Source: an uncultured bacterium
Lineage (GTDB): Bacteria; Patescibacteriota; Patescibacteriia; CAIQCM01
DNA: 64,000 nucleotides
Assembly: GCA_963708045.1 (NCBI GenBank)
Contig: OY970181.1
Coordinates: forward strand, 515,740 to 579,739
Direction of reading: 5' to 3'
Shown here: positions 1-64,000 of the stretch, in pieces
How the letters are laid out: each line of letters starts with the position of its first letter
Position numbering within the stretch: position 1 is the stretch's first letter
Position numbers and translations under genes: made by a program
Notes under the pieces: generated by a model
The model's input: the letters and a program-made list of their open reading frames with translations, nothing else
Database searches by the model: none
Told to the model about the DNA's origin: nothing

Positions 1-1
1 T

Positions 2-316
2 TTGCGTGCACCCGCGGAAGTGTTGCTTGCGCGAATTAGTGATCACCATTCGCGACTTTGCGAAAATCGTGAAAGCGAATCGCGGGTCGTGAACGTTACC
101 TCACTGCCGTTGGTTGAGGCAGCGGATCGTCTGCGTCTTCTTGTTCTAGGTCTAAAAACGGAATCCGCTTTTAGCAAATTGGCGATGGACGTTGATGCGG
201 CCGCGGGCAGAATTGTGGAGATAATCAAACTTCGTTTATTCCACGACCTGCCATTTTGCCCCGACCGTCCGCGAACGATGGCGGCACCGCAACCAGTTGT
301 TTCCGCCACACTGTAG
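2..316 (+). CDS. hypothetical protein, 5'-partial at the window edge
   Basis: Open frame from the window start to TAG 314-316; GC-rich; no recognisable motif; followed by hairpin 343-378. Confidence 0.2.
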   Translation: MRAPAEVLLARISDHHSRLCENRESESRVVNVTSLPLVEAADRLRLLVLGLKTESAFSKLAMDVDAAAGRIVEIIKLRLFHDLPFCPDRPRTMAAPQPVVSATL

Positions 317-342
317 TTCGTGAGAGAACGACGTCTCAAAAT

Positions 343-378
343 AAAATCCCGCCTCGAGCGAACTCGCGGCGGGATTTT
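343..378. terminator. bidirectional intrinsic terminator-like hairpin (aaaatcccgcc ... ggcgggatttt)
   Basis: 11-bp perfect arms with an A-tract before and a T-tract after; sits between the convergent ORF 2-316 (+) and radA (-). Confidence 0.6.
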
Positions 379-395
379 TGCAATTTATTAAAGTT

Positions 396-1700
396 TTAAA
401 AATTTAATCCTTTTAGCGCATCGGCGATCGTTCGGCTGTCGGGTGGAGAAACGATTTTTTTAAGGCCAAAACGCAGGGCTTCGGTAATGCGGCGGTCGGA
501 GCCGCGCACGGTGCGTAGTTCGCCGCCAAGCCCGACCTCGCCAAAGGCGCAGAGGTCAGAGGGAAGTGGTTTGTTTTTGGCGGCCGAATAAATAGCAATC
601 GCAACGGCAAGGTCGGCGGCTGGCTCGCGTAATTTTATTCCGCCGACAATGTTAATGTGCACGTCGGCTTTGCCAAGGTTAAGGCCGCCGCGCGACGAAA
701 GAACGGCCACGATCATTTGTAGGCGATTAAGGTCAAAACCCGAGGCGCGCCGTACGGGAGCGCTATAAGACGACGGGTGGACGAGTGCCTGAACTTCAAC
801 AAGCATTACGCGCGAGCCTTCAAGCGCGGCGGTAATCGCCGAACCGGCGAGGTGCGACCGCTCGCGGACGAAAAGCTCCGAAGGATTGGGGACTTCTTTT
901 AACCCTTTTTCTTTCATTACAAAAACACCGACCTCTTCGGTTGAACCAAAGCGATTTTTTTCGGCGCGCAAAACGCGGAATTGTGATTCGCGATCGCCTT
1001 CAAGCGACAAGTTAACGTCAACGAGATGTTCCAGCGATTTTGGTCCGGCCGCCGAGCCTTCTTTGGTAACCTGTCCGATAATAATTGTCGGCACGCCAGA
1101 CTTTTTTGCGGCATCGGTTAAAATAGCCGCCGAGCTTCGGACACCAGCCAGCGAGCCGGCATCGGCACCCGGAGTTTTCATTGTTTGGATGGAGTCAATA
1201 ATCGCGAGCGATGGACGTTCGTTAGTAATTGTTGCGGCAACGCGGGTGGCATCGGTTTCGCCAAGAAAATTTATTTTTGTAAGATCGGCGCCGATGCGGT
1301 CAAGGCGCATTTTTACTTGCTCAACGCTTTCTTCACCAGAAACATAAAGCGTTTTCGCACCCGTGCGCCCAAGCTCGTTCGCGATTTGCGCCGCGAGCGT
1401 GGACTTGCCGTTCCCGGGTTCGCCGCAAAGCAAAATAACTTCACCAAGAACAAGACCGCCGCCGATCACGCGGTCAACCTCATTAATTCCGGTTGGTGTT
1501 CGCTCACTGCTTACCGAAGAAACATCGGCAAAGGAAACTGTTTTGGCGGCGCCAGCGATCGGCGCTGAGACGGTCGCTTTTTCCGTTTTTATTTCTTCTC
1601 TTACTGAACTCCACGCGCCGCATTCCGAACAGCGCCCGATCCACTTAGGGAACTGGGCGCCGCATTTTTCGCATTCAAAAATCGTTTCAGGTTTTGGCAT
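396..1700 (-). CDS. radA: DNA repair protein RadA/Sms
   Basis: N-terminal C4 zinc ribbon (CEKCG...CSECG), RecA-like Walker A GEPGNGKST, KNRFG motif, Lon-protease-like C-terminal domain. Confidence 0.9.
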   Translation of the reverse strand: MPKPETIFECEKCGAQFPKWIGRCSECGAWSSVREEIKTEKATVSAPIAGAAKTVSFADVSSVSSERTPTGINEVDRVIGGGLVLGEVILLCGEPGNGKSTLAAQIANELGRTGAKTLYVSGEESVEQVKMRLDRIGADLTKINFLGETDATRVAATITNERPSLAIIDSIQTMKTPGADAGSLAGVRSSAAILTDAAKKSGVPTIIIGQVTKEGSAAGPKSLEHLVDVNLSLEGDRESQFRVLRAEKNRFGSTEEVGVFVMKEKGLKEVPNPSELFVRERSHLAGSAITAALEGSRVMLVEVQALVHPSSYSAPVRRASGFDLNRLQMIVAVLSSRGGLNLGKADVHINIVGGIKLREPAADLAVAIAIYSAAKNKPLPSDLCAFGEVGLGGELRTVRGSDRRITEALRFGLKKIVSPPDSRTIADALKGLNF

Positions 1701-3130
1701 TAGAAGGCAGAGTTACCGGTTCCGTAAGGTCGATCGCAAGGTTTGGCGCGTTTGGCACCAAGCGGTAAATTATATTCAAAGTGCCACCACTCCGGACAAT
1801 AACGCACCCAGCCCGCTTGGTTCATAATTGATTCAAGGGCGTCAATGCGAGCTTGACTCATATTCTCTGAAGTGAGTTCGTTCCCTTTTGAAATAAGGTG
1901 AATATCAACCGCGTGGCCCGTAAGATGGGCGCCGCTGCAGGTAGTGCCAGTGGCGACGTGTTTTCTGGCTTCTTCTTCGGAACCATACTGCGCAACGGCG
2001 TCTCTAAATTTTGCTTGTTGTTCGGCCTGTGTTCTTATGGCGTCAACAACTTTTAGACCGGAAAAATTCGCGCCGCTTCCTGGTTCTTTTGGTGGGTTTC
2101 CTGGGTCAACGGTTTTGGCGGCAATTTGTCCAGCTTGCCCTAGCGCGCCATTCGTGTCGCTCGTGAGACGATTATCTCCGGCGGCCGCAGTTATGTTTGA
2201 AGTTCCAGAAATGTTCGTTAATGTTGCTGCGTCGGCGCAGGTAAAATTCCCAATGTCCGAGCCAACGTCGGCAAGCGGCAACGGCACGCCGGTTACGGAT
2301 TTTAGAGTTATTGATTTTAAAGCAGTTAGTTGTGGATTGATAAGTTGAAGCGCAGTGTATGAACCAAGAGCAAGCAAGAGGCCGATAACCGCGCTTGTGA
2401 TCATTGTTTTGGCTTCGGAAATTTGCGGCGCGCTCCCCGCGGCAATAAGCCAGCGAAAACCACCAACCATAATCATAATGACGGCGAGGACGGCGGCCAT
2501 CGCGACGCCGTAGCGGTACAAGGCGCTAATGTAGACGGCAATGTAGGGGATATTAATGTCGCCGTTCGCGTCCTGGGTTGCGACCAAGTCGGAAATATTT
2601 AAAGTCGGAATGTCAATCATTAATTTTGGATTGACAGCGGTAAAAGGAATTGCGGCTGGCGTGGTTGGTACAGTGCCGCCAGGAGAGGTGGTCTCGGTTT
2701 TGGCGCCGCATTCGGGAACCAGATCCATTGAAGTTTTAGGAATCTCGCTCAGGAAAACATAGCCGGCGATCGGCGGTGTGACCGTTGAGCAGTTTTCTTT
2801 TGGACCGTTTGTTTCGGCGCAGATATTGCCGCCTGGGTTTGTCAGGCAGGTGGTTGTTGCGGAGTCGCAAGGCGGCGGGGTTGGCGTTGTTCCACCGGAA
2901 GAGCTTCCTGGTGGGGCGAAAACGCAGGTGTTAGAAATATATTTATCGCAAAAAGTTGGATCTGTTTCACAGTGGGCTTGGGTTGCACCAAACGCCGCGC
3001 AACCTTGCGCCGGCGGCGGAAAGCATTTGGCCATTTCGCTGCTTTTGGTAATACAACAAAATCTAGCCATTGTTGGCAGCGGTGTGCAAAGAAAAAAAGT
3101 TAAAATTGTCGCGAAAATTATTTTTTTCAT
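1700..3130 (-). CDS. secreted Cys-rich protein with a TrbC/VirB2-like membrane hairpin and a C-terminal peptidase M15 (VanY / D-Ala-D-Ala carboxypeptidase-like) domain
   Basis: Signal peptide; ~14 Cys in the first 130 residues; two TM helices flanking RWLIAAGSAPQISEAK (TrbC/VirB2 pilin-like topology); C-terminal SGAHLTGHAVDI ... EWWHFEY zinc-peptidase M15 motifs; stop overlaps the radA start (TAATG). Confidence 0.6.
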   Translation of the reverse strand: MKKIIFATILTFFLCTPLPTMARFCCITKSSEMAKCFPPPAQGCAAFGATQAHCETDPTFCDKYISNTCVFAPPGSSSGGTTPTPPPCDSATTTCLTNPGGNICAETNGPKENCSTVTPPIAGYVFLSEIPKTSMDLVPECGAKTETTSPGGTVPTTPAAIPFTAVNPKLMIDIPTLNISDLVATQDANGDINIPYIAVYISALYRYGVAMAAVLAVIMIMVGGFRWLIAAGSAPQISEAKTMITSAVIGLLLALGSYTALQLINPQLTALKSITLKSVTGVPLPLADVGSDIGNFTCADAATLTNISGTSNITAAAGDNRLTSDTNGALGQAGQIAAKTVDPGNPPKEPGSGANFSGLKVVDAIRTQAEQQAKFRDAVAQYGSEEEARKHVATGTTCSGAHLTGHAVDIHLISKGNELTSENMSQARIDALESIMNQAGWVRYCPEWWHFEYNLPLGAKRAKPCDRPYGTGNSAF

Positions 3131-3132
3131 TT

Positions 3133-3783
3133 TTATTCCAGAAAAATATTTATTTCCTGAGCGGTGACGTTGCCCGAATATACCTCGCCATTAATAAAAA
3201 GATAGGGGAGCGAATCAATGCCGGCTGCGTCGCCCGAAGCAAGTCCATAATTGACTTCGTTTTTATGTACTAGGTTTTTAAGACAAGAAGAAAACGTACC
3301 TAGATTAAGCTTAAGCTCAGCGGCAAGGGTAGTGTATTTTTCTTCGTTTAAAGAATTTTGATATTGAAAAAGCGCGTCATGAAATTGCCAAAATTTTCCT
3401 TGGTCGTTCGCGCAGCGTGCTGCCTCGGCAGCCGCCGCGGCGTTGGCGTGTCCCGACATTGGATAATCTTTCCAAACAAGACGCGTATCGTTTCGGAGTT
3501 TTACCAAAGCGGCAAGTTCGCTTGCCGCATTGGCACAAGCGGCGCATTCATAATCGCCAAATTCAATAATCGTGTTCACGGCATTTTTTGGTCCCAAGAA
3601 CGGGTCAGACGCCAAAACACCAGGTACGACAATGTTATCGGCGTTTTTATTTAAATCAAAGTCAGCGATGCGCGGCGTTGTGGTGGGACTAGAAAAAACA
3701 AAAAAAGCAAAAATACCAATTACCGCAATCGCGGCCAGGGAAATATAAATCGCCAATTTTCCGGAGAGCTTATCGTCGGTCAT
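3133..3783 (-). CDS. membrane-anchored DsbA-like thiol:disulfide oxidoreductase (thioredoxin fold)
   Basis: N-terminal TM helix; thioredoxin CxxC active site (GDYECAACA); DsbA-family length and spacing. Confidence 0.7.
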   Translation of the reverse strand: MTDDKLSGKLAIYISLAAIAVIGIFAFFVFSSPTTTPRIADFDLNKNADNIVVPGVLASDPFLGPKNAVNTIIEFGDYECAACANAASELAALVKLRNDTRLVWKDYPMSGHANAAAAAEAARCANDQGKFWQFHDALFQYQNSLNEEKYTTLAAELKLNLGTFSSCLKNLVHKNEVNYGLASGDAAGIDSLPYLFINGEVYSGNVTAQEINIFLE

Positions 3784-5000
3784 TAGCGGAGAAGCATATT
3801 TTTAATAGAGCCGGTTCTGGCGTCCAAAAGAAAAAGATTGGTTTCGTCTTTTGAAATTTGTATTTTTGAAACGGTCATATCGTTTTCCGGACGGCCAATA
3901 AAGGACACCGTGCCGCTGGCTGCATTAATGCTATAAATGGAGTCGGGCGTATTGTTTAAGATTGTTGGATCCAAGCCGGAGCCTTCGGGTAAAACATCGG
4001 GGACGGCGCAATAGATGGTTTTGTTTCCAAAAAAAACGCATTTGTCGGCGGTGGTAAAAAGTTCGGTCGTAATACGGTCGCCGCCCGGCGTGGCGCCCGT
4101 TCCATCAACGATATAAAGACGCGGCTTGTAGTCGTCGTCGTTTGAAGCGGTGGAATAAAGAATTAGCGCGCCGTCGGGTGACCAAAGTGGGTCAAAATTT
4201 TCTCCTTGAACCGTGATGCCGGGCAAGTTTTCTCCATTTTTTCCGATCAGCAAAATAACTTTACTGCCAGGGTCGGCAAGCGGCCCGGTTTGTGAGAAAG
4301 CGGCAACTTGGCCGTTTGGCGATTGCTTAATAATTACTTTGTCAGCGTTCGCGCCCATTGGTTCAATCGGTTGCGGATCACTGCCGTCGCCTTTAGAAAC
4401 AATAAGCCAGTTTTGGTCGTTTGCATCATCGGTATTTTTTGTCGCCAGGTCGCCGTTTTGGGAAAAAGAAAATTCTGACCAAGTTTTTGGCAGCGTCGTC
4501 TGTTTTTGCGAGTCAAAATTAAAAGTTATTTTACTGCCGTCGGGAAATTCAATAACCGCGGTTTTGGCGTCGGTTGACCAGGTTACATTTTGCACGTCGG
4601 GAAAAATTTGCGAAGAAAGTTCTTGTTTGGTTCCGTCTGGTTTTACGGTGAAAAACTTTCCCGTTGCCCGATCATAATAATTTACCGATCGTCCATCTGT
4701 GCCAAGCGTTGCTCCAGCGGTTTCTCCGGAAACCAAAGTTGAAACAATCGTGAGTCCGCCGCGAGCCACAAGCGAGGCGCTCGTAAGGCTGGTATTGGCG
4801 TTTTCGTTTCCTGGAACAACGGGACGATTTCCAGCCTGGCCAGCCGAAGGAAGATTGCCGGAAGGAGTATTTATGTTGGTATTTTCTGGCGGCGGCGTTA
4901 CCGCGCTTGGTTTAAAAAAGAAGAAATAAATGGCATAAGCCATGCCGCAAACAACGGCGAGAAGTAAAATGCCCAAAGCGATGCGTTTAGTTAATGACAT
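3783..5000 (-). CDS. membrane-anchored TolB-like WD40/PD40 beta-propeller protein
   Basis: N-terminal TM helix; repeated WSPDG / KPDG / SPNG blade motifs typical of PD40 repeats; overlaps the dsbA-like start by 1 nt. Confidence 0.5.
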   Translation of the reverse strand: MSLTKRIALGILLLAVVCGMAYAIYFFFFKPSAVTPPPENTNINTPSGNLPSAGQAGNRPVVPGNENANTSLTSASLVARGGLTIVSTLVSGETAGATLGTDGRSVNYYDRATGKFFTVKPDGTKQELSSQIFPDVQNVTWSTDAKTAVIEFPDGSKITFNFDSQKQTTLPKTWSEFSFSQNGDLATKNTDDANDQNWLIVSKGDGSDPQPIEPMGANADKVIIKQSPNGQVAAFSQTGPLADPGSKVILLIGKNGENLPGITVQGENFDPLWSPDGALILYSTASNDDDYKPRLYIVDGTGATPGGDRITTELFTTADKCVFFGNKTIYCAVPDVLPEGSGLDPTILNNTPDSIYSINAASGTVSFIGRPENDMTVSKIQISKDETNLFLLDARTGSIKNMLLR

Positions 5001-5085
5001 AGTTGTTTATTATAACGCATTATCAAAGTTTGGGCACGTAATTATTAACTTTTAACTGTTAACTGTTAACTTTTTGGAAAATAAC

Positions 5086-5113
5086 AAAAAAGACCCAGCG
5101 TTGAGTCTTTTTT
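5086..5113 (-). terminator. intrinsic terminator hairpin downstream of lemA (aaaaaagac ... gtctttttt)
   Basis: 9-bp stem flanked by A/T tracts, so usable in either direction. Confidence 0.55.
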
Positions 5114-5129
5114 GTTATTAAACTTTTAG

Positions 5130-5681
5130 CTAAAACTGGACTTTTGGCGCTTCGCGTTCGGCGCCGGTCATTGTTTCAAAAAATTCACGAGCGGTAAACT
5201 TGAGAAGTGAGGCGATAATGTTGGTTGGAATTGATTGAATAAGGATGTTCCAGTCGCGAACATTGGCGTTGTAAAAACGGCGCGCGGCTTCAATTTTGTC
5301 TTCAGCATCGCGCAACTCCGACTGCAAACGCATAAAGTTTTCCGAAGCTTTAAGTTCGGGGTAATTTTCCGCAACCGCAAAAAGGGTTTTTAAGGTGGAG
5401 GTCAGCATATTTTCCGCGACCGCGTGCTCGGCTGGGGACTTGGCGTTCATCGCCGCGGAACGGGCGAGGGCAATATCTTCAAAGGTGGATTTTTCGTGGA
5501 CAGCGTAGCCTTTGACCGTCTCCACCATATTGGGGATAAGGTCGTAGCGGCGCTTAAGCTGAACGTCAATGTCGGACCACGAATTATCGGCGGCGTTTTT
5601 TGCGCCGATGAGTTTGTTGTAAGTCGCTACAAACCAAGCGAGAATAATAACGATGACGCCAATTACGATCCAAAGGGCCAT
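5130..5681 (-). CDS. lemA: LemA family membrane protein
   Basis: N-terminal TM helix plus the conserved LemA core (NKLI...DIDVQLKRRYDLIPN...ENYPELKA...RRFYN). Confidence 0.85.
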   Translation of the reverse strand: MALWIVIGVIVIILAWFVATYNKLIGAKNAADNSWSDIDVQLKRRYDLIPNMVETVKGYAVHEKSTFEDIALARSAAMNAKSPAEHAVAENMLTSTLKTLFAVAENYPELKASENFMRLQSELRDAEDKIEAARRFYNANVRDWNILIQSIPTNIIASLLKFTAREFFETMTGAEREAPKVQF

Positions 5682-5757
5682 AGTAGTTATTTAGTTAATA
5701 ATCAAGTATTATATATTTATGGTCGCACAGTCGCGGCTATTCGTCAATCATAAAAAT

Positions 5758-7110
5758 ATGGAAATTAGTCCAAAAATATTCAAATCCTACGATATTCGCG
5801 GTTTGGCCAATAGTGAAATAAACGAAAAGAATGCCGAACTAATCGGTCGCGCTCTTGTGGAGTATTCGGAGGCAGAGCGGGTTCTTGTTGCACGCGATAT
5901 GCGTCTTTCTTCGCCGTCACTGCTTCGTGCTCTTGAGCGCGGGATAAATGCTTCTGGCGCTGACGTAATTGATATTGGTCTGGCTTCAAACCCGCTTTTT
6001 TATTTTGCCGTATCCGAAGAATTCCGCGATGGGAAAAAGGGTGCGGGCGTTAATGTTACTGCCTCGCATAATCCCAAAGAATATAACGGCTTTAAACTTG
6101 TTCACGAAGACGGTTCGCCGATTGGCGAAGGCGCGGGAATGGAAGCGATCCGCGATCTCGTGCTGGCTCAGAAATTTGACAATCATAAGCCGGGGAAAAT
6201 TAGCGAGAAAGATTTGCTTAAAAAATATATTGAACGCATTCTCTCGTTGGTTCCCAAAGAAGCGGTGGGCGAGCGACGTGTGGTTTTTGACGCGGGTAAT
6301 GGTATGGCCGGCATTACGCTTCCTGCTTTTATTCGCGCCTACGGGATTCAGAATGAAAATTTATTTTTTGATCTTAACGGCAATTTCCCAAACCATACGC
6401 CCAACCCCGTGCAAGAAGAAACGCTTGGCGCTCTAAAAAATATGGTTTTGCAAACGCACTCGGAGCTTGGTGTGTCTTTTGATGGCGACGCTGACCGGGT
6501 TGGGTTTGTTGATGAGCGTGGCGTTTTTGTACACGGCGACATTATGACAGCGTTTATCGCTAAAGAAATGTTGCGGCGAAGTCCGGGGAGCTGGATTGTG
6601 ACGACAATTCAGGCGAGCTTGATTGTGGGCGAAACTGTTTCCGCCGCCCATGGGAAATTAGAGACCGTCCGTGTCGGCAGTCCGTTTTTAAAATACGCGA
6701 TGCGTAAGTCGGGTGCGGTTTTTGGCGGCGAGCTTTCTATGCACTTTGTATTTCGCGAAATGAATTATTTGGAAGCGCCGGAACTGGCTGTAGCGATTGT
6801 TCTGGCCGCAATAAATCGTGAGAAAAAACCTTTTTCCGAATTAATTCGGCCACTCATTAAGTACCACAAGACCGCCGAAATTAATTTTCCCGTTAAAGAC
6901 AAGGTCGCCACACTTGCTGCTTTGGAGAAAAAATATTCCGACGGCAAAGTTAATCATTTGGACGGCGTGCGAATTGATTATCCCTCGTGGTGGTTTTCGG
7001 TTCGTGTTTCTAATACCGAACCCGTCATCCGCCTAAACCTTGAAGCCAATACGGAAGAAGAAAAGAACTCGCGCCTCGCGGAGGTAATGGAAATTATAAA
7101 AAACTTTTAA
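5758..7110 (+). CDS. phosphomannomutase/phosphoglucomutase (alpha-D-phosphohexomutase family)
   Basis: FKSYDIRG N-terminal motif; active-site TASHNP; four-domain length. The ORF track starts at 5719, but ATG 5758 (MEISPKIF) is the likely start. Confidence 0.85.
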   Translation: MEISPKIFKSYDIRGLANSEINEKNAELIGRALVEYSEAERVLVARDMRLSSPSLLRALERGINASGADVIDIGLASNPLFYFAVSEEFRDGKKGAGVNVTASHNPKEYNGFKLVHEDGSPIGEGAGMEAIRDLVLAQKFDNHKPGKISEKDLLKKYIERILSLVPKEAVGERRVVFDAGNGMAGITLPAFIRAYGIQNENLFFDLNGNFPNHTPNPVQEETLGALKNMVLQTHSELGVSFDGDADRVGFVDERGVFVHGDIMTAFIAKEMLRRSPGSWIVTTIQASLIVGETVSAAHGKLETVRVGSPFLKYAMRKSGAVFGGELSMHFVFREMNYLEAPELAVAIVLAAINREKKPFSELIRPLIKYHKTAEINFPVKDKVATLAALEKKYSDGKVNHLDGVRIDYPSWWFSVRVSNTEPVIRLNLEANTEEEKNSRLAEVMEIIKNF

Positions 7111-7167
7111 CTTTTAACTTTTAACTATTAGGAAAGACCTAAAAGTTAACAGTTAACAGTTAACAGT
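7103..7167. repeat. heptamer-repeat palindrome: (AACTTTT)x3, spacer, (GTTAACA)x3
   Basis: Tandem 7-mers overlap the phosphohexomutase stop, and the inverse array ends 7 nt before the murI ATG. Confidence 0.8.
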
Positions 7168-7173
7168 TCGGCA

Positions 7174-7959
7174 ATGATCGGCATCTTTGACTCGGGAATC
7201 GGTGGACTTACCGTGGCACGCGCTGTGCGGAAAAAAATTCCTGGCGCGGATATTTTGTATTTTGGCGACGTCGCGCGGATGCCGTATGGCAACAAAAGCG
7301 CAGAAACGGTTGTTGAATATAGTCGCGAGATTGTTCGTTATCTCGTGGCGCATGGTGCAGAAATGATCATCATTGCCTGCAATACCGCTTCTGCCGCGGC
7401 GGCGGATAAATTGCGAAAAGAATTCTCCGTTCCGATTTTAGACGTCATTAAACCTGCCGTTCTTGTGGCACGTAGCATGTCGCGTGTGGCACGTAGCAAT
7501 ATTGCCGTTTTGGGTACCAGGGGGACAATTGGGAGCGGCGCCTACCAAAAGCTGTTGCGTAAAGGCGACGGCAAGGTTAAGGTATTTCCGCTCGCTTGCC
7601 CAATGTTTGTTCCGCTGGTTGAAGAGGGTTTTGCTGGCACCCGCGAAGGCGCGGAAATCGTAAAGCATACTCTGCGGCCGCTTGCTCATAAAAAAATAAC
7701 CAAAGTTATTCTTGGTTGTACTCATTATCCGTTGCTTAAAAAAGAGATTGCGGCGGTTTTTCCAAAAGCTCGGCTTGTTGATTCTTCCGCTGTCGCCATT
7801 CTAGCGGCGCGGCTCTATAAAAAAAGCGGCAAAGCAGGGAAGACGCAAGTTGTCGTGACCGACCTAACGCCGCATTTCAACAGGTTAGCTCAAAAAATAA
7901 TGGGAGAAAAAATCGCCGTTAAAAAAATCACCATTGATAAATTAAATTCAAAAAAATAA
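7174..7959 (+). CDS. murI: glutamate racemase
   Basis: GIFDSGIGGLTV N-terminus; ACNTAS and GCTHYP catalytic Cys motifs. Confidence 0.9.
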   Translation: MIGIFDSGIGGLTVARAVRKKIPGADILYFGDVARMPYGNKSAETVVEYSREIVRYLVAHGAEMIIIACNTASAAAADKLRKEFSVPILDVIKPAVLVARSMSRVARSNIAVLGTRGTIGSGAYQKLLRKGDGKVKVFPLACPMFVPLVEEGFAGTREGAEIVKHTLRPLAHKKITKVILGCTHYPLLKKEIAAVFPKARLVDSSAVAILAARLYKKSGKAGKTQVVVTDLTPHFNRLAQKIMGEKIAVKKITIDKLNSKK

Positions 7960-7975
7960 CTTAACCCAACGCCAA

Positions 7976-9076
7976 ATGTCTCTTGTCTTAGCTTTTATCA
8001 TTGTTTTTGCCACAATTGTTTTTGTTCACGAATTCGGTCATTTTATTACTGCGCGCAAATCGGGAATGAACGTTGAAGAATTTGGCTTTGGTTTTCCGCC
8101 GCGATTGTTTTCTATAAAACGCGGCCAGACGGTTTATTCGCTAAACCTTATTCCCTTGGGTGGCTTTGTTAAAATAAAAGGGGAGAATGGCGAAGACAAC
8201 GATTCGTCCGACAGTTTTTCCGCAAAAAGCATTCCGCGTCGCGCGATTACTTTGGCCGCCGGCGTTCTCGCGAACGTTCTTTTGGCGTTCGTTATTTTTA
8301 CCGTTATCTATATTGTTGGCGCGCCGCAGATGACCGAAAATTTGCCGCCTAGCGCGATTGTTTCCGGTGAACGGACGGTGATAACCGAAGTCCTTGCAGA
8401 TTCACCGGCGGCGCGCGCGTCGCTAAAGGCCAATGATGAGGTTTTAAAAATTAACAACGGGAAAATAACTGGCGTTCTGGCTTTGCAGACAGAAATAAAA
8501 AATAGCGTCGGTGACATTAACTTGCTCATTTCTCGCTCGGGCAAGGAATTTAATGTCACAATTACACCAGCCGCGCTTTCGGAAACCGTGAGCCGTGGCA
8601 TTGGCGTCGGGTTGGCTGATATTGGAACTGTGCGCTTTCCTTGGTATCGGGCGCCAATATACGCCGCTTCCGCCGTTGCCTCGGTGACAACGGCAATCGG
8701 CAGTTCACTTTGGAGTTTGATTGTGAATATCGTCATTGGCAAAGGTCTTTCGTCCGAAGTGTCGGGTCCAATCGGCATTGCCGCGGCAACGGGACAAGCG
8801 GCCAACTTAGGCTGGCGATATTTGGCTCAGTTTACGGCAATTTTATCGTTAAATTTGGCCGTTTTAAACATCATTCCGTTTCCAGCGCTTGATGGCGGGC
8901 GCTTGCTCTTTTTGCTAGTTGAGGCCTTGCGCCGCCGTCCGATTTCTAGGAAGATTGAAGGGGTCGTCCACCAGTCGGGTTTTGCTTTGTTAATGCTTCT
9001 TGTATTAGTAATTACTTGGAAAGATCTGATAAGATATGGAGGAGCAATCGGTGGGTTTTTTAAGGGAATGTTTTAG
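7976..9076 (+). CDS. rseP: RIP zinc metalloprotease RseP (site-2 protease, M50)
   Basis: HEFGH zinc motif in TM1; PDZ domain; LDGG motif near the C-terminus. Confidence 0.85.
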   Translation: MSLVLAFIIVFATIVFVHEFGHFITARKSGMNVEEFGFGFPPRLFSIKRGQTVYSLNLIPLGGFVKIKGENGEDNDSSDSFSAKSIPRRAITLAAGVLANVLLAFVIFTVIYIVGAPQMTENLPPSAIVSGERTVITEVLADSPAARASLKANDEVLKINNGKITGVLALQTEIKNSVGDINLLISRSGKEFNVTITPAALSETVSRGIGVGLADIGTVRFPWYRAPIYAASAVASVTTAIGSSLWSLIVNIVIGKGLSSEVSGPIGIAAATGQAANLGWRYLAQFTAILSLNLAVLNIIPFPALDGGRLLFLLVEALRRRPISRKIEGVVHQSGFALLMLLVLVITWKDLIRYGGAIGGFFKGMF

Positions 9077-9167
9077 CATATACCATGAACCACGTACCAT
9101 GTACCATCCACCAAGGAGTAGTTAATGGTTTGTTTTCAATGGTTCATGGTTCATGGTGCATGGTTCA
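9077..9167. repeat. heptamer-repeat palindrome: (CATGWAC)x5, AAGGAG-containing centre, (TGGTTCA)x4 ending 9 nt before the pheS ATG
   Basis: Left array 9077-9111, right array 9140-9167; the right array is in sense orientation immediately upstream of pheS, which has no SD. Confidence 0.8.
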
Positions 9168-9176
9168 TAAATAAAT

Positions 9177-10241
9177 ATGTCCGAAATAGAACAATTGGAA
9201 AAATTGATCGCCGTGGCGGTTTTGAAAATGAGTACCGCCGGCGAAGAAGAGCTAAGCGGCATTGAAATGTCCTTACTCGGAAGAAAGGGCGAACTTAATC
9301 GTTTGCTCGCGATTTTGCCAACCCTGCCCGCGGAAAAACGCTCGGCTTTTGGCGCCGCCGCGAACGCGGCCAAAGCAAAAATCAGTGACGAGATTGCTCG
9401 CCGTCGCAAAGAGTTGTCGTCCGAATTTTCCTCCGAACTCGCGAAAAAGGAAAAAATTGACGTGACCGAACCGGGCGCGGAAGGTGCGGTTGGACACAAG
9501 CACTTGGTGAGCGCGGCAATAGAGGATATGGCGCGGATTTTTGAACGGATCGGTTTTCATCGCGAACGCTATAACGAAGCTGATTATGACCACTATGCTT
9601 TTGAAGCGCTGAATGTTCCCGACGATCACCCGGCGCGCGACGATTGGGAAACGTTTTTTTTGGACGCGCCGAACAATAAAAAATACGGACGTCTTTTGCT
9701 TACCCCGCATACTTCAAATTCACAAGTTCACGAAATGGAGCGCCGCGAGCCGCCGATTCGGTTGGTTGCTTTCAGCAAGTGCTATCGTCGCCAAGCCGAC
9801 CTTACCCATCTTCCAATGTTTCATCAGTTTGAAGGTTTGGTTATAGATCGCGGAATTGCTTTAACGCATCTTAAGGGCGTTTTGGATCATTTCGCGAAAA
9901 ATTATTTTGGGGCTGGAAGAAAAACGCGTTTGCGGCCGCATCATTTTAAATTTACCGAGCCGAGTTTTGAAGTGGATATTTCTTGCGATCTTTGCAATGG
10001 AACAGGGTTTGTAGAAAATGGAATGCCATGTCGCGTTTGCAAATCGGGCTGGTTGGAGCTTGGCGGCGCGGGGATGGTGCATCCAAACGTGCTTCGTGCT
10101 GGGGGAATTGATCCCAAAGAATGGAGTGGCCTAGCTTTTGGCTGGGGCGTAGAGCGAACAATGATGATGCGCTCTGGTATGCGCATTCCCGACATTCGGA
10201 TGATTTACGACAACGACCTTCGCTTTCTAAAACAATTCTAA
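9177..10241 (+). CDS. pheS: phenylalanine--tRNA ligase alpha subunit
   Basis: Class II aaRS motifs FKFTEPSFEVD and GWLELGGAGMVHPNVL; Cys4 insertion as in many bacterial PheS; C-terminal NDLRFLKQF. Confidence 0.95.
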   Translation: MSEIEQLEKLIAVAVLKMSTAGEEELSGIEMSLLGRKGELNRLLAILPTLPAEKRSAFGAAANAAKAKISDEIARRRKELSSEFSSELAKKEKIDVTEPGAEGAVGHKHLVSAAIEDMARIFERIGFHRERYNEADYDHYAFEALNVPDDHPARDDWETFFLDAPNNKKYGRLLLTPHTSNSQVHEMERREPPIRLVAFSKCYRRQADLTHLPMFHQFEGLVIDRGIALTHLKGVLDHFAKNYFGAGRKTRLRPHHFKFTEPSFEVDISCDLCNGTGFVENGMPCRVCKSGWLELGGAGMVHPNVLRAGGIDPKEWSGLAFGWGVERTMMMRSGMRIPDIRMIYDNDLRFLKQF

Positions 10242-10242
10242 A

Positions 10243-10578
10243 ATGAAATACATTCTCTTTATCATCATTGCCCAAGCCGCCTACTCCATTGGCGATGTCG
10301 TCCGAAAACTTGTGATGCACGACCAGCCGTTTGGATGGAATTTATTCAGTTCAATGCCATTTGCTTTTTCTTTTCTCGTCACCTCGGCCGCCTTTGTGCT
10401 GCAGTTATATGTTCTTAAAAATTATGATCTCTCAAAAACCATTGTTGTTTTGGGTTGCGCGGCGATAATTTTTTCCGAAATTTTGGGGGCGTTGGTTTTT
10501 AACGAAAAGGTCAATGTCTATGGTTGGGCGGGCGTTGGTTTTGCCATTCTCGCCATCATCTTTACCCATATTGGATAA
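10243..10578 (+). CDS. small 4-TM membrane protein (SMR/EamA-like fold) wedged between pheS and pheT
   Basis: 111 aa with four predicted hydrophobic helices; 1-nt and 3-nt spacers to the flanking genes. Confidence 0.4.
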   Translation: MKYILFIIIAQAAYSIGDVVRKLVMHDQPFGWNLFSSMPFAFSFLVTSAAFVLQLYVLKNYDLSKTIVVLGCAAIIFSEILGALVFNEKVNVYGWAGVGFAILAIIFTHIG

Positions 10579-10581
10579 ATT

Positions 10582-13005
10582 ATGAATATTTTAGTTTCCG
10601 ATAAGTGGCTTCGTGAATACGTTAAAATGAAGCAAAATCCCGAAGAATTTGCCGCGCTTATTTCTAAAGCCGGTCCTTCGGTTGAACGGATTGCCAAACT
10701 TGGCGCGGACTTGGATAAAGTCGTTGTCGGGAAAATTTTGTCGCTTACAAAACATCCGAATGCTGACAAGCTTAGGTTGACAGTGATTGATGTTGGGAAT
10801 AAAAAACTCAACATTGTTTGCGGCGGCGTTAATCTTTATGAAAATCAACTGGTCGCCGTCGCACTTGTGGGCGCCCGCGTGCGTTGGTCTGGAAAAGGTG
10901 AACTCATGGCGTTAGAACCGGCGACGATTCGCGGTGTTGCTTCCGAAGGAATGATTTGTGGCGCAAACGAGATTGGTCTTGTTGATCGTTTCCCGGCTAA
11001 AGAGGAAAAAGAGATCGTTGACCTCACGGCATTTGGATACAAACCCGGGACGCCGCTCGCTACCGCTCTTGGACTGAACGACTGCGTTTATGATATTGAA
11101 GTGACTAGCAACCGTCCGGACGCGCTTGGTATTGTTGGCTTGGCGCGCGAGGCGGCGGCGGCAACTGGCGGGGAATTTTTATGGAAAGAGTCGGTTTTAA
11201 AAGTTTCCGCCAAAGGTGGATCTGCTTCGAGTAGAAACAATTCTAAGTTAAAAGTTAATATTCAAACCAAGAAAAATTGCTTGCGCTTTCAAAGCGCGGT
11301 GATTGAAGACGTAACGGTCGGCGCATCGCCCGCGTGGATGCAGGGCAGGCTTATTGCCGCCGGATTGCGGCCGATCAATACGATTGTGGATATTACGAAT
11401 TACGTGATGTTAGAATTTGGTCAGCCGCTTCATGCTTTTGACGAAGCAGCTGTGCCTGGCCGCGTCATCAAAGTGCGCGAGGCAACGGAAGGAGAAAAGA
11501 TCGTCGCCCTCAACGGCAAGGAATATGCTCTGAAGCCGGGGATGATGGTCGTTGCGAATGCGACGACGCCGCTTGATATTGCCGGGATAATGGGCGGCAA
11601 GGGGAGTGGGACGACGGTGCAGACAAAAAATATAATTTTGATCTCGGCTTGCTTTAGCGGTCTTTCTGTTCGCCGCACCGGCCGCGCGCTTAACTTGCGT
11701 TCCGATGCCGCGATGCGTTTTGAGAAGAATATACCACAAGGACTTACCGCACCAGCGATTGCGCGCGCCGCTGAACTGGTGCTTTCGCTTTGTGGTGGGA
11801 AGATAACCGCAATTAGTGATGTTGCTTCCCAAAAACAAACCCCTAAGCACATCGTGGTCTCGCTAAAAGATCTTTGTGCAAAAATTGGCGTCAATTTGTC
11901 CGCCGCCATCGTTAAAAAATATTTGTTGGCACTTGGTTTTGCGGTTACGGCGACGGCAAAAAATATTTCTGTTCGTGTTCCGTATTGGCGCGAAGGCGAT
12001 ATTTGTATCCCCGAAGATTTAATTGAAGAAGTCGCCCGTCTTTATGGCTATGAGCGCTTACCGTCCTTGCTTCCGCCAAATGCTGTTTCGGGCGAAGCGC
12101 CAAATCCAATTTTTGACGCCGAGGACGTAGTCCGTAACTCTCTCGTTAATGCTGGTGCGACCGAGCTTATTAGTATTTCCCTTGTTGGCGATGAGCTGGT
12201 TAAAAAAAGTTGCGAAGCAGACGCGCCGGCAATGCGTTTGGCAAACCCACTTAATAACGAAATGACAATTTTGCGGCCGTCGCATCGCGCTCGTCTTTTG
12301 GAATGCGCGAGCCGGAACGAAAAAATTTCTGGCGCTGGCGAAGTTTTTGAGATCGGCAATGTTTTTGTTCCCGATGCCGACACCGATCGCACGCCCTTGG
12401 AAATTTTAAGTCTTGGTATTGCCGTGTGGGGCAAAGACGAAACGGGTACACAATTTTATCGCGCCAAGGGGTTGCTTACTCGCGCGGCTTTGGCAACCGG
12501 CACAACCCTAACTTTTGGCAAAGATTTTCCCAAAGACGGTTTTTGGCATCCTGGTCGCAGTGCCTCGGTGCATCTTGGCGCGGCGGTAATCGGCACGGTT
12601 GGTGAATTGTCGCCCGAAGCGCTGAGTGCGGCGGGAATAGAATCGCGCGTTGCTTTGACGCTTGTTGATTTTAAGGAGCTGGTGCGGAGCGGATCAAAAA
12701 ATCCTAAGTTTGCTGGTATTCCTCCGTTTCCGCCAGTACTGCGCGATGTCGCCTTTATTTTGCCGCGCGAGGCGGAGCACGAATTTCTCGTCGCCGCCTT
12801 TTTAGCCGTTCATCCGCTCATTGTTTCCGTTGAACTGTTTGATCGTTATGAAGGTAAAAATATGCCTGAGGGTAAGAAGAGTTTGGCCTATCACTTGGCT
12901 TATCAGTCGCCCGAACGCACGCTAACTTCCGAAGAAGTTGAAGTTGTTCATGCTAAGGTTTTAAAAATGCTTGAAAATAAATTTGGCGCCGTAATCAGAA
13001 CATAA
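10582..13005 (+). CDS. pheT: phenylalanine--tRNA ligase beta subunit
   Basis: N-terminal tRNA-binding domain (KHPNADKLRLTVIDVG); B3/4 and B5 domains; FDRYEGK C-terminal anticodon-binding region. Confidence 0.95.
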   Translation: MNILVSDKWLREYVKMKQNPEEFAALISKAGPSVERIAKLGADLDKVVVGKILSLTKHPNADKLRLTVIDVGNKKLNIVCGGVNLYENQLVAVALVGARVRWSGKGELMALEPATIRGVASEGMICGANEIGLVDRFPAKEEKEIVDLTAFGYKPGTPLATALGLNDCVYDIEVTSNRPDALGIVGLAREAAAATGGEFLWKESVLKVSAKGGSASSRNNSKLKVNIQTKKNCLRFQSAVIEDVTVGASPAWMQGRLIAAGLRPINTIVDITNYVMLEFGQPLHAFDEAAVPGRVIKVREATEGEKIVALNGKEYALKPGMMVVANATTPLDIAGIMGGKGSGTTVQTKNIILISACFSGLSVRRTGRALNLRSDAAMRFEKNIPQGLTAPAIARAAELVLSLCGGKITAISDVASQKQTPKHIVVSLKDLCAKIGVNLSAAIVKKYLLALGFAVTATAKNISVRVPYWREGDICIPEDLIEEVARLYGYERLPSLLPPNAVSGEAPNPIFDAEDVVRNSLVNAGATELISISLVGDELVKKSCEADAPAMRLANPLNNEMTILRPSHRARLLECASRNEKISGAGEVFEIGNVFVPDADTDRTPLEILSLGIAVWGKDETGTQFYRAKGLLTRAALATGTTLTFGKDFPKDGFWHPGRSASVHLGAAVIGTVGELSPEALSAAGIESRVALTLVDFKELVRSGSKNPKFAGIPPFPPVLRDVAFILPREAEHEFLVAAFLAVHPLIVSVELFDRYEGKNMPEGKKSLAYHLAYQSPERTLTSEEVEVVHAKVLKMLENKFGAVIRT

Positions 13006-13038
13006 ACGTCGTCTAAAAAAATTTTAAAAATTAAAAAT

Positions 13039-13608
13039 ATGAATGAACAAATATTGTCCTCACCGCTCATTGGCAAAACCATTCCCGATTTTGACTTAGA
13101 TGTTTTGAACGGCGAAAGCATTGATCGTGTCAGTTTAACGTCATTTCGCGGCAAGTGGCTGGTTCTTTTCTTTTATCCTGGCGATTTTACTTTCGTTTGT
13201 CCGACCGAGCTTCACGAGATTGCGACAATCTATAAAGATTTTCAGGATCAAAAAGCGGTTGTTGCGAGCGTTAGTTGCGATTCGGTTTATTCGCATCGTG
13301 CTTGGCACGATAGTTCCGAATCAATCAAAATCGTTAACTTCCCGATGCTATCCGACAAAGCCGGCGTTCTTTCAAAAATGCTTGGCGTTTACTTGGATGG
13401 CCAAGGTGTGTCTTTGCGCGCAACGTTCATCATTGATCCTAAGGGCGTTATTCGGGCGATGGAAGTGAACGACAACAGCATTGGCCGCTCAGCATCTGAG
13501 CTTCTGCGCAAACTTCAGGCCGCCAAATACGTTGAAGATCATAAAGGCGAACTTTGTCCGGCAAGCTGGCACCCTGGAAGCGAAACTATCAAACCCGAGA
13601 CGCTTTAA
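13039..13608 (+). CDS. 2-Cys peroxiredoxin (AhpC/TSA family)
   Basis: FYPGDFTFVCPTE peroxidatic Cys motif; C-terminal resolving Cys (ELCPASWHPG). Confidence 0.9.
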   Translation: MNEQILSSPLIGKTIPDFDLDVLNGESIDRVSLTSFRGKWLVLFFYPGDFTFVCPTELHEIATIYKDFQDQKAVVASVSCDSVYSHRAWHDSSESIKIVNFPMLSDKAGVLSKMLGVYLDGQGVSLRATFIIDPKGVIRAMEVNDNSIGRSASELLRKLQAAKYVEDHKGELCPASWHPGSETIKPETL

Positions 13609-13621
13609 TTAAAAATTTTTT

Positions 13622-13651
13622 AAAACACTCCGATGGCCATCGGAGTGTTTT
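13622..13651 (+). terminator. intrinsic terminator, 30-nt perfect palindrome with the core CCGATGGCCATCGG
   Basis: aaaacactccgatgg|ccatcggagtgtttt followed by a T-run; downstream of the peroxiredoxin gene. Confidence 0.75.
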
Positions 13652-13687
13652 TTATCCACACGCCAAAGAGTGGTATAATAAATAACT

Positions 13688-13969
13688 ATGTATTTTGCAA
13701 CTTCAAAAGACGTTTTATTCATTGTCCTGGCCTTTGCCGTGCTTTGGCTCGCGATCTTTCTTTCCTGGGCGCTTTATTACCTCATCTGCATCCTCAAGGA
13801 CGCGCGCGACACGGTTAATGGTATTCGCCGCGCTTCGGACGCAATCGAGTCCGCCGCCGGGCACTTTAAAGGCAAATTTGAATCGCTTCTTAACATTGTT
13901 TCGGTTATGGGCGAGGGCTTTCAAATGTTTATGAACCGCGCCGGGGGATCGGGGAAGAAAAAGAAATAA
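13688..13969 (+). CDS. hypothetical small membrane protein
   Basis: 93 aa; one or two hydrophobic helices; lysine-rich C-terminus; no known motif. Confidence 0.3.
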   Translation: MYFATSKDVLFIVLAFAVLWLAIFLSWALYYLICILKDARDTVNGIRRASDAIESAAGHFKGKFESLLNIVSVMGEGFQMFMNRAGGSGKKKK

Positions 13970-14001
13970 ATCCAAATTCACACATAAGATTAAATAGACG
14001 C

Positions 14002-14028
14002 CAAGGCGTCTATTTTTTCGGATTAGAT
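14002..14028 (+). terminator. intrinsic terminator hairpin (aaatagacgcc aa ggcgtctattt)
   Basis: 11-bp stem plus a T6 run; followed by 4 tandem heptamers ATTAGAY at 14032-14059. Confidence 0.7.
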
Positions 14029-14112
14029 ATTAGTCATTAGACATTAGATATTCAACAGGGTAATGTATACCAATTATTCCTCCATCCCCACGGGCTATAA
14101 GCCATCAGCCAT

Positions 14113-17100
14113 ATGCCAAGGTTTGTCCACCTCCACGTCCACACTCATTACTCGCTTTTGGACGGTTTAACGCAAATTGATCCGCTTATTGCCAAGGTCA
14201 AAGAACACGGCATGGATGCCGTGGCGATAACCGACCATGGGGCAATGTATGGCGCGATAGAATTTTATTTGGCGTGCAAGAAAAAGGAAATCAAGCCGCT
14301 CATTGGAATGGAAGCGTACGTGGCGCCTAAGTCGCGTTTTGAAAAGTCTGGTCGCGGCGGCGAAAATGACACTTCGCATTTAACGCTCATTGCGAAAAAT
14401 ATTACCGGCTATCGCAATTTGATGAAGCTTGCGACCAAAGCTTCGCTTGAAGGATTTTATTATAAACCTAGAGTTGACCACGAACTCCTTGCCGAATTTG
14501 GCGAGGGGATTGTCGCACTTTCGGGCTGTATGAATGGCGAGGTTCCCAAGGCGATTCTTGGCGGCGATCTTTCGCGCGCGCGCGACCTTGTCAAAAGATA
14601 CAAAAGTTATTTTGGCGAAAATTTTTTTCTGGAGATTCAATATCACCCGACGGTTTCGGAACAAGAAATCGCCAACCAAGGGCTTTATAAATTGTCGCAG
14701 GAATTCGGCATTCCGCTCGTCGCGACCCAAGACTCGCATTATCTTAATCCTGACGACAACGAAGCGCAGGATATTTTGGTTTGCGTGCAGACGGGGAAAA
14801 CGGTAGACGATCCGAAGCGTTTGGATATGCGCGGGATGGACGTCAGCTTTCCCTCGGGCGCGATTATGGAAGAAAACTTTCGCGCCTATCCCGGGTCTTG
14901 TGAAATGACCGGCAAGATCGCCGACCTCGTTGATTTACAGTTGGACTTGGGTAAGTGGGTATTTCCGGCCTTTACGCCGCCGGGCGGACTGTCGGCTAAA
15001 GATTATTTGGACAAACATTCGCACGAAATGTTGGACGCGAAATATGGCGGCAAAGCGCCCAAGGAAGTCGTTGACCGTTTGGAATACGAACTGGGAATTA
15101 TTTCTAAAAAAGGTTATGACCCTTATTTCCTTGTCGTTGCCGACTACACCAACTGGGCGCGGTCAAAGGGAATTGTTTCAACCACTCGCGGTTCGGCCGC
15201 CGGTTCGCTCGTGTCTTATGTAATCGGAATTTCCCAAATCAATCCGTTATTTTTTAAATTGCCTTTTGAACGTTTTTTAAACCCGTTCCGTCCGTCGCCA
15301 CCGGATATTGATATGGACTTTGCCGACAACCGCCGCGAAGAAGTTTTGGAATACGTCAAAGAAAAATATGGTGCCGACAAGGTCGCGCAGATCTGCACTT
15401 TTGGAACAATGCAGGCGCGTGCCGCGGTTCGCGATGTCACTCGCGCGCTCGGACTTCCTTACGCCTTTGGCGATCGCGTGGCAAAATTGATTCCGCAGGG
15501 CGCACAGGGTTTTCCAATGACAATTGACCGGGCAATAGAAGAAACACCCGAGCTCAAAGAGTTGGTTAGTCGCGACCCCGACGCCAAGCGCGTCATTGAT
15601 CTCGCAGAAAAAGTTGAAGGCTGTGTTCGCCACTCGTCGGTGCACGCCGCCGGTGTTGTAATCGCGCCGTCACCCTTAACCGATTTTACGCCGCTTCAAA
15701 AAGAATCCGGCGGCGGCGACAAAATTATCACCCAATACGATATGAACGCGGTGGAGCTTTCGGGCACGCTCAAGATGGACTTTCTCGGCATCAGAAACTT
15801 GTCCATTCTCGGTAACGCCATTTTTCTCGTTAAACAGACCAAAGGCATTGACGTTGATTTGGTGAATTTGCCACTTGAAGACAAAAAAACTTTTGAAATG
15901 CTTAGCCGCGGCGAAACTTTTGGCGTTTTCCAACTTTCTGGCGACGGGATGACGCGATATTTAAAAGAGTTGCATCCAACGACGATTTTTGATCTTCAGG
16001 CGATGGTCGCGCTTTATCGCCCGGGCCCGATTGACTCCATTCCGGAATATATTGCGCGTAAAAATGATCCCAAGAAGATTTCGTATCTTGATCCGCGAAT
16101 GAAAGAAATTTTGGATCAGTCGCATGGCGTTATTACATATCAAGACGACGTCCTGCTTATTTCCATCATTCTCGCCGGTTACAGCTGGGAAGAGGCTGAC
16201 AAATTTAGAAAAGCGATGGGCAAAAAGATTCCCGAGGAGATGGCCAAACAAAAGGAAAAATTTTGGAAGGGGATTGTCGCGAATGGCGGCAACGAAAAAT
16301 TGGCTGGCGATCTTTGGAAACTGATTGAACCATTCGCCGCCTACGGTTTTAACAAGGCGCACGCCGCTTCGTACGCGACGGTTGCTTTTGAAACCGCGTA
16401 TATGAAGGCTCATTATCCGGCCGAATATATGACGGCGATTATGACCGCCGAGTCCGATGATTTGGAAAAAGTCGCCGAAGCGGTTACCGAGTGCGGCCGG
16501 ATGGGGGTTTCGGTTTTGCCGCCCGACGTTGGCACTTCGTTTAAGGATTTTACCTACATTGACGACACACACGTTCGTTTCGGATTGCTCGCAATAAAAA
16601 ATATTGGTTCGGACACAGTGGAAAATATTATTGCCGAGCGAAAAAAGAACGGTCCCTTTGTGTCGCTTGAAGATTTTTTAACGCGTCTAGAAGCAAAGTC
16701 GGTTAATCATAAGTCGCTAGAAAGTTTGATCAAGTCGGGCGCGATGGATTCTTTTGGCGAACGCGAAGCGTTACTTGAAGCGATTCCGCAGATGCTGGTT
16801 TTTGCGCGTGAAAATCAAAAAGCGGCGGCGAGCTCGCAGTCTTCACTTTTTGGCGCGATGACACTTCCAGACGCGACGATTCGTCTGCTTCAGAATACTC
16901 AGCCCAACAAGGCCGATCGGCTGGCTTGGGAAAAAGAATTACTCGGTCTTTATGTTTCCGAGCATCCTTGGAAACAATGGGAGACGGTGTTTGCTGGCGT
17001 AACCACGAAAATCTCGGACGCGCTCGCGCTTACCGAAGGGACACTCACGATTGTTGGGGGAGTGATTGCTACCGCCAAAAAGATTTTGACCAAAAAAAAT

Positions 17101-17568
17101 GAGACCATGCTTTTTGTTAAGCTGGAAGACACGAATGGTTCCACCGAGATAATCGTTTTTCCGTCGGTTTATAAAATGGCACCCCAGCTGTGGGATCCGG
17201 ACCGACCGATTGTGGTTGAAGGAAAAATTTCTTCCAAAGATGGCGTGCCAAAAATTATTGCCGGCCGCGCGGAAGTGGTTATTCCGCAAACGGTGGCGAG
17301 AATTAAAGAAGATTTTGGCCGAATGCGTCAGGTTATGCGCGCGTCCGCGGAACCAATTCCGCAGAAAATTTTTTCGTTGCAAATTCCGGCGACCTTGTCC
17401 CGCGAAACGGTTGCTTTGCTACGCGCCGTTTTTGCCAAATATCCGGGTGACACTATTGTTGAATTGGCTTATGCCGAAAACGGCCGCTCTAGGAAAGTGC
17501 ACACCTCGTACATGGTGACCCCGAGCGAAGAATTTAACAATGAAATCGCGCAAACTTTAAAGAAATAG
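14113..17568 (+). CDS. dnaE: DNA polymerase III alpha subunit
   Basis: N-terminal PHP domain (HLHVHTHYSLLDG); polymerase core, OB fold; 1151 aa. Confidence 0.95.
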   Translation: MPRFVHLHVHTHYSLLDGLTQIDPLIAKVKEHGMDAVAITDHGAMYGAIEFYLACKKKEIKPLIGMEAYVAPKSRFEKSGRGGENDTSHLTLIAKNITGYRNLMKLATKASLEGFYYKPRVDHELLAEFGEGIVALSGCMNGEVPKAILGGDLSRARDLVKRYKSYFGENFFLEIQYHPTVSEQEIANQGLYKLSQEFGIPLVATQDSHYLNPDDNEAQDILVCVQTGKTVDDPKRLDMRGMDVSFPSGAIMEENFRAYPGSCEMTGKIADLVDLQLDLGKWVFPAFTPPGGLSAKDYLDKHSHEMLDAKYGGKAPKEVVDRLEYELGIISKKGYDPYFLVVADYTNWARSKGIVSTTRGSAAGSLVSYVIGISQINPLFFKLPFERFLNPFRPSPPDIDMDFADNRREEVLEYVKEKYGADKVAQICTFGTMQARAAVRDVTRALGLPYAFGDRVAKLIPQGAQGFPMTIDRAIEETPELKELVSRDPDAKRVIDLAEKVEGCVRHSSVHAAGVVIAPSPLTDFTPLQKESGGGDKIITQYDMNAVELSGTLKMDFLGIRNLSILGNAIFLVKQTKGIDVDLVNLPLEDKKTFEMLSRGETFGVFQLSGDGMTRYLKELHPTTIFDLQAMVALYRPGPIDSIPEYIARKNDPKKISYLDPRMKEILDQSHGVITYQDDVLLISIILAGYSWEEADKFRKAMGKKIPEEMAKQKEKFWKGIVANGGNEKLAGDLWKLIEPFAAYGFNKAHAASYATVAFETAYMKAHYPAEYMTAIMTAESDDLEKVAEAVTECGRMGVSVLPPDVGTSFKDFTYIDDTHVRFGLLAIKNIGSDTVENIIAERKKNGPFVSLEDFLTRLEAKSVNHKSLESLIKSGAMDSFGEREALLEAIPQMLVFARENQKAAASSQSSLFGAMTLPDATIRLLQNTQPNKADRLAWEKELLGLYVSEHPWKQWETVFAGVTTKISDALALTEGTLTIVGGVIATAKKILTKKNETMLFVKLEDTNGSTEIIVFPSVYKMAPQLWDPDRPIVVEGKISSKDGVPKIIAGRAEVVIPQTVARIKEDFGRMRQVMRASAEPIPQKIFSLQIPATLSRETVALLRAVFAKYPGDTIVELAYAENGRSRKVHTSYMVTPSEEFNNEIAQTLKK

Positions 17569-17606
17569 CTTTGTTTTCCCAAAGTTCATTATTAAAACGA
17601 TGTTTG

Positions 17607-17615
17607 TGGTATAAT
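17607..17615 (+). promoter_or_regulatory. extended -10 promoter element (TGgTATAAT) for the gene at 17647
   Basis: TGnTATAAT about 30 nt upstream of the ATG; GGAG Shine-Dalgarno at 17636-17639. Confidence 0.5.
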
Positions 17616-17646
17616 ATTTATTAGAATTAAGAGATTGGAGATAAAA

Positions 17647-18804
17647 ATAAATATGCCCAAAGATCAAATAACGCATCCGCATCACCGCAACCTGTCGGTA
17701 AAAGTTTACAAAAAAATCGCGATTATTTTTTTGGGACCGGTTTTGATTTTGGCCGGCGTGGTTTTGGCGGCAACACTTTCTCGGGCGACAATTACCGTTA
17801 CCGCTAACCAAATTCCTGTTAGCGCCCCGGCAAAAATAAATATCGCGGGCGAGGAATCTATGTTGGATACGGTGCTTGGAAAAGTTTTTAAAACAACACT
17901 AGAAGACACAAAAACGGTTACGCCAAAAGGCAGTGGCGTCGTTAAGGACGAGCTAGCGACGGGTACGGTCGCGTTAATTAATAAGCGTGCTTCGGCGCAG
18001 ACGCTTATTCCAACAACGCGGCTTTTAACCGATACCGGCATCCTTTTTCGGATTAAAGACAGAGTAAATATTCCGGCCGGCGGCGAACTTAAAAATGTCG
18101 CGGTCTATGCCGACAAGCCGGGTGCTTTGGGTAATATTTCCGCAACAACTTTTACGATCCCTGGTCTTCCCGTCGCGCTTCAGAAAAGCGTTTACGCTGT
18201 TTCTACCGCGCCGATGACTGGCGGTACGGTGACGGTTGTTGGCGTTTCAAACGATGATATAAATAACGCGATCGCTGATCTTAATACCCAACTCGCGGCT
18301 AAGGCGATAGAATCTTTTTCCGACGCCATAAAAAAATCCGGCTACGATGGGATTGTTTCAAAAACTGACGAAGTATCAAGATTGGTTTCGGCCAAAGTCG
18401 GCGATACGGTAGACGCGTTTACGATTCAATATAAAGCGACTATTACCGCTGTTGCTTTTGATCGTTCTAAATTTACCAAAATTGCGGAGGGGGTTGCTCA
18501 CCAGGCGATTCCATCGGACACCGAACTTAAAACATCAAACGCCGCGACGGTAATTCCCGTTATTCAAAACGCCGACGCTAGCGCCGGAACAGCAACCTTA
18601 GTCGCTAATCTTTCTGGCACGGCAACGCTTTCGGCCGATAATTCAATTTTAAATAAAGAACGTCTTGCGGGGCTTAATGCCGATACGGTTGTCGGATATT
18701 TAAAAAGTTTTAGCGCTGTTTCCGACGCTAAAGTTTCTCTTTGGCCATTCTGGGTGCACAAAACGCCGTCGCTTAAGAGTCATATTCAGGTTAAGGTTGA
18801 ATAA
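17647..18804 (+). CDS. hypothetical membrane-anchored extracytoplasmic protein
   Basis: SD-supported ATG at 17647 (the track start at 17635 is less likely); N-terminal TM helix; Thr/Val/Ala-rich beta-like repeats; no known domain. Confidence 0.45.
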   Translation: MNMPKDQITHPHHRNLSVKVYKKIAIIFLGPVLILAGVVLAATLSRATITVTANQIPVSAPAKINIAGEESMLDTVLGKVFKTTLEDTKTVTPKGSGVVKDELATGTVALINKRASAQTLIPTTRLLTDTGILFRIKDRVNIPAGGELKNVAVYADKPGALGNISATTFTIPGLPVALQKSVYAVSTAPMTGGTVTVVGVSNDDINNAIADLNTQLAAKAIESFSDAIKKSGYDGIVSKTDEVSRLVSAKVGDTVDAFTIQYKATITAVAFDRSKFTKIAEGVAHQAIPSDTELKTSNAATVIPVIQNADASAGTATLVANLSGTATLSADNSILNKERLAGLNADTVVGYLKSFSAVSDAKVSLWPFWVHKTPSLKSHIQVKVE

Positions 18805-18824
18805 TTTTAAAGTAATTGCGTAAT

Positions 18825-18854
18825 AAAATAGCCCGGCTTATACCGGGTTATTTT
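18825..18854 (+). terminator. intrinsic terminator hairpin (aaaatagcccgg cttata ccgggttatttt)
   Basis: 12-bp stem (one G-U pair) with flanking A/T tracts. Confidence 0.7.
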
Positions 18855-18903
18855 ATTAGACATAAAGACTGAAAAATTGTAAGATATTGGCTTAACCAAA
18901 CAT

Positions 18904-20694
18904 ATGGAATATCCAATAGAAACCAAGCGACATTCGGCGGCGCATATAATGGCGGCGGCGATTTTTGAACTTTATCCGGGTGCCAAATTTGGCGTCGGAC
19001 CGGCAGTGGATAACGGCTTTTTTTACGACGTGCAAACCGAGAAGCCGCTAACCGAACAAGATCTTTTAAAGATAGAAAAACGAATGCGAATGATTATTTC
19101 GCGCCGCGTTCCGTTCCGCCGCGACGTGATGCCGATTGATGAAGCAATTTCGTTTTTTCGCGAGCGCAAGCAGGATTTTAAAGTTGACTTGCTTGTTGAC
19201 CTAAAAACAAAAGGCACAACCGCGGTAGAAGGCAGTGAAGCTGAAGTTTTTGACGCAAAAAAACCCGAGGAGGTCTCGGTTTATTGGACAGGGGAGTTTG
19301 TTGATCTTTGCCGCGGGCCGCACGTTGCCGACGCGTCCGAGATCGGCGTTTTTAAACTTTCCAAACTCGCCGGCGCTTATTGGCGCGGCGATGCTAAGCG
19401 CGCTCAGCTCACCCGCATTTACGGATTGGTTTTTAATACGCAAGCCGAATTAGACGCGTATCAAAAAATGCAAGAAGAGGCTGAACGCCGCGATCATCGC
19501 AAGCTTGGCGCCGAACTGGATCTGTTTACGTTTTCGCCGCTCGTCGGTTCCGGCTTGCCGCTTTTTACGCCACGCGGCACAATTCTTCGCCGTTTGCTTG
19601 AAGATTTTGTCGGCAAACTCAACGCTAAATATCACTATGAACGGGTTTGGATTCCGCACATCACCAAGTCTGATTTATATAAGACGTCCGGACATTGGGA
19701 CAAATTTGGCGATGATATTTTTCACGTTTCGTCAAAAAAATCTGACGATGAATTTGCGCTTAAACCGATGAACTGTCCGCATCACACACAAATATATGCG
19801 AGCCGACCGCGAAGTTATCGCGATCTGCCGATCCGCTACGCCGAAAATACGACTTGTTATCGTGATGAAAATACCGGACAACTGGCCGGGCTCACTCGCG
19901 TCCGCTCGCTTACGCAAGACGACGCCCATATCTTCTGCACACCAGATCAGGTGGAAAAAGAAATCGCCGGTATCTACCAAATTATCAAAACCTACTACAA
20001 AGTATTTAAGATGCAGCTTAAAATTAGGCTCTCGGTGCATGACCCCAAAGAAATGGAAAAGTATTTGGGCGGCGCTGCGGTTTGGGAAAAGGCTGTTAGC
20101 ACGCTTAAGAAGTTTTTGGCCGATAATAAGTTGGAATACGAGCTTGGCGTGGGTGAAGCGGCCTTCTACGGTCCCAAGCTGGATTTTATGAGCATTGACG
20201 CGATCGGCCGCGAGTGGCAACTGGCCACGGCGCAACTGGATTTTAATTTGCCCGATCGTTTTAGTTTGGAATACGCGGATACCGATGGAACCAAAAAACG
20301 CCCGGTAATGATCCATCGCGCTATTCTTGGATCGGTGGAACGTTTTCTTGGCGTCGCGATTGAACATTTTGCCGGTGCCTTTCCGACGTGGCTCGCGCCC
20401 GTGCAAATCGCGATCGTTCCCGTTAGTAAAGAATTTATGAGTGCGTCAAAAAAATTAAACGAGCTTTTCTTAAAAGAGGAAATGCGCGTAGAAATTTACG
20501 ACCCAAGCGAACGCGTTGGCTACAACATTAGAAAAGCGATTACAATGAAAGTTCCGTATATGCTGGTTGTTGGTGAAAAGGAAAAGTCGCTTAAAAAACT
20601 TACGGTTCGCATTCGCGGCCAACAAACAGAAAAGCAGATGACGCTAAAGCAGTTTATTGAACGGGTAAAAAAGGAAATTGCGTCAAATAAATAA
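18904..20694 (+). CDS. thrS: threonine--tRNA ligase (lacks the N-terminal TGS domain, retains the editing domain)
   Basis: Starts at the editing-domain HSAAH motif; class II catalytic core; RDHRKLG motif; C-terminal anticodon-binding domain. Confidence 0.95.
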   Translation: MEYPIETKRHSAAHIMAAAIFELYPGAKFGVGPAVDNGFFYDVQTEKPLTEQDLLKIEKRMRMIISRRVPFRRDVMPIDEAISFFRERKQDFKVDLLVDLKTKGTTAVEGSEAEVFDAKKPEEVSVYWTGEFVDLCRGPHVADASEIGVFKLSKLAGAYWRGDAKRAQLTRIYGLVFNTQAELDAYQKMQEEAERRDHRKLGAELDLFTFSPLVGSGLPLFTPRGTILRRLLEDFVGKLNAKYHYERVWIPHITKSDLYKTSGHWDKFGDDIFHVSSKKSDDEFALKPMNCPHHTQIYASRPRSYRDLPIRYAENTTCYRDENTGQLAGLTRVRSLTQDDAHIFCTPDQVEKEIAGIYQIIKTYYKVFKMQLKIRLSVHDPKEMEKYLGGAAVWEKAVSTLKKFLADNKLEYELGVGEAAFYGPKLDFMSIDAIGREWQLATAQLDFNLPDRFSLEYADTDGTKKRPVMIHRAILGSVERFLGVAIEHFAGAFPTWLAPVQIAIVPVSKEFMSASKKLNELFLKEEMRVEIYDPSERVGYNIRKAITMKVPYMLVVGEKEKSLKKLTVRIRGQQTEKQMTLKQFIERVKKEIASNK

Positions 20695-20707
20695 CTATAA
20701 TCACGCT

Positions 20708-20748
20708 AAAAATACCCCCCACTTTATAAAAAGTAGGGGGTATTTTTT
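20708..20748 (+). terminator. intrinsic terminator (aaaaatacccccc ... ggggggtattttt)
   Basis: GC-rich stem flanked by A5 and T6. Confidence 0.7.
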
Positions 20749-20877
20749 GGTGTTTATTCTTGACAAAGTGCTAATTTAGTGCTAAAAAGCATAAGCCTTG
20801 AAAATGCATTTTTGTTGAGAATTACGCCGAATAATTCGGCGTTAAAGATTTTGGCAAGCAAACAATGGGAGAACCAA

Positions 20878-21270
20878 ATGAACAGTCAACGAATGGGTTT
20901 TAAAGTATTTGTGAGGAGTATTGCGCACGCGCTTGCACTTGAGCTCACTGAGGACGAGCTTGAAATGATTAGCAAAACGGTTAACGGCCTTTTTGGACTA
21001 GCAATTGATGAAGTAAGTTTGAGTCTTGTTAACCAAGTTCAGCGCCGTTTGCCGCAAGACGAGCACTCACGTGGGGTGATGCGTGAACGAACGATCAATA
21101 CCTGTCTTCGTCGGAACGACGCGTTTAGAGAGGTGCTTCGCGATTTGATCAGTAGGGTTACTGCGTCATCGGGTGACAAACGCGCGGACTGCATCGGTTT
21201 CATCCTCTACTGGGTCACGCAAGGCATAGAGACTAATCGGCAGTTTAGCGTCAGCGCTACTCACCTTTAG
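20878..21270 (+). CDS. hypothetical protein (130 aa)
   Basis: ATG 20878 preceded by GGGAGA SD; the track's upstream extension to 20779 covers promoter/operator-like sequence; no recognisable domain. Confidence 0.4.
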   Translation: MNSQRMGFKVFVRSIAHALALELTEDELEMISKTVNGLFGLAIDEVSLSLVNQVQRRLPQDEHSRGVMRERTINTCLRRNDAFREVLRDLISRVTASSGDKRADCIGFILYWVTQGIETNRQFSVSATHL

Positions 21271-21374
21271 CAATCTCTATCAAAATGGGCGGCACGCAAC
21301 ACGCGGCCGCCCATCTTCATTTGCGGATATAATAAAATTTTCGGTCGTGTTAGAATAATTTAATAAACAATCAA

Positions 21375-22265
21375 TTGATGACAAAAAAACTTCCAAAACT
21401 TCTGGTTATTTGCGGGCCAACGGCGTCAGGTAAAACCGAGCTCGCAATTGCCCTCGCCAAAAAATATAACGGCGTACTGATTGCCGCTGATTCGCGCACG
21501 GTTTATAAATATATGGATATTGGCACGGGTAAGGATTTAAGTTATCCGCATAAGCTTATTAACATTGTTTGCCCAGACGAGACGCTAACACTGGCTAGTT
21601 ACAAGAAAAAAGCGGTCGCTGCGGTTCGCGCTGCGGTTCGCGCTGGGAAATTGCCGATTTTGGTCGGCGGAACTGGGCTGTATATTTGGGCGATTGTTGA
21701 TAATCTTTTGATTCCCAAAGTTGCTGCCAACGAAAAAATGCGCGAAGAATTGGAAAAGAAAACAGCCGACGAGCTTTATACGCTTTTGAATTCCATTGAC
21801 CCAGCCGCGGCTAAAGTAACGGGAAAAAATAAGCGCCGAATGATTCGTGCACTAGAAGTGGTCGCCGCTTCTGGCAATAAATTTTCTGAAAGCACGAAAA
21901 AAGGCAAACCACTTTTTGATTTTTTGGAGCTCGGTATATTTTTGCCGCGCGAAGAATTGGTTAAAAGAATAGATAAGCGCGTTCAGACAATGATCAACGC
22001 TGGTTTTATGGCTGAGGTTTTGTATCTTAGAAAAAAATTGTATTTGCCGGATCTGCCGGCAATGAGCGGGATCGGTTACAAAGAATTAAACGACGTAATT
22101 GACGGAAAGGGGACGATTGACGAAGCGGTGGAGCGGATAAAAGCGCGGACGCGTCAATATGCCCGTCGGCAAATGACCTGGTTTCGTCGCGATAAACGGA
22201 TTAATTGGATTGGTGGGTTGGCTGAAGCCGACGCACTAGTAAAAAGATGGTTATCTGCCTCCTAG
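21375..22265 (+). CDS. miaA: tRNA dimethylallyltransferase
   Basis: P-loop GPTASGKT; DSRTVYKYMDIGTGK; full-length IPP transferase. Confidence 0.9.
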   Translation: MMTKKLPKLLVICGPTASGKTELAIALAKKYNGVLIAADSRTVYKYMDIGTGKDLSYPHKLINIVCPDETLTLASYKKKAVAAVRAAVRAGKLPILVGGTGLYIWAIVDNLLIPKVAANEKMREELEKKTADELYTLLNSIDPAAAKVTGKNKRRMIRALEVVAASGNKFSESTKKGKPLFDFLELGIFLPREELVKRIDKRVQTMINAGFMAEVLYLRKKLYLPDLPAMSGIGYKELNDVIDGKGTIDEAVERIKARTRQYARRQMTWFRRDKRINWIGGLAEADALVKRWLSAS

Positions 22266-22323
22266 TGCGGAAAACTCAATTATTTGCTATAATATAGGCA
22301 GTTAATTCATCTATTTTTATCGT

Positions 22324-22506
22324 ATGGAAGGACAAACAATGTCGATTGAGGCCTATTGCGTTAAGTGCAAGGCCAAGCGGGAAATGAAGAGCCCTGCAGA
22401 GGTTGAGATGAAGGGCAAGGGCGACGTTAAACGTCGCGCAATGACCGGCCTTTGCGCCGTCTGCGGCACCAAAATGTTTAAGATTTTAGGCAACAAACCA
22501 GCCTAA
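22324..22506 (+). CDS. small zinc-ribbon protein (CxxC...CxxC)
   Basis: 60 aa with paired CVKC ... CAVCG motifs; followed by the terminator at 22509-22540. Confidence 0.5.
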   Translation: MEGQTMSIEAYCVKCKAKREMKSPAEVEMKGKGDVKRRAMTGLCAVCGTKMFKILGNKPA

Positions 22507-22508
22507 CC

Positions 22509-22540
22509 CAAAATCCCTCCGAGCACTCGGAGGGATTTTG
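22509..22540 (+). terminator. intrinsic terminator (aaatccctccgag ca ctcggagggattt)
   Basis: 13-bp stem and a T-run, directly followed by TATAAT 22544-22549 and the leaderless ATG at 22558. Confidence 0.75.
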
Positions 22541-22557
22541 TTATATAATAATTTTGT

Positions 22558-23325
22558 ATGGCAAAGTTATTTATAGGAAAAATTGTCGCAATTGGCGGAG
22601 GCGAAATGGGGCGGCCGGGGTATCCCGTAGAAACGACAAAAATAGACAAGGAAATAATCCGTTTAACCGGTAAAAAATATCCCAAGATATTATTTATTCC
22701 GACGGCAAGCAATGACTCTGTATCTTATTACGAAATTTTTAAAAAACATTTTGGCAAGCGTTTGGGCTGCCAAACTGATGTTTTGTATTTAATAAATAAT
22801 AAATTGAACAAAAAAGAAATCACCGAAAAAATATTTTCGGCGGATGCGATTTATGTCGGCGGGGGAAATACTTTGCGCCTCATGAACGCATGGCGCCGTC
22901 GCGGTGTAGACAAAATTTTAAAAAAGGCGCTCCGGGCGGGGATTGTGCTTTCGGGGGTAAGCGCCGGCTCGCTTTGTTGGTTTAAGTGGGGAAATTCCGA
23001 TTCGCGAAAATCAAAATCAAACCCGAATAATTTTATTATTGTTCGTGGTCTAGATTTTATACCACTGGCGCACTGTCCGCATTTTGATGTTGAAAAAGAA
23101 CGCGAGACGTCGCTTAAGAAAATGGTTAAAGTTAAAAAAGATGTTTGTGTTGCTTTGGATAACTGCTCGGCCATCACAATGATTGATGGCCGGTATCGGA
23201 TAATCTCGTCAAAGCGCACGGCTAATGCTTATAAGATATATCATCAAAATGGTCAATATCGTAAAGAGTTGATTAAAAAAGAAAATCAATTTAATCATTT
23301 TTCAAAATTACTAACTAAGTCATAG
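22558..23325 (+). CDS. peptidase E / cyanophycinase-like serine peptidase (family S51)
   Basis: S51 fold motifs LFIPTAS, YVGGGNT, GVSAGS (nucleophile Ser), His in HCPHFD. Confidence 0.7.
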   Translation: MAKLFIGKIVAIGGGEMGRPGYPVETTKIDKEIIRLTGKKYPKILFIPTASNDSVSYYEIFKKHFGKRLGCQTDVLYLINNKLNKKEITEKIFSADAIYVGGGNTLRLMNAWRRRGVDKILKKALRAGIVLSGVSAGSLCWFKWGNSDSRKSKSNPNNFIIVRGLDFIPLAHCPHFDVEKERETSLKKMVKVKKDVCVALDNCSAITMIDGRYRIISSKRTANAYKIYHQNGQYRKELIKKENQFNHFSKLLTKS

Positions 23326-23377
23326 TTTTTGGTTTCGTGCTATAATTAAATTAATTAATAATTTAATTATATTTTTT

Positions 23378-24241
23378 ATGAATTCAACCTTAAAAAATAC
23401 GATTGCTGTTTTGGGTGCCGTAGTCGCGCTCGTACTTGCATACGCCGCCGTTAGTTATGTAACGTCGTATGGAAAATCAATTCAGCCGTCGTCATTTAGA
23501 AGTTTTTCCGTATCAGCCGAAGGTAAGTCGGTGAGTATTCCTGATGTGGCGCAATTTTCGTTTCAGGTTATAACCGAAGGTGGTAAGGACTTGACCGATT
23601 TGCAAACAAAAAATACCGAAGCTATGAATAACGCCATAGACTTTGTTAAGGGTCAGGGCGTTGACGCAAAAGATATTAAGATCTCGTCATACAACGTTAA
23701 TCCGCGCTACGAAAATTATAATTGTTATGATGCGCCGGCCGAATTGGATTATATGGAAAAGTCGTCGGTATCGTCCGGTTCGTCATCGGGGGTCGCGACT
23801 GCGCCCGCCGTGGCCGAGAGAATGGTAAAAACATGTCCGCCGCCTGCGATTGCTGGTTACACTATCACTCAATCGGTTGCCGTTAAAATTAGGGACTTTA
23901 AAAAAATAAGCAACATTATGTCTGGCGTGGTAACAAATGGCGCTAATCAGATTGGTTCTCTTTTCTTTACCACCGACGATCCAACCACTCCTCAAGACAA
24001 AGCGCGTGCCGAAGCAATTGCCAAAGCTAAGGTTAAGGCTGAAGCGATGGCAAAAGCCGGAGGCTTTAAAATTGGTCGCTTGCTAGGCATTACCGATGGC
24101 AGTTATAGTCCTTACGCGGCATACCGAAGCTACGACGCTGTAGGTTTAGCTAGCGACGCAAAAGCAGAATCTGTCCCAACCATTGAACCCGGCTCACAAG
24201 AAACATCTATCAGTGTAACTTTGCAGTACGAGATTCTGTAA
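23378..24241 (+). CDS. SIMPL domain (DUF541) periplasmic protein
   Basis: Signal peptide/TM; SVSAEGKSVSIPD ... IAGYTITQSVAVKIRD ... KAKVKAEAMAKAGGFKIGRL pattern of DUF541. Confidence 0.7.
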   Translation: MNSTLKNTIAVLGAVVALVLAYAAVSYVTSYGKSIQPSSFRSFSVSAEGKSVSIPDVAQFSFQVITEGGKDLTDLQTKNTEAMNNAIDFVKGQGVDAKDIKISSYNVNPRYENYNCYDAPAELDYMEKSSVSSGSSSGVATAPAVAERMVKTCPPPAIAGYTITQSVAVKIRDFKKISNIMSGVVTNGANQIGSLFFTTDDPTTPQDKARAEAIAKAKVKAEAMAKAGGFKIGRLLGITDGSYSPYAAYRSYDAVGLASDAKAESVPTIEPGSQETSISVTLQYEIL

Positions 24242-24260
24242 ATAAAATTTATTGTATAAA

Positions 24261-24297
24261 ATAAACATCCCCACTTTTACTAAAGTGGGGATGTTTA
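24261..24297 (+). terminator. intrinsic terminator (ataaacatccccacttt act aaagtggggatgtttat)
   Basis: 17-bp stem, AT-rich flanks. Confidence 0.7.
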
Positions 24298-24390
24298 TAT
24301 AAACGATAAATTTACAACGTCTAATTGATAATCAATTAATTTTTTTGATACAGAACAATATATATGGCGATTAATGTTTATGATTTTTTG

Positions 24391-24428
24391 CCCTCCCATC
24401 TTTCCACGATCGTGGAAAGATGGGAGGG
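24391..24428 (-). terminator. 38-nt perfect palindrome terminator downstream of the CYTH gene
   Basis: ccctcccatctttccacgat|cgtggaaagatgggaggg. Confidence 0.7.
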
Positions 24429-24452
24429 ATATTGGTAGCGTATTTAATTTTT

Positions 24453-25052
24453 TTAAAAATCTTTTATCACGCCGGCTTTGAGCAAGGCTTGGTAGTGATT
24501 GGGGCTTTTTTGTTTTAAAAATTCCAGAACTTTTCCCCGAACAGTCGTGGTTTTTAAATTTTTTTCTTTTGCAAAAGCTATAATTTTGTTTATGGTCGTG
24601 TCAATTTCGGAGGCGTTGTTCACCATTAATTCTATTTCGCCGATTTTATAGTCAAAGTTAAAACCGGTAACCGTATCAAGATCAATGTTAAAATCGTCTT
24701 TTTTAAATTTTTTTCGCGTTGTCGTGAGTGAACAAAAAGGGGTGTAGTTATTTTCCTTAAGATCGTCAGAAAACGATCCTTGTTTTGCTAAACCGAGCGC
24801 GGTGCGGATTTTTTCTTCATCTTCCAGTTCTTCGTATTGATCAGCTAGGCGGTCAACGCCTTTGTGCAAGGGGAGTTTGAGTTCAAAACGATTGTCGCGA
24901 GCGCGCAGCCAAATATCTTTGGTTGTAAGAGAAAACGATGGCGTATCGTAATAAGTGTCGGTAAAAACGCGCTCTTTTAAAAATTCAGCGCCGTTTGTGA
25001 GCCGCGTGATGTCGTCTTCGTTCAGCAGAAATTTTTTTTCAACTTCTATCAT
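24453..25052 (-). CDS. CYTH domain protein (class IV adenylyl cyclase / inorganic triphosphatase superfamily)
   Basis: N-terminal EVEKKF (ExExK) signature; ~190 aa; acidic motifs through the barrel. Confidence 0.65.
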   Translation of the reverse strand: MIEVEKKFLLNEDDITRLTNGAEFLKERVFTDTYYDTPSFSLTTKDIWLRARDNRFELKLPLHKGVDRLADQYEELEDEEKIRTALGLAKQGSFSDDLKENNYTPFCSLTTTRKKFKKDDFNIDLDTVTGFNFDYKIGEIELMVNNASEIDTTINKIIAFAKEKNLKTTTVRGKVLEFLKQKSPNHYQALLKAGVIKDF

Positions 25053-25063
25053 AGTAATATAAA

Positions 25064-25258
25064 TTATTTATCAAAAATAAATAAGTCGTCTAGGTTTGAA
25101 CGCAAAGCGCGGCTGACGTCGTGAGCGAGCTTTAGTGAAGGATTATATTTTCCTTGTTCAAGAAAAATAATTGTCTCGCGCCGAACGCCGGCTTTTTTTG
25201 CCAGTTCTTCTTGGGTAATGTTAAGTTTGGTGCGCAATTCTTTAATGCGATTAGTCAT
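25064..25258 (-). CDS. XRE-family helix-turn-helix transcriptional regulator
   Basis: 64 aa; [26 protein letters not shown]_3 motif. Confidence 0.85.
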
Positions 25259-25262
25259 AAAA

Positions 25263-25808
25263 TTATTTGCAGGCGCTTTGCGGAGCGGCGAACGACGGCG
25301 CGCCGTGCCTTACCCAAACGCCATTTTGGCAGATCCAATTGTCTTCGCCGGAGAGCAAGCGAAGGCCGGCAATAAGCAAAACAACTGCAATTAGAATAAT
25401 GACGATTGTACCTATAGTTTTGTGGTTGGTTAATTTAATCCGGTCGTGGTATCTGAAAATTAATGAATAAACGATCATTAAAAAACAAGCTGAAAATGCC
25501 AGCGTGTGCGCGATTGATTCGTATGACGGGTTGGTGTTGCGGAAAGTGTAAAAGAAAAGCATCCCAACCACCGCGAGCCAAGAAAATATTTGTAAAGTTA
25601 AAAGCGCTGCCTTGCCGCCCAAAGCATAATCGCGTTCATCGGCAATGACTTCTTTTACGCGCCGGCGCAGGATAAGCATAACGAGCGTCGCGACAATGAT
25701 TGTGACAATAGGAAGAAAAAAACTTTCAAAAACAATCGCTTGGCTCACGGTAATGCCGATAATGACGGCGGCGATAATTTGAATTTGCTTAAAGGTTTTT
25801 AACGTCAT
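25263..25808 (-). CDS. DUF2178-like multi-TM membrane protein (typical partner of XRE HTH regulators)
   Basis: Four predicted TM helices with the DUF2178 layout; ATG at 25808 (the track used TTG 25814); 4 nt from the XRE gene; extra C-terminal Cys pair. Confidence 0.55.
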
Positions 25809-25812
25809 ATTC

Positions 25813-25868
25813 AATGTTAGAATTAATTAACTTTATTTTATGTTATATAATTCTAACATTGGTGTCAA
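25813..25868 (-). promoter_or_regulatory. promoter (TTGACA-15-TATAAC) overlapped by a 13-bp perfect inverted repeat operator (AATGTTAGAATTA, 22-nt spacer, TAATTCTAACATT)
   Basis: -35 at 25863-25868 and -10 at 25842-25847 on the minus strand; IR arms at 25813-25825 and 25848-25860 bracket the -10 and the 5'UTR of the DUF2178-XRE-CYTH operon. Confidence 0.5.
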
Positions 25869-26123
25869 GCAGTGGATAAGTAGAATAAAATAGGGGGTCG
25901 GGTATATCATTTTTTTGAGCATAGTAGTATTTTTTATGTTTGTAAAAAGTGCATGAGTAACGCATTTTAAATAAAACCCTTCTGTACACCATTTCGCGCG
26001 GCCGGACGAAATGGTGTACATGGTTTTTTCGGGGAAATATTCTATAAAACTAGAATTTTTTATTATTAGAAAGGGACTGGCATCGGACGCCAGTCCCTTT
26101 GTCGTGAAGGTTCAAAGTCGGAG

Positions 26124-26471
26124 TTATTTGGTGACTAGCCAAGCGCGCGACCAGATGCGGTAGACGTTGTGATAGTCGTTTTCAACCATTAAACCAAAAG
26201 CAAGTTCCTCGCGTGCCCCATCGCCGTCGCCACCAAAGGTTCCGGCGATGGGGCCTCCGCTAAAGCAGCTCGTGCCCCAGCGTTTTCGTTCCATTTCAAT
26301 GAATGCCCAGAACGCTTCGGCAACGGTTAGTTGTTGTTCGGGAAACTGATCGTATCGCTCTTCGCCTAAAACATTGAACATAAAACGAAGTCCGAATTTG
26401 GAGACGACGCGCATCTGTGCGAGATATCCGTCGTCAATTGGTTTTTTTCGACTCACTAAAGAACGCGGCAT
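26124..26471 (-). CDS. hypothetical protein
   Basis: 115-aa ORF; overlaps the upstream ORF by 38 nt in another frame; no motif. Confidence 0.3.
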   Translation of the reverse strand: MPRSLVSRKKPIDDGYLAQMRVVSKFGLRFMFNVLGEERYDQFPEQQLTVAEAFWAFIEMERKRWGTSCFSGGPIAGTFGGDGDGAREELAFGLMVENDYHNVYRIWSRAWLVTK

Positions 26472-26778
26472 AGTCTACTGAAGCGCGCCCATGACCATCA
26501 TGGATTCCGGTGATACGCATAAGCGCATCAAAGTCCGCTTTCGCGATGTCGTTTCCAAAGTAGATTACGCCACCGTGCTCCTCTTCGGGCGGGGCACTCA
26601 GAAAAGGATTGTTTTTATCCATATCCTGGTATCCGTAGACGCTATTACCACTCGGGGCGAACATGGTGAGGTAGCCGGGTTTTCTTTCTGCTACGGGATC
26701 AGGCCAATCGGGTGGGGAAATTTTAATCTTCTTCATTAGCTCTGCGAGTGCTTGTGAGTCGGGTTTATTTTGCGCCAT
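26434..26778 (-). CDS. hypothetical protein
   Basis: 114-aa ORF; no motif. Confidence 0.3.
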   Translation of the reverse strand: MAQNKPDSQALAELMKKIKISPPDWPDPVAERKPGYLTMFAPSGNSVYGYQDMDKNNPFLSAPPEEEHGGVIYFGNDIAKADFDALMRITGIHDGHGRASVDYAAFFSESKKTN

Positions 26779-26886
26779 CGGCGTTTCCTTTTCGTGGGTT
26801 GTTATGGTGCTATTTGTCGCTCAACCATAGATAAATTATCGATAAATGTCAAGAATACTGTCTTGGTATTTATGCTTTGAAAAACT

Positions 26887-26913
26887 AAAAGGCCGCCTTG
26901 TAGCGGCCTTTTA
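26887..26913 (-). terminator. intrinsic terminator (aaaaggccgc cttgtag cggcctttt)
   Basis: 8-bp GC stem with A/T flanks, downstream of the 26954-27280 gene. Confidence 0.65.
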
Positions 26914-26953
26914 GACTATCTAAAAAATCATTATCTTCTACATCCGACGGGTA

Positions 26954-27280
26954 CTAGTTCAATATTTCTATTGCCCGCTTAATGGCGACATAACCGTATG
27001 CCCAAAGGAAGGGGAGCCAAAGTGGCATAACGCCAAAGAGTGTGTTGCGTTTAAATGTTTCAACACCCGTGCTCACGAAAAAATATTCTGCAATGATCAT
27101 TATAAAAAATCCAAAGACAAGGATAAGAATATCGTTTTTATTTCTTTTGTTCGTGAGAGAAATTAAAATAATTGCAGCATAGATTGCTGTAAGCCAATAA
27201 TCATTCGCAACGAGCGGGATAAGGCCGATCATAATAATGATCGGGATGGTGTCTAGGACAATCCGTAACGCTTTTTTCAT
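26954..27280 (-). CDS. hypothetical 3-4 TM membrane protein
   Basis: 108 aa, hydrophobic helices, no motif. Confidence 0.4.
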   Translation of the reverse strand: MKKALRIVLDTIPIIIMIGLIPLVANDYWLTAIYAAIILISLTNKRNKNDILILVFGFFIMIIAEYFFVSTGVETFKRNTLFGVMPLWLPFLWAYGYVAIKRAIEILN

Positions 27281-27298
27281 ATCATTTTTAAATCAGGA

Positions 27299-27320
27299 GG
27301 CCGGGCTCATTAGCCCGGCC
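27299..27320 (-). terminator. terminator hairpin downstream of gatB (ggccgggc tcatta gcccggcc)
   Basis: 8-bp GC stem. Confidence 0.6.
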
Positions 27321-27327
27321 TTTAAAG

Positions 27328-28878
27328 TTATTTCATCAAATCTTTTAGCAATTCCTCAGCCACTTGGGGGTTGGCTTTGCCGCCGGTGGCTTTCATTACG
27401 GCGCCGAGGAGGAATTTTATCACTTGGATTTTGCCGGCTTTATACTGAGTAACGCTATCTGGGTTTTGATTGACGATACTTTCCACAATCGGCCGGAGTT
27501 CGTCGGGGGATGATTTTTGGCCTAAGTCTTTTTCTTTAAGTACCGACTCGGGTGACGCGCCGGTTGTAAGCATTTCGGCGAGAATGACCTGTGCGGTCGC
27601 GGAATTTATTTTGCCTTCGTGGATGAGCGTTAAAAATTCGGCAAAGGCGTCGGGGGTGATTTTGGTTTTAAGTTCCAGCCAAGACATTTTTTTATCAACC
27701 AAAAGTCCGCCGAGTTTGGAAAGCAGCCAGCCCGAAACAAGCTTGGAAAGCTTGCCTTTGTTCGCCTGCCATTTTTCTTCTTCGGTGCCATCGGCGTCGC
27801 CGGTCGTCATAAGCCACGCACGTAGTTCGCTAAACGCTTCCTCCACATAATCAGCTAGCGCTGGGTCGTCGGTCATAAGCGTCGCGTCTTCGCGCATAAG
27901 ACCGTACTCGTCCATAAAGCGGGCGCGTTTGGCCATTGGTAGTTCGGGGATAAGTTGGCTCATTTTTTCACGAAGAGAAACAAGATCAAGTGGGGGAATG
28001 TCGGGCTCGGGGAAATAACGATAATCGTGTGCCGCTTCTTTTGAGCGCTGTTCTACGGTTACGCCTTTGGCATCGTCCCAACCGCGCGTGGTCGTAATAG
28101 CGACCGGGCTTCCTGTATCTTCCCAAACATTGGTTTGACGTTTTATTTCAAATTCCAAAGCGCGTTCCACATTGCGAATGGAATTGATATTTTTAACTTC
28201 GGTTTTTGGATTTAGTTTGCGCGCGGAAGAAGTTTCTTTTTTGGGGTCATCAATAACTTCGCGCATACTAATGTTGGCGTCGCAACGCATCTGTCCTTTT
28301 TCCATATCGGCGTCGGACACGCCAACCGCGCGCATTATGCGCTGAAGTTCCTGCAAAAACACGCGCGCTTCGGCCGGTGAAGCAAAATCTGGTTCGGTGA
28401 CAATTTCAGCCAGTGGTGTGCCGCCGCGGTTATAGTCAACATACGATGCTTTGCCATCGGCGGAATGTGTAAGCTTGGCGGCGTCTTCTTCCAAATGCAA
28501 GCGCGTAATGCCAATTCTTGGTTTTGGTCGTCCAATGGCGCCGGCTGGTAGTTCAATATCAAGATATCCTTCAACACTGATTGGTTCGTCAAATTGGGAA
28601 ATTTGATAACCTTTGGGAAGGTCGGGATAAAAATAATTTTTTCGGTCAAACTTGGCGCGGTCGGGGATACGGCAGTTTATAGCGAGCGCGGCTAAGACGC
28701 CAAGCTCTAGCGCCTTCGCGTTTGTAACCGGCAAAGTGCCAGGGTGTCCCGTGCAAACCGGGCAAATGGCAGTGTTGGGGGCCCGATCTTCGGAAATGTT
28801 TTCACAACCGCAAAACATTTTTGTCGCGGTTTTAAGCTGGACGTGGATTTCCAATCCGATTACCGGTTCAAGCTTCAT
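27328..28878 (-). CDS. gatB: Asp-tRNA(Asn)/Glu-tRNA(Gln) amidotransferase subunit B
   Basis: MKLEPVIGLEIHVQL N-terminus; CxxC; C-terminal GatB/YqeY domain. Confidence 0.95.
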   Translation of the reverse strand: MKLEPVIGLEIHVQLKTATKMFCGCENISEDRAPNTAICPVCTGHPGTLPVTNAKALELGVLAALAINCRIPDRAKFDRKNYFYPDLPKGYQISQFDEPISVEGYLDIELPAGAIGRPKPRIGITRLHLEEDAAKLTHSADGKASYVDYNRGGTPLAEIVTEPDFASPAEARVFLQELQRIMRAVGVSDADMEKGQMRCDANISMREVIDDPKKETSSARKLNPKTEVKNINSIRNVERALEFEIKRQTNVWEDTGSPVAITTTRGWDDAKGVTVEQRSKEAAHDYRYFPEPDIPPLDLVSLREKMSQLIPELPMAKRARFMDEYGLMREDATLMTDDPALADYVEEAFSELRAWLMTTGDADGTEEEKWQANKGKLSKLVSGWLLSKLGGLLVDKKMSWLELKTKITPDAFAEFLTLIHEGKINSATAQVILAEMLTTGASPESVLKEKDLGQKSSPDELRPIVESIVNQNPDSVTQYKAGKIQVIKFLLGAVMKATGGKANPQVAEELLKDLMK

Positions 28879-28886
28879 AGATTCGT

Positions 28887-29642
28887 TTATCTAGCCTCCT
28901 TAAAGTCGCGATACAGAGCAACCAGGGTCAAGAAAGGAAGAGAAATTACAACCCAACGGACAATGAGTGTGATGAAATAGTTGGCGTATGACATTATATT
29001 GGCGGTCATAACCGAGCCCGAGAGATTGTAGACAAGAACGGTGATGATATTAAGAAAAGCGGCGATGAGCCAAACACCGACAAAAATGCTAACGCCAATA
29101 ATAACGCTAATGCTAATTAGGTCAACAAGTAAAACAAAAAGTTTTCCTTGAGTGATTTCGCGGCTACGTGCGAGGGCGGCGCGTCCTCGTTTGCCTTCAA
29201 AAATTACCGTTTGTTCGGCAAACATATAGCGAAGGCTCCAAATAATGCCAGGGACGATAAGGAGGATGGTTCCGGCAATTACGATCAGCGAACGCAAAAT
29301 AGAAACCCAGAGAACCGAGAGAATCAAGGAAAGGCCTTTTTTAAACGAAGTCACGGCTTCAATTTTTTGGTTTTCAAAAAGACGGTTAAGGCTAAAGTAA
29401 AGGCTGATTGTGCTTGCCAAACAAAAAGCAATATAAATAATTCCTACCAAAATGTAGATTGTGGTCGTGGCGTAAGGCGGAAGGGGGACAATTTCCTGAA
29501 AACGTTTTAAAGGTAAAAAGACGCTGACAATACCGCTCACAATCATTGCAATGCCGAGTGGTAATGAGGCGATAATCACCGCCTTAAAATTTTTCGTGTA
29601 ATGATTCCAGATATTTTTTAATATGGTAACTGGATGAGTCAT
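28887..29642 (-). CDS. hypothetical polytopic membrane protein
   Basis: 251 aa, ~6 TM helices; (ACCTAAW)x5 heptamers directly upstream of the ATG. Confidence 0.45.
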   Translation of the reverse strand: MTHPVTILKNIWNHYTKNFKAVIIASLPLGIAMIVSGIVSVFLPLKRFQEIVPLPPYATTTIYILVGIIYIAFCLASTISLYFSLNRLFENQKIEAVTSFKKGLSLILSVLWVSILRSLIVIAGTILLIVPGIIWSLRYMFAEQTVIFEGKRGRAALARSREITQGKLFVLLVDLISISVIIGVSIFVGVWLIAAFLNIITVLVYNLSGSVMTANIMSYANYFITLIVRWVVISLPFLTLVALYRDFKEAR

Positions 29643-29646
29643 ATTG

Positions 29647-29681
29647 TTTAGGTATTAGGTTTTAGGTATTAGGTTTTAGGT
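29647..29681. repeat. tandem heptamers (WTTAGGT)x5
   Basis: tttaggt attaggt tttaggt attaggt tttaggt; 5 nt upstream of the 28887-29642 start on the sense strand. Confidence 0.8.
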
Positions 29682-29753
29682 ATAGAGAGATAAGAATGAT
29701 GATGTAAAATTAAGAAGACTGTTACAAACTTCTTAATTCTTAAATCTTACCTC

Positions 29754-30203
29754 TTAATTCTTTTTGTCGGAATAGCCGCCCGTTGAACCAAAACTGCCAC
29801 GTGATGTTTTTTTAATATTTTCCACCTCGTTCCATTCGGCGCGTTCTATTTTAACAAACATTCCTTGAGCAATGCGTTCGCCGCGTTCTACGGTTACGGA
29901 GTCTTTTCCAATATTCCACAGTTGGAGATGGACTTCGTCGGCGGGGCCGCAAAAATCTTGATCAATGATGCCGACCGAATTTGGCATTAGCAGATTTTTT
30001 TTGCGCGAAAGCGATGAACGCGGCGCGATCATAAACATATATCCGGGCGGCGTTGCCACGATAACATTTGCTGGTACAAGCGCGATCTCATTAGGATTTA
30101 TGACCATTGTTTTCCTGACGAGCAAATCAAACGCCACCGATCCCTCGGTTTCGTGGCGCGGCAGGGGAAGATCTTTGTCTATCCGTTTGATTTCTACGAG
30201 CAT
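29754..30203 (-). CDS. dut: dUTP diphosphatase
   Basis: dUTPase motifs RSSLSRK, GIIDQDF, GERIAQ, RGSFGSTG; start taken at the second ATG (30203) because the TGAAACA heptamer array covers the first ATG (30216-30218). Confidence 0.85.
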   Translation of the reverse strand: MLVEIKRIDKDLPLPRHETEGSVAFDLLVRKTMVINPNEIALVPANVIVATPPGYMFMIAPRSSLSRKKNLLMPNSVGIIDQDFCGPADEVHLQLWNIGKDSVTVERGERIAQGMFVKIERAEWNEVENIKKTSRGSFGSTGGYSDKKN

Positions 30204-30210
30204 GTTTTTA

Positions 30211-30291
30211 TGAAACATGAATCATGAAACATCCTCGCCGCGCTTTGCGCGGCCAAAATGATCCATGTTGTGTGCTTCATGCTTCATTATA
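30211..30291. repeat. heptamer array (TGAAWCA)x3, GC hairpin 30237-30253, degenerate inverse array, between rplA and dut
   Basis: Same architecture as the other loci; the rplA stop is at 30295. Confidence 0.7.
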
Positions 30292-30294
30292 TCA

Positions 30295-30975
30295 CTAAAC
30301 CGTGAGGTTGATAGCCGGTCCCATTGTCGTCGTGATAACGGCTTTGACGATAAAATTACCCTTGGAAGCGGACGGGCGAGCGCGGCGAAGTGCCTCCATA
30401 AAAGCGGTGGCGTTTTCAGCGAGCTTGGTTTCGTCAAAAGAAACCTTGCCAAGAATGGCATGGACGTTTCCGGTGTCATCATTTTTAAAAGCGATTTTGC
30501 CTTTCTTTTGGTCTTCAACCATCGCTTTAATATTCGGGCCGACGGTGTCGGTTTTTGGGTTCGGCATCAAGCCCTTAGGACCGAGGATTCTTGCAATTTT
30601 GGCGAGCTTTGGCATCATATCCGGCGTTGCAATGGCCACTTCAAATTCAATTTTATTTGAAGACGCGATTTGGGCGATTAATTCTTCGCCGCCGACAATG
30701 TCGGCGCCGGCGTCCTTGGCTTCTTTTTCTTTTTCAACCGCGCCCGTGAAAACGGCAACTTTTTTGTTTTTGCCAGTACCATGGGGGAGCGAGACGGTTC
30801 CGCGCACCTGTTCGTCGCCTTGTTTTGGATCAATTCCAAGCTTGGCGTGGAATTCAACGGACGCGTCAAATTTAGCCACGCCGGTTTTTTTGGCTAAAGC
30901 CACAGCTTCGGCGAGTGAATAAGTTTTCTTGGGGTCAATCAACTTGACCGCTTCGGCATACTTTTTTCCTGACAT
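30295..30975 (-). CDS. rplA: 50S ribosomal protein L1
   Basis: Full-length L1 (MSGKKY ... KLID ... GTVSLPHGTGK); heptamer array and a 275-nt leader upstream. Confidence 0.95.
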   Translation of the reverse strand: MSGKKYAEAVKLIDPKKTYSLAEAVALAKKTGVAKFDASVEFHAKLGIDPKQGDEQVRGTVSLPHGTGKNKKVAVFTGAVEKEKEAKDAGADIVGGEELIAQIASSNKIEFEVAIATPDMMPKLAKIARILGPKGLMPNPKTDTVGPNIKAMVEDQKKGKIAFKNDDTGNVHAILGKVSFDETKLAENATAFMEALRRARPSASKGNFIVKAVITTTMGPAINLTV

Positions 30976-31251
30976 ATTTTTTTATGGACCATGAACTATG
31001 GACCATGAACAATTATTTCGAGGCTCGGCCTCGAGGCTGAGCCTCGAAGATTTGCCGGTGAATTAAAGAAACGGACCGCCATGGGTCCGTCTTTGGATCT
31101 CATGACGTGGTATTAGCGAGCCGATGGACATCGGCTCTCCCACATCCGTTATGGCAATATATTAGCCCAAAGCCGTATTTTTGGCAAGTCTACCGTCATC
31201 CCAGCGATAAGCTGGGATCCAGTGATTCCTCGCAATGACAAAAACACCGCA

Positions 31252-31701
31252 CTATTTCCCCAAATACATCCTAACTCCTTCTAAAAGGCCAGAAGTAAAG
31301 TATTTTTCTAATTCTATTTTATTTAGATTAACCCATTCAAATCCGGCGTGCTCGTCGCTGGTTTTTATTTCGCCGCCTAAGTATTGCGCTTCAAAGAAAA
31401 GATAAAGTACATGAACATCCTTACCGGTTTTGGTGAGCGAGGAGGGGATAATGTGGCGGCCGAAGGCGATAATTTTTGGTTGAAGTTTAAATTGAACGTC
31501 GCCGAGTTCCTCGGAAATTTCGCGGCTAATAATATCAGCAAAGTCGGCCTTAAATTCGTCCTCGTCAATTCGTCCGCCCGGAAGGTCGTAAAAGCCGGCA
31601 TAACTGCCGCGCGAAACCGCTTTGAGTGCCAAAATTTCGTTGCTCGCGTTTTTAAGGATGAGCTTTAGTGATATCTGACAGAGATCTTTTTCTTTTGCCA
31701 T
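31252..31701 (-). CDS. NUDIX hydrolase
   Basis: Nudix box GGRIDEDE ... REISEELG. Confidence 0.85.
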   Translation of the reverse strand: MAKEKDLCQISLKLILKNASNEILALKAVSRGSYAGFYDLPGGRIDEDEFKADFADIISREISEELGDVQFKLQPKIIAFGRHIIPSSLTKTGKDVHVLYLFFEAQYLGGEIKTSDEHAGFEWVNLNKIELEKYFTSGLLEGVRMYLGK

Positions 31702-31704
31702 AGG

Positions 31705-32127
31705 TTATTTTTTTGCAAACGAGATATACGTTCTCGCAAATTTTTTTATCGCCGGCGAGATTTTTAGTTTCAGCAGTTCGTTCGGCGTAACCCATTTGAG
31801 GTCGTCGTGTTCAAAACTTAGGACAACGTTTTTGCGCGGTGCGCAAGCAATATAATATAACTTAACCCAAAACTCGCCGCGATCGTTGATTTTTGACGAG
31901 GTATCCAAAAGCAGGAGCCCTGAAACTTTTAGCCCGGTTTCTTCTTTTATCTCACGAATAATTCCGGCCTTAGTGTCTTCGCCAAAATCCAAACGTCCGC
32001 CGGGGAGATCCCAATAAAGCGGTCTTGAAGGCGCGGTTTTTGTCCGTCTAATAGTCAAAATTTTTCCTTGCTCATTAAGAAGGATCGCCTTTTGCGAAAT
32101 TCTTGTGAGATAGTGCTTGTTTTTCAT
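31705..32127 (-). CDS. NUDIX hydrolase (second, tandem)
   Basis: Nudix box LPGGRLDFGED...REIKEETG; start moved to ATG 32127 (MKNKHYL) to avoid an 80-nt overlap with the HD gene. Confidence 0.8.
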   Translation of the reverse strand: MKNKHYLTRISQKAILLNEQGKILTIRRTKTAPSRPLYWDLPGGRLDFGEDTKAGIIREIKEETGLKVSGLLLLDTSSKINDRGEFWVKLYYIACAPRKNVVLSFEHDDLKWVTPNELLKLKISPAIKKFARTYISFAKK

Positions 32128-32137
32128 AACGATAAAT

Positions 32138-32764
32138 TTATTTTCGCCGTTTCCATTTTTTATTTTTTTCGCCGCGGTCAACAAACCAAGCGTCATCGGC
32201 ATTGAACCACCAAGCATCGGGGTGCATTTTATTCATAAACTGCCCGATTTTTTTCGCGGCTGGAGTCTTAAGGCGTTTAAGGGCAATTATAATCCACGCG
32301 CGCGCTTTGGTGTTGCCTTTTACCTCTTCGGTGCGCAAGGTGGAGATCCATTCAAGCACGTCGGCATCCTTTACCAATTTTGCTTCAATTGTTTTTCGTT
32401 CCTGCTCTTCTTTAAAAAGAGAAAGAATTTCATCGCCAAAAGGGATGCTCTTCGCGATGTCAGCAACGGCATCGGCTTCGGCCAACCGTCCATAACGCTG
32501 GTGAACATAGTTATGGTCGGAGGTTCGGCCTTCGCCAATATCGTGGAACAAAGCCATAAGAATGACTTTTTCTTTGTTGGCTTTTGGTTCAAGGTGTGTG
32601 AGCGCATACGCGATCATCGCCGTATGAAACAAGTGTTCGGCCACCGACTGTTTGCCGCTTCCTAAAAACCAAAACCCCGAACGCGGCGTTTGGCTGTGAA
32701 TATTTGTTTCGTAAATAAAATCACTGATCTTGGCGTAAATGTGTTTTTGTTTTTTGTCAGGCAT
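32138..32764 (-). CDS. HD-domain phosphohydrolase (YfbR-like 5'-deoxynucleotidase family)
   Basis: H...HD...D metal motifs (VAEHLFH, LFHDIGE, KDADVLE). Confidence 0.75.
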   Translation of the reverse strand: MPDKKQKHIYAKISDFIYETNIHSQTPRSGFWFLGSGKQSVAEHLFHTAMIAYALTHLEPKANKEKVILMALFHDIGEGRTSDHNYVHQRYGRLAEADAVADIAKSIPFGDEILSLFKEEQERKTIEAKLVKDADVLEWISTLRTEEVKGNTKARAWIIIALKRLKTPAAKKIGQFMNKMHPDAWWFNADDAWFVDRGEKNKKWKRRK

Positions 32765-32787
32765 ATTTTCCGGTCAAGCTTTAATGT

Positions 32788-33171
32788 TTACACCTCTTTT
32801 CGTTCCTTCCATTCTTTTTGCACAATCCTAAAGTGAAAGAGAAAGAGGGGAAGCGCGATGACGAGCATAGACAGGTCGCGAACGGCGGAAGATTGGTTTT
32901 GGCGGACGGTATTTTCTTTGTTTTGCTTGTCTTGGAGATCGCACTCGGCTTGGGTTGGACCCGACGGAATGTCGTTTCCAACCGTGCTCGGCGTTTTTAT
33001 GCCGTAGCTACCAGGAATACATTGGCTGTACATTGGCTCGGCATTCTTAAAAACCCAGGTTTTAAGCCCAAGGTTAACAAGGTCAACGCAGGAAAATACC
33101 AGCATAAAGAGAGCGATGATTGAAACGGTGTAGAAATAGATTGAACGAATGATTTGTGTTGCTTTAGACAT
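32788..33171 (-). CDS. hypothetical membrane protein
   Basis: Two terminal TM helices with a Cys-containing loop; no motif. Confidence 0.4.
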   Translation of the reverse strand: MSKATQIIRSIYFYTVSIIALFMLVFSCVDLVNLGLKTWVFKNAEPMYSQCIPGSYGIKTPSTVGNDIPSGPTQAECDLQDKQNKENTVRQNQSSAVRDLSMLVIALPLFLFHFRIVQKEWKERKEV

Positions 33172-33256
33172 AAATTTAGCTTTTTAGGGTTAATAAAAAT
33201 TAAACCGCCCCTTGGACAGGGACGGTTTAATTATATACTACTTTATGTTTTATTTA

Positions 33257-33291
33257 CCACGTGCAACGTGCAATGTGCTATGTGCGACGTG
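33257..33291. repeat. tandem heptamers (CNAYGTG)x5 directly after the rplK stop
   Basis: ccacgtg caacgtg caatgtg ctatgtg cgacgtg; same unit family as the 46366-46555 array. Confidence 0.8.
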
Positions 33292-33295
33292 CCAA

Positions 33296-33724
33296 CTAGC
33301 CTTCAATAACTTCCAAACCCATTTGACGGGCGGTTCCCATAATCTGGCTTATTGCGGATTCAATGTCGGTCGTGTTTAAGTCTGGCATTTTACGCTCGGC
33401 AATGGCGCGAACTTGCGACTTTTTCACTTTACCGACTTTTTCGGAAAGTGGCTTGCCCGAACCTTTGGTAATGCCGGCGGCTTTCATAAGCAAGTTGGAA
33501 GCTGGCGGGGTTTTTAACTTCATTGAGTACGTCCTGTCCTCGTAGATTGTGAGGTCAAGCGGAATGATGTCATCGCCCATCGCTTTGGTCGCGGCATTAA
33601 ACTTGGTGCAAAATTCACCAAGATTAAGACCGTGCGGGCCGAGCGCAGTTCCGACTGGCGGGGCGGGAGTCGCCTTTCCGGCCGGAATTTGCATTTTTAC
33701 GATTGTTTTAATTTTTTTGGCCAT
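33296..33724 (-). CDS. rplK: 50S ribosomal protein L11
   Basis: [20 protein letters not shown]11 signature. Confidence 0.95.
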
Positions 33725-33852
33725 ATATTAGCTTGTAGATTGTAGGTTCATTAAAATTTATGAATTAGATGATGGCTTTGGAACCTCGAGAAGCGCAAGG
33801 TTTCAAACAATCATCCGTCTTCTAAATTCTAATCTCCAGGATCTAATCTCTT

Positions 33853-34398
33853 TTAGATTTTTTTAATTTGCAAGAAGTCCAATTCAACCGGCGTTTCGCG
33901 GCCAAACATATTAACCAACACTTTGACCTTGCCGCGTTCGGCGTCAATGTCGCTCACTTTGCCTTCAAAGTTTTTAAACGGTCCGTCATTAATGCGCACG
34001 GGGTCGCTCACCATAACGTCAATTTTGTATTGCGGCTCATCAACGCCCATCCGCTTTTGCAATGACTTGATTTCCTCGTCGGCAATTGGGGTCGGGGTAG
34101 TGCCGGTGCCAATAAAACCGGTAACGTTCGGCGTATTGCGGACAACGTACCATGAGTCGTCGGTCACAATCATATCTACAAGCACATATCCAGGGAAGAT
34201 TTTTTCTTCAATAACCTTGCGCTTGCCGTTTTTAATTTTGATTTTTTTCTCTTTTGGAATAAGGATGGCAAAAATTTTGTCTTCCATATCCATGGAGTCA
34301 ATGCGTTGTTTGAGGTTTTCGGCGACGTTTTCTTCGTAACCCGAGTAGGTGTGAATGGCGTACCAGCGTCGGCCTTGTTGAATGACTTGTTTTGGCAT
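33853..34398 (-). CDS. nusG: transcription termination/antitermination factor NusG
   Basis: NGN domain (RRWYAIHTYSGYE) and KOW domain; ATG 34398 overlaps the secE stop, so the track's N-terminal extension is not coding. Confidence 0.9.
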   Translation of the reverse strand: MPKQVIQQGRRWYAIHTYSGYEENVAENLKQRIDSMDMEDKIFAILIPKEKKIKIKNGKRKVIEEKIFPGYVLVDMIVTDDSWYVVRNTPNVTGFIGTGTTPTPIADEEIKSLQKRMGVDEPQYKIDVMVSDPVRINDGPFKNFEGKVSDIDAERGKVKVLVNMFGRETPVELDFLQIKKI

Positions 34399-34399
34399 A

Positions 34400-34585
34400 T
34401 TAACGAGTAATAATTTTTGTGAGGCCGTAAGTAAAAAGAAGGTCGGCGGCACCAAGGTAAATAGCAATAAGAAGCGACACGCCAATAACAAGCAGGGTGT
34501 GTTTGGTCACCATTTCGCGATTTGGCCAGGAAACGCGGGAGAGCTCTTCTTTTGTTTCGTGGAAGAATTTGATAATTTTACCCAT
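34400..34585 (-). CDS. secE: preprotein translocase subunit SecE
   Basis: 61 aa, single C-terminal TM helix, conserved secE-nusG-rplK context. Confidence 0.85.
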   Translation of the reverse strand: MGKIIKFFHETKEELSRVSWPNREMVTKHTLLVIGVSLLIAIYLGAADLLFTYGLTKIITR

Positions 34586-34760
34586 ATTTAACTAATTTTT
34601 TAGTCTTAAAAAAGCCCTGGCGGGCTTGGATAATGACTATAGCATATCTGCAAAAAGTGTCAATTTGGCAAAACAAAAACCCCGCCCTTATTTTGCTGTT
34701 GAAAAATATTTCAAAAATTCTTTTTAAAACCGGTCAGTAAAATAAGAGCGGGGTAAAAGT

Positions 34761-34853
34761 TTATCTTCGGCGCTTGGCCGCCTTCTTTACCTTGCGCACA
34801 ACTTTCTTGGCCTTGCGCACCACCTTTTTTTTCGCTGTCTTCTTTTTTGCCAT
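34761..34853 (-). CDS. 30-aa highly basic peptide (MAKKKTAKKKVVRKAKKVVRKVKKAAKRRR)
   Basis: Below the ORF-track size cutoff; strong SD GGGAGGTG 6 nt upstream of the ATG; terminator-like hairpin and T-run downstream (34612-34627); directly upstream of secE, where rpmG normally sits. Confidence 0.45.
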   Translation of the reverse strand: MAKKKTAKKKVVRKAKKVVRKVKKAAKRRR

Positions 34854-35017
34854 TTAAAACACCTCCCTTCAAATTTGTTTCGCCAAGCTTAGCTCGGCAG
34901 AAAATTTTTTCGTGCCGTAAAACAATTGCACGTTAAATATATTCTAGCACGTTTTTACATTTTTGTCGGGGAAAAAACATCTGTGCATAACTTTTTAACA
35001 AAAAATAAAAAATATTT

Positions 35018-36916
35018 TTATTTAATTGGCAGAGTAAACCAAAACCTAGATCCTTTTTCGGGTTCGCTCGTAACGCCGATTTCTCCGCCCAACTTTTCAA
35101 TAATCATTTTGGCGATGTAGAGGCCAAGACCGATTCCTTCTTGCGATCGGCTGAACGAAGCATCGAGTTGTCCAAATTTTTTAAATATTTCGGATTGTTT
35201 TTCTTTAGCGATTCCCGGCCCTTCATCCGTGACACTTATGGTAATTTTGTTATTTTTAATATTAGAAACAGAAAGTTTAATAGTTTGTTCCCTTGGCCCA
35301 AACTTAATCGCGTTGTCTACAAGATCAAAAATAACTTGCGAAATTTTTTCTTGATCACTGATGATTACTTGCTCGGGCAAACTAACTTTTAATAATATTT
35401 TATCATCGCGGTCGCGGGCAATTGATTTTAGAATTGGTTCTAAGCCGTTTATAAAGTCGCCAACTTTAAAGGTCGTCGCATTCGTTGGTATATTTTTGTG
35501 TTCATAACGCGTGACGTCTAAGATTTGCTTGATTGTCCGAGACAACCGCTCGGCTTCCTCGTGAATAATATTGATATACTGATGCTCCTGAGTCGTGAGC
35601 GCTCCGTTTTCGTGTTCAATAATTTCCGAAAGCCCGATAATTGAAGTAAGCGGCGTGCGCAATTCGTGGGTGGCAATATTTATAAACTCGTCTTGAATTG
35701 TTTTAAGTTCAAGTAGTTCGCGTAGTTTTTTAACATCGGTTATGTCGCGGGCAACACAAACCAAGACGGTCTGGCCATAATAGTCAGCCTTTCGCGCGAT
35801 TAGTTCAAAGGGGATGGCTTGTCCATTTTTGGCGCGCATTTCTATTTGTAAAAATAACATTCCTTGGGACTTGACGCGGTTCACCCGTTCGGTAAGGATC
35901 TCAGGCAAACTATTTTTTGCCGGTAAAATTTCAAGATCTCGCGGTGTCATCTTTAGGAGTTCGTCATGGCGATAACTAAGTTTTTCACAAGCTGTCCGGT
36001 TGACTTCTATAAATTTTTTGTCATAAACATTTTCGCCGGGAAGAATAAAGATGGCGTCGCCAGCGCTGTCAAAAACCATTTTAAATTTTTTCTCGCCCAT
36101 AAGCGCCAGCCGTTTGAGATCGCGGACGCGGAAGTTTTTGCTCATATCGCGGCAGATTGCCACCATAAGTTTTCGGTTGTTTAAAACCATGATATGAGAG
36201 TGGATCTGAACGGGGATGATCTTGCCAAGTTTGGTCACGTGTTCGGTTTCAAAAACACCAACCCCTTTTTGTTTTACTAAGGCGATTTTTTCTAGGGTCG
36301 TAGGCCGTGTTGCTTGCGAATTAATGTCCATTGCTGACATTTTTAACAATTGCCGTCTGGTGTAGCCGCTTTGTCGGCAGGCCGCGTTGTTTACTTCAAC
36401 AAAGCGTCCGTTCTCGTCCAAAATATATATTGGATCGGCGGTGTTTTTGAAAATGGTTTTAAATTTAATATCATTGATAATCGCCGTTTGCTGCGTGTTT
36501 ATTTCTGGTGTTATGTCGCGGAAATACCAAACGCGACCGAGGTATTTTTTATTCGCGCCGAAGATTGGCGACGAATAGCGCGAGAAAGTGCGCCCGTCTT
36601 TTAGTTCAATTCGTTCGTAATTGTTTTCGTTCGGGTTTTGGTATAGATATGTAACTGTTTTTAAAAATTGGTTGGGGTTTTTAATGAGCCGCGTTACGTG
36701 TTTAAGAAATTTTTTGTCATTGTTCGTGCTTAACACCGCTTTTGGGATGAGCCACATTTTTCCAAAGAGGGTATTATGCGCCAAAATTTTTCCTTCCGAA
36801 CTAACAACAAGAATGCCGTCGGGCGAGGTTTCAAACTGTGCCGCTAAAAGTGCGTCCGTGCGAATATTTTTTTTGGCGTTCAAATTCTTTAATAATGGTT
36901 TTTTCTTGGTTGACAT
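35018..36916 (-). CDS. cytoplasmic multi-PAS sensor histidine kinase
   Basis: Three PAS-like segments; HisKA H-box HELRTPLTSI; HATPase_c N, G1 (DNAIKF), G2 (GIGLGL) boxes; no TM helix. Confidence 0.9.
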   Translation of the reverse strand: MSTKKKPLLKNLNAKKNIRTDALLAAQFETSPDGILVVSSEGKILAHNTLFGKMWLIPKAVLSTNNDKKFLKHVTRLIKNPNQFLKTVTYLYQNPNENNYERIELKDGRTFSRYSSPIFGANKKYLGRVWYFRDITPEINTQQTAIINDIKFKTIFKNTADPIYILDENGRFVEVNNAACRQSGYTRRQLLKMSAMDINSQATRPTTLEKIALVKQKGVGVFETEHVTKLGKIIPVQIHSHIMVLNNRKLMVAICRDMSKNFRVRDLKRLALMGEKKFKMVFDSAGDAIFILPGENVYDKKFIEVNRTACEKLSYRHDELLKMTPRDLEILPAKNSLPEILTERVNRVKSQGMLFLQIEMRAKNGQAIPFELIARKADYYGQTVLVCVARDITDVKKLRELLELKTIQDEFINIATHELRTPLTSIIGLSEIIEHENGALTTQEHQYINIIHEEAERLSRTIKQILDVTRYEHKNIPTNATTFKVGDFINGLEPILKSIARDRDDKILLKVSLPEQVIISDQEKISQVIFDLVDNAIKFGPREQTIKLSVSNIKNNKITISVTDEGPGIAKEKQSEIFKKFGQLDASFSRSQEGIGLGLYIAKMIIEKLGGEIGVTSEPEKGSRFWFTLPIK

Positions 36917-36919
36917 AAG

Positions 36920-37324
36920 CTAGGCGGCGTCATTGCTCATACTTTTAACAATCGCGTGAACTTTGGCGACAAAATCGTCCATCGCAAACGGTTTTTCCAT
37001 AACGCCTTTTACCGCCGATAGTTCTTTGAATTTTTCTATTGAAGTCTGAAAATCTTTTGATTCAATTGGTAGCGCCGAGATGATTAGAATTGGAATTTTG
37101 CTCATTTCGGCGCTAGTTGCCATTGCCGAACAAACATCAATACCACTAATGTCCGGCATCATTATGTCTAAGACGAGTAGATCGTAATTTGGATCATTGG
37201 TCATCATTGCTAGGGCTTGTTTGCCGCCGTAAGCCGAATCGGCAGTTATTTGTTTTTCGTTATGCAAGGCCGCTTTTAGTGTTTCCACGGTGTTTTTGTC
37301 GTTGTCAACGATTAGAATACGCAT
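36920..37324 (-). CDS. single-domain response regulator (CheY-like receiver)
   Basis: MRILIVDND ... LLVLDIMMPDISG (phospho-acceptor Asp) ... PILIISAL; 3 nt from the kinase gene. Confidence 0.9.
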   Translation of the reverse strand: MRILIVDNDKNTVETLKAALHNEKQITADSAYGGKQALAMMTNDPNYDLLVLDIMMPDISGIDVCSAMATSAEMSKIPILIISALPIESKDFQTSIEKFKELSAVKGVMEKPFAMDDFVAKVHAIVKSMSNDAA

Positions 37325-37330
37325 AAATTT

Positions 37331-38200
37331 TTATTTATGATTGAAATATTTTTCTAAAATTTTTAGATTTTTGTTGACTGGGCGGATAACTTCGCTCACG
37401 TCTTTGCCGATTGGTTCGGGGGTTGCGGTTATTTTTCTGCCAAGGGCGTTTTCGTATTTATAAATCAGGAGAGCGATTATTTCCGATGGGTCTTTTTCCA
37501 TTTTAATAACTCGTCCGGTGCGATTATCAACCAAAAGGCCGTCAATTTGATTGGCCATTATTAAGGCTTTGTTCCCGATTTGGTTTCGGATTTGGGCGAT
37601 AATATCGCTCGTGATTTCATAAAACAATCGATCGCGCGTTGGTGTTTTTTTGTATTCAAGCGGCGAGCCGCGCGAAATTCGTCTCCCCGCGTAAAAATTA
37701 CCAATAAACGCCGCCATTCCCGCAAGTAAAATAAGTCCGATTAAGCACAGCACGAAATCGCTTAAGAAAATGCCAAAAATTTTTGGTTCAATTTTGAATC
37801 TAAATTTTGACGATGCCGGCGCAATCTGTCCGGGATAAGTCACGGTGCTGGTTAATGTATAAACTCCGCTTCCTAGTCCGTTGGGTATCTGGATCGGACG
37901 TATAAAACTGCTGGTAGTTTCCACGGCAACGGTTTCTGATATTGAAGAAACGACGACGTTGCGCGGACTGGTAATGTCGTATTCAATTAAGATATCAACA
38001 CGTTTGGGTGCGCCAAAATTGGATAGCACAACCGAGGTGGGGAGAATGTCGCCCGACGCAAAACGGGTTGCCCCGCCACCGATCGCAAAGTTTGAAAAGA
38101 CTGACCCTTCGGCCAAAGCTGTCGTAGGTGACCCTAAAAATGACAGGGTTATTAAGGTGACAATCCAGGGGCATGGAAATTTTTTTAATTGAGTAATCAT
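37331..38200 (-). CDS. hypothetical secreted protein with a C-terminal TM anchor
   Basis: Signal peptide (TALAEG), beta-rich region, C-terminal hydrophobic helix. Confidence 0.4.
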   Translation of the reverse strand: MITQLKKFPCPWIVTLITLSFLGSPTTALAEGSVFSNFAIGGGATRFASGDILPTSVVLSNFGAPKRVDILIEYDITSPRNVVVSSISETVAVETTSSFIRPIQIPNGLGSGVYTLTSTVTYPGQIAPASSKFRFKIEPKIFGIFLSDFVLCLIGLILLAGMAAFIGNFYAGRRISRGSPLEYKKTPTRDRLFYEITSDIIAQIRNQIGNKALIMANQIDGLLVDNRTGRVIKMEKDPSEIIALLIYKYENALGRKITATPEPIGKDVSEVIRPVNKNLKILEKYFNHK

Positions 38201-38916
38201 ATTTTATCGCGATTTTTATTTTGTCGCCATATTTGGCGAAGGGGGATAATGCCAGCAATGATGACAAAAAATAATTCAATAATGATTAAAAAGATTAAAT
38301 TAGATTTTTGTGGTGTCTTTGATGGGGAAATTTGGACGTCAAAAAGCGGCGGAAAAACGATTTTTTGAGTTTCTGGCGCTGACAAGACTGGTGGCTCAAT
38401 GGCGGCGGTTGGTGTTGGTGTGCTGGTTTGCGGTACGAGGACGCTCACGAATACATTTGAATATGGCGCGGTCAATGAATTTTGGTTTTTAGAATTTAGT
38501 GCAAACGAGTCTGGATAAATCGCGATGTTGCCTGTTCCCGTTGCTTTGGTTTTAAAAGTAATCGTTCCGAGTTCGGCAGGTTGATCAATTCCTCCTGGGT
38601 AGCCAGCAGTTAAATAGATTGTCTCGGTATTATTACTAATTAGACTGCGATTTGCGGCCGGTAAACTTATCCATTGGTCACTCCAACGAAACCATCCAGC
38701 TTCTAACAAATTAATTGGAAATATTATTGCCGCTTGGACCGTAAAGATTTTTTCATTTTTTGGGGAAATATTGATTCCTAAATTTATATTCTCGCCAACG
38801 TTGGCTGTAATCGGATTTCCATCAAAAAATAGAGTCGTTGCCAAGGCTGGGTAAAATGCCATAAAGGTAGATGTAAAAAATATTATGGCGAACGATTTGT
38901 ATCTCATATCGTCCAA
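38197..38916 (-). CDS. cohesin-like domain protein with a C-terminal membrane anchor
   Basis: ITANVGENINLGINI...IFTVQAAIIFPINLLE and TAGYPGGIDQPAELGTITFKTKATGTGNIAIY match the cohesin beta-sandwich pattern; Pro/Thr linker, then a TM helix. Confidence 0.5.
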   Translation of the reverse strand: MDDMRYKSFAIIFFTSTFMAFYPALATTLFFDGNPITANVGENINLGINISPKNEKIFTVQAAIIFPINLLEAGWFRWSDQWISLPAANRSLISNNTETIYLTAGYPGGIDQPAELGTITFKTKATGTGNIAIYPDSFALNSKNQNSLTAPYSNVFVSVLVPQTSTPTPTAAIEPPVLSAPETQKIVFPPLFDVQISPSKTPQKSNLIFLIIIELFFVIIAGIIPLRQIWRQNKNRDKI

Positions 38917-39527
38917 TGGACCATAAGCTGATTAAAATCAAAAATATCAACTCGCCCGCCCGCGTCGTAATCGGAAGGGTTAATTTTATTTTGCGTGCCC
39001 CAATTCGCAACCAGCGCGTTAAATTCGTTTAGGTCAATGCGGTTGTCTTGATTAGTGTCATAGGGCTGAGTTGTGTCGTTGTTTGGAACTAAGATAATGC
39101 CATCGGAATAAATATCCGAACACACGTCCTCAGTATTACAAAATCTCGCATAAATTGTTTTAAGTCCGGGCGCGTTGGGAAATTCGTGGGGTGTGTGATT
39201 AATTTTATAATTTGTATCAAAATTAAGGCGTCGTTTTTCACCAAAAGCCGGGTCTTCGGAGATCTCAACCCAAGTTGTGTCTGGTTTTCCAAAAAGACTA
39301 ATGGTTACTTGTGGCGAAGAAGTGTTCGCTTCGTCGTTGTTAATTTTGATGCCATAGTTTTCCGTTTCGGATGTGTTTATATCGCTTAGCGTCGCCGTTG
39401 TTTTAGTGAAAATTAATTTTTTGTTAATTTCTAAACCAACGCTCACATTGTTTTCTAGTGCGAACGTCAATACTGCCAAACAAAAATATTTTACAGCGCC
39501 TTCAAAGACCAGATTATTTTTTTGCAT
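38904..39527 (-). CDS. dockerin-type (double EF-hand-like Ca-binding repeat) secreted protein
   Basis: C-terminal DTNQDNRIDLNEFNALVANW and DYDAGGRVDIFDFNQLMVHW are the two ~22-aa dockerin type I repeats; N-terminal signal/TM. Confidence 0.55.
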   Translation of the reverse strand: MQKNNLVFEGAVKYFCLAVLTFALENNVSVGLEINKKLIFTKTTATLSDINTSETENYGIKINNDEANTSSPQVTISLFGKPDTTWVEISEDPAFGEKRRLNFDTNYKINHTPHEFPNAPGLKTIYARFCNTEDVCSDIYSDGIILVPNNDTTQPYDTNQDNRIDLNEFNALVANWGTQNKINPSDYDAGGRVDIFDFNQLMVHWTI

Positions 39528-39582
39528 TAAAAAAATAAGTAAGCACCTATAGCTTACTTAAAAACCGGTTGGATAAAGTTAT

Positions 39583-40017
39583 CTAACTGTCGGCGTATCT
39601 TGGATTAACCGCAATAGTCAGTTTTTTTACCAAAAGCAAATCTTTGATTGTTGTCTCGGACGAAACCTTATTATTAATTTCGCGTCCGGCATTGTAAATA
39701 GTTCGCCATCCCTTATTAGGGCTAGGATCGTTCCATTTTTCAAGCACCTCATCCCACGACCATTCTTTATGCAAAGAAGCCTTATTTGCAAAAAGCGTTT
39801 TGCAAAGCATGTTCTGGTCAGAATTATAAGGTATTTTAATTTCTACGCCGGCAAAAAATATTTTGTGCGATAATAAATTATAAGTTGGTGGCGGAAAGCG
39901 GGACTGGCTGATTTTTTCTTTTAGAGTCGGAACAATATCGGAAAAAAAGTAGTCATTAAAATTTTCAAGTCTATTTTTTTGACCCCCGCCCTCCAAGCTT
40001 TGGATCAATTTTGACAT
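39583..40017 (-). CDS. hypothetical protein
   Basis: 144-aa ORF, no motif. Confidence 0.35.
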   Translation of the reverse strand: MSKLIQSLEGGGQKNRLENFNDYFFSDIVPTLKEKISQSRFPPPTYNLLSHKIFFAGVEIKIPYNSDQNMLCKTLFANKASLHKEWSWDEVLEKWNDPSPNKGWRTIYNAGREINNKVSSETTIKDLLLVKKLTIAVNPRYADS

Positions 40018-40071
40018 ATTTAAAAAATACCACTGTGATAGGTTTTGTCAATATTCTTGGCTTTTTTTAAA

Positions 40072-42138
<2,067 letters not shown>

Positions 42139-42253
42139 TTAACAAAGATGGGGTTTCCCCCAGACTAAAAGGCATTACGAAGAACGTATTTTAGCATTTC
42201 GTTTCGGTTCGGGCAATGGATATGTTAATGAATTTTTGTTATTATATTAAACT

Positions 42254-43132
42254 ATGCCGGAAACTGAATTTACCCCGCAAAATCTATCGGAAAAGACCCT
42301 GCGCTACGGTTATTGGTTTGTCACGCACAAACTTTTAATAAAGAAGATTATAATCATAATCATAATTTTGTTTGACGCGGTGACGATCGGGTGGAGCGGT
42401 TGGGTTTGGTTTAGTTCTTATGTTCTTGAAGTGGAAAGCGACAAACAGGCCGCTGCTGAGAACGCTACCTCGGTTCTTAATTCATCGTTCCGCAGCGGAA
42501 CGGCAAGTCCGCTCATTATCGGGAACGCCCAAATGTTTACAGTCGGCGACAAGGTTGATTTTTCCGCGGAGGTAAAAAATCCAAACGTCAGTTATCGCGC
42601 AGATTTTACCTATCGTTTTATTGTGGGCGACAAGGCAACGGCGGAGCGAACGGGTTTTGTCTTGCCGAACGATGGCAAGGATATTATGGCGCTTGGCGAA
42701 AAAGTCGTCGGCTCGCCGCCGACCGTGGTTTTTGAAATTACTAATATCGCTTGGAAGCGAGTTGACCGCCATCAAATACCCGATTATCAAAAATTTTCTT
42801 CCGATCGTCTTAATTTTAACATCACCGATATTAAATTTGTGCCCGAGGGGACGGCAGCACCGACTTTGAGCGTGGTTAAAACCGGAGCAACAGGAAAAAC
42901 CACCTTTACGTTTAAAAATAATACCGGCTTTGGCTATAAGGCGATAAAATTTTCAATTCTTCTTTATCGCGGCCCCGCGCTTGCCGCCGTTAATTCAATT
43001 ACCATCGCCGATGTTCGCGCTGGCGACACACGGTTGGTTGAAGCTTCATGGTTTCAGCCGCTCCAGGCAATTTCCGACACGCGCATTATTCCCGAGGTGG
43101 ATATAATGAATGATGCGGTGTATTTAAGGTAA
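42254..43132 (+). CDS. hypothetical membrane-anchored protein
   Basis: N-terminal TM (IIIIIIILF); TATATT box 5 nt before the ATG, so probably leaderless. Confidence 0.45.
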   Translation: MPETEFTPQNLSEKTLRYGYWFVTHKLLIKKIIIIIIILFDAVTIGWSGWVWFSSYVLEVESDKQAAAENATSVLNSSFRSGTASPLIIGNAQMFTVGDKVDFSAEVKNPNVSYRADFTYRFIVGDKATAERTGFVLPNDGKDIMALGEKVVGSPPTVVFEITNIAWKRVDRHQIPDYQKFSSDRLNFNITDIKFVPEGTAAPTLSVVKTGATGKTTFTFKNNTGFGYKAIKFSILLYRGPALAAVNSITIADVRAGDTRLVEASWFQPLQAISDTRIIPEVDIMNDAVYLR

Positions 43133-43134
43133 AT

Positions 43135-43162
43135 ACTGAATACCTAATTTCTAATTTCTAAT
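43135..43162. repeat. tandem heptamers (CTAATNT)x4
   Basis: ctaattt ctaattt ctaatat ctaatcc; same unit as the 47404-47504 arrays. Confidence 0.75.
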
Positions 43163-43206
43163 ATCTAATCCGTTTTTTTAATATCGTTCCTGCGGTAATG
43201 TCTTTA

Positions 43207-43236
43207 CCCCCTCCCCGATGGCCATCGGGGAGGGGG
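43207..43236. terminator. 30-nt perfect palindrome hairpin with the core CCGATGGCCATCGG, followed by a second C-rich hairpin at 43288-43325
   Basis: ccccctccccgatgg|ccatcggggaggggg; shares its loop-proximal 14-mer with the 13622-13651 terminator. Confidence 0.6.
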
Positions 43237-43409
43237 TAGGGGGAGTTCGTTTCGCCGTAAATAATTTTAACGTAATAAAAAAGAACTCTCCCTACCCTCC
43301 CTTTTACCAAAGGGAGGGCTAAGATTTTTCGTTTCATCTCTTCATCCTCTTTGGGAGGCGCAAAATGGTTTTATGTTGCGATGTTTTGGTTTTGTGATAT
43401 GGTCTTTGT

Positions 43410-44534
43410 ATGAAAAAAGTGTTGTTATTTCTTCGCGAATTGGATCCGTGGATGCTGCTTGGAGTCACGGCACTTTTGCTTTTTGGTTTTACGGCTATTT
43501 GGAGCGCGGGAATCGCGAGGGGTGGGAACGAGGTAGTAAAGCAAGTTGTGGCGCTAGTAATTGGGCTCGTAATATTTTTTGTGACGGCGACGGCTCATCC
43601 GCGGACGATTCATCGTTTGCGTTACGTTATATATATCGCGGGAATTGTTTTGCTGATTGCGGTTTTAATTTTTGGCCACAGTGCCAAGGGAACGCAGGGT
43701 TGGATTCGTTTTGCTGGAACATCTTTTCAGCCGGTTGAGCTTGGGAAAATTATTCTCCTTATTGTGCTCGCGGCAATTTTGCCCTTGCACGCGCGAACCA
43801 AGTCGCTTCGGGCGATGATCGGCGCCACCGTTGTTTCTGGTATTTACGTTTTTTTGGTGATGCTGCAGCCCGACTTAGGGTCGTCGCTTGTTCTCGTTAT
43901 GCTTTGGGTGGTGATGCTTCTCGCTTCAGGTATTCCGCGGCGCTATGTTATTGGAATTTTTATTGCCGCCATCGCCGTTGCCGCGCTCGCTTGGCAGTTT
44001 GGGTTGCAAGACTTTCAAAAAGGACGCGTCCTCACGTTTTTAGATCCGTCGCGCGACCCGCGCGGCCGCGGTTACAATGTTGCTCAGGCGCAGATCGCCG
44101 TTGGCTCGGGCGGGCTGTTTGGAAAAGGTTTTGCCTCGGGATCGCAAAGCCAGCTTCGTTTTTTGCCGGAAAGCCAGACGGATTTTATTTTCTCGCTGAT
44201 TGTTGAAGAGTTTGGACTTATTGCCGGACTGATTGTTTGTGCGGGAATGGGACTGATTATTTTTCGTCTTTACCGATTATCTTGCCGCGCGCCCGACGAT
44301 TTTTCGCAATTCCTGGCGATCGGCGCGGCGGCGATGCTGACGACGGAGTCGCTCGTCGCGATCGGCGGCAACATTGGGCTTTTGCCAATGACCGGGATTA
44401 CTTTGCCGTTTGTTTCGGCCGGCGGTTCTTCGCTAATTGCTCACTTTATTTTGCTCGGGTTGACCCAATCGGCATATCGCGCCGCGGCGCGCGGCTCGGC
44501 AATGCGCCCGGCCGATCTGGTCTCGTCCACTTGA
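43410..44534 (+). CDS. SEDS family peptidoglycan glycosyltransferase (FtsW/RodA)
   Basis: 10 TM helices; conserved loop GSQSQLRFLPESQTDFIFS; C-terminal PFVSAGGSS. Confidence 0.85.
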   Translation: MKKVLLFLRELDPWMLLGVTALLLFGFTAIWSAGIARGGNEVVKQVVALVIGLVIFFVTATAHPRTIHRLRYVIYIAGIVLLIAVLIFGHSAKGTQGWIRFAGTSFQPVELGKIILLIVLAAILPLHARTKSLRAMIGATVVSGIYVFLVMLQPDLGSSLVLVMLWVVMLLASGIPRRYVIGIFIAAIAVAALAWQFGLQDFQKGRVLTFLDPSRDPRGRGYNVAQAQIAVGSGGLFGKGFASGSQSQLRFLPESQTDFIFSLIVEEFGLIAGLIVCAGMGLIIFRLYRLSCRAPDDFSQFLAIGAAAMLTTESLVAIGGNIGLLPMTGITLPFVSAGGSSLIAHFILLGLTQSAYRAAARGSAMRPADLVSST

Positions 44535-44611
44535 CGAATGAATGGCGATAATGTAGTTTATTCATAGATTTAGCCGACGCCGTTGGGCGTTGCTTTTCGT
44601 CTTATAAGACT

Positions 44612-45301
44612 ATGGAAATTATTACACTTGAAGCTAAAAAAAGAACAATTCAGGGAAAAGCCAATGCTGCTTTGCGCCTTACGGGTGTGATTCCCGCCGT
44701 TATATACGGTAAGAATCAGCCGTCAATTTCTCTGGAACTCCCGGAGCAAGCTTTTGATAAAGCTTTTCAAATTGCTGGCGAATCAACTTTGATTGATTTG
44801 GTTGTTGATGGTGAAACAAGCAAGGTGCTTGTTGCTGACGTCGCGCGCGACGCGATGTCTGACCGTGTTATTCACGTTGACTTTCATAAAGTTTCGCTTA
44901 CCGAAAAATTGCACACCAAGATTCCGATTGCCTTTACGAACGAGTCGCCGGCGGTTAAGGGCTTGGGCGGCGTTCTTATTAAGTCGGTTCAAGAATTTGA
45001 CGTTGAATGTTTGCCTTCGGCTTTGGTGCACCAGATTCCGGTGGATATTTCTGTGCTCACCAAGTTTGGCGACGTGATTCACTTTAAAGATGTCATTATT
45101 CCTCCGGGCATTACCGTTAAACACCTTCATGATACCGACGTAATTGCTTCGGTCGCTGAACCACGTTCTGAAGAAGAAATGAAAGCGCTTGAAGAAAAAC
45201 CAGTTGAATCAGTAGAAGCGGTAGAAGTCATTAAGAAGGAAAAGGCTGCCGAAGGCGAGGAGGCCGCCCCGGAAGCTGACAAGAAAAACGAAAAGAAATA
45301 A
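44612..45301 (+). CDS. rplY: 50S ribosomal protein L25 / general stress protein Ctc
   Basis: RLTGVIPAVIYGK N-terminal signature; acidic/Lys-rich C-terminal extension. Confidence 0.9.
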   Translation: MEIITLEAKKRTIQGKANAALRLTGVIPAVIYGKNQPSISLELPEQAFDKAFQIAGESTLIDLVVDGETSKVLVADVARDAMSDRVIHVDFHKVSLTEKLHTKIPIAFTNESPAVKGLGGVLIKSVQEFDVECLPSALVHQIPVDISVLTKFGDVIHFKDVIIPPGITVKHLHDTDVIASVAEPRSEEEMKALEEKPVESVEAVEVIKKEKAAEGEEAAPEADKKNEKK

Positions 45302-45307
45302 TTTTTA

Positions 45308-45333
45308 CGAAGGCCGCCTCATGGCGGCCTTCG
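45308..45333 (+). terminator. intrinsic terminator (cgaaggccgcc tcat ggcggccttcg)
   Basis: 11-bp GC stem; TATAAT at 45337-45342 and the ATG at 45348 follow immediately. Confidence 0.7.
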
Positions 45334-45347
45334 CTGTATAATACTAT

Positions 45348-46367
45348 ATGTCGCTTAAAATTATTTTTGATTTTTTAAAAAAACATTGGATCAAGTTGTC
45401 GTTTGTCGGGGGAATCTTGCTCATCGTCGTTTCACTCGCGGCTATCTTTTTTATTTTTGGCGAAAGAAAAACGGAAATTGGAAATATAACCAATGCAAAA
45501 AATGAGCCGTTGCCTTCGGCGCCAGGGGTAAAAAATTGGGTTGACCTTTATGCAGTTTCCATAGACAACCACGTTAATGCGCGTCCGGTTTCTGGATTAA
45601 ACAATGCGGAATTTGTCATTGAAGCGCCAGTTGAGGGTGGAATAAGTCGCTTCCTAGCTTTTTTTGAACGCGGAAAATCGGTTTCCGAAATTGGGCCGGT
45701 TCGCTCGGCGCGCCCATATTTTTTGGATTGGGTAATGGGCGCGGGGCCAGCGCTATTTATTCATATCGGCGGCTCGCCCGAGGCGATGGCGCGAATTGCG
45801 GCGGATCCGGTTTTGCTTGTGACTAACGCCGATGGCATTGGTGCGGCTGGCGTTTATTTTTCACGCGATTTGTCGCGTGAAGCCCCGCACAACGCCTATG
45901 TTTCTTCAAAAGACATAGAGACATTATTTTTTAAACGCAGTCCGACGCCGCGCTCGGTTGCGGGCTGGAATTTTGTTGTCGCGCCCGAAGCTTTAAAATT
46001 GGGGAGTGCTGGCGAGATAAAAATAAAATTTGGCGATCCTGCAAATAGCGTCGTTTGGAATTTTGACAAAGAGAAAAATATCTACTTGCGTTCTTCGGGC
46101 GGCAAAGCCGACAAAACGAGAGATGGGGAGGTGATTAGCGCGAAAAACATCGCCATAATTTATACCGAAGTTAAGTCAATTGATAGCGAAGACCGAAAAA
46201 AAATTCAGACAACCGGCGAAGGCACGGCTAAGGTTTACGTAAATGGAAATGAGATTGGTGGAACATGGAAAAGCGACGGCAAATCCTTGCCACGTTTTTA
46301 CGATTCTTTTGGCAACGAAATTATTTTTACCGAGGGGAATGTGTGGGTTGAGGTAATTGGCACGTAG
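45348..46367 (+). CDS. DUF3048 domain protein (YerB-like), membrane anchored
   Basis: SIDNHVNARPVSGLNNAEFVIEAPVEGGISRFLAFF matches the DUF3048 N-terminal core; N-terminal TM. Confidence 0.65.
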   Translation: MSLKIIFDFLKKHWIKLSFVGGILLIVVSLAAIFFIFGERKTEIGNITNAKNEPLPSAPGVKNWVDLYAVSIDNHVNARPVSGLNNAEFVIEAPVEGGISRFLAFFERGKSVSEIGPVRSARPYFLDWVMGAGPALFIHIGGSPEAMARIAADPVLLVTNADGIGAAGVYFSRDLSREAPHNAYVSSKDIETLFFKRSPTPRSVAGWNFVVAPEALKLGSAGEIKIKFGDPANSVVWNFDKEKNIYLRSSGGKADKTRDGEVISAKNIAIIYTEVKSIDSEDRKKIQTTGEGTAKVYVNGNEIGGTWKSDGKSLPRFYDSFGNEIIFTEGNVWVEVIGT

Positions 46368-46555
46368 CGCGTAGCACGTAGCACGTAGCGCGTGGCGCGT
46401 AGCACGTAGCACGTGGCGCGTAGCACGTAGCACGTGGCGCGTAGCACGTAGCACGTGGCGCGTAGCACGTAGCACGTGGTTTTAAAAAACAGGCTAAAGC
46501 CTGTTTTTTTCGTTTTCTACGTGCCACGTGCTACGTGCTACGCGCCATTTGGCTA
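46366..46555. repeat. 17 tandem heptamers GCRCGTR (119 bp, 21-bp super-period), terminator hairpin 46484-46509, inverse array (CYACGYG)x4-5
   Basis: Direct reading; not CRISPR because there are no spacers; convergent gene ends (DUF3048 + / prmC -). Confidence 0.9.
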
Positions 46556-47398
46556 TGTGCCAAAAAGGGCGATGCGGGGCAGGTTGGCAAGATCATTTTT
46601 TATTTCTACCATTGCGGTGGGGAAGTGGCGTTTGGCTAATTTGGGAAACGAGCTTTTTTGCGATGGGTCTATTTCACAAATAATTATGCCAGTTATTCCG
46701 CGCGCGACAATTTGGTGGAATAATTCATCGTAATATTTTAGTCCGTCCTTGCCGCCCGTGAGGGCGGTTTTTGGTTCAAAATTTTTTACGTCGGGCGGGC
46801 ATTTTTGCCAAACCCTGGTTGGTAAATAGGGGAGATTGGCGACAATAATCGCTGGTGCGTTAATTTTGATTTTTTTTGGCAGCAAGTTGGTACGTTCAAA
46901 AATTATTTTATCTTGCACGTCATTTAGCGCGGCGTTTTCTTTTGCGATTTTTAGGGCGGCTTTTGAAATGTCAGTGGCGACGACTGTTGCGCTTGGGTAA
47001 TTTTTAGCAACGGCGATCGCGATAGCGCCACTGCCGGTTCCGACGTCAATAAACGGCACGTAGCACGTAGTACGTAGTACGTTGATGGCTTCCTCCACTA
47101 GCATTTCCGTCTCTGGGCGGGGGATGAGGGTGTGTTTGTTTACAAAAAATGGCAGGCTAAAAAATTCCTTAATTCCGACGATGTAGGCGACTGGTTCGTG
47201 CTTGGCGCGGCGGGCGAGAAAGGTATGATATTTTTTTGCGGCCAAGCTTGGCATTGCGCGGTCGTCGTGCGTAAGCAGTTCTTCACGGGTAATGCCAAGC
47301 GCATGCGCAAGTAAAATTTCAGCGTCAATAGCCGCTGATTCTTTTGAAGCGCGACGGAGTTTTTTTATGCCGAAAATTTTTGCTTCTTTTATTGTCAT
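46553..47398 (-). CDS. prmC: release factor glutamine N5-methyltransferase PrmC/HemK
   Basis: SAM motif IDVGTGSGAIAIA; substrate motif present as NLPY (variant of NPPY); downstream of prfA. Confidence 0.8.
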   Translation of the reverse strand: MTIKEAKIFGIKKLRRASKESAAIDAEILLAHALGITREELLTHDDRAMPSLAAKKYHTFLARRAKHEPVAYIVGIKEFFSLPFFVNKHTLIPRPETEMLVEEAINVLRTTCYVPFIDVGTGSGAIAIAVAKNYPSATVVATDISKAALKIAKENAALNDVQDKIIFERTNLLPKKIKINAPAIIVANLPYLPTRVWQKCPPDVKNFEPKTALTGGKDGLKYYDELFHQIVARGITGIIICEIDPSQKSSFPKLAKRHFPTAMVEIKNDLANLPRIALFGT

Positions 47399-47403
47399 TG
47401 TTT

Positions 47404-47504
47404 GTTGGTAGAGATTAGAAATTAGATTTTAGAAGCTGGTAGCTCGTCTTCTAATTTCAAATCTCTAATCTCTAATCTCAAATTCACATTCTAATTCTAA
47501 AATA
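47404..47504. repeat. heptamer palindrome: (GARATTA-like)x3, centre, (TCTMAWY)x8, starting 6 nt upstream of the prmC ATG
   Basis: gagatta gaaatta gatttta ... cttctaa tttcaaa tctctaa tctctaa tctcaaa ttcacat tctaatt ctaaaat. Confidence 0.8.
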
Positions 47505-47755
47505 AAAGAGCCCCCGACGAAAGAGGCGACGTTTAACAAGGGGAGGGGGGTCTTGTTACGCACTCAATTCCGTCGGGGGAGAAAATAGGGGGCCTTGGAG
47601 TGGTTAGCTAGCGACGCTGCTGCTACAACGCGTTTTGCCTATGCAACCTTGGGCTAAAGATGGAGGTTCGGGACACCCAGGAAACCCGATAAAACCATCG
47701 TAAGCGTTTGGCGCATCCACTCCAAAGCCAAGACAAGAAAGAACGTCTAATTAAC

Positions 47756-48820
<1,065 letters not shown>

Positions 48821-48840
48821 AAAGTCATTGTAACATTAAA

Positions 48841-48931
48841 TGAAACATGAACCATGTACCACGTACCATGAACCATGAACCACGAACCACGAAACATGTA
48901 CCACGAAACACGTACCATGAAACATGTATAA
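48841..48931. repeat. 13 tandem heptamers (YGWAMCA; sense-strand reading TGKTWCR) filling the prfA upstream region
   Basis: tgaaaca tgaacca tgtacca cgtacca tgaacca tgaacca cgaacca cgaaaca tgtacca cgaaaca cgtacca tgaaaca tgtataa. Confidence 0.9.
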
Positions 48932-48940
48932 ATAGAATAC

Positions 48941-48970
48941 AAAAACAGCACCAATTAAGGCGCTGTTTTT
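48941..48970 (-). terminator. terminator hairpin downstream of rpmE (aaaaacagc ... gctgttttt)
   Basis: 9-bp stem, 12-nt loop, A/T flanks. Confidence 0.6.
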
Positions 48971-48977
48971 GGAATAG

Positions 48978-49274
48978 CTATTTTGATTCAGGCTTTGCTT
49001 CTTTGGTGGTCTTTTCAGCCTTTTTCGTCGCGCGTTTTATCGCTTTGACTTTTTTACCAGTCGCGACCGTTGATTTTTTTCCGGCGCGATCGGTGAATCT
49101 TTCTACACGGCGGGCGGTGTCTACAAGCTTCTGTTTGCCGGTAAAGAAGGGGTGGCAAGCAGAACAAAGTTCAACGTGAATTTCGTCGCGCGTAGAGCCG
49201 ACTTCGTAGACTTTGCCGCAGGCGCAGATGATCTTAGCCTTTGGATGATAAGTTGGGTGGATATCTTTCTTCAT
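48978..49274 (-). CDS. rpmE: 50S ribosomal protein L31 with a Lys-rich C-terminal extension
   Basis: [10 protein letters not shown] start; CxxC...CxxC zinc motif (CACG ... CSACH). Confidence 0.9.
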
Positions 49275-49341
49275 AAGACAATTATCCTAACAAAAAGCCG
49301 TAATTTGGTCAACTTCTGACGATTGGAGTATTATTTTAGTT

Positions 49342-50319
49342 ATGAAAATCATTATTATTGCCTTATTTTTCGCTTTATTTATTTTAACACGCCCGGTTTT
49401 GGCGGTAACGCCGAAAACGCCGATTTTGGGAAAGGCGGAGGTCGTTAGTTCAACGGAAATTCGCTGGCATTTTGTTAACCGCGACAAAAACGCAGTTGCT
49501 TTTGAACTGTGGGACGTGCTTGGGAGGAGAATTGTAAAGCGGGTGGATGACAAAAAAGCGACGTATATAACCGAGGACAATATTATTCCCGCCGACCCGG
49601 ATCAGGCCTGCGGGCGGTATGTTGTTGCGGTGAATAAAAATGGCGAGCGGTCGTTTGGGCAGGTTATGACATATCCGTGCGTTAGGACGCCGCCAGTGGT
49701 TCCGCCGCCGCCGGAAATTGAAATAAAAGATAATAAGATTATTAAAGTTAATGTGTCATCGGGCGCTAATGACCCAGCAACTTCCATTGGCGTTTACGAA
49801 GCCAAGCGCGGTGTTTGGTTGTCGCCGGAAAATTTATTTGTCGCTGATCCGTTTATGGAGCCAGCTGGTATTTGGGGCGCGGATATGGGGTCGGTGCTAA
49901 TTGGTTTGCGACACAATTCTAGTTATGTTTTTTATTCGCGCGCTCGTTCGGTTACGGGCGAGCTCTCTATTTGGTCAACGCCGGTAATAATTCGGATGCC
50001 GGCGGAAGTGGCTGACCCAGGTGCGCCGGTGCTTGATCGGATTGGCGAGTTAAAAAATTTGCGCGGCGAAAAGCTTGATCAAACTTTTACGGTTAAGTCC
50101 GCGGCGCCGGTTATCGCCGGAATCTTTCGCGGCGCGAACGTAACCGTGGACTTGGACGACCGTCCGTATCAAGCGACTGTTTTTGGAAGCGGGGAGATAA
50201 AAAGTTTTTCTTTCGCGCCTGGGAAAATTGGTTCGGGCTTTCATTATTTGCGCCTTGGCGCGATTGCGAATGGGACTGTAAGTTGGTCGCCGACAATAGA
50301 GTTTTTGATAAAAAAGTAA
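49342..50319 (+). CDS. hypothetical secreted protein
   Basis: Signal peptide (VLAVTP); beta-rich; no known motif. Confidence 0.4.
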   Translation: MKIIIIALFFALFILTRPVLAVTPKTPILGKAEVVSSTEIRWHFVNRDKNAVAFELWDVLGRRIVKRVDDKKATYITEDNIIPADPDQACGRYVVAVNKNGERSFGQVMTYPCVRTPPVVPPPPEIEIKDNKIIKVNVSSGANDPATSIGVYEAKRGVWLSPENLFVADPFMEPAGIWGADMGSVLIGLRHNSSYVFYSRARSVTGELSIWSTPVIIRMPAEVADPGAPVLDRIGELKNLRGEKLDQTFTVKSAAPVIAGIFRGANVTVDLDDRPYQATVFGSGEIKSFSFAPGKIGSGFHYLRLGAIANGTVSWSPTIEFLIKK

Positions 50320-50331
50320 TATAATATAAAA

Positions 50332-52347
50332 ATGCAGTTTAGAGAAATAAAAAACTGGAAAATAAAAACCGGCCCGTTTGTGATGGTCGGGGTAATTGTT
50401 TTTAGTATCTTTTTTTCTTTAATAAAACCCAACGTTGCTTTGGCTCATCCCGACTTGGGTTTGCATGCGGCCTCAATCGTGTGGTTAGACGAAACGCATA
50501 TTCGCGTTACCTACGATTGGTCAACTGCTGATCAAGTCTCGGATTGGGTGACAACAATCGGCGGGGCTATTACTTGGAATTCTGGAAGTTCAACCGTTTC
50601 AGTTGGTGGAGGGTGGGGAGATATACGAGGTATGCAGTGGGTGCGCCCAATTGCGGCCTCGTCGGTCACGGCTCATGCTAAATCTGCGCCGACTTATTTT
50701 ATAAATATGTATACCAATCTTCCGTCTGATTGGTATACAAATCCAAGATGGGATCCAACCCCAGGGCTTGGCACAATCTATTATGACCACCCGCGACAAT
50801 TAGTTGTAAACGGTGTTTCTTATATCGATGAAGCAAGTTGGGATGTTGGTTTGCTTGAGCGAAGTACTTGGTATGATTTTTTATTCACTGCAAGTCCGTC
50901 AGTAATTACAACATGGTCTAGTGTAGCAAATACGGGTGGGGCAACATTCAGCAAGACCGGGTCTTATGATTTAAGCACCGATGGTCGCGTGGGTGTGGGT
51001 GCTTATGGAGTTTCACCAACCGAATGGGGGACGATCGTCATTGAAGGCGAAATTTCATTACCGTCATACACCCTTACCTATACTGCCGGTGCGAACGGTT
51101 CAATTACTGGTTCCTCGCCACAAACGGTTCATCAAAATTTTGACGGCACGCAAGTTACTGCTACTCCTGCCGCGAATTACCACTTCACGAGCTGGTCCGA
51201 CAGTGTCCTTACCGCCGCGCGCACTGATTTGAATGTAGTGGGAGATATAACGGTCACCGCCAACTTTGCGATTGACACCCACACCCTCACCTACACCGCC
51301 GGCGCAAATGGTTCAGTTACCGGTACTAATCCGCAAACCATTAATCACGGCTCCGACGGTACCGCCGTCACCGCCGTTCCCAACTCGGGTTATCGCTTTG
51401 TTGATTGGTCGGATACTTCAATAATAAACCCGCGCACGGACACGAATGTGACAACCAATCTGGCTGTGACGGCTAACTTTATGGCAAACAGACGCCCTCC
51501 AAGCAGCAGTGGCTCATCGGTAGTTCTTTCGCCATCAATCACAATCCGCACACCGGCGAGCGGCGTATCATATAATGCCGACGCAATCGTTGGCCTTGAT
51601 TGGTCATCGGCCAATGGCGCCTTTACTAAATACAAAATTTATTACTCATCGGATAATGGCACAACTTATTCGGCGATTGGCGAAACAACCTCAACTTCGT
51701 TAAGTTGGACTGTTCCCGACGTCGGCACAACGCAAGGAAAAATAAAAGTTGAAGGTTATGATGCCGCGAGAACTCTGCTTGCTTCGGCAACTTCAAACGG
51801 AAACTTTGTCGTGGTCGGCGATGCAATACTGGAATCAGAAGAGGGAACACAACCAACCACAACACCGCCTGTCACCGACTCAACCGCGACCGGAACTTAT
51901 TCTCCCACTGAAGCGCTGGAAAATACTCCCGACATCAATACCGACATGAACCTCACGCTAGTCGCGCCATCACTCTGCACCTCAGGCTCACTCATTAAAG
52001 GTTCGCTTTCTTCAGTTTATTACTGCGGCGCTAATGGCAAGCGTTATGTCTTTGTGAACGACCGCGCTTACTTTAGCTGGTACCAAGACTTCTCAACCAT
52101 TAAAACTATTTCCGACGCCGACCTCGCCTTAATCCCGCTCGGGGGCAACATTACTTATCGTCCCGGCTCCCGAATGATCAAAATCCAATCCGACCCCAGA
52201 GTCTACGTTATTTCTCGTGGCGGCATCTTGCGCTGGGTTAGCTCCGAAGCCATCGCCGCCGCACTCTATGGCGCGAACTGGGCAACAATGATTGACGATG
52301 TCTCTGATGCCTTTTTTGTAAATTATACAGTTGGCGCGCCGATTTAG
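50332..52347 (+). CDS. cell-surface protein with two Listeria-Bacteroides (flg_new-type) repeats
   Basis: Duplicated HTLTYTAGANGS.TG..PQT...DGT.VTA.P...Y.F..WSD ... TANF units; signal peptide/TM at the N-terminus. Confidence 0.5.
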   Translation: MQFREIKNWKIKTGPFVMVGVIVFSIFFSLIKPNVALAHPDLGLHAASIVWLDETHIRVTYDWSTADQVSDWVTTIGGAITWNSGSSTVSVGGGWGDIRGMQWVRPIAASSVTAHAKSAPTYFINMYTNLPSDWYTNPRWDPTPGLGTIYYDHPRQLVVNGVSYIDEASWDVGLLERSTWYDFLFTASPSVITTWSSVANTGGATFSKTGSYDLSTDGRVGVGAYGVSPTEWGTIVIEGEISLPSYTLTYTAGANGSITGSSPQTVHQNFDGTQVTATPAANYHFTSWSDSVLTAARTDLNVVGDITVTANFAIDTHTLTYTAGANGSVTGTNPQTINHGSDGTAVTAVPNSGYRFVDWSDTSIINPRTDTNVTTNLAVTANFMANRRPPSSSGSSVVLSPSITIRTPASGVSYNADAIVGLDWSSANGAFTKYKIYYSSDNGTTYSAIGETTSTSLSWTVPDVGTTQGKIKVEGYDAARTLLASATSNGNFVVVGDAILESEEGTQPTTTPPVTDSTATGTYSPTEALENTPDINTDMNLTLVAPSLCTSGSLIKGSLSSVYYCGANGKRYVFVNDRAYFSWYQDFSTIKTISDADLALIPLGGNITYRPGSRMIKIQSDPRVYVISRGGILRWVSSEAIAAALYGANWATMIDDVSDAFFVNYTVGAPI

Positions 52348-52351
52348 CCGA

Positions 52352-52447
52352 ACTGTTAACTTTTAACCTTTAACTTTTAGTTAGAAAATATCTCCGTCAC
52401 ATCGGAGATATTTTAATTCGCCAAAAGTTAAAAGTTAACAGTTAAAA
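52352..52447. repeat. heptamer palindrome: (AACTKTT)x4, terminator hairpin 52385-52414, (AAAAGTT/AACAGTT)x4
   Basis: Same GTTAACA-type family as 5045-5070 and 7103-7167. Confidence 0.85.
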
Positions 52448-52484
52448 GTTAGTTAAAATTTGCATCTATGCTACAATTTAATAA

Positions 52485-53042
52485 ATGCTGACCGAACTTG
52501 CGAATGAAAAAGAGTTGGCTGAACGGGCGACGAAAGACGGTGACGCTTTTGCCGCGCTTTACGATTTTTATTTTCCAAAAATTTGGGCGTACACGATTAG
52601 GCGCGTCGGACACACGGAAACGGCTGAAGATATTGTTTCACAAATATTTTTAAAAATTACCGAAGCTTTGCCGCGCCGAAAAAATAACGCGCCCTTTGGC
52701 GCTTGGGTTTTTCGGATCGCTACAAATACAATCATTGATCATTATCGGGCAAGTGGTCGGCACCGTGAAGAAGAAATCGTTGCCGCGGAAAATATTCCCG
52801 AACGCGGTTTAGCTCCTGACGAATTTTCCGAGGCTAGGCTCGTGTTTAGAGAAATAGAAACAATCCTCGGCGAACTTCCCGAGCGCGACCGACGCATTGT
52901 TCACCTTAAATTTTTTGCCGGCTTAAGTAACGGTGAAATCGCCGTAACGGAAAAAACTAAAGAGGGGAATATAGCAATAATTGTTCATCGGGCGCTTCAA
53001 AAAATACGTAAACAGAGCAAATTTTATGGAAAACTTGAATAA
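52485..53042 (+). CDS. ECF-subfamily RNA polymerase sigma-70 factor
   Basis: Region 2 (YDFYFPKIWAYTIRRVG...AEDIVSQIFLKI) and region 4 HTH (LPERDRRIVHLKFFAGLSNGEIA); TACAAT box 7 nt before the ATG. Confidence 0.85.
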   Translation: MLTELANEKELAERATKDGDAFAALYDFYFPKIWAYTIRRVGHTETAEDIVSQIFLKITEALPRRKNNAPFGAWVFRIATNTIIDHYRASGRHREEEIVAAENIPERGLAPDEFSEARLVFREIETILGELPERDRRIVHLKFFAGLSNGEIAVTEKTKEGNIAIIVHRALQKIRKQSKFYGKLE

Positions 53043-56000
53043 TCAAGACGAAAAAAACTTAAATAGCGAAGAGGTAAAGCGTAATGAAAACACTGGCGGA
53101 GCGTTGGAAGAGATGGAGAGCAAAATCTCCATGCTTATCAACCATAATAATACGGACGCCTCAGACAAATTCCGCGAATCGTTAAAAACGCGGGTACTTG
53201 AGGCGCACGCCAAAAATAATATGCCTCGTTTTTCCGGCTTTAAGAATTTGATCGGATTTTTTTCCGCTCGCCGCTTTTCGTTTGCCATAACGATCGTTCT
53301 CTTGCTCGCGGTCGTCGGCGGTGTTTTGCTTAATGGTTATTTTGGCGGACGCGAACGGAGTATTGCTAAAATTTTTATTAATCCCGCCTACGCCGCCGAC
53401 GACTTTTCACTTGTCTCGCTTGCGGCTGATTCCGCCGGTGTTACTCCCGATTCGGTCTACAAACTCACAAGCAAAGAATCGTTTTCCACGGCCGACATTA
53501 AAGCTGGACTAAGTCTGACGCCAACGATGGAGGTCGGTGTCAAACAAACAGCGGATAAAGAATGGATGATTACGCCGAGTGAAAAATTGCCAGCCAATTC
53601 GCTTTTAAAAATTGCCCTTGCCGCGGCAATAAACGACAACGGAACAATCACGACGCGCGATTTTTCTTGGGCGTTTCAAGTTAAAGATCATTTCCGCGTT
53701 CTTAATTCGCTTCCTGGGAACGCGGCAACCTCGGTCCCGGTGAATACGGGTATAGAAGTAACTTTTAGCCATCCAAACTTAAATGGCTATGAAAAATATT
53801 TTGCCATTAGTCCCGAAGTTAAAGGACGTTTTGAATATCACGCCCGCACCGCCGTTTTTGTGCCAACCGAACCACTCAAGGCTGGTGAGCTTTATACGGT
53901 GACCATTGGCGCTGATCTGGTACTAACCGAATCCACCGAAAAATTGGGCGAAGATTATAAATTTAGTTTTGAAACGGCTAAAGAAACCAAAGACGCTGGC
54001 GGTTATGAAAATTGGTTTGGCGTTAATGAAAAAATGGTGCAATTCAGTTCCGACGAAAGTCCGTTCATTGGTGTTTATGGCGACACCAAGGCGCAAACCA
54101 CGGCTAATGTATATTCGTTTTCTTCGGCCGACGCTTTTCTTGCGGGTATAAATGAACGCAATAAATATCCGCGCTGGACGGAAAAATGGAATAATTATCA
54201 CTATGATGTTTCGGGGCTTGCCAAAGTCACGTCGTTTACGCCAAAAATTGAAACGCAAAATTACGCCAACTTCTTTGTTTTCCCGTCAAAATTGCCGATT
54301 GGTTTTTATCTCACCGAAGTCGCGTATCAAAACAAAACTTTCCAAGTCTGGATGCAGGTGAATGATTTAAACGTTTTTTACAACATTGATATTAACCACA
54401 CGCTGGTTTGGGTAAACCGGATTGGTGGCGTTTCGCCGGCTACCGAGGCGACGGTTTCGGTCGGTGATTTGGTACAAAATGTAAAAACGGACGCTAGTGG
54501 CGTGGCAACGTTTGATATTCCGGCGGCGTATCAAGATGCCAAAAGCAAATATGCCGACCAGCCGCTTTATCTAATTGTTCGCGCGGGCGCCTCAACGATG
54601 ATTACTGATTTTTATCCCGGCGGGAAAACAGCCGCCAGTCGTTGGTCATATTTTTATACCGACCGCCCGCGCTATCAATCAACCGATACGATTCATTTTT
54701 TTGCGATGACTCGGGATCGCGCGAGCGGCATCGCCTCGCCCGGAAAATACTCGGTAATTCTCCGCAAATCCGGTTGGTACGATTATTATTACAACCCGGT
54801 AAAAATTGTTGAAACCGAAGTTGCGCCGGACGCCTACGGCACAATGACGGGCGCGCTTTCGCTTGCCGATTTGCGCCCCGACTACTATGAAGTCGCGCTT
54901 ACGCTTGACGGCGAAACAATTGCGACAAGCTGGGTAAATGTTCTCCCTTATACCAAACCGGCCTACTCAATTTCGGTAACTAACGACCGCGCCGCGGCCT
55001 TCTCGGGCGAACAGATAAATTTTACCGCGACGGCGAAATTTTTTGACGACACGCCGGCCGCCGGAATTAAAATGAAGGTCGTAGACGAATTAGGGATAAA
55101 GATTGGCTCTTTCACGACCGACGAACAAGGACAAATAACTTTTTCTTCAACCCAAGATTACGACGGAACAAAATATTGGCCGCAATGGAAGTATTTTACC
55201 GTTAGTCCAGAGTCGTCGGAGCTTGGCGACATTAGCGGCTCGGCAAACGGCGCTTGGTACGGTCCGCGCGTTTACGGAACAAGCGAAGTTAAGTATCCGG
55301 AAAAAGGCCGCGCCGAATTAAAGATCAAAGTTCGTAACGTTGATATTAACAAAATTAATTTCCCAAATAACGTGCAATGGGATGAAGATTGGCAAGGGTC
55401 GGATCCGGCTGCGGGCATAAATATTTCTGGCGAAGTAATAAAGATTACTTACAACAAGGTTGAAACTGGTACAGCTTATGACTTCATCAACAAAACGTCT
55501 TATAAAACTTATCGTTACGATCGGGTGGAAACAAAAGTTGACACGCTTTCGCTTGTAACTGGCGCGGACGGTATGGCGCGTTACAGTCGCGCGGTTGAAC
55601 CGAACACTTTTTACAACATAAATTATAAAATCAGCGACGCGGCGCATCGCACCGAAGCGCACAACGACGGCTTCTATTATTATGACGGCAATACTTATTA
55701 TCGCGATTATTTCTCTTACGGGGAAAATGCGCAACCGACAATTGAATTTAACACGAGCGACCGTCTGTATTCGCTCGGCGACAAGGTTAAAGCGACGCTT
55801 TCGCTTAACGCTAAGCCGGTTTCCATGGCGCAAACTGACCGCATTCTTTTTGCCAAATACCAAAACGGTCTAAAGAGCTTTGTGGTGCAAGGGAGCCCAG
55901 TTTATGAATTTAATTTTTCCGAAAGCGATGTTCCTAACGTTCAGCTTTTTGCCGCCTGGTGGGATGGAAAAAATTATCACACGGCGCGAACCGACGGCTG

Positions 56001-58620
56001 GTGGGGGATGAGCGACGGCGGCGCGAAATATAAATATACTGATCGCGAACTCACGATTGACGCCGCTTTTGATAAAACGACGTATGCGCCAGGGAGCGAC
56101 GCTAAATTTTCAGTAACGGTTAAAGACAAGAATGGTCGTCCGGTCGCCGCCGCTCTAAATCTTAATTTGGTTGACGAAGCGTATTACGCGATTGCGAATA
56201 GCTCGGCAAATCCGCTCCAAAGCATCTACACGCCGCAATATTCGGGAATCATTGATTCGGCGGAAACGCAAGAACCGCCGCCTTCGGCCACGGCCGGCGG
56301 TGCGGAACGTGGTGGCTGTTTTGCCCCTGGCACGATGATTACGATGGCTGATGGTAGCAAAAAGGCGATTGAAAAAGTTAAAGTTGGCGACAAGGTGGCG
56401 ACACTCGCGAATCCGCTTAACGCCGATGTTGTAACAGGAACAGTTGGCGCGGTTTTTGAGCATACCGCGAATAAAATGATTTCCGTTAACAACGGACTTC
56501 TCAAGGCTACACCCGAACATATGATCTATGCGAGCGGCACTTTTAAAACCGCTGGCGAAATTGCGGTTGGAGATGTACTCCTTGGACTTAACGGGAAAAA
56601 GACGGTTGTCACTTCGGTTAAAGTTGTTTTTGAAAAAATTTCCGTCTACAATTTGCGTGTTGATCCATATCACACCTTTATTGCAAACGGTATCTATGTT
56701 CACAATGACAAGGACGGCGCCGTGCGTCAGAACTTTGTTGATGTCGCGCTTTTTCGCACGGTCACAACCGATAGCGCAGGCAAAGCGACAGTTGACTTTA
56801 AGTTGCCGGATAACGTTACTTCTTGGCGGCTTACGACACAGGCGATTGGTGCTAATCTTTCAGTCGGAATGTCCACACAAAAAATAAAAACCACCTTGCC
56901 GGCTTTTGTTGACGTTACCATTGGTAAGGATTATCTCGTAGGCGATCAGGTTGTTGCTAAACTGCGTTCGTTTGGTACGAACCTTACAGCCACGGACGCG
57001 GTTTCTTACGCTGTTACTTCGGAAGGGCTTGGCAACGCCTCATTTTCTTTTGCAACCGAAGGCAAAGCGTACCGTCCGACCGAAGTTAATCTGCCACCGC
57101 TCACATCGGGAAATTTCAACGTTACCTATTCAATGAAAAGCCAAAAAGGAAATGACGCCGTGCTTTTGCCGCTAAACGTTTCCAAGTCGTTTTTGCGGAT
57201 CAATAAAATCCTTTCATCCACTGATGTTTCGCCCGGGGTAAAGTTTTCTGCGCCTGGCGCAACTGACTCCGTAAAAATTACTTTTGCCGACGCGAGTTCA
57301 ATGAAATTATATCGGCCGCTTTCGGAACTTAGCTGGAGTTGGGGAAAACGCGTTGACCAAACGCTCGCGCATTCGCTTGCCGCCGATTTGCTTCTTAAAT
57401 ACTTTAAAGAAGATTGGCACGAAAATACTTTTGACGGCAGCGCGTATCAGCAAGCTGATGGCGGCATCGCGATTTTGCCTTACGGTTCTTCGGATATGGA
57501 TCTTTCGGCGCGTCTCGCGGCTTTAGCGCCGGAAAAATTTAGCGTCTCGGCGTTACGTCAATATTTTATGGCGGAAATTGATTCCAAGAATGCGACGCCC
57601 GAGACGGTGACTAACGCGCTTTTGGGTTTGGCGTCGCTCGGTGATCCGGTTTTGCCGCGGTTAGAGCTCTGGAAAGATAGAACTGATCTGACAATAGAAA
57701 GCCGCATGCGCGTTGCTCTCGCTCTTTACAAGGTCGGCGCGAACGAAGATGCGCGGATGATTTATAACGATGTGCTAAAGAGCGGCGAAAGTCGCGGTGC
57801 GTATTATCTCTTGTCCGGCAAAGACGAGAACGAAACATTACTGCGCACGGCCTTTTTGGGCGAACTTGCGGCCGCGCTTAATATGCCGGAACGCGACGCG
57901 CTCTGGGCTTACGTTACTGATCATAAATATGATAAAAAAATTGAAGTCCTGACCAACCTTGAAGATTTGTCGTTTGTTATGTTGGCTATCCCAACACTTA
58001 CGCCCGGTCCCTCTAAAGTCGCTTACGAACTTAAGGGAATGAAAAATGAAATTGATCTGAATGGCTGGGGTCAAAAAGTAATCAGACTTCAGGCGTCGGA
58101 ACTTGATAAATTGAACATCACCTCGGTGGAAGGAAAAATCAGCGCGGCGGTTTCTGCGGATGCTTCTATCACCGAAGTTGATCTGGTCGCGAACAAGGAC
58201 GTTTCCATTACCCGATCATATTCGGTGGTCGGCGGCGCCGATAATACAACCGACTTTAAGGACAATGATATTATTCGTGTGACGATTGACGTAAAAATTT
58301 CGCGCAATTCGCCGAGTCGTAATTATCAGGTGACGGACATTCTTCCGGCTGGCTTAATTTCGGCGACAAATGTTTATGACGCGTATCGTCCTTATGACAA
58401 CTATTGGAGCAACCCGTTTGATGTAAACGGCCAGCTTGTTTCCTTTAATGTTTGGAAGTACGGCGATCCGGATAAATATGGAAATTATTCGGAGACGATT
58501 CATTATTACGCCCGAGTAAAAACAAAAGGCAGTTACAAGGCCGAGCCGGCGATTATTCAGGCCTTTTCTGACCCAGGAACGATTAATTATTCTTCGGCTG
58601 GAATCGTAACCGTTAAATGA
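53026..58620 (+). CDS. anti-sigma-like giant membrane protein with alpha-2-macroglobulin-like MG domains and an internal Hint domain
   Basis: ATG 53026 overlaps the sigma gene by 17 nt (the track starts at TTG 52981); ~85-aa cytoplasmic N-region then one TM helix (FAITIVLLLAVVGGVLL); YFYTDRPRYQSTDTIHFFAMTRD resembles the A2M MG-domain motif TDRPIYRPGxTVHF; Hint domain at nt 56317-56706; ends with TGA. Confidence 0.55.
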   Translation: MENLNNQDEKNLNSEEVKRNENTGGALEEMESKISMLINHNNTDASDKFRESLKTRVLEAHAKNNMPRFSGFKNLIGFFSARRFSFAITIVLLLAVVGGVLLNGYFGGRERSIAKIFINPAYAADDFSLVSLAADSAGVTPDSVYKLTSKESFSTADIKAGLSLTPTMEVGVKQTADKEWMITPSEKLPANSLLKIALAAAINDNGTITTRDFSWAFQVKDHFRVLNSLPGNAATSVPVNTGIEVTFSHPNLNGYEKYFAISPEVKGRFEYHARTAVFVPTEPLKAGELYTVTIGADLVLTESTEKLGEDYKFSFETAKETKDAGGYENWFGVNEKMVQFSSDESPFIGVYGDTKAQTTANVYSFSSADAFLAGINERNKYPRWTEKWNNYHYDVSGLAKVTSFTPKIETQNYANFFVFPSKLPIGFYLTEVAYQNKTFQVWMQVNDLNVFYNIDINHTLVWVNRIGGVSPATEATVSVGDLVQNVKTDASGVATFDIPAAYQDAKSKYADQPLYLIVRAGASTMITDFYPGGKTAASRWSYFYTDRPRYQSTDTIHFFAMTRDRASGIASPGKYSVILRKSGWYDYYYNPVKIVETEVAPDAYGTMTGALSLADLRPDYYEVALTLDGETIATSWVNVLPYTKPAYSISVTNDRAAAFSGEQINFTATAKFFDDTPAAGIKMKVVDELGIKIGSFTTDEQGQITFSSTQDYDGTKYWPQWKYFTVSPESSELGDISGSANGAWYGPRVYGTSEVKYPEKGRAELKIKVRNVDINKINFPNNVQWDEDWQGSDPAAGINISGEVIKITYNKVETGTAYDFINKTSYKTYRYDRVETKVDTLSLVTGADGMARYSRAVEPNTFYNINYKISDAAHRTEAHNDGFYYYDGNTYYRDYFSYGENAQPTIEFNTSDRLYSLGDKVKATLSLNAKPVSMAQTDRILFAKYQNGLKSFVVQGSPVYEFNFSESDVPNVQLFAAWWDGKNYHTARTDGWWGMSDGGAKYKYTDRELTIDAAFDKTTYAPGSDAKFSVTVKDKNGRPVAAALNLNLVDEAYYAIANSSANPLQSIYTPQYSGIIDSAETQEPPPSATAGGAERGGCFAPGTMITMADGSKKAIEKVKVGDKVATLANPLNADVVTGTVGAVFEHTANKMISVNNGLLKATPEHMIYASGTFKTAGEIAVGDVLLGLNGKKTVVTSVKVVFEKISVYNLRVDPYHTFIANGIYVHNDKDGAVRQNFVDVALFRTVTTDSAGKATVDFKLPDNVTSWRLTTQAIGANLSVGMSTQKIKTTLPAFVDVTIGKDYLVGDQVVAKLRSFGTNLTATDAVSYAVTSEGLGNASFSFATEGKAYRPTEVNLPPLTSGNFNVTYSMKSQKGNDAVLLPLNVSKSFLRINKILSSTDVSPGVKFSAPGATDSVKITFADASSMKLYRPLSELSWSWGKRVDQTLAHSLAADLLLKYFKEDWHENTFDGSAYQQADGGIAILPYGSSDMDLSARLAALAPEKFSVSALRQYFMAEIDSKNATPETVTNALLGLASLGDPVLPRLELWKDRTDLTIESRMRVALALYKVGANEDARMIYNDVLKSGESRGAYYLLSGKDENETLLRTAFLGELAAALNMPERDALWAYVTDHKYDKKIEVLTNLEDLSFVMLAIPTLTPGPSKVAYELKGMKNEIDLNGWGQKVIRLQASELDKLNITSVEGKISAAVSADASITEVDLVANKDVSITRSYSVVGGADNTTDFKDNDIIRVTIDVKISRNSPSRNYQVTDILPAGLISATNVYDAYRPYDNYWSNPFDVNGQLVSFNVWKYGDPDKYGNYSETIHYYARVKTKGSYKAEPAIIQAFSDPGTINYSSAGIVTVK
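56317..56706 (+). other. Hint / mini-intein-like domain (130 aa) embedded in the giant protein
   Basis: Block A CFAPGTMITMADGS, block B TPEH, block G HTFIANGIYVHN; the residue after the terminal Asn is Asp, not Cys/Ser/Thr. Confidence 0.6.
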
Positions 58621-59513
58621 CAAAGAAAAGAACAATAATTTTGTTTTTTGCCGCCGTCGCTTTTTTTGCGGCGGCGGCTTTGGGATTTTTGTTTTTTAAA
58701 AAAACAGAACAACCAATAATGCAAACGGCAAAAAATAATTATCAACGCATTCCGATTCTGGATATTTTTTACGATAAGGAAAATTTTGTTAATGCCGAGG
58801 CAATGGCCAAAGACACAAAGACCGAAGTTGGCGTAAAAGCCGTGGTCGTGCCGCACCACCTGCTCGCATCGCGCCTTGTTGCCGATGCCCTTGCGCGCGC
58901 CAAGGGGAGTAATTATTCGCGGATTGTGATTGTGGGGCCGAATCACGACGACCGCGGCGCTGATGTTGTTACTTCGTCGGCGATTGAATACGATACGCCG
59001 GTCGGCGTGGTTTTGCCCGACGAAGAAAAAATAAATTTGTTTAGAACAGCTTTTGCTTGCCGCGCGGGCAGTGACGTATTTTTAGGTGAACATTCCATTG
59101 GTGCCATCGTGCCGTTTGTGGCCGAAGCGTTTCCAAACGTAAAAATAATTCCCATCATTATTTCGTCACACGCGGGTGACCTTGATGCTCGTAAACTCGC
59201 AGATTGGCTTCGTCGTCTTCCGGCAGATACGCTTGTGATTTTTTCCGTTGATTTTTCTCACTATAAGACCGAGGCAGAGGCCGATGTTTATGACCAAGAA
59301 ACTGCGTCCGCGCTTATGAGTCGTGACAATTCTAAAATTGAAGGCTGGGGGAATGAACACATTGACTCGCCGTTTACAATCGCGACGATGTTGCTTTATG
59401 CCGAAAAAATCGGCGCCAATATCAACATTGTCGCCAACAAAAACGCCAACGATTTTCTGTCACAAAAAGTAGATTCAACAACGAGCTATTTTGAGATAGT
59501 GGCGAGCAGATAA
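58617..59513 (+). CDS. Memo-like protein (MEMO1 / AmmeMemoRadiSam system protein B family) with an N-terminal membrane anchor
   Basis: VVPHH...IVIVGPNHD...GEHSIGAIVPFV...FSVDFSHY match the Memo family metal-site motifs; ATGA overlap with the preceding gene. Confidence 0.6.
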   Translation: MTKKRTIILFFAAVAFFAAAALGFLFFKKTEQPIMQTAKNNYQRIPILDIFYDKENFVNAEAMAKDTKTEVGVKAVVVPHHLLASRLVADALARAKGSNYSRIVIVGPNHDDRGADVVTSSAIEYDTPVGVVLPDEEKINLFRTAFACRAGSDVFLGEHSIGAIVPFVAEAFPNVKIIPIIISSHAGDLDARKLADWLRRLPADTLVIFSVDFSHYKTEAEADVYDQETASALMSRDNSKIEGWGNEHIDSPFTIATMLLYAEKIGANINIVANKNANDFLSQKVDSTTSYFEIVASR

Positions 59514-59522
59514 TGGACCATG

Positions 59523-59603
59523 TACCACGCACCATGAACCACACTAATGAGTAGTTATTGGTTTATGGTACATGGTTCATGTTTTATGGTTCATGACAAA
59601 ACG
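59523..59603. repeat. heptamer palindrome (ATGNACC)x4, centre, (TGGTWYA)x5 at the start of the rpsB upstream region
   Basis: Left array 59523-59550, right array 59569-59603. Confidence 0.8.
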
Positions 59604-59794
59604 CATCTTGCCCCAAAACAGGTTTTATAGTAAGATCATTGAATCGCCAAAAAGAGCGATTTTTTATTCAATAAATCCGTCAAATGACGGAAAAATTCCC
59701 CGCCGAATGGCGGGGCAAGCAGGCGTTGCGTCCGATGGCCTTCTCCGCGTAAGCGGGGTGCAAACGCCGGTGTTAAAAAGGTCAGACAAAAACT

Positions 59795-60523
59795 ATGCCT
59801 TATTCAATACCTAATTTAGTGGAAATGCTTTCCTCGGGAATGCATTTTGGCCACCGCTCTTCGCGTTGGCACCCCAAGATGCAGCCGTACATCTTTGCCG
59901 AAAGAAATGGCGTTCACGTCATTAATTTGGAAAAGACGGCCGAGCTTCTTTCGGTAGCGCTTGGATACATTCGCGACATTGTCGCGGCCGGCGGCACAAT
60001 TCTTATCGTCGGAACCAAGGAACAAGCGCAAGCGATTACCGAACGCGTGGGCAAGGAAACGGGAATGCCGTACGTTCATTTGCGCTGGCTTGGCGGAACG
60101 CTTACGAACTTCCGAATGCTTAAAGAAAATTTACTAAGCCGCTACCTTGATCTTAAGAGCAAGCGCGACAAAGGCGAACTTGGTAAGTACACCAAAAAGG
60201 AACAGCTTGAATTTGCAAAGCAAATTGAAGAACACGACGTTAAGATCGGTGGCTTTGCCAATCTTACCAAGCTTCCAGAAGCGGTTTTCATTATTGATCT
60301 TAAAACCGAAGTCACGGCTTTTGCCGAAGCCTTAGAAACAAAAACGCCAATTGTCGCCATTTGCGACACCAATGTTAACCCAGACGGCGTTTCCTACGTG
60401 ATTCCAGCAAATGACGACGCGGTCAAGTCTATTGATCTTATAATGACGCTTGTTGCCGAGGCAGTTAAAGAAGGCAAAAAACTCTACGCCGACCGGCCGA
60501 TTATGCCGCCCTCGGCCAAATAA
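59795..60523 (+). CDS. rpsB: 30S ribosomal protein S2
   Basis: MLSSGMHFGHRSSRWHPKM N-terminal signature. Confidence 0.95.
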   Translation: MPYSIPNLVEMLSSGMHFGHRSSRWHPKMQPYIFAERNGVHVINLEKTAELLSVALGYIRDIVAAGGTILIVGTKEQAQAITERVGKETGMPYVHLRWLGGTLTNFRMLKENLLSRYLDLKSKRDKGELGKYTKKEQLEFAKQIEEHDVKIGGFANLTKLPEAVFIIDLKTEVTAFAEALETKTPIVAICDTNVNPDGVSYVIPANDDAVKSIDLIMTLVAEAVKEGKKLYADRPIMPPSAK

Positions 60524-60550
60524 TCATTTAATTTCTAAACCATAAATTTT

Positions 60551-61168
60551 ATGTCGTTAGATCTTTCTGTCATCACCAAAATTCGCGAAGCAACTGGCGC
60601 TGGTATTGTTGATGTAAAAAAAGCTCTTGAAGAAGCCAACGGCAAAGCCGACGCGGCCATAGAAATTCTTCGCAAAAAAGGCGCGATTAAGGCGGCTAAA
60701 AAATCGGCCGAACGCGTAACTCGCGAGGGGATTATTGAATGCTATAACCATGCCGGCGGCAAAGTCGGCGTGATGGTTGAATTGCTTTCGGAAACCGATT
60801 TTGTCGCGCGCAACGAAGAATTTAGACAATTGGCTCATGACCTCGCGCTTCATATTGCCGCGGCTGACCCAATTTATCTTTCATCCGAAAATATCGCGCC
60901 CGAAGTGATTGAAAAAGAAAAAGAAATGGCCTCGGAAGAATTTGCCGGCTCGGGAAAACCCGCGAGCGTGATTGAAAAAATCGTTGAAGGCAAGCTTGGC
61001 AAGTGGTACTCCGAAACCTGTCTTATGTCGCAAGCGTTTGTCAAAGATGAAGACATGACGATCAAGGATCTCATTAACAACGTTTCGGCAAAAGTGGGGG
61101 AGAAGATTGAGGTCAAACGCTTCTGTCGTTTTGCCATCGGCAACACGAGCGCGACTTTGGTTGGTTAG
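60551..61168 (+). CDS. tsf: elongation factor Ts (short form)
   Basis: IREATGAGIVDVKKAL UBA-like N-terminus; conserved rpsB-tsf pair. Confidence 0.9.
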   Translation: MSLDLSVITKIREATGAGIVDVKKALEEANGKADAAIEILRKKGAIKAAKKSAERVTREGIIECYNHAGGKVGVMVELLSETDFVARNEEFRQLAHDLALHIAAADPIYLSSENIAPEVIEKEKEMASEEFAGSGKPASVIEKIVEGKLGKWYSETCLMSQAFVKDEDMTIKDLINNVSAKVGEKIEVKRFCRFAIGNTSATLVG

Positions 61169-61232
61169 ACAATACTCATACTTTATTAACAAAAACCGTT
61201 CCGTTTGGGGCGGTTTTTGTGATATACTCCGA

Positions 61233-61308
61233 ATGGACAATGAACCATGAACCATGAACCATGAACCATTGACTAGTCATTGGTGCGTGGTGTGTGGTAC
61301 GTGGTTCA
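61233..61308. repeat. heptamer palindrome (ATGAACC)x5, SpeI-palindrome centre, (TGGTNNG/TGGTTCA)x4 ending 21 nt before the gap ATG
   Basis: Left array 61233-61267, right array 61281-61308; the tsf terminator hairpin at 61191-61218 precedes it. Confidence 0.85.
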
Positions 61309-61329
61309 TAAATTTAACCCTAAAACAAT

Positions 61330-62340
61330 ATGATCAAAGTAGGAATCAATGGTTTTGGCCGCATTGGCCGCAATGCTTTTAAAGTCGCCTGGGACGGCGG
61401 CAAAATTGAAGTCGTTGCCATAAACGACCTCACCGACCCCTCTATTCTCGCGCATTTGTTAAAACACGATTCGGTTTATCGCAATTGGAATCACGAGGTT
61501 AAATCGGACAAAACCAATTTAATCGTGGACGGAAAAAAGATTCCGGTTTCCGCCGAAAAAGAACCGGCCAAATTGCCATGGGGAAAGTATGGAGTTGAAG
61601 TAGTAATTGAATCAACTGGTCGTTTTACAAAAATAGAAACCGCGTCGGAACATCTTAAAGCTGGCGCCAAAAAAGTGGTTGTTTCCGCGCCCGCCAAAGG
61701 CGTGCCGACTTATCTTATCGGTGTGAACGCAAATAAGATGAAGAAAACGGATTTGGTCGTGAACAATGCTTCTTGCACGACCAACTGCATTGCGCCGCCA
61801 GCGGCTGTTATTGAAAAAGTTTTTGGCATTAAAAAGGCGATGATGACAACAGTGCACTCGGTCACGGCCGAACAAAATTTGGTTGACGGTCTGCCGCCTT
61901 CTGGTCACCCTGATTTGCGTCGCGCGCGTTCGGGGCTTATTAATATGATTCCAACGACAACCGGCGCGGCGATCGCGACCGCCGAGGTGATTCCGTCGCT
62001 CGTCGGAAAATTTGATGGAATGGCAATTCGCGTGCCAACGCTTGATGTATCGCTTGCCGATTTTACTTTCTTGCTTAAAAAGAAAACGACAGTGGAAGAA
62101 GTTAACAACGCTTTCCGCGCCGCGGCAAAGAGCAAAGAAATGAAAGGCGTGCTGGGCGTAACCGACGAGCCGCTCGTTTCCGCAGATTTTGTCGGCAGCA
62201 CTTTTTCCTGCATTGTTGATTTGCCGATGACAAAAATCGTTGATGGTGATTTGTTAAAAGTTTTGGCATGGTACGACAACGAATGGGGATACTCCTGCCG
62301 CTTGCTTGAGATTGTTGAAATGGCGGGGAAGTTAAAGTAA
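61330..62340 (+). CDS. gap: type I glyceraldehyde-3-phosphate dehydrogenase
   Basis: NGFGRIGR NAD-binding motif; active-site SCTTNCIAP; WYDNEWGYS. Confidence 0.95.
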   Translation: MIKVGINGFGRIGRNAFKVAWDGGKIEVVAINDLTDPSILAHLLKHDSVYRNWNHEVKSDKTNLIVDGKKIPVSAEKEPAKLPWGKYGVEVVIESTGRFTKIETASEHLKAGAKKVVVSAPAKGVPTYLIGVNANKMKKTDLVVNNASCTTNCIAPPAAVIEKVFGIKKAMMTTVHSVTAEQNLVDGLPPSGHPDLRRARSGLINMIPTTTGAAIATAEVIPSLVGKFDGMAIRVPTLDVSLADFTFLLKKKTTVEEVNNAFRAAAKSKEMKGVLGVTDEPLVSADFVGSTFSCIVDLPMTKIVDGDLLKVLAWYDNEWGYSCRLLEIVEMAGKLK

Positions 62341-62393
62341 ATTTTTTTATAAATTAAAACGACCGGCGGCACCCTCGTTGGGTTGCGCGCCGG

Positions 62394-63246
62394 TCAGTTG
62401 GTTGTCACCTTTGGTGGTTCATCGGGTTGCTTGCGGTGTCTGCTCTCGTCTTCTTCTGGGCAGATAACGATTGACTCTATGTTTGTTTGGAGAAGCCACT
62501 TTCTGTACGTGTGGGCAAAACCAAGTAACGCCGAAGCTGAGTCTTGATACTTGCCGATTTTGAGCACAATCGGCAAGTCGCTTGCTCCGCCATTGATTTT
62601 GACGATGGCGATGTAGTTTTTCATCGCTTCTTCTTGCTGTGGTTGCTCCTGCGCGGCCGAGCGCCTTGCGTTGCCGTAGCGATCAGTTTGTAGAAGATCA
62701 TCAGATTGGTGTCTTGGAGTCTAATGATACGACACTTCCGTCTCGGCGCGGACGCTGCGAGGTTGACCAAGCAGAAGAAATCGTTAAAACCCCTCGCCTT
62801 GAATTCGGTTACTTCGTTGCCGTCGCAAGACGCTGCGAAACCTTGCGCGTCAAAAATGAAGTACGTGCAGGTGCTAGGGAAAAAGGCAAAACGCGCGCCC
62901 TTTCCAATCCTAAGCGGTTCGCCAGTTCTTCGGTATAGCATCGTTATCTCCTCGTTCGTTGTCTGGGTGGGCGTGGCAGAGGTACGAATACAAGACTCAA
63001 GGTTTCGTTTTTGTTGTAGACCTCCCTGATCCGACATCCGGCCATAGCGGCTAGAAAATCGGCAAACGCGCGCACAGTTTGTTCGTCTTCAATTCTGGGA
63101 ATCCTTGATCGTTGAACGCCATCAACACGGTAAAGCGCGCTACCAACGCGATTTGAGATATCAATCTCGTGCAAAGATTTATTCCAAACGATATATGTGC
63201 CTGAGCTGAACCTGAAGCGTTTTCCGTTATCGGTGTAAATCATCAC
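62394..63246 (-). pseudogene. three consecutive overlapping minus-strand ORFs in different frames; possible frameshifted gene remnant
   Basis: ORFs 62944-63246, 62621-63037 and 62394-62624 overlap end-to-start in shifting frames; no recognisable domain; locally GC-rich. Confidence 0.3.
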
Positions 63247-63306
63247 ATTCCCTTCTGTTCGTTGTCATCGGCCGAAGCGGCCGTTTTAAATGTTCGCCGG
63301 ACAAAC

Positions 63307-63336
63307 AAAAACCATTCGCGCTTGCGAATGGTTTTT
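63307..63336 (-). terminator. intrinsic terminator downstream of the glycosyltransferase gene (aaaaaccattcgc gctt gcgaatggttttt)
   Basis: 13-bp stem with A5/T5 flanks. Confidence 0.75.
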
Positions 63337-63338
63337 GT

Positions 63339-64000
63339 TTATTCAGCGACCGGAACGCGCACTGGACGGGCGGTGCTTAAATATACTTCCATTGTTCGGT
63401 TGACGATTTTATCCCAAGAATATTTATCCTGAATTTGCGGCGCAAAATTTTTAGCCGCATTTTTTATTTCGTCAATTTGTCCGATCGCGCCCTCAAGTGC
63501 GCGCGTCAGGTCGTAAGAATTTTTTACTTCAAAATAATTTCCTTCGTCGCCCAAAATTTCGCGGTGCGCAGAAATGGACGAAGCAATGACTGGCGTGCCG
63601 GTGCCAGCCGCTTCCAAAACAACGATCGGCATGCCTTCGGTTTCCGAAGGTTGAATGAGTGCCGTCGCGTGGCGAAAGAGTGCCGCAAGGGGATTACCGA
63701 CTTGATTGCCGACAAATTTTACGGGCAGTCCTTTGGCAAGCGTGGTTAGTTCTTTAAGATACGAATCGGAATAATAACCTTCGCCGACAATCACGAGCGG
63801 ATATTCGTTTCGCGTGGCTTCGGGAAGATTGCGATAGGCGATAAGCAAAGTGTGCAGACCCTTAAGCCGAATAATGCGGCCGACGAAAAGCAAAAACTTG
63901 CCTGGGTGAAGATTCCATTCGTTAAGAAACGATGGCGAAGTTTCGGGCATCGTTGTAACGCCGTTTGGGATTAACGCCGTGTCAGTTTCGTACGCTTCGG
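63339..64000 (-). CDS. glycosyltransferase family 1 (GT4-like); C-terminal part, 5' end beyond the window
   Basis: E-x7-E motif (SETEGMPIVVLEA), GTGTPVIAS; the open frame continues to the window edge. Confidence 0.8.
   Translation of the reverse strand, partial: EAYETDTALIPNGVTTMPETSPSFLNEWNLHPGKFLLFVGRIIRLKGLHTLLIAYRNLPEATRNEYPLVIVGEGYYSDSYLKELTTLAKGLPVKFVGNQVGNPLAALFRHATALIQPSETEGMPIVVLEAAGTGTPVIASSISAHREILGDEGNYFEVKNSYDLTRALEGAIGQIDEIKNAAKNFAPQIQDKYSWDKIVNRTMEVYLSTARPVRVPVAE

Follow-up and report, generated by a model that had tools for sequence, protein, structure and literature searches.

Near the start of the analysed stretch of DNA, which is 64 kb long, comes from an ultrasmall bacterium of the Patescibacteria (CPR) and is called the window here, four consecutive genes are read from the minus strand (5000..3783, 3783..3133, 3130..1700 and 1700..396), which confirms the four genes of the sequence-only reading. 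Genes 1 to 4 are predicted to form a single promoter-to-terminator unit on that strand, with the following features.

5019..5069, minus strand: promoter-like sites upstream of gene 1 by consensus scan, TTAACA-17-AATAAT (10/12) and TTAATA-18-GATAAT
3783..5000, minus strand: gene 1, ORF of 405 aa, membrane-anchored 7-bladed beta-propeller; by AF2, TM helix at aa 3-29, disordered linker at aa 37-81, propeller at aa 86-405
3133..3783, minus strand: gene 2, ORF of 216 aa, membrane-anchored DsbA/MdbA-like oxidoreductase
1700..3130, minus strand: gene 3, ORF of 476 aa, hairpin-anchored M15B peptidase precursor
3068..3130, minus strand: gene 3 signal-peptide-like segment, aa 1-21
2636..3067, minus strand: gene 3 Cys-rich region, aa 22-165, 12 Cys
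2306..2635, minus strand: gene 3 pre-hairpin motif and two-helix hairpin, aa 166-275, by PF18895 homology and AF2
1703..2239, minus strand: gene 3 VanY/M15B-type LAS zinc peptidase domain, aa 298-476, by profiles, conserved residues and fold
2035..2033, minus strand: gene 3 key residue R366
1927..1925, minus strand: gene 3 Zn ligand H402
1906..1904, minus strand: gene 3 Zn ligand D409
1792..1790, minus strand: gene 3 key residue E447
1783..1781, minus strand: gene 3 Zn ligand H450
396..1700, minus strand: gene 4, ORF of 434 aa, RadA/Sms
335..375, minus strand: intrinsic-terminator-like hairpin CCCGCC...GGCGGG with T-run 3' of radA, by sequence and scan

The putative promoter sites, which are a consensus match alone, lie just past the LemA terminator, and within the unit promoter-like sites were found by the scan only 5' of gene 1. 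The hairpin (about 362..340) and T-run 3' of radA are strong. Stop/start overlaps of 1 nt had been described throughout; the gene 1/gene 2 and gene 3/radA junctions are indeed TAATG with a 1-nt overlap (at 3783 and 1700), but dsbA and gene 3 are separated by a 2-nt gap (TAA-AA-ATG). A glmM-like mutase gene, murI and lemA adjoin the unit, and the window also holds FtsW and ribosomal genes.

The AF2 model of the gene 1 product (pLDDT 86.3) matches generic 7-bladed propellers in Foldseek, and one PD40 repeat was matched in Pfam (23 bits). The label 'TolB-like' proved too specific for such a propeller. TolB itself was rejected, as TIGR02800 scored 18.5 bits against a cut-off of 343. Cys321 and Cys331 are invariant in the alignment columns of the homologues. 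A propeller gene stands 5' of the hairpin protein in every gene 1-type locus examined, and propeller and hairpin-hydrolase form a conserved pair.

Gene 2 encodes a DsbA, as had been read from the sequence: it matches Thioredoxin_4 with 75 bits (E 1e-20; cut-off 23.2) and DSBA with E 2.4e-9, its CxxC is CAAC at aa 80-83, and hydropathy gives a hydrophobic segment at aa 6-36. The N-terminal TM anchor, thioredoxin fold and CxxC are shared with MdbA/DsbA of Gram-positives and CPR bacteria. An MdbA-like family enriched in CPR, fam000318, has been described, and a role of CPR MdbA-like enzymes in the folding of secreted pilins has been proposed (PMC6744442). Unlike in those systems, the likely substrates of gene 2 would be the adjoining hairpin-anchored hydrolase and propeller rather than type IV pilins: the enzyme probably oxidises both the conserved cysteines of the gene 3 product and the conserved Cys pair of gene 1. 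The proposal that DsbA serves the Cys-rich gene 3 product gains plausibility from L009 and from the recurrence of dsbA at 8 of the 11 other syntenic loci with readable sequence; in L009, dsbA adjoins two other hairpin-hydrolases. The operon showed neither a VKOR nor a DsbB partner.

Hydropathy and sequence (MKK, hydrophobic core, PTMA) bear out the signal-peptide-like N-terminus proposed for gene 3, with a putative cleavage site. The cysteines number 17, and not about 14 as first counted: the signal peptide has one, the N-terminal region 12 and the peptidase domain four, all of them conserved (298, 398, 445 and 465). The Cys-rich region had no Pfam match and a pLDDT below 50 in AF2. It evolves fast, with 11-25% identity among relatives versus 46-64% for the M15 domain, and it is absent from some orthologues, e.g. 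P0008.

A conserved motif, P.L.I.IP...PYI..YI, precedes the hairpin. The two-helix membrane hairpin that had been noted was seen both by hydropathy (about aa 200-234 and 243-265) and by AF2 (aa 197-229 and 234-264). Its assignment to the TrbC type did not stand, since PF04956 gave no match in the Pfam search; the hairpin resembles PF18895 T4SS_pilin instead (E 1.7e-3; 18.8 bits, under the cut-off of 26.6). PF18895 was matched by 30 of 52 and 64 of 106 relatives (best E 1.8e-25), two orthologues at the locus exceed its cut-off (L011, 42.1 bits; L013, 27.2 bits), and a local hairpin HMM connects all of these at E 1e-17 to 1e-48. By these profiles we regard the gene 3 hairpin as a PF18895 homologue. 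That PF18895 is homologous to true VirB2 is itself based on weak PF04956 co-hits, and among the solved structures of the PDB the hairpin profile found neither VirB2 nor TraA nor any other pilin.

The C-terminal domain contains EWWHFEY exactly as reported, at aa 447-453. Of the second reported string, SxHxxGxAxD, the HxxGxAxD part is present, but the Ser stands one residue further away (S-G-A-H-L-T-G-H-A-V-D). R366, H402 and D409 are invariant in the family alignment, and E447 and H450 nearly so. The window protein scores 24 bits against PF01427 (cut-off 27) and 19.9 bits against PF02557 (cut-off 25); its NCBIfam matches for this domain are below threshold as well. In the profile checks of M15 and hairpin it thus falls under both Pfam cut-offs, but family members score: among 106, VanY is matched by 97, M15 by 75 and T4SS_pilin by the 64 given above. 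The best matches in the PDB profile search were the DD-carboxypeptidase-family 4mph/4jid, VanXYg and YodJ, with 4f78 and 4ox3 among the best entries, and Foldseek matched the AF2 C-domain to the LAS folds Shh-N 2wg4 (probability 1.0) and ChiX 5opz (0.99). With VanY, LdcB (YodJ) and VanXY of MEROPS M15B, gene 3 shares the Arg-...-Gln motif (AIRTQAEQQ), HxxGxAxD, ExxH, all zinc and catalytic residues and the LAS fold; it differs in scoring only 17-24 bits against any curated model, in its four conserved cysteines and in the fused pilin-like hairpin. The gene 3 product would act on peptidoglycan outside the cytoplasm, as a peptidase of VanY/LdcB type (M15B, LAS).

The architecture of signal peptide, Cys-rich region, pilin-type hairpin and LAS/M15 peptidase holds at the family level. 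A profile search returned 32,436 representatives at E ≤ 1e-3, of which 862 reached E ≤ 1e-30, and both hairpin and M15 were found in about 107 of the best 150; judged from these profiles, proteins of the hairpin-peptidase type are common and make up hundreds of clusters at 50% identity. The catalytic domains of hairpin relatives comprise SLT, Amidase_2, NlpC/P60, C39-like, M23, YkuD, CHAP, glucosaminidase and M15_4. Swapping is seen even at the orthologous locus, where the C-domain is M15 in the window, L001, L003, L005, L010, L018 and L019, SLT in L007, M23 in L011 and L014, and C39_2 in L012. Such swapping fits a need for any wall-cutting activity as opposed to one specific trimming reaction, and the exchanges with SLT, M23 and C39-like domains suggest that the enzyme acts more like an endopeptidase than in resistance or in the trimming of stem peptides. 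The module would be the ABY1-lineage form of a large, previously undescribed and Patescibacteria-wide family in which a pilin hairpin carries an interchangeable wall hydrolase.

No T4SS genes were found within the window. At three other Patescibacteria loci, which are not a random sample, a hairpin-hydrolase lies inside a T4SS cluster, 3' of virB4, and a gene 1 homologue adjoins it in both loci with readable DNA. The order in L011 (Kerfeldbacteria) is PrgI, TraC-like, VirB4, two small genes, T4SS_pilin, gene 1 homologue and T4SS_pilin+M23. In P0014 and P0015 it is PrgI, TraC-like, VirB4, one gene, hairpin-hydrolase and a 435/439-aa gene, with dnaA adjoining; the 439-aa protein, from the L020 T4SS cluster, is a gene 1 homologue (gene 1 HMM, E 1.7e-18). 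These loci lend independent support to the suggested tie to a conjugation-type apparatus.

Because its relatives are encoded in T4SS clusters 3' of virB4, wall opening for a T4SS would be the most likely job of the module, and we give about an even chance to gene 3 being a dedicated T4SS wall hydrolase, an analogue of VirB1 and PrgK, with a propeller partner. The signal peptide would place the N-terminus outside the cell, and the VirB2-like (T4SS_pilin) hairpin would enter the membrane and return outward, so that the Cys-rich region and the zinc peptidase would both face the wall. Working with the membrane-anchored propeller of gene 1, the peptidase may locally open or remodel the peptidoglycan of its own cell, serving the T4SS and a VirB2-like pilus, and the pilin-like hairpin may dock it to the machine. 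Against a T4SS role stand the typical activity of M15B enzymes, which are carboxypeptidases that trim stem peptides and not wall openers; the absence of T4SS genes from the window and the position of 10 of the 11 other gene 1-type loci away from virB4; and the scores of the window protein under both Pfam gathering thresholds, along with the PDB pilins unmatched by the hairpin profile.

The main alternative is a housekeeping autolysin or peptidoglycan trimmer, for which the hairpin would be a mere lineage-typical anchor and the propeller a regulator; it would cut the cell's own stem peptides in growth or division and have no tie to a T4SS. We hold this possible but rather unlikely. The housekeeping and wall genes around the unit agree with it, as does the module itself, which resembles a core gene in being present once and in keeping its synteny in divergent genomes; LdcB/VanY-type carboxypeptidases are the closest solved relatives, and use of the same anchor by a whole wall-enzyme toolkit is expected if these monoderm cells tether autolysins so. 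However, the swaps from M15 to SLT, M23 and C39-like at one locus are hard to square with specific trimming, the anchor is a T4SS pilin family homologue and not a generic TM segment, and the relatives within the three T4SS clusters, two with the gene 1 homologue, also argue against it.

As a functional analogue, gene 3 would stand beside VirB1 (Agrobacterium), PrgK (pCF10), TraG (pIP501), TcpG and CwlT (ICEBs1), which are likewise extracytoplasmic wall hydrolases. VirB1 has a functional link to the biogenesis of the VirB2 pilus. The Gram-positive T4SS hydrolases are membrane-tethered like the gene 3 product, catalytic domains are modular and exchangeable in both groups, and relatives of gene 3 are likewise encoded in T4SS clusters. 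In contrast, the gene 3 anchor is a VirB2-like two-helix hairpin and not a single N-terminal TM segment or lipid, its catalytic domain is M15B/LAS and not SLT, CHAP or LytM, a Cys-rich N-domain is added, its partners are a propeller protein and a DsbA, and in this genome it adjoins no T4SS gene. No sequence homology of gene 3 to VirB1 was found. A survey of Patescibacteria reports that the surroundings of virB4 mostly lack VirB1 homologues (PMC12102498).

The T4SS gene cluster of Patescibacteria is essential but unexplained. In Southlakia epibionticum, one study describes as essential the cluster's SEML1_0007, with a C-terminal Hedgehog/DD-peptidase domain, SEML1_0006, a lysozyme/Cys-protease protein, and PF18895 pilins (PMC10633639). 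SEML1_0007 is like the gene 3 family in having a LAS/M15-type domain in a T4SS-linked envelope protein, and the proteins that match it best in structure carry the name 'Peptidase M15B domain-containing protein'; it differs in its 1113 aa and its place directly beside virB4, from which gene 3 (476 aa) lies away. The PF18895 pilins SEML1_0014-0019 share with gene 3 the homologous hairpin, the signal peptide, the Patescibacteria lineage and a predicted N-out/C-out topology. They are about 125-145 aa where recorded (SEML1_0017-0019, 381-417 nt) and form arrays adjoining virB4 (PMC12102498, PMC10633639), whereas gene 3 is single-copy, has large domains both before and after the hairpin and scores under the Pfam cut-off.

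These pilins bear on a further reading, in which the hairpin is a true pilin module: the T4SS would extract the protein from the membrane and build it into a VirB2-like pilus or place it on the pilus tip, and the Cys-rich and peptidase domains, displayed outside, would bind and cut the wall of another cell, a host or partner. In conjugative pili, as known from F- and T-pilus structures, the side on which the two added domains are predicted to lie faces outward. The fast N-terminal region is as expected of a host-contact surface, catalytic domains are swapped frequently, the homologous pilins are essential in S. epibionticum, and Patescibacteria live largely as epibionts (PMC11665869). It is sterically unlikely, however, that every subunit of a homopolymer carries two globular domains of about 150-200 aa, gene 3 is single-copy outside any pilin array, and its fast N-terminus, lost in P0008, could reflect weak constraint. 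We judge this reading, with a place in a surface appendage as opposed to simple membrane anchoring, improbable.

Gene 4 is RadA as read from the sequence (TIGR00416, 487.6 bits; cut-off 403), with zinc ribbon, RecA-like ATPase and Lon-like C-domain in Pfam. RadA is required for transformation in some bacteria. Its position had been taken to hint at DNA uptake: an envelope apparatus co-expressed with radA, with recG opposite, would import DNA that RadA and RecG process. The adjacency is kept in relatives, with radA 3' of the hairpin-hydrolase gene in all but one of the 11 other gene 1-type loci (gene 3 identity 34-70%), a convergent recG further downstream in seven or more of these 10, and uvrA in the equivalent position in L009; Patescibacteria T4SS have also been proposed to maybe import DNA or nucleotides (PMC11665869). 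The tight overlap, however, is not kept (gaps of 41-141 nt in L001, L003, L007 and L010), and the T4SS-cluster copies (L011, L020 and the P0014 contig) lack radA. In the same 10 loci the module is flanked by clpC or lemA on one side and by radA on the other, and clpC is kept upstream in L003, L010, L012, L014 and L019. The clpC-radA linkage is old in Gram-positives, as in the B. subtilis ctsR-mcsA-mcsB-clpC-radA-disA operon, so inherited synteny suffices for the adjacency. Given this wider block and the unconserved overlap, a functional tie to DNA uptake is speculation and very improbable; the position of radA looks like inherited clpC-radA-recG synteny.

The operon at 396-5000 lies on the minus strand and comprises four genes, preceded by promoter-like sites:

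5000..3783, minus strand, g1, 405-aa ORF, the propeller gene
3783..3133, minus strand, g2, 216-aa ORF, dsbA
3130..1700, minus strand, g3, 476-aa ORF, encoding a two-helix membrane hairpin and an M15B peptidase domain
1700..396, minus strand, g4, 434-aa ORF, radA
5069..5019, minus strand, two promoter-like sites after the LemA terminator and 5' of g1

Since these sites precede g1 and a GC-rich hairpin with a T-run lies 3' of g4, the four genes look like one transcription unit. The sequence-only reading placed 1-nt stop/start overlaps at every junction; such overlaps were found at g1/g2 and g3/g4 (both TAATG), but g2 and g3 are separated by a 2-nt gap (TAA-AA-ATG). Translational coupling is plausible.

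The identities proposed for g4 and g2 stand. The g4 product matches the RadA/Sms equivalog TIGR00416 at 487.6 bits (cut-off 403), and g2 encodes a DsbA/Thioredoxin_4 protein that scores 75 bits with PF13462 (cut-off 23.2) and 37.7 bits with PF01323 (cut-off 25.6). The g2 protein is membrane-anchored, and its active-site CxxC is CAAC at aa 80-83; DsbA proteins of this MdbA-like type have been reported to be enriched in CPR bacteria (PMC6744442). The description of g1 as TolB-like had to be abandoned. TIGR02800, whose cut-off is 343 bits, gave 18.5, and in the confident AF2 model (pLDDT 86) a TM helix at the N-terminus is joined by a disordered linker to a propeller of 7 blades, whereas TolB has an N-terminal alpha/beta domain and 6 blades. 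In a structure search the model resembled generic propellers only. One PD40 repeat is barely over its Pfam cut-off, and 33 homologues all keep C321 and C331.

The g3 protein is composed of a signal-peptide-like start, a Cys-rich part, a conserved motif, two hydrophobic helices (197-229 and 234-264 in the AF2 model), a short linker and a C-terminal domain. Twelve cysteines fall in the N-terminal region, from aa 25 to 141, and four more in the C-terminal domain. The Cys-rich region has no Pfam match and a low-confidence model, the AF2 prediction for g3 being poor except for the hairpin and the C-terminal domain. On its own, g3 is below every curated cut-off (Peptidase_M15, 24 bits against 27; VanY, PF02557, 19.9 against 25); its domain identities were settled by family-level matches. 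Eight close homologues were made into a profile for a search of 1.84 billion representatives, in which 32,436 proteins reached E<=1e-3 and 862 reached E<=1e-30; both hairpin and peptidase domain are present in 112 of 164 retrieved proteins. VanY was matched by 97 of 106 hairpin-peptidase proteins at E<=1e-3 (best 1.1e-16) and Peptidase_M15 by 75, so that the M15 assignment of the C-terminus holds for the family, although the window protein itself stays below the Pfam cut-offs.

The zinc-site residues of g3 are H402-x6-D409 and E447-W-W-H450, together with a conserved R366. Among 106 family sequences R366, H402 and D409 never vary, and conservation is 90% or more for Q371, G405, A407, E447, W449, H450, C298 and C465. 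The conserved residues of the family correspond to the M15B catalytic signature (Arg...Gln, HxxGxAxD, ExxH). The best PDB sequence matches of the g3 profile, all weak (E 0.02-0.2), were 4mph and 4jid, both of the DD-carboxypeptidase family, together with VanXYg and YodJ/LdcB. The C-terminal domain was modelled with pLDDT about 70-89, and its top two Foldseek matches in the PDB are LAS folds, Shh-N (2wg4_A; E 2e-3, probability 1.00) and ChiX (5opz_A; E 5e-3, probability 0.99); given these weak E-values, support for the LAS fold is moderate. VanX and VanXY were dismissed as equivalogs for g3, their scores of 17-24 bits falling short of the cut-offs (176-320). The architecture of g3 and its family membership are well supported, and its function we infer.

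The hairpin had been read as a TrbC/VirB2-type segment, and this did not survive profile searches: TrbC (PF04956) gave no match for g3 at E<=1, and among 52 relatives it was matched by one (E 5.7e-4). The hairpin is closer to T4SS_pilin (PF18895). That profile scored 18.8 bits with g3, under its cut-off of 26.6, and orthologues at the same locus exceed the cut-off in two compared relatives (L011, 42.1 bits; L013, 27.2 bits). PF18895 was matched by 64 of 106 relatives (best 1.1e-12) and by 30 of 52 in the other set; proteins in which a PF18895-like hairpin is combined with a wall-cutting domain are called hairpin-hydrolases here. A local hairpin HMM joins g3 with its relatives at E 1e-17 to 1e-48, values to be read in the light of the training of all local HMMs on the very family under study. 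When the hairpin profile was compared to PDB sequences no pilin was found, the one match being a chance hit to PsbZ (E 1.7), and Foldseek returned generic helical hairpins only. Consequently, homology to the structurally characterised VirB2/TraA could not be demonstrated; a link to VirB2 proper would draw on occasional PF04956 co-hits, in relatives and in Southlakia pilins.

PF18895 pilins are small proteins with a signal peptide, a two-helix hairpin and little else, and are found near virB4, often in arrays. The 476-aa g3 protein, in contrast, has about 145 aa between the signal peptide and the hairpin region and about 200 aa beyond it, and neither virB4 nor a second hairpin gene is present in the 64-kb window. 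Four individual family proteins (P0065, P0078, P0085 and P0111) include three or four tandem T4SS_pilin-like hairpins per polypeptide and end in a tail of 130-210 aa. They resemble fused 'pilin arrays', and their layout suggests a membrane bundle rather than free pilus subunits.

The closest named homologues belong to Candidatus Uhrbacteria, Kerfeldbacteria, Veblenbacteria, Buchananbacteria and the 'Patescibacteria group', and the source organism is probably a Patescibacterium of ABY1 type. The association of g3 with radA, and in part with dsbA, proved to be recurrent. The order propeller gene, dsbA (at some loci only), hairpin protein and radA, with recG mostly convergent on the 3' side, was found at ten loci (L001, L003, L005, L007, L010, L012, L013, L014, L018 and L019), where the g3 counterpart shares 34-70% identity with the window protein. 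The 5' neighbour of this module is lemA/glmM in the nearest relatives and clpC in L003, L010, L012, L014 and L019. These five loci and the window-type loci share a block of clpC, a small gene, the propeller gene, dsbA in some, the hairpin-hydrolase gene and radA, with recG convergent. Linkage of clpC to radA is old in Gram-positive genomes, and the block in divergent Patescibacteria resembles that linkage with three envelope genes inserted. The tight overlap of g3 and radA is not kept, gaps of 41-141 nt being present in several relatives. Adjacency to radA is therefore explicable by inherited synteny, with no function needed. For the same reason a link of g3 to DNA uptake via radA, suggested by their co-transcription, is very improbable: the inherited clpC...radA/recG synteny suffices.

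The Buchananbacteria locus L009 (GCA_013359225.1, 8143-10864) offers a second example of a DNA-repair gene lying after dsbA and hairpin-hydrolase genes: dsbA, a T4SS_pilin+Phage_lysozyme protein (332 aa), a 287-aa protein with a hairpin and a C-terminal ...RHWHVEFY domain, and uvrA. The ...RHWHVEFY domain is probably another LAS-type peptidase. L010 (CAZLNR010000002.1) is labelled 'uncultured Gammaproteobacteria bacterium' and is fully syntenic with Patescibacteria (LemA, M48, glmM, ClpC, propeller, hairpin-M15, RadA, RecG); its taxonomic label or binning is probably wrong. In L001 (7494-8924), L002 (7445-8875) and the Logan contig of P0001, the hairpin-M15 gene is annotated short, at 308 or 342 aa, with a spurious antisense ORF across the Cys-rich 5' part. 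The frame has 477 open codons beginning right after dsbA, and the gene is probably full length, as is the 476-aa window gene. Pattern scans for further relatives were poor, with one locus from GTDB genomes and five from metagenomes, two of these informative; the broad alignment A5 held no stretch conserved enough for such scanning.

At the orthologous locus the C-terminal domain is M15 in the window clade, SLT in L007, M23 in L011 and L014, Peptidase_C39_2 in L012 and unrecognised in L013. Hairpin relatives in general carry SLT, Amidase_2, NlpC/P60, C39-like, M15_4, YkuD, M23, CHAP or glucosaminidase domains. Sequence change is much faster in the N-terminal Cys-rich region than in the rest of the protein (11-25% against 46-64% identity for M15); the region is missing in some relatives, yet about 12 cysteines are retained where it is present. 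The main rival to the reading we prefer is somewhat unlikely; it takes g3 as a housekeeping autolysin whose hairpin happens to be an anchor favoured across the phylum. That bond specificities are freely swapped at a single locus points to a role in making an opening rather than in stem-peptide trimming, whereas the M15B affinities of the g3 domain argue the other way.

No T4SS genes were found in the 64-kb window, whose content is housekeeping. Location inside a T4SS cluster was seen not for g3 but for family members at L011, L020 and on the P0014 contig; these three loci are not a random sample, and one of them is without DNA. In L011 (Kerfeldbacteria), genes for PrgI, a TraC-like protein, a VirB4-like ATPase, two small proteins and a T4SS_pilin protein are directly followed by a g1 homologue and a T4SS_pilin+M23 protein. 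The distant hairpin-hydrolases P0014 and P0015 are each encoded two genes 3' of virB4 in PrgI - TraC-like - VirB4 clusters adjoining dnaA. The 439-aa gene after P0015 is a g1 homologue (g1 HMM, E 1.7e-18; ADKC...YC.VP motif in common).

The literature on the patescibacterial T4SS, a system whose role was described as completely unknown (PMC11665869), agrees with these locations. Patescibacterial T4SS clusters near dnaA contain arrays of PF18895 pilins, and VirB1-type hydrolases were mostly missing near virB4 in a gene survey that scored PF18895 matches as pilins (PMC12102498). In S. epibionticum, T4SS-cluster proteins that carry a Hedgehog/DD-peptidase domain or lysozyme/Cys-protease domains are essential (PMC10633639 supplements), which is the sole precedent for a need of such hydrolases in T4SS assembly or transfer. 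No paper describing hydrolases fused to a pilin-like hairpin, or the propeller partner, was found in the part of the literature covered, and a search of the PMC12102498 supplements for fused domains gave none; databases nevertheless list the fusions among their precomputed domain pairs.

Our preferred reading, on which we are evenly divided, is that g3 encodes a T4SS-dedicated wall hydrolase. The pilin-like hairpin would dock the predicted hydrolase to the T4SS, the g1 propeller would assist it, the operon-encoded DsbA would fold the g3 protein, and the module would have moved to the clpC-radA locus in the window lineage. That g3 is instead a pilus-displayed enzyme aimed at a host is improbable. 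A wider proposal is that the 'VirB2-like pilins' of Patescibacteria include a large enzyme-bearing class, that the T4SS places hairpin-hydrolases with fast-evolving Cys-rich heads in or on the pilus as an armed filament cutting the host wall, and that the radA/recG neighbourhood serves host-DNA import and processing; this we regard as quite improbable.

These results suggest that many PF18895 'pilin' matches are wall hydrolases carried on a pilin-like hairpin, and a profile match alone is unsafe for counting pilin genes. Hairpin-hydrolases may be a source of the wall-opening activity missing from the patescibacterial T4SS, and the membrane-anchored propeller appears to be their conserved, previously unnoticed partner. 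Both are tangible targets for genetic, localisation and biochemical work in Saccharibacteria that can be cultured or in heterologous systems.

Elsewhere in the window, several ribosomal-protein and translation-factor genes are present, yet no tRNA genes and no Rfam families at the gathering threshold were found in the whole 64 kb. Three adjoining genes of 289, 239 and 207 aa (37331-39527, minus strand) lie beside a PAS histidine kinase; none has a confident Pfam family, the middle one giving a weak Cohesin match only. Between dnaE and thrS, a 389-aa protein (17635-18804, plus strand) weakly matches Baseplate_J (E 5.7e-4); the S. epibionticum chromosome likewise has a gene annotated as 'baseplate J/gp47 family protein'. 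An ECF-type sigma factor gene (52485-53042, plus strand) lies upstream of, and overlaps, an ORF (52981-58620, plus strand) for a 1879-aa bacterial alpha-2-macroglobulin-like protein with Big_5, bMG3, MG2, A2M and bMG10 domains. This protein includes a Hint/PT-HINT (intein-like) insertion at about aa 1107-1243, immediately ahead of the A2M domain.

Follow-up and report, generated by a model that had tools for sequence, protein, structure and literature searches.

A dockerin and membrane-anchored cohesin gene pair beside a bitopic membrane protein and two-component genes in a Parcubacteria-like bacterium

Cellulosomal anchoring cohesins and type I dockerins are among the closest known counterparts of the proteins considered here. 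In cellulolytic Firmicutes, a secreted protein that carries a dockerin is held by a cohesin bound to the cell, and anchoring relies on SLH domains or sortase. Adjacent genes for one cohesin and one dockerin are found in Cellulosilyticum lentocellum, where the products ClcC and ClcD (Clole_2599/2598) were shown experimentally to form a heterodimer and the pair enhances cellulase activity of this cellulolytic bacterium (PMC13487519). Cohesin and dockerin modules also occur outside cellulosomes in ANME archaea, with archaeal pairs reported to bind (PMC9012536), and non-cellulosomal modules of archaea and other bacteria were surveyed by Peer et al. 2009, as cited in PMC9012536. In these reports, the domains are dispersed over diverse proteins that serve ends other than plant cell-wall degradation, and they are presumed to act in surface assembly or cell-cell interaction. 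As for signalling, LiaF-LiaSR, BceAB-BceRS and YycHI-WalK are systems in which a separate membrane protein supplies or modulates the extracytoplasmic input of the kinase, and the RsgI/SigI control of cellulosome genes is an example of a cellulosome system connected to transmembrane sensors.

The window, that is, the whole 64-kb stretch of DNA that was analysed, contains five co-directional, closely packed ORFs (g1 to g5) on the minus strand of region 35018-39527, all located where the initial annotation had placed them (Table 1). This stretch of genes is best read as an operon of five genes from a Parcubacteria-like (CPR/Patescibacteria) bacterium, made up of two modules, each recurring elsewhere: a dockerin-cohesin pair (module A, g1 and g2) and a signalling unit (module B, g3 to g5). 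The g2/g3 overlap of 4 nt (ATGA, with the g3 ATG on the g2 stop) and the spacers of 6 nt (g3/g4) and 3 nt (g4/g5) agreed with the initial annotation, while its 13-nt g1/g2 overlap proved to be an artefact of starting g2 at the first TTG. Judging from the product on record for this genome and from the same ATGA overlap in the ortholog, the real start of g2 is likely the ATG at 38907, which lies on the g1 stop and gives a second 4-nt ATGA overlap. The gene order gyrB-g0-g1-g2-g3-RR-HK-secE-nusG-L11 was also found on an independent metagenome contig (L001) with 45-66% protein identity, and thus the arrangement is not due to chance. The short spacers are a weaker argument, since small CPR genomes pack their genes tightly; the source genome is tiny (1.19 Mb).

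Table 1. Features of the locus in window coordinates, with residue ranges of the encoded proteins.
Feature	Position	Residues	Strand	Basis or remark
g1	38904-39527		minus	ORF, 207 aa
g1 N-terminal hydrophobic signal segment		6-24	minus	hydropathy; sole hydrophobic segment of g1
g1 N-domain, beta-rich, lineage-specific		about 55-148	minus	common to L001, L003, L008 and L083 only
g1 dockerin module	38907-39059	157-207	minus	motif scan; extreme C-terminus
g2 ORF from first TTG	38197-38916		minus	mechanical start
g2 from ATG 38907	38197-38907		minus	236 aa, MRYKSF...
g2 cohesin domain	38437-38838	24-157	minus	Pfam, AF2, Foldseek
g2 C-terminal TM helix	38227-38313	about 199-227	minus	hydropathy, AF2
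g3	37331-38200		minus	ORF, 289 aa
g3 Ig-like ectodomain	37790-38068	45-137	minus	AF2 model
g3 TM helix	37685-37765	146-172	minus	AF2; hydropathy gives 139-172; central
g3 cytoplasmic domain	37334-37675	176-289	minus	AF2; without family match
g4	36920-37324		minus	ORF, 134 aa
g5	35018-36916		minus	ORF, 632 aa
Terminator-like hairpin between g0 and g1	39536-39560		minus	9-bp stem TAAGTAAGC/GCTTACTTA, 7-nt loop, T7 tail
g0, small conserved cytoplasmic protein	39583-40017		minus	137-144 aa, without family match
Sigma-70-like promoter candidate upstream of g0	40024-40051		minus	TTGACA-16-TATTTT, extended TG

The g2 protein consists of a signal peptide, probably cleaved after Ala23, a single cohesin, a Pro/Thr linker (residues 158-198) carrying a conserved FPPLFDV motif, a C-terminal TM helix and a short basic tail; both the AlphaFold (AF2) model and hydropathy bear out the linker and anchor proposed initially. 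The model has a pLDDT of 86.7 overall and above 95 across most of the cohesin domain. In a Foldseek search against the PDB, the best 50 matches were all cohesin modules (E down to 4.7e-9), among them 6kgf_C (4.7e-9, TM 0.71) and, at rank 6, the Archaeoglobus fulgidus cohesin 2xdh (TM 0.73); the target-normalised TM within these 50 reached 0.78. The cellulosomal complexes OlpA/OlpC-dockerin of C. thermocellum (3ul4, 4dh2) and CohA2-Doc0917 of C. acetobutylicum (6kgf) belong to the best structural matches. According to the model, g2 is a cohesin, as suggested earlier, with a flattened beta-sandwich (jelly-roll) fold, the same as in cellulosomal cohesins, with which it shares just 9-15% sequence identity. 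The Pfam Cohesin profile (PF00963) was matched by 44 of 98 close g2 relatives at E<=1e-3 (best 4.5e-10), and g2 itself fell just short of the gathering score of 24.1 bits (21.1 bits for the whole protein and 23.3 for the isolated domain, E=8e-5 to 4e-4). The cohesin family is large, with 740 cluster representatives at E<=1e-3, and of uniform architecture: most are 230-270 aa long, and the domain spans residues about 25-160.

The initial annotation described g1 as a secreted protein with two C-terminal dockerin Ca-binding repeats. The hydrophobic N-terminal segment agrees with this, and both repeats are present verbatim: DTNQDNRIDLNE-FNALVANW (residues 157-176) and DYDAGGRVDIFD-FNQLMVHW (residues 186-205). 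Each repeat comprises a Ca-binding loop of 12 residues and the helix after it, and the two loops start 29 residues apart. The repeats form tandem loop-helix segments in the F-hand layout (segments of about 22 residues) without an entering helix, which is characteristic of type I dockerins; the duplicated Ca-loop/helix is common to g1 and the cellulosomal dockerins, and 63 aligned relatives of the module have the same two-segment layout. At positions 1, 3, 5, 9 and 12, where dockerin loops carry acidic or amide Ca ligands, loop 1 has all five (D, N, D, D, E), and loop 2 has D, D, G, D, D, where the Gly at position 5 is replaced by Asn in the L001 ortholog (50% identity to g1). It should be noted that the isolated g1 module matched EF-hand_5 (2e-4) and reached only E=0.59 with Dockerin_1 (PF00404); for the ortholog module the Dockerin_1 value was 0.073, with better scores for EF-hand models, and both alignments covered profile positions 2-53 of 57. 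The relatives gave a different picture, since Dockerin_1 matched 59 of 63 homologous modules, nearly full length and with a best E of 1.4e-13. Based on these comparisons, the dockerin of g1 appears to be a divergent family member, and the window copy lies below the Pfam threshold. The N-domain of g1 had no Pfam, NCBIfam or PHROG match.

The cohesin profile yielded 80 metagenome loci, on which the relation between the two proteins was assessed; seven of these are truncated, with the contig ending within 160 nt. A dockerin-terminated ORF on the same strand directly preceded the cohesin gene in 73 of the 80 loci, i.e., in every one of the 73 with room, and after redundancy removal in 63 of 63 clusters with room. 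The two frame boundaries were no more than 100 nt apart in 69 of the 73 loci, and in the loci examined the dockerin module was always C-terminal in the upstream product, in otherwise variable neighbourhoods. This strict adjacency strongly supports g1 and g2 as a putative cognate one-to-one pair. The pair, with its TM-anchored cohesin, is a family-wide module in CPR bacteria. The initial annotation had called the cassette unusual; we found that the pair, alone or with the signalling module, is widespread among Parcubacteria-type metagenome contigs.

A profile of the module family searched against the PDB matched calmodulin EF-hand pairs best, and dockerins were absent among the top 60 matches. 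Since EF-hand Pfam models also equal or surpass Dockerin_1 on the window copy, and certain proteins employ cohesin-like folds in other roles, the C-terminal module of g1 might be a mere Ca-binding, stabilising EF-hand pair. The cohesin-like domain would then bind another ligand, for example a glycan or a host-surface protein, and g1 and g2 would share a surface structure without cohesin-dockerin contact. We consider this very unlikely, because the Dockerin_1 matches extend over nearly the full length in most of the family, the loop-helix duplication lacks entering helices and is always C-terminal, and a cognate pair would be expected to show the one-to-one adjacency seen in all non-redundant loci with room. 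Furthermore, non-cellulosomal archaeal cohesin-dockerin pairs have been reported to bind (PMC9012536).

As a cognate pair, g1 and g2 would follow the same logic as cellulosome anchoring, and the differences lie in the parts. In g2 there is one cohesin without a second domain, multi-cohesin scaffoldin or CBM, and a C-terminal TM helix takes the place of SLH domains or sortase; the organism is a Parcubacteria-like CPR bacterium. Neither domain searches of g1 nor the dockerin motif scan revealed CAZyme or CBM cargo, and the dockerin-loop pattern had no match in the six frames of the window besides the two g1 repeats. By these traits, the locus does not resemble a cellulosome (a single-cohesin g2 without CBM, g1 without a CAZyme match, and no other dockerin in the window). 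The side-by-side genes for a single cohesin and a single dockerin resemble those of ClcC/ClcD; unlike the latter, g1/g2 have no enzyme domain, a membrane-anchored cohesin and a link to g3 and a two-component system. The use outside plant cell-wall degradation is shared with the archaeal and other non-cellulosomal modules. In the searchable literature, we found no description of a fixed dockerin-then-cohesin gene pair with a TM-anchored cohesin, or of its link to a receiver and kinase.

The third gene was initially annotated as a further secreted, anchored protein. Membrane anchoring was confirmed, but g3 is more than anchored: it is bitopic, with a signal peptide, an Ig-like ectodomain, a TM helix and a conserved cytoplasmic domain of about 115 aa (AF2 model with pLDDT 79, core above 90). 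The ectodomain resembles generic FnIII/Ig-like folds, e.g., RbmA, RhoGDI and Wzt-CBD. PF09608 (Alph_Pro_TM), a putative transmembrane protein of unknown function, was weakly matched by 61 of 69 g3 relatives (best 3.3e-7) over the ectodomain/TM part, and the likeness consists of these weak matches; the g3 of the window itself did not match it, and the literature yielded nothing on the function of the family. The cytoplasmic domain gave no PDB match and, scanned alone, no Pfam match; from the latter it probably lies outside the PF09608 model. The g3 family has at least 274 members. In about 13 loci, the cohesin gene is followed by a g3 homolog, and natural cohesin-g3 fusions occur in at least 10 of 119 g3-family representatives as well as in three metagenome loci (L076, L077 and L082).

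The remaining two genes encode what had been predicted, a CheY-like receiver and a cytoplasmic triple-PAS kinase. Stand-alone receiver g4 (Pfam Response_reg, 3.1e-17) has the acceptor Asp53, Ser83, Lys111 and an acidic pocket D7-N8-D9, and Pfam detected no output domain. In g5, Pfam and NCBIfam identified three PAS domains, HisKA (3.7e-16, H-box HELRTPL) and HATPase_c (5.4e-29). By the H-box, HATPase_c and phospho-acceptor Asp, g4 and g5 constitute a two-component system. Hydropathy revealed no TM segment in g4, g5 (maximum 1.05) or g0. The proposal that the expression of the cassette is under two-component control was not supported, as the receiver has no DNA-binding output domain; any control by it is therefore probably exerted through protein-protein contacts. 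Unlike LiaF-LiaSR, BceAB-BceRS, YycHI-WalK and RsgI/SigI, the present locus has a fully soluble kinase and a receiver that lacks a DNA-binding domain, and g3 has an architecture unrelated to the accessory proteins of those systems and no known sequence relationship to them.

In all 11 loci with room, the gene right after the g3 homolog encoded a receiver. Most of these loci had a PAS kinase gene next or one position further on, and in two it lay several kb downstream. One contig, L002, keeps the g3 TM and cytoplasmic domain, the receiver and the kinase and lacks g1, g2 and the g3 ectodomain, which places the two-component link in the cytoplasmic part of g3. Across these loci, g3 is the element that co-varies with the receiver and kinase, and its best reading is that of a putative bridge between the pair and the signalling genes.

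It is worth noting that in about 60 of the 73 loci neither g3 nor two-component genes lie near the pair; module A can thus do without module B. This absence, the signalling unit of L002 without the pair and the variable surroundings of the pair would also suit a self-sufficient g1-g2 with g3-g4-g5 as an unrelated neighbour, co-transcribed merely through genome compactness. Such a lack of functional coupling seems unlikely to us, since the same juxtaposition recurs at 35-45% identity on many contigs and in several named Parcubacteria lineages, g2 and g3 share the ATGA overlap, and cohesin-g3 fusions recur in the cluster representatives and metagenome loci mentioned above.

On balance, we lean towards a one-to-one surface-display pair joined through g3 to a three-component signalling module. 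The g1 protein would be exported through its N-terminal signal segment, and its C-terminal dockerin would bind the single cohesin of g2 in a Ca-dependent manner. A Pro/Thr stalk of about 40 residues and the TM helix would hold g2 on the outer face of the cytoplasmic membrane, exposing the variable N-domain of g1 at the cell surface. Module B would act as a unit of g3, the single-domain receiver g4 and the soluble triple-PAS kinase g5. Encoded right after the cohesin, sometimes fused to it, and followed by the receiver gene, g3 may serve as the physical bridge: it would adjoin the cohesin-dockerin complex through contact with g2 and sense whether the complex is occupied, under load or touching the surface of a host or partner. 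Its cytoplasmic domain, whose role we infer from gene context, would contact the receiver or kinase and relay the state of the complex to this pair, which itself lacks a membrane sensor. Once phosphorylated, the receiver would in turn act on proteins, not on DNA.

The signal could also run in the opposite direction, a possibility that we regard as real but doubtful. The PAS kinase would sense a cytoplasmic signal (redox, energy or a metabolite), and the phosphorylated receiver would bind the cytoplasmic domain of g3, which in turn alters presentation, clustering or release of the complex; the two-component system would thus regulate assembly, close to what was initially suggested. The three cytoplasmic PAS domains of a kinase without a TM segment are consistent with this, as are the receiver without an output domain, which needs a protein target, the g3 cytoplasmic domain as the most consistently adjacent candidate, and the existence of cohesin-g3 fusions. 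However, the present data do not separate the two directions, and L002 retains the g3 cytoplasmic domain, receiver and kinase without cohesin, dockerin or ectodomain, which implies a function of the signalling module independent of surface display.

More speculatively, within the outside-in reading preferred above, the cohesin-dockerin contact itself might be the sensed event. In that rather improbable case, g3, adjacent or fused to the cohesin, would turn docking, or the mechanical load arising as the displayed protein engages a host cell, into a cytoplasmic phosphorylation signal, and, just as tentatively, an unknown membrane-adaptor domain of g3 would recruit the soluble PAS kinase and the single-domain receiver. 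If true, this would represent a new class of three-component system that senses contact in episymbiotic CPR bacteria.

Upstream of the five genes, no convincing promoter for g1-g5 was seen at the locus, and the tail of a terminator-like hairpin ends 2 nt ahead of the g1 ATG. The hairpin has a fold energy of -10.6 kcal/mol (z = -2.4), and its stem sequence is conserved in L001 and L002. The preceding gene, g0, stands ahead of the cassette in the three closest genomes only, and it is uncertain whether it is part of the system. The TTGACAAAAC box of the promoter candidate upstream of g0 is also conserved in L001 and L002.

Five genes are packed on the minus strand within 35018-39527, and all five ORFs are present as the initial annotation had read them. 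They encode an exported dockerin protein (g1), a cohesin anchored by a transmembrane (TM) segment (g2), an Ig-like/TM/cytoplasmic-domain protein (g3), a receiver (g4) and a triple-PAS kinase (g5); a small conserved gene, g0, precedes them. The region is flanked by housekeeping genes, with gyrB upstream and secE-nusG-rplK downstream. The g2/g3 overlap of 4 nt, in which stop and start codons share ATGA, and the spacers of 6 nt (g3/g4) and 3 nt (g4/g5) are as first described. The 13-nt overlap assigned to g1 and g2 results when g2 is started at the first TTG in frame; its ATG at 38907 overlaps the g1 stop as ATGA, and the protein read from it (MRYKSF...) has a typical signal peptide and matches the product on record (P0001). 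Paralogs of g0-g3 were not found elsewhere in the window.

Features of the cohesin-dockerin region and of the g3 product (L001, independent metagenome contig with the same gene order; L002, fragmentary related locus)
Feature	Position	Strand	Remarks
Sigma-70-like site	40051-40024	(-)	upstream of g0; conserved in L001 and L002
g0	39583-40017	(-)	L001 8901-9314, L002 2401-2817; cytoplasmic, 137-144 aa, well conserved
Terminator-like hairpin after g0	39560-39536	(-)	-10.6 kcal/mol; ends 2 nt before g1 start
g1	38904-39527	(-)	207 aa, ORF
g2	38197-38907	(-)	236 aa counted from ATG, ORF
g3	37331-38200	(-)	289 aa, ORF
g3 ectodomain	residues 45-137		seven-stranded, Ig-like; AlphaFold2 model
g3 TM helix	residues 146-172		AlphaFold2 model
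g3 cytoplasmic domain			helix-helix-hairpin-helix; AlphaFold2 model
g4	36920-37324	(-)	134 aa, ORF
g5	35018-36916	(-)	632 aa, ORF

The cohesin-like identity proposed for g2 is borne out by its AlphaFold2 model, built with the family alignment as input (mean pLDDT 86.7, >95 across most of the domain; C-terminal helix at residues 203-235). The best 50 Foldseek matches in the PDB are all cohesin modules, including a non-cellulosomal cohesin of Archaeoglobus fulgidus. In Pfam, g2 itself falls slightly under the Cohesin threshold of 24.1 bits (21.1 for the whole protein, 23.3 for the isolated domain), but 44 of the 98 top family members match, the best at 4.5e-10. For g1 as for g2, a word-indexed protein search gave only a single relative other than the protein itself, and the families were seen only with exhaustive HMMER. 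Using a two-sequence profile of the cohesin domain, this search returned 740 cluster representatives at E<=1e-3, of which 405 reach E<=1e-10; almost all are proteins of 230-270 aa in which the domain spans residues ~25-160. When g1 and g2 were each searched as single sequences against PDB sequences, no meaningful match emerged (best SspB and a designed binder, E>0.1), and NCBIfam and PHROGs gave no match for g0-g3. Many cohesin-family proteins carry a (P)LFD[VI] motif 15-25 residues before the TM helix, which in g2 lies at residues ~185-192 (38332-38355, minus strand). The strict pattern occurs in 20 of 98 sequences of the cohesin-family alignment A5, and in proteins where the cohesin is fused to g3 it marks the point where the cohesin linker meets the g3-type ectodomain.

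The two calcium-binding dockerin repeats attributed to g1 were both read at its C-terminal end, as DTNQDNRIDLNE-FNALVANW and DYDAGGRVDIFD-FNQLMVHW. All five ligand positions are present in loop 1, and loop 2 has Gly in position 5. A scan of the whole window with the dockerin-loop pattern gave only these two matches and thus no additional dockerin. The g1 copy is divergent: with Dockerin_1 it reaches only E=0.59 (profile positions 2-53 of 57), and EF-hand models match at 2e-4. Nevertheless, Dockerin_1 matches 59 of 63 homologous C-terminal modules from related loci (best 1.4e-13). The module, always at the extreme C-terminus, has the consensus D.N.D.KIDILDFN.LMVNWG ... ADFN.DG.VDIFDFNLLM..WT; when a profile of these modules was run against the PDB, calmodulin crowded out other matches. 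The dockerin proteins vary in their N-terminal parts (~150 to >1000 aa), and the N-domain of g1 is common only to L001, L003, L008 and L083 among the related loci.

Scanning metagenomes with the alignment of the cohesin family confirmed 302 places and yielded 80 loci, whose six-frame ORFs were compared with the window proteins. In 73 of them the cohesin gene has an ORF ending in a dockerin directly upstream on its own strand, and the remaining seven start no more than 160 nt from the contig end. After clustering at 90% identity (68 clusters), the dockerin gene was found in 63 of the 63 clusters with upstream room. In 69 of the 73 loci the frame boundaries of the pair are no more than 100 nt apart; conservation does not extend to its other neighbours. 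So strict a one-to-one adjacency, combined with start and stop codons that overlap, is strong indirect evidence that g1 and g2 are cognate partners. All loci examined that have sufficient upstream sequence contain the pair, which suggests that a dockerin gene followed by a TM-anchored cohesin gene is a general device for anchoring surface proteins in Parcubacteria.

In ~30 loci (L016, L018, L020, L022, L024, L035, L056 and ~20 more), the pair lies directly downstream of a large adhesin-like gene with Ig repeats, encoding up to ~2,400 aa. Big_12, Big_5, Big_13, PKD, fn3, HYR and LTD domains were found in the five such ORFs scanned. None of the large upstream ORFs carried a dockerin, and a gene of this kind is absent beside the window's own pair. 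Clustering had suggested homology between these Ig-repeat proteins and the adjacent dockerin proteins. Direct BLASTP within nine loci gave no similarity, so this is a single-linkage artefact and adjacency alone stands. On a Nealsonbacteria contig (L083, 2172-4911), two consecutive dockerin-terminated genes, encoding proteins of ~213 aa and of 667 aa with DUF5018, are followed by one cohesin gene, g3, receiver and kinase. A single cohesin anchor may thus be able to serve more than one cargo.

The g1/g2 system would work like the anchoring cohesin and type I dockerin of cellulosomes. A cellulosome itself was rejected, because no scaffoldin, CBM or CAZyme was found with the pair. In Cellulosilyticum lentocellum, a one-cohesin and a one-dockerin protein encoded by neighbouring genes were recently shown to form a heterodimer (PMC13487519), and non-cellulosomal modules are known from archaea, including ANME (PMC9012536). 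In full-text searches on cohesin or dockerin in CPR, Patescibacteria or Parcubacteria, no description of the gene pair or of its two-component link was found; the signalling extension is undescribed in the literature searched. These findings extend cohesin-dockerin biology well beyond cellulosomes.

The third protein had been regarded as a further secreted, anchored protein. Its AlphaFold2 model (pLDDT 79, core >90) agrees as to the ectodomain and TM helix but adds a cytoplasmic domain. In Foldseek searches of the PDB the ectodomain matches generic Ig/FnIII sandwiches only. Profile searches with the cytoplasmic domain against Pfam and PDB sequences gave no match, and a conserved domain currently without annotation is thereby defined. 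PF09608 (Alph_Pro_TM) matches 61 of 69 g3 relatives weakly; a literature search on this family found nothing. The g3 family has at least 274 members, and all named relatives belong to the Parcubacteria/Paceibacterota group. The genome, with a source contig of 1,188,223 bp, is on this ground probably of CPR/Patescibacteria type; a cluster look-up of the window proteins returned neither names nor taxonomy.

In ~13 of the 80 loci the cohesin gene is followed by a g3 homolog. A cohesin-family domain precedes g3 within a single fused protein in L076, L077, L082 and at least 10 of 119 representatives of the g3 family (E 1e-47 to 1e-51 against the cohesin-family HMM). On the other side, all 11 loci with room have a single-domain receiver gene directly after g3; in most of these a PAS kinase gene is next or one gene further on, and in two it lies several kb downstream. 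The same g3-receiver-kinase order occurs in Nealsonbacteria and Nomurabacteria genomes. When GTDB species representatives were scanned with g3, one fragmentary locus (L002) was found, containing g0, a short g3 with TM helix and cytoplasmic domain only, receiver and kinase; dockerin, cohesin and ectodomain are all absent from it. Taken together, the g3-cohesin adjacency, the fusions, the receiver/kinase order and L002 indicate that g3 is probably linked to the two-component genes through its cytoplasmic part and to the pair outside the membrane. The assignments of g4 as a CheY-like receiver (Response_reg, 3e-17) and of g5 as a cytoplasmic kinase (three PAS stretches, HisKA and HATPase_c in Pfam) hold, and hydropathy shows no TM-like segment in either.

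With domain identities, topology, conserved order and fusions established, we suggest the following mechanism. The g1 protein would be exported and then docked through its Ca-loaded dockerin on the membrane-tethered cohesin g2. The g3 protein would be located beside this complex, with its cytoplasmic domain in communication with the soluble PAS kinase and receiver. Outside-in signalling is favoured, in which g3 would supply the membrane sensor that is otherwise missing; signalling the other way, with the phosphorylated receiver acting on g3, is nearly as plausible. Expression of the cassette under two-component control had also been proposed, but direct transcriptional control by g4 was judged unlikely and set aside, since this receiver lacks a DNA-binding domain. 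The recurrent receiver/PAS kinase link via g3, fusions included, points to surface-to-cytoplasm communication that is directly testable. CPR/Patescibacteria presumably lead a life attached to host cells, and their genomes keep very few signalling systems.

In the three closest genomes, one of them without the cohesin-dockerin pair, the g0 gene lies ahead of the g3-receiver-kinase unit. Its product has the signature RFPPP.Y...HK..FAGVEI.IPYNSDQ..LCKT...KEWSWDE.LEKW...KGWRTVYNAGREIN and no match in Pfam, NCBIfam or PHROG. The hairpin after g0 has equivalents in L001 (about 9336-9362) and L002 (about 2850-2877); its stem AAGTAAGC/GCTTACTT is nearly identical across the three genomes, which share only 45-70% protein identity. 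The T-tail almost reaches the g1 start codon in the window and L001, leaving no room for a promoter before g1, and no convincing separate promoter was seen for g1-g5.

Some other elements of the window should be mentioned. In the entire 64 kb, no tRNA gene was detected by ARAGORN and no Rfam family reached its gathering threshold. Many bacteria have tRNA-Trp upstream of secE-nusG; here, according to ARAGORN, secE-nusG stands without it. Between the kinase stop and secE lies an extremely basic 30-aa ORF (MAKKKTAKKKVVRKAKKVVRKVKKAAKRRR; 34761-34853, minus strand), which is kept in L001 with in-frame indels and has no family assignment. Upstream of it (to ~34969) are a promoter-like CCGACA-17-TAGAAT and a leader, both conserved, and a strong Shine-Dalgarno sequence, GGGAGGTG. 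Farther away, at 52981-58620 on the plus strand, a 1879-aa bacterial alpha-2-macroglobulin-like protein (Big_5, bMG3, MG2, A2M, bMG10) is encoded, with a HINT/PT-HINT (intein-like) insert at residues ~1107-1243, immediately ahead of the A2M domain. The genes before it encode an InlB-B-repeat protein (50332-52347) and an ECF-type sigma factor (52485-53042).

Follow-up and report, generated by a model that had tools for sequence, protein, structure and literature searches.

Mirrored heptanucleotide tandem arrays in the spacers of a Patescibacteria-like genome

Heptanucleotide repeats have been known since 1990, when cyanobacterial STRR repeats were reportedly described by Mazel; STRR units include CCCCAGT, TTGGTCA and CAACAGT. 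Rickettsia palindromic elements (RPE) are said to have been reported by Ogata et al. in 2000, and eukaryotic foldback (FB) transposons have long inverted arms made of short tandem repeats. The over-representation of heptanucleotides in bacteria was documented by Mrázek et al. (2007, as relayed in PMC4692102 and PMC4679880), and by 2007 they were the most abundant class of long simple sequence repeat (SSR). Their origin and function have not been established. The sole published idea that we found for the 7-nt unit is that a footprint of ~7 nt at the DNA polymerase active site favours slippage. Described heptamers include GGGAATC in Xanthomonas and GGGGAYT in Nostoc (Rehm et al. 2015, PMC4692102) and the TAACTGA direct repeats of marine Beggiatoaceae, some cyanobacteria and Bacteroidetes (MacGregor 2015, PMC4679880). 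Dispersed palindromes are represented by REPINs (PMC3116915) and by the Correia and RUP elements reviewed by Delihas, whose review also covers intragenic small repeats (PMC2229807).

Here we describe heptamer arrays in a 64-kb stretch of DNA (the window) from a Patescibacteria/CPR-like bacterium, not a cyanobacterium. A first-pass annotation of the window had named the STRR heptamers as the closest parallel; this is the right class, in a host that is confirmed as non-cyanobacterial. The literature that could be searched yielded nothing specific on heptamer repeats in CPR/Patescibacteria.

Period-7 arrays of the prototype locus and the window

The prototype lies where the DUF3048 and prmC genes converge and consists of three parts (features here and below are unstranded unless a strand is given):

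46360-46477, DUF3048-proximal arm, 16.9 copies of GCACGTA/GCGCGTA/GCGCGTG with a 21-nt super-period
46484-46510, bidirectional intrinsic terminator, A6-caggc-taaa-gcctg-T7, hairpin aaaaaacaggctaaagcctgttttttt
46517-46561, prmC-proximal arm, ctacgtg ccacgtg ctacgtg ctacgcg, then decayed ccatttg gctatgt

TRF reports the long arm both at period 7 (46360-46477, 16.9 copies, 83% matches) and at period 21 (46361-46479, 5.7 copies, 96% matches). The 17 heptamers initially placed at 46366-46484 are thus real, with coordinates offset by ~6 nt from those of TRF, and the 21-bp super-period proposed for them is borne out. The hairpin is followed, as had been read, by reverse-complement units: the inverse ctacgtg/ccacgtg array (4.1 copies, 46519-46547) decays outward to 46561, the ccatttg and gctatgt units being older, decayed ones. 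Both flanking genes end within the arrays: the DUF3048 gene (45348-46367) stops at a TAG in the first units of the long arm, and the prmC stop (46553-46555) lies inside the short one. The terminator is kept in L081. Transcripts from either gene should end there, short of the second arm, so that an RNA-hairpin function is doubtful at this locus. In another relative, L163, ~3 units occupy the position orthologous to the 17-unit arm, which would therefore be a lineage-specific slippage expansion.

Period 7 dominates the window. The non-redundant TRF set (at least 3 copies) contains 23 arrays of period 7, whereas periods 3, 4, 5 and 6 give 0, 1, 0 and 2 arrays and periods 8-15 none; the claim of pervasive heptamer arrays therefore holds, and is specific to this period (23 versus 0-2 at any other). 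A strict period scan of the window found 11 runs at period 7, with 0 in shuffles, and no runs at periods 5, 6 and 8-13. Seven is also the commonest period in two panels of 1.1-1.2 Mb. Array size has a mode at 4-4.5 copies, seen only at period 7. Although the window is 90% coding, 21 of the 23 arrays lie outside ORFs. They occupy about 16 of the about 39 spacers of at least 40 nt (~40%), fewer than the 'most' first supposed, and they flank housekeeping genes (pheS, dnaE, rplK/rplA, prfA/prmC and rpsB/tsf/gap). Many modules stop 4-10 nt 5' of start codons, in a genome nearly without Shine-Dalgarno sequences (7 of 59 genes). All the loci that had been listed besides the prototype are present at their coordinates. 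The arrays and modules outside the prototype are as follows (z, fold score):

5045-5071, TTAACTG x3.9, single arm adjoining a bidirectional terminator at 5078-5119
7102-7168, forward strand, mirrored module, AACTTTT x4.1, centre, TAACAGT x4.1, in the phosphomannomutase/racemase spacer; z=-6.2
9077-9168, forward strand, ATGAAC-family module in the M50 protease gene/pheS spacer, its end 8 nt 5' of the pheS ATG; z=-4.4
14020-14112, forward strand, ATTAGAY x4.4 (14020-14052) and decayed ACGYGCY (14088-14112), abutting the dnaE ATG
29647-29762, TTAGGTA x5.1 (period 14, 100% matches) and TTCTTAA x4.7, weakly mirrored, in the dUTPase/hypothetical gene spacer; z=+0.7
30210-30287, ATGAAC-family module centred on a GC hairpin (30237-30253), in the rplA/dUTPase gene spacer
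30983-31010, TATGGACCATGAAC x2, period 14, half-module 7 nt 5' of rplA, adjoining a GC hairpin at 31018-31047
33257-33293, ACGTGCA x4.9, single array of the GCACGTR family, directly 3' of rplK
33734-33850, degenerate mirrored module TAGATTG...CTAATCT in the nusG/rplK spacer; z=-1.7
43143-43171, forward strand, CTAATTT x3.7, single arm 3' of a hypothetical gene
47408-47500, mirrored module AGATTAG...CTAATCT, 5-9 nt 5' of the prmC start; z=-5.2
48840-48926, ATGAACC x12.4, single arm, super-period 21 nt, in the spacer from the L31 terminator to the RF-1 start
52351-52451, forward strand, mirrored module, AACTTTT x4.1, terminator-like hairpin (52388-52414), AAAAGTT x4.1, 5' of a sigma-factor gene; z=-10.8
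59514-59594, forward strand, ATGAAC-family module 3' of a Memo-like gene and 5' of the rpsB leader; z=-4.0
61233-61309, forward strand, ATGAAC-family module in the gap 5' UTR; z=-7.5

Could the arrays be an assembly or sequencing artefact? Short-read assemblers can mis-size long tandem arrays, and a 1.46 kb Logan contig with the same PrmC ends ~100 nt past the prmC stop, within the long array. However, independently assembled genomes (L081, L163, L164 and L165) carry homologous modules at the orthologous positions, which also dispels the concern that the arrays are confined to this contig, and three samples carry identical arrays, including one of 18 copies. An artefact is refuted for the phenomenon overall, and we regard its likelihood as negligible; the prototype copy number of 17 is an assembly value.

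Searches for known elements were negative. Rfam gave 0 matches at the gathering score and, at a permissive threshold, only sub-threshold eukaryotic miRNA precursors, which are generic long hairpins; ARAGORN detected no tRNA or tmRNA. Counts from scans for consensus promoters and terminators were not above those of shuffles, and these scans were therefore left unused. An all-frame stop-codon role for the units was also considered and dropped: many intergenic units contain TAA, TAG or TGA, and several do not.

Unit families, inverse pairing and predicted folding

Four unit families hold 18 of the 23 arrays in the window. There are 31 pairs of similar arrays, whereas 500 simulations of the null gave 7.2 on average and never more than 21. 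Repetitiveness accounts for part of the high identity within a family. At least six unrelated unit families occur in one genome, in both orientations, with units that include GCACGTA, ATGAACC, AGATTAG and AACTKTT. A feature of these arrays is how they pair. When consensus units were compared directly, 7 of 8 adjacent pairs in the window were nearer as inverse than as direct copies, as were 22 of 25 in the clade and 18 of 26 at other loci. The arrays had been described as usually mirrored around a GC hairpin; the mirroring stands, but the centre is not always GC and several arrays are single-armed (14020-14052, 33257-33293, 43143-43171 and 48840-48926).

The ATGAAC modules are the clearest family. 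All 11, from six genomes, have a common architecture and polarity and share the variant unit ACGCAAC/GTTGCGT, and a profile search with them returned 18 places, all but one within the clade. The variant GTTGYGT is common to the module at 30210-30287 and the gap modules of L081 and L164.

Mirrored modules fold at z = -4 to -11 relative to dinucleotide shuffles. The predicted structures are the long, periodically bulged hairpins that had been proposed from the mirrored layout, with a 1x1 mismatch every 7 bp (T.C in the stem of 7102-7168). RNAalifold did not recover the long stem from an alignment of 11 modules, because tandem units make the register ambiguous. Fold energies of sense and antisense strands, used as a proxy for RNA-level selection on G.U pairs, showed no consistent asymmetry (7 versus 5, with 2 ties).

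One reading of these hairpins is that the modules are extended bidirectional terminators or attenuators, a role that had been suggested for them generally. A hairpin with a T-tract is indeed found within the prototype, within 52351-52451 (at 52388-52414) and within 5045-5119 (at 5078-5119), but most module centres, and the arrays themselves, have none. The gap module begins ~5 nt past an extended -10 box, tgtgatatact (61218-61228); it occupies the 5' UTR, 3' of a conserved promoter. Others separate co-directional genes within core operons (pheS, rplK-rplA and prfA-prmC) or lie inside ORFs. Moreover, at a resident terminator the transcript would be released with the second arm still unmade. Few modules enclose a terminator, and we consider termination as their common role very unlikely.

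Orthologous modules and arrays translated inside genes

Modules are conserved about as well as their neighbouring genes. The EF-Ts|gap module is kept in four species and is 86% identical between L081 and L164, where the flanking genes are 72-81% identical; the FtsW|L25 module, also in four species, shows 75% identity against 63-68% for its flanking genes. Orthologues of the gap module occur in L081, L164 and L165, and modules orthologous to 47408-47500 in five of six species. At the position of the single arm 43143-43171, L081 has a full mirrored module, CTAATAT...ATTAGAT. Losses are clean: we observe two whole-module indels, of 87 nt and about 118 nt, and outgroups indicate that the window has lost the FtsW|L25 module.

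Sequence at a conserved site can nevertheless change. Among the window, L163 and L081, sister species that are 83-86% identical, the arm unit is CACGTRG in the first two and CAAATRG in L081, both arms having changed together. Elsewhere the unit family is sometimes replaced outright, 5' of prmC and 5' of dnaE, which simple descent does not explain. At the dnaE site, ACGYGCY is intact in L083 and L084, L087 carries a perfect ACTCCCT x4, and L082 has no array.

Two arrays in the window lie within genes:

47056-47082, reverse strand, GCACGTA x3.9 array in frame in prmC, encoding the peptide NVLRTTCYVP directly before the IDVGTGSG motif
40388-40413, reverse strand, TTTGCGA x3.7 in gyrB, read in frame; membership of the class is uncertain

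The view that strict 7-nt periodicity rules out coding is therefore wrong. PrmC of the window reads through its array, and 14 of 55 panel PrmC ORFs (the window and 13 others) contain in-frame arrays, at five recurrent sites. The protein site of 47056-47082 is occupied by arrays built of other units in L162, L165, L017, L022, L028, L031, L045 and L006, and in the L031 array the unit that would put TGA in frame is mutated. These protein sites are permissive and may be surface loops. A PrmC site of heptamer arrays also receives a separate family of GC-rich palindromic inserts.

Slippage contributes to the arrays, as had been suggested: 14- and 21-nt super-periods are present, as are one-arm expansions of 17, 12 and 18 copies. 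It might also be the whole explanation, the arrays being local microsatellites that slip in place with a bias to 7 nt, neither dispersed nor functional, with mirror pairs arising by local template switching at hairpins. Heptamer excess in many unrelated bacteria (in the literature and in our panels), the super-periods and one-arm expansions, and the turnover of unit identity at fixed sites are all consistent with this. So is a unique GGCGCGTAGC at the end of the L081 DUF3048 gene: it matches the window's unit, a sequence match that hints at local seeding of the prototype array and counts against dispersal. However, four units are common to 18 of the 23 arrays, paralogues share internal variant units and polarity, and modules are as conserved as flanking genes. 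Array size peaks at ~4 units rather than decaying monotonically, and growth by one 7-nt unit at a time would take an in-frame array through frameshifted intermediates. Copy number between strains points the same way: L165, L166 and L167 (99.97% identical, 3 SNPs) show 0 gaps over ~10 arrays, including one of 18.3 copies. The modules thus behave as conserved, dispersed families and not as freely slipping microsatellites. Because the unit changes while the arms stay complementary, modules are conserved like genes and length does not vary among three strains, our data suggest that slippage alone is an incomplete account, and we judge the local-microsatellite explanation unlikely. Phase variation by contingency SSRs was likewise rejected: no length change was seen among the three strains, the flanking genes are housekeeping genes and in-ORF arrays are kept in frame.

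The arrays could instead be protein-binding sites, with ~7 nt per domain or subunit (cold-shock/S1-type OB folds, or a double-stranded DNA binder) and an optimum of ~4 units. The fixed 7-nt register and the modal size agree with this, as do arm sequences kept above the level of neighbouring non-coding DNA and modules placed 4-10 nt 5' of starts in a genome nearly devoid of Shine-Dalgarno sequences; a similar proposal was made for the TAACTGA repeats of Beggiatoaceae. The single heptamer-binding protein once envisaged is, however, hard to reconcile with at least six unrelated unit families in both orientations. The unit is swapped at orthologous sites, arrays are translated within PrmC at several sites and no candidate binder was found. 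We hold this explanation to be decidedly improbable.

Proposed origin of the modules and comparison with known systems

We propose, with about an even chance of being right, that the prototype is a member of several clade-specific, REPIN/MITE-like families of dispersed palindromes whose arms are tandem heptamers. An element would comprise two inverse-complementary arms of ~4 units (~30 nt) flanking a short GC hairpin or a resident terminator. Modules or arms would be copied to new sites as blocks, since growth in single 7-nt steps would frameshift a gene. Complementarity of the arms may be kept by selection for pairing or by hairpin-templated strand switching, and replication slippage in steps of 1-3 units would produce long arms such as the 17-unit prototype. 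The modules are probably transcribed as UTR hairpins; co-transcribed arms would form long, periodically mismatched hairpins at mRNA 5' ends, between cistrons and around terminators. By analogy with REP or Correia elements, such hairpins most plausibly protect or process mRNA ends.

Pfam searches of the 64-kb window detected no transposase or reverse transcriptase and no RAYT (the Y1 HUH transposase cognate to REPs, which usually flank its gene); nor does the window contain an autonomous insertion sequence whose ends match the modules. The boundaries of two clean module indels show no target-site duplication. Mobility is therefore inferred only from the pattern of copies. A more elaborate scheme, which we think quite unlikely, is a dedicated machinery with a 7-nt register (a templated polymerase or reverse transcriptase acting in trans, or a hairpin-recognizing transposase) that installs and corrects arms of ~4 units as blocks. 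The hairpins would then have been recruited, between cistrons and at 5' ends, as sites of processing or stabilization that supply short-leader mRNAs to a nearly leaderless translation largely without Shine-Dalgarno sequences. If true, such a mechanism would give both a mechanistic and a functional answer to the 35-year-old STRR puzzle. The clade is an unusually clean comparative system, with tiny genomes, short spacers, several unit families, a defined architecture, traceable orthologous modules and in-frame arrays at recurrent sites of the conserved enzyme PrmC. The elements also bear on how CPR metagenome-assembled genomes are annotated, since they interrupt assemblies made from short reads and introduce periodic peptides into CPR proteins.

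In the literature searched, several features appear to be undescribed: the grouping of 18 of 23 arrays in four unit families, inverse arms of ~4 units around a short hairpin or a terminator, orthologous modules in 5' UTRs and between cistrons that are as conserved as the flanking genes, the joint change of unit in both arms, and in-frame arrays in PrmC. The modules are nevertheless similar to elements of several kinds. They are inverted-pair hairpins dispersed extragenically, as REP elements and REPINs are. With REP/REPIN/BIME elements and MITEs they share imperfect palindromes of ~70-100 nt in operon spacers or near terminators, probable transcription as hairpins, lineage-specific families and clean loss. 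They differ in their internally periodic arms and in the lack of a RAYT or transposase in the window and of target-site duplications; we did not assign them to MITEs, as the arms could act as inverted repeats but lack the duplication. FB transposons are eukaryotic and of kilobase scale, with no evidence of a relationship to these modules. The resemblance to RPE lies in small repeat DNA carried in frame in conserved protein genes, in a bacterium with a reduced genome, at sites that tolerate it and are probably on the protein surface, although RPE are non-periodic palindromes of 100-150 nt whereas the inserts here are heptamer arrays of 20-35 nt.

Among heptamers, those of Xanthomonas and Nostoc share the mode of ~4 units and some inverted pairs that could form stem-loops or cruciforms; related species have them in the same spacers, differing in sequence and length. 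However, they form a single G-rich family with G-quadruplex potential, whereas the units here are not G-rich, belong to many families and are paired inversely as a rule. The Beggiatoaceae repeats also lie a few nucleotides 5' of starts, in spacers without canonical ribosome-binding sites, and TAACTGA resembles the TTAACTG/TAACAGT family of the window; nearly all are direct (one indirect set in 170) and of one family, in contrast to the mirrored modules of several families here. TAACAGT is also one mismatch from the STRR unit CAACAGT, which may be a coincidence.

The array set as a whole fits the heptanucleotide LSSR/STRR class: tandem 7-nt units are over-represented, mostly intergenic, and drawn from few families over many loci. 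Cyanobacterial STRR in the strict sense were rejected as an assignment, given a Patescibacteria-like host and units (GCACGTA, ATGAACC, AGATTAG, AACTKTT and others) that differ from the STRR units given above. The modules are further set apart from STRR by their several unrelated families, their inverse pairs of ~4 units around a hairpin and their in-frame copies. These arrays take the heptamer-repeat phenomenon into a new lineage and a new layout, with some copies translated as part of an enzyme gene.

Period-7 arrays in the window and beyond

Period 7 dominates the tandem repeats of the window. A strict period scan returned 11 runs of period 7; periods 5, 6 and 8–13 gave no run, and neither did shuffled sequence. 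TRF (non-redundant arrays of at least 3 copies) returned 23 arrays at period 7, compared with 0–2 for each of the other periods between 3 and 15. All array loci named in the first-pass annotation were recovered. It had placed arrays in most spacers: many spacers do hold them, but only about 16 of the approximately 39 that reach at least 40 nt (coding sequence fills 90% of the window). Four unit families, AACTKTT (5), ATGAACC (5), AGATTAG (4) and GCACGTR (4), account for 18 of the 23 arrays, and similar unit pairs number 31, where 500 simulations of the null gave 7.2 on average and never more than 21. TTTGCGA ×3.7 (40388–40413) lies in frame within GyrB and may belong to the class or match it by chance.

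The arrays had also been described as usually mirrored. Seven of the eight adjacent pairs are indeed nearer to inverse than to direct copies, forming modules of two inverse arms around a centre, but several arrays are single-armed. Mirrored modules are predicted to fold as the long, periodically interrupted hairpins proposed earlier, with a 1×1 mismatch every 7 bp (z −4 to −11 versus shuffles). A typical arm has about 4 units. Across 162 sources, period-7 array size has a mode at 4–4.5 copies (30–32 nt; 71 arrays versus 34 and 36 in the adjacent bins), whereas at periods 6 and 9 array sizes decay monotonically without such a mode. Several arrays have super-periods of 14 or 21 nt, indicating that blocks of two or three units were duplicated.

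The excess extends outside the contig, where the first-pass annotation had allowed that it might be absent: period 7 is the commonest period in both control panels (1.19 and 1.11 Mb; 93 and 94 arrays, with period 6 giving 31 and 46 and period 9 giving 30 and 25) and is dominant in all syntenic loci recovered from related species. Its spread is patchy, with at least two period-7 arrays in 37 of the 162 sources. Adjacent pairs are inverse in 22 of 25 cases in the window's clade and in 18 of 26 in other loci, mostly CPR. The non-CPR Bacillota locus L023 (MAG Ch29; 5489–5630 and 13641–13776) has 8 period-7 arrays in 21 kb, which are direct mosaics of differing units and not inverse pairs. Four loci (L006, L009, L022 and L036) come from MAGs titled 'uncultured Gammaproteobacteria' or 'Bdellovibrionales', yet their RF-1 and PrmC genes are CPR-like, and L022 has sequence in common with the Moranbacteria locus L028; these taxonomic labels are probably wrong.

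Genomic setting and the prototype locus

The window carries ordinary housekeeping genes (radA, pheST, dnaE, thrS, miaA, gatB, nusG-rplK-rplA, gyrB, ftsW, rplY, prfA-prmC, rpmE and rpsB-tsf-gap) on a 1.19-Mb contig. RF-1 and PrmC have their best matches in Patescibacteria/CPR lineages (Magasanik-, Kerfeld-, Moran- and Uhrbacteria), at just 50–56% identity. No transposase, reverse transcriptase or RAYT-like gene was found in the 64-kb window. A Shine-Dalgarno-like 4-mer precedes only 7 of 59 genes, and a TATAAT-like box ends 6–10 nt before the ATG of many (for example at 5000, 5719, 13688, 45348, 42254, 50332 and 52485), which together suggest widespread leaderless or very short-leader mRNAs.

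Three other features of the window were noted. A 1879-aa ORF (52981–58620) resembles alpha-2-macroglobulin and has a HINT/pretoxin-HINT domain, possibly an intein-like insert, at aa 1113–1243; the region containing it (50332–59513) is without counterpart in the syntenic locus L081. An uncalled ORF of about 60 aa in the miaA/S51 peptidase spacer (22330–22520), with CxxC...CxxC motifs (MEGQTMSIEAYCVKCKAK...CAVCGTKMFKILG), probably encodes a small zinc-ribbon protein. A non-coding block of about 250 nt before prmC is kept in three species (window 47507–47755, between prmC and prfA; L081 ~12130–12378; L163 ~5654–5900); Rfam searches gave no match to it, a permissive threshold included, and it may represent a structured RNA or leader not yet described.

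The prototype module (46360–46561) has the sequence originally described and lies between two convergent genes:

45348–46367, +, DUF3048 protein gene, its TAG stop furnished by the first repeat units
46360–46477, long arm, period 7 ×16.9, also period 21 ×5.7 at 96% matches (TRF)
46484–46510, terminator hairpin aaaaaacaggctaaagcctgttttttt, between the two arms
46519–46547, second arm, about 4 inverse units
46553–47398, −, prmC, its stop inside the decayed end of the second arm

L081 and L163 are sister species (83–86% nucleotide identity). In this spacer, the terminator of L163 is flanked on either side by a GCACGTG-type arm of about 3 units, L081 has CAAATRG-type units in the same places, and decayed ccatttg units persist in the window outside its CACGTG units. 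Both arms thus changed unit in concert, and the 17-unit arm expanded only in the window's lineage. The internal terminator should put the two arms on different transcripts, which makes an RNA-hairpin role doubtful at this locus.

Conservation and turnover of modules

Three further loci, L162, L164 and L165, are syntenic with the window. The EF-Ts/gap spacer has a common layout in the window, L081, L164 and L165: a terminator, an extended −10 box (tgtgatata), about 5–10 nt, an ATGAAC-family module, and an A/U-rich stretch without Shine-Dalgarno leading to the ATG. This layout puts the module hairpin at the gap mRNA's 5' end. That modules act generally as terminators conflicts with several of our observations. 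Between L081 and L164 the gap module is 86% identical, compared with 72–81% for the flanking genes, and the odd units ATAAAGC and GTTRCGT stand at matching positions. The ATGAAC family comprises 11 modules in six genomes with a single architecture and polarity, 5'-[ATGAAnC]×4, variable GC hairpin, AAATG, [nTTCATG]×4-3'; its profile matches 18 places, all except one within the window's clade. The paralogue between rplA and the dUTPase gene in the window has a variant unit in common with the gap modules of L081 and L164.

L081, L163, L164 and L165 carry a GAATTAA/GAGATAA module in the FtsW/L25 spacer, implying that it is ancestral and was lost from the window, where a clean 87-nt deletion is seen. 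The L25 module is 75% identical, versus 63–68% for the genes flanking it. At other sites the unit family has been replaced: upstream of prmC the unit is AGATTAG, GAATTAA or ATGRACN according to species, and directly before the dnaE ATG (genus-level set L082, L083, L084 and L087) there is ACGYGCY, a perfect ACTCCCT ×4 or nothing. A single sequence-specific protein binding all arrays likewise conflicts with several observations. The S2/EF-Ts spacer of L081 (16120–16152) contains CTAAACC ×4.4, a repeat that coincides with the plant-type telomere unit CCCTAAA, probably by chance.

In the gap 5'-UTR module of L165/L166 (289–416), one arm has grown to 18.3 units and the other remains at 4.6, an asymmetry resembling that of the prototype (17 versus 4–5). 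The 18.3-unit array is identical in both samples whose contigs span 289–416. Among three strains, each from a different sample, identity is 99.97%, and about 10 arrays compared, the 18-copy array included, contain no gap.

A strict 7-nt period had been held to be incompatible with coding. PrmC refutes this: the window's ORF (281 aa, PrmC_N and methyltransferase domains intact) reads through one array, and in-frame arrays, one to four each, occur in 14 of 55 intact PrmC ORFs (RF-1 panel, window and L081), all from loci that are either labelled CPR or probably carry a wrong label. They occupy about five recurrent sites with unrelated units.

47056–47082, window prmC, GCACGTA ×3.9, peptide NVLRTTCYVP directly before IDVGTGSG
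11400–11432 with 11638–11668, L028 prmC, inverse in-frame pair
8765–8793 with 9118–9140, L068 prmC, inverse in-frame pair

The segment between PRPETE and DxGTGSG is a constant 19 aa in the window's clade although its unit varies (ACGTRCT in the window, ACGAGCT in L165, a perfect CTACTCA ×3.7 in L162). In L031, the sole unit able to place TGA in frame has become TTA by mutation, showing selection for translation through the array. Because frameshifted intermediates would be needed, growth by single 7-nt steps cannot account for the in-frame arrays; pure local slippage as an account of the arrays conflicts with several observations. The paired arrays of the Moranbacteria prmC genes enclose 200–350 nt of coding sequence, suggesting either long-range mRNA pairing or inverse arms copied in as pairs. 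A second small-repeat class, GC-rich palindromes (ccctccc-loop-gggaggg and cgtcatcccagc...gggatcc...cgcaatgac; window 43207–43236, 43288–43323 and 31194–31239), is in frame at PrmC site B of L081, L163 and L164, where others carry heptamer arrays, and lengthens that segment from 19 to 27–61 aa.

Proposed dispersed elements with heptamer-array arms

The earlier observation is thus confirmed and its interpretation borne out in part. What fits best, from sequence comparison, is clade-specific families of small palindromic dispersed elements with heptamer arrays as arms. Such elements would be copied as blocks with their arms kept complementary, slippage now and then lengthening one arm and clean deletions removing copies. 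UTRs, the gaps between cistrons, the surroundings of terminators and permissive loops of proteins would tolerate them, and some would be conserved there. Stem-loops of this kind protect or process bacterial mRNAs. Given this, and the position and conservation of the modules, we infer that they may act at the RNA level as 5'-terminal or intercistronic hairpins.

Heptanucleotides are the most abundant class of long SSRs in most repeat-rich genomes, and a polymerase contact of about 7 nt has been proposed to favour slippage (Mrázek et al. 2007, as cited in PMC4692102 and PMC4679880). Examples are the Calothrix/Nostoc STRRs and the Xanthomonas GGGAATC repeats; the latter have a mode of four units, sometimes form inverted pairs, and occupy the same sites in related species with varying sequence and length (PMC4692102). 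Beggiatoaceae TAACTGA repeats lie just upstream of start codons without ribosome-binding sites (PMC4679880). Heptamer repeats in general have no established mechanism or function (PMC4692102, PMC4679880), and the literature searched held nothing on those of CPR bacteria. The class is already known but unexplained, and what is new is the lineage and the architecture, whose closest counterparts are REPINs, MITEs and intragenic palindromic elements.
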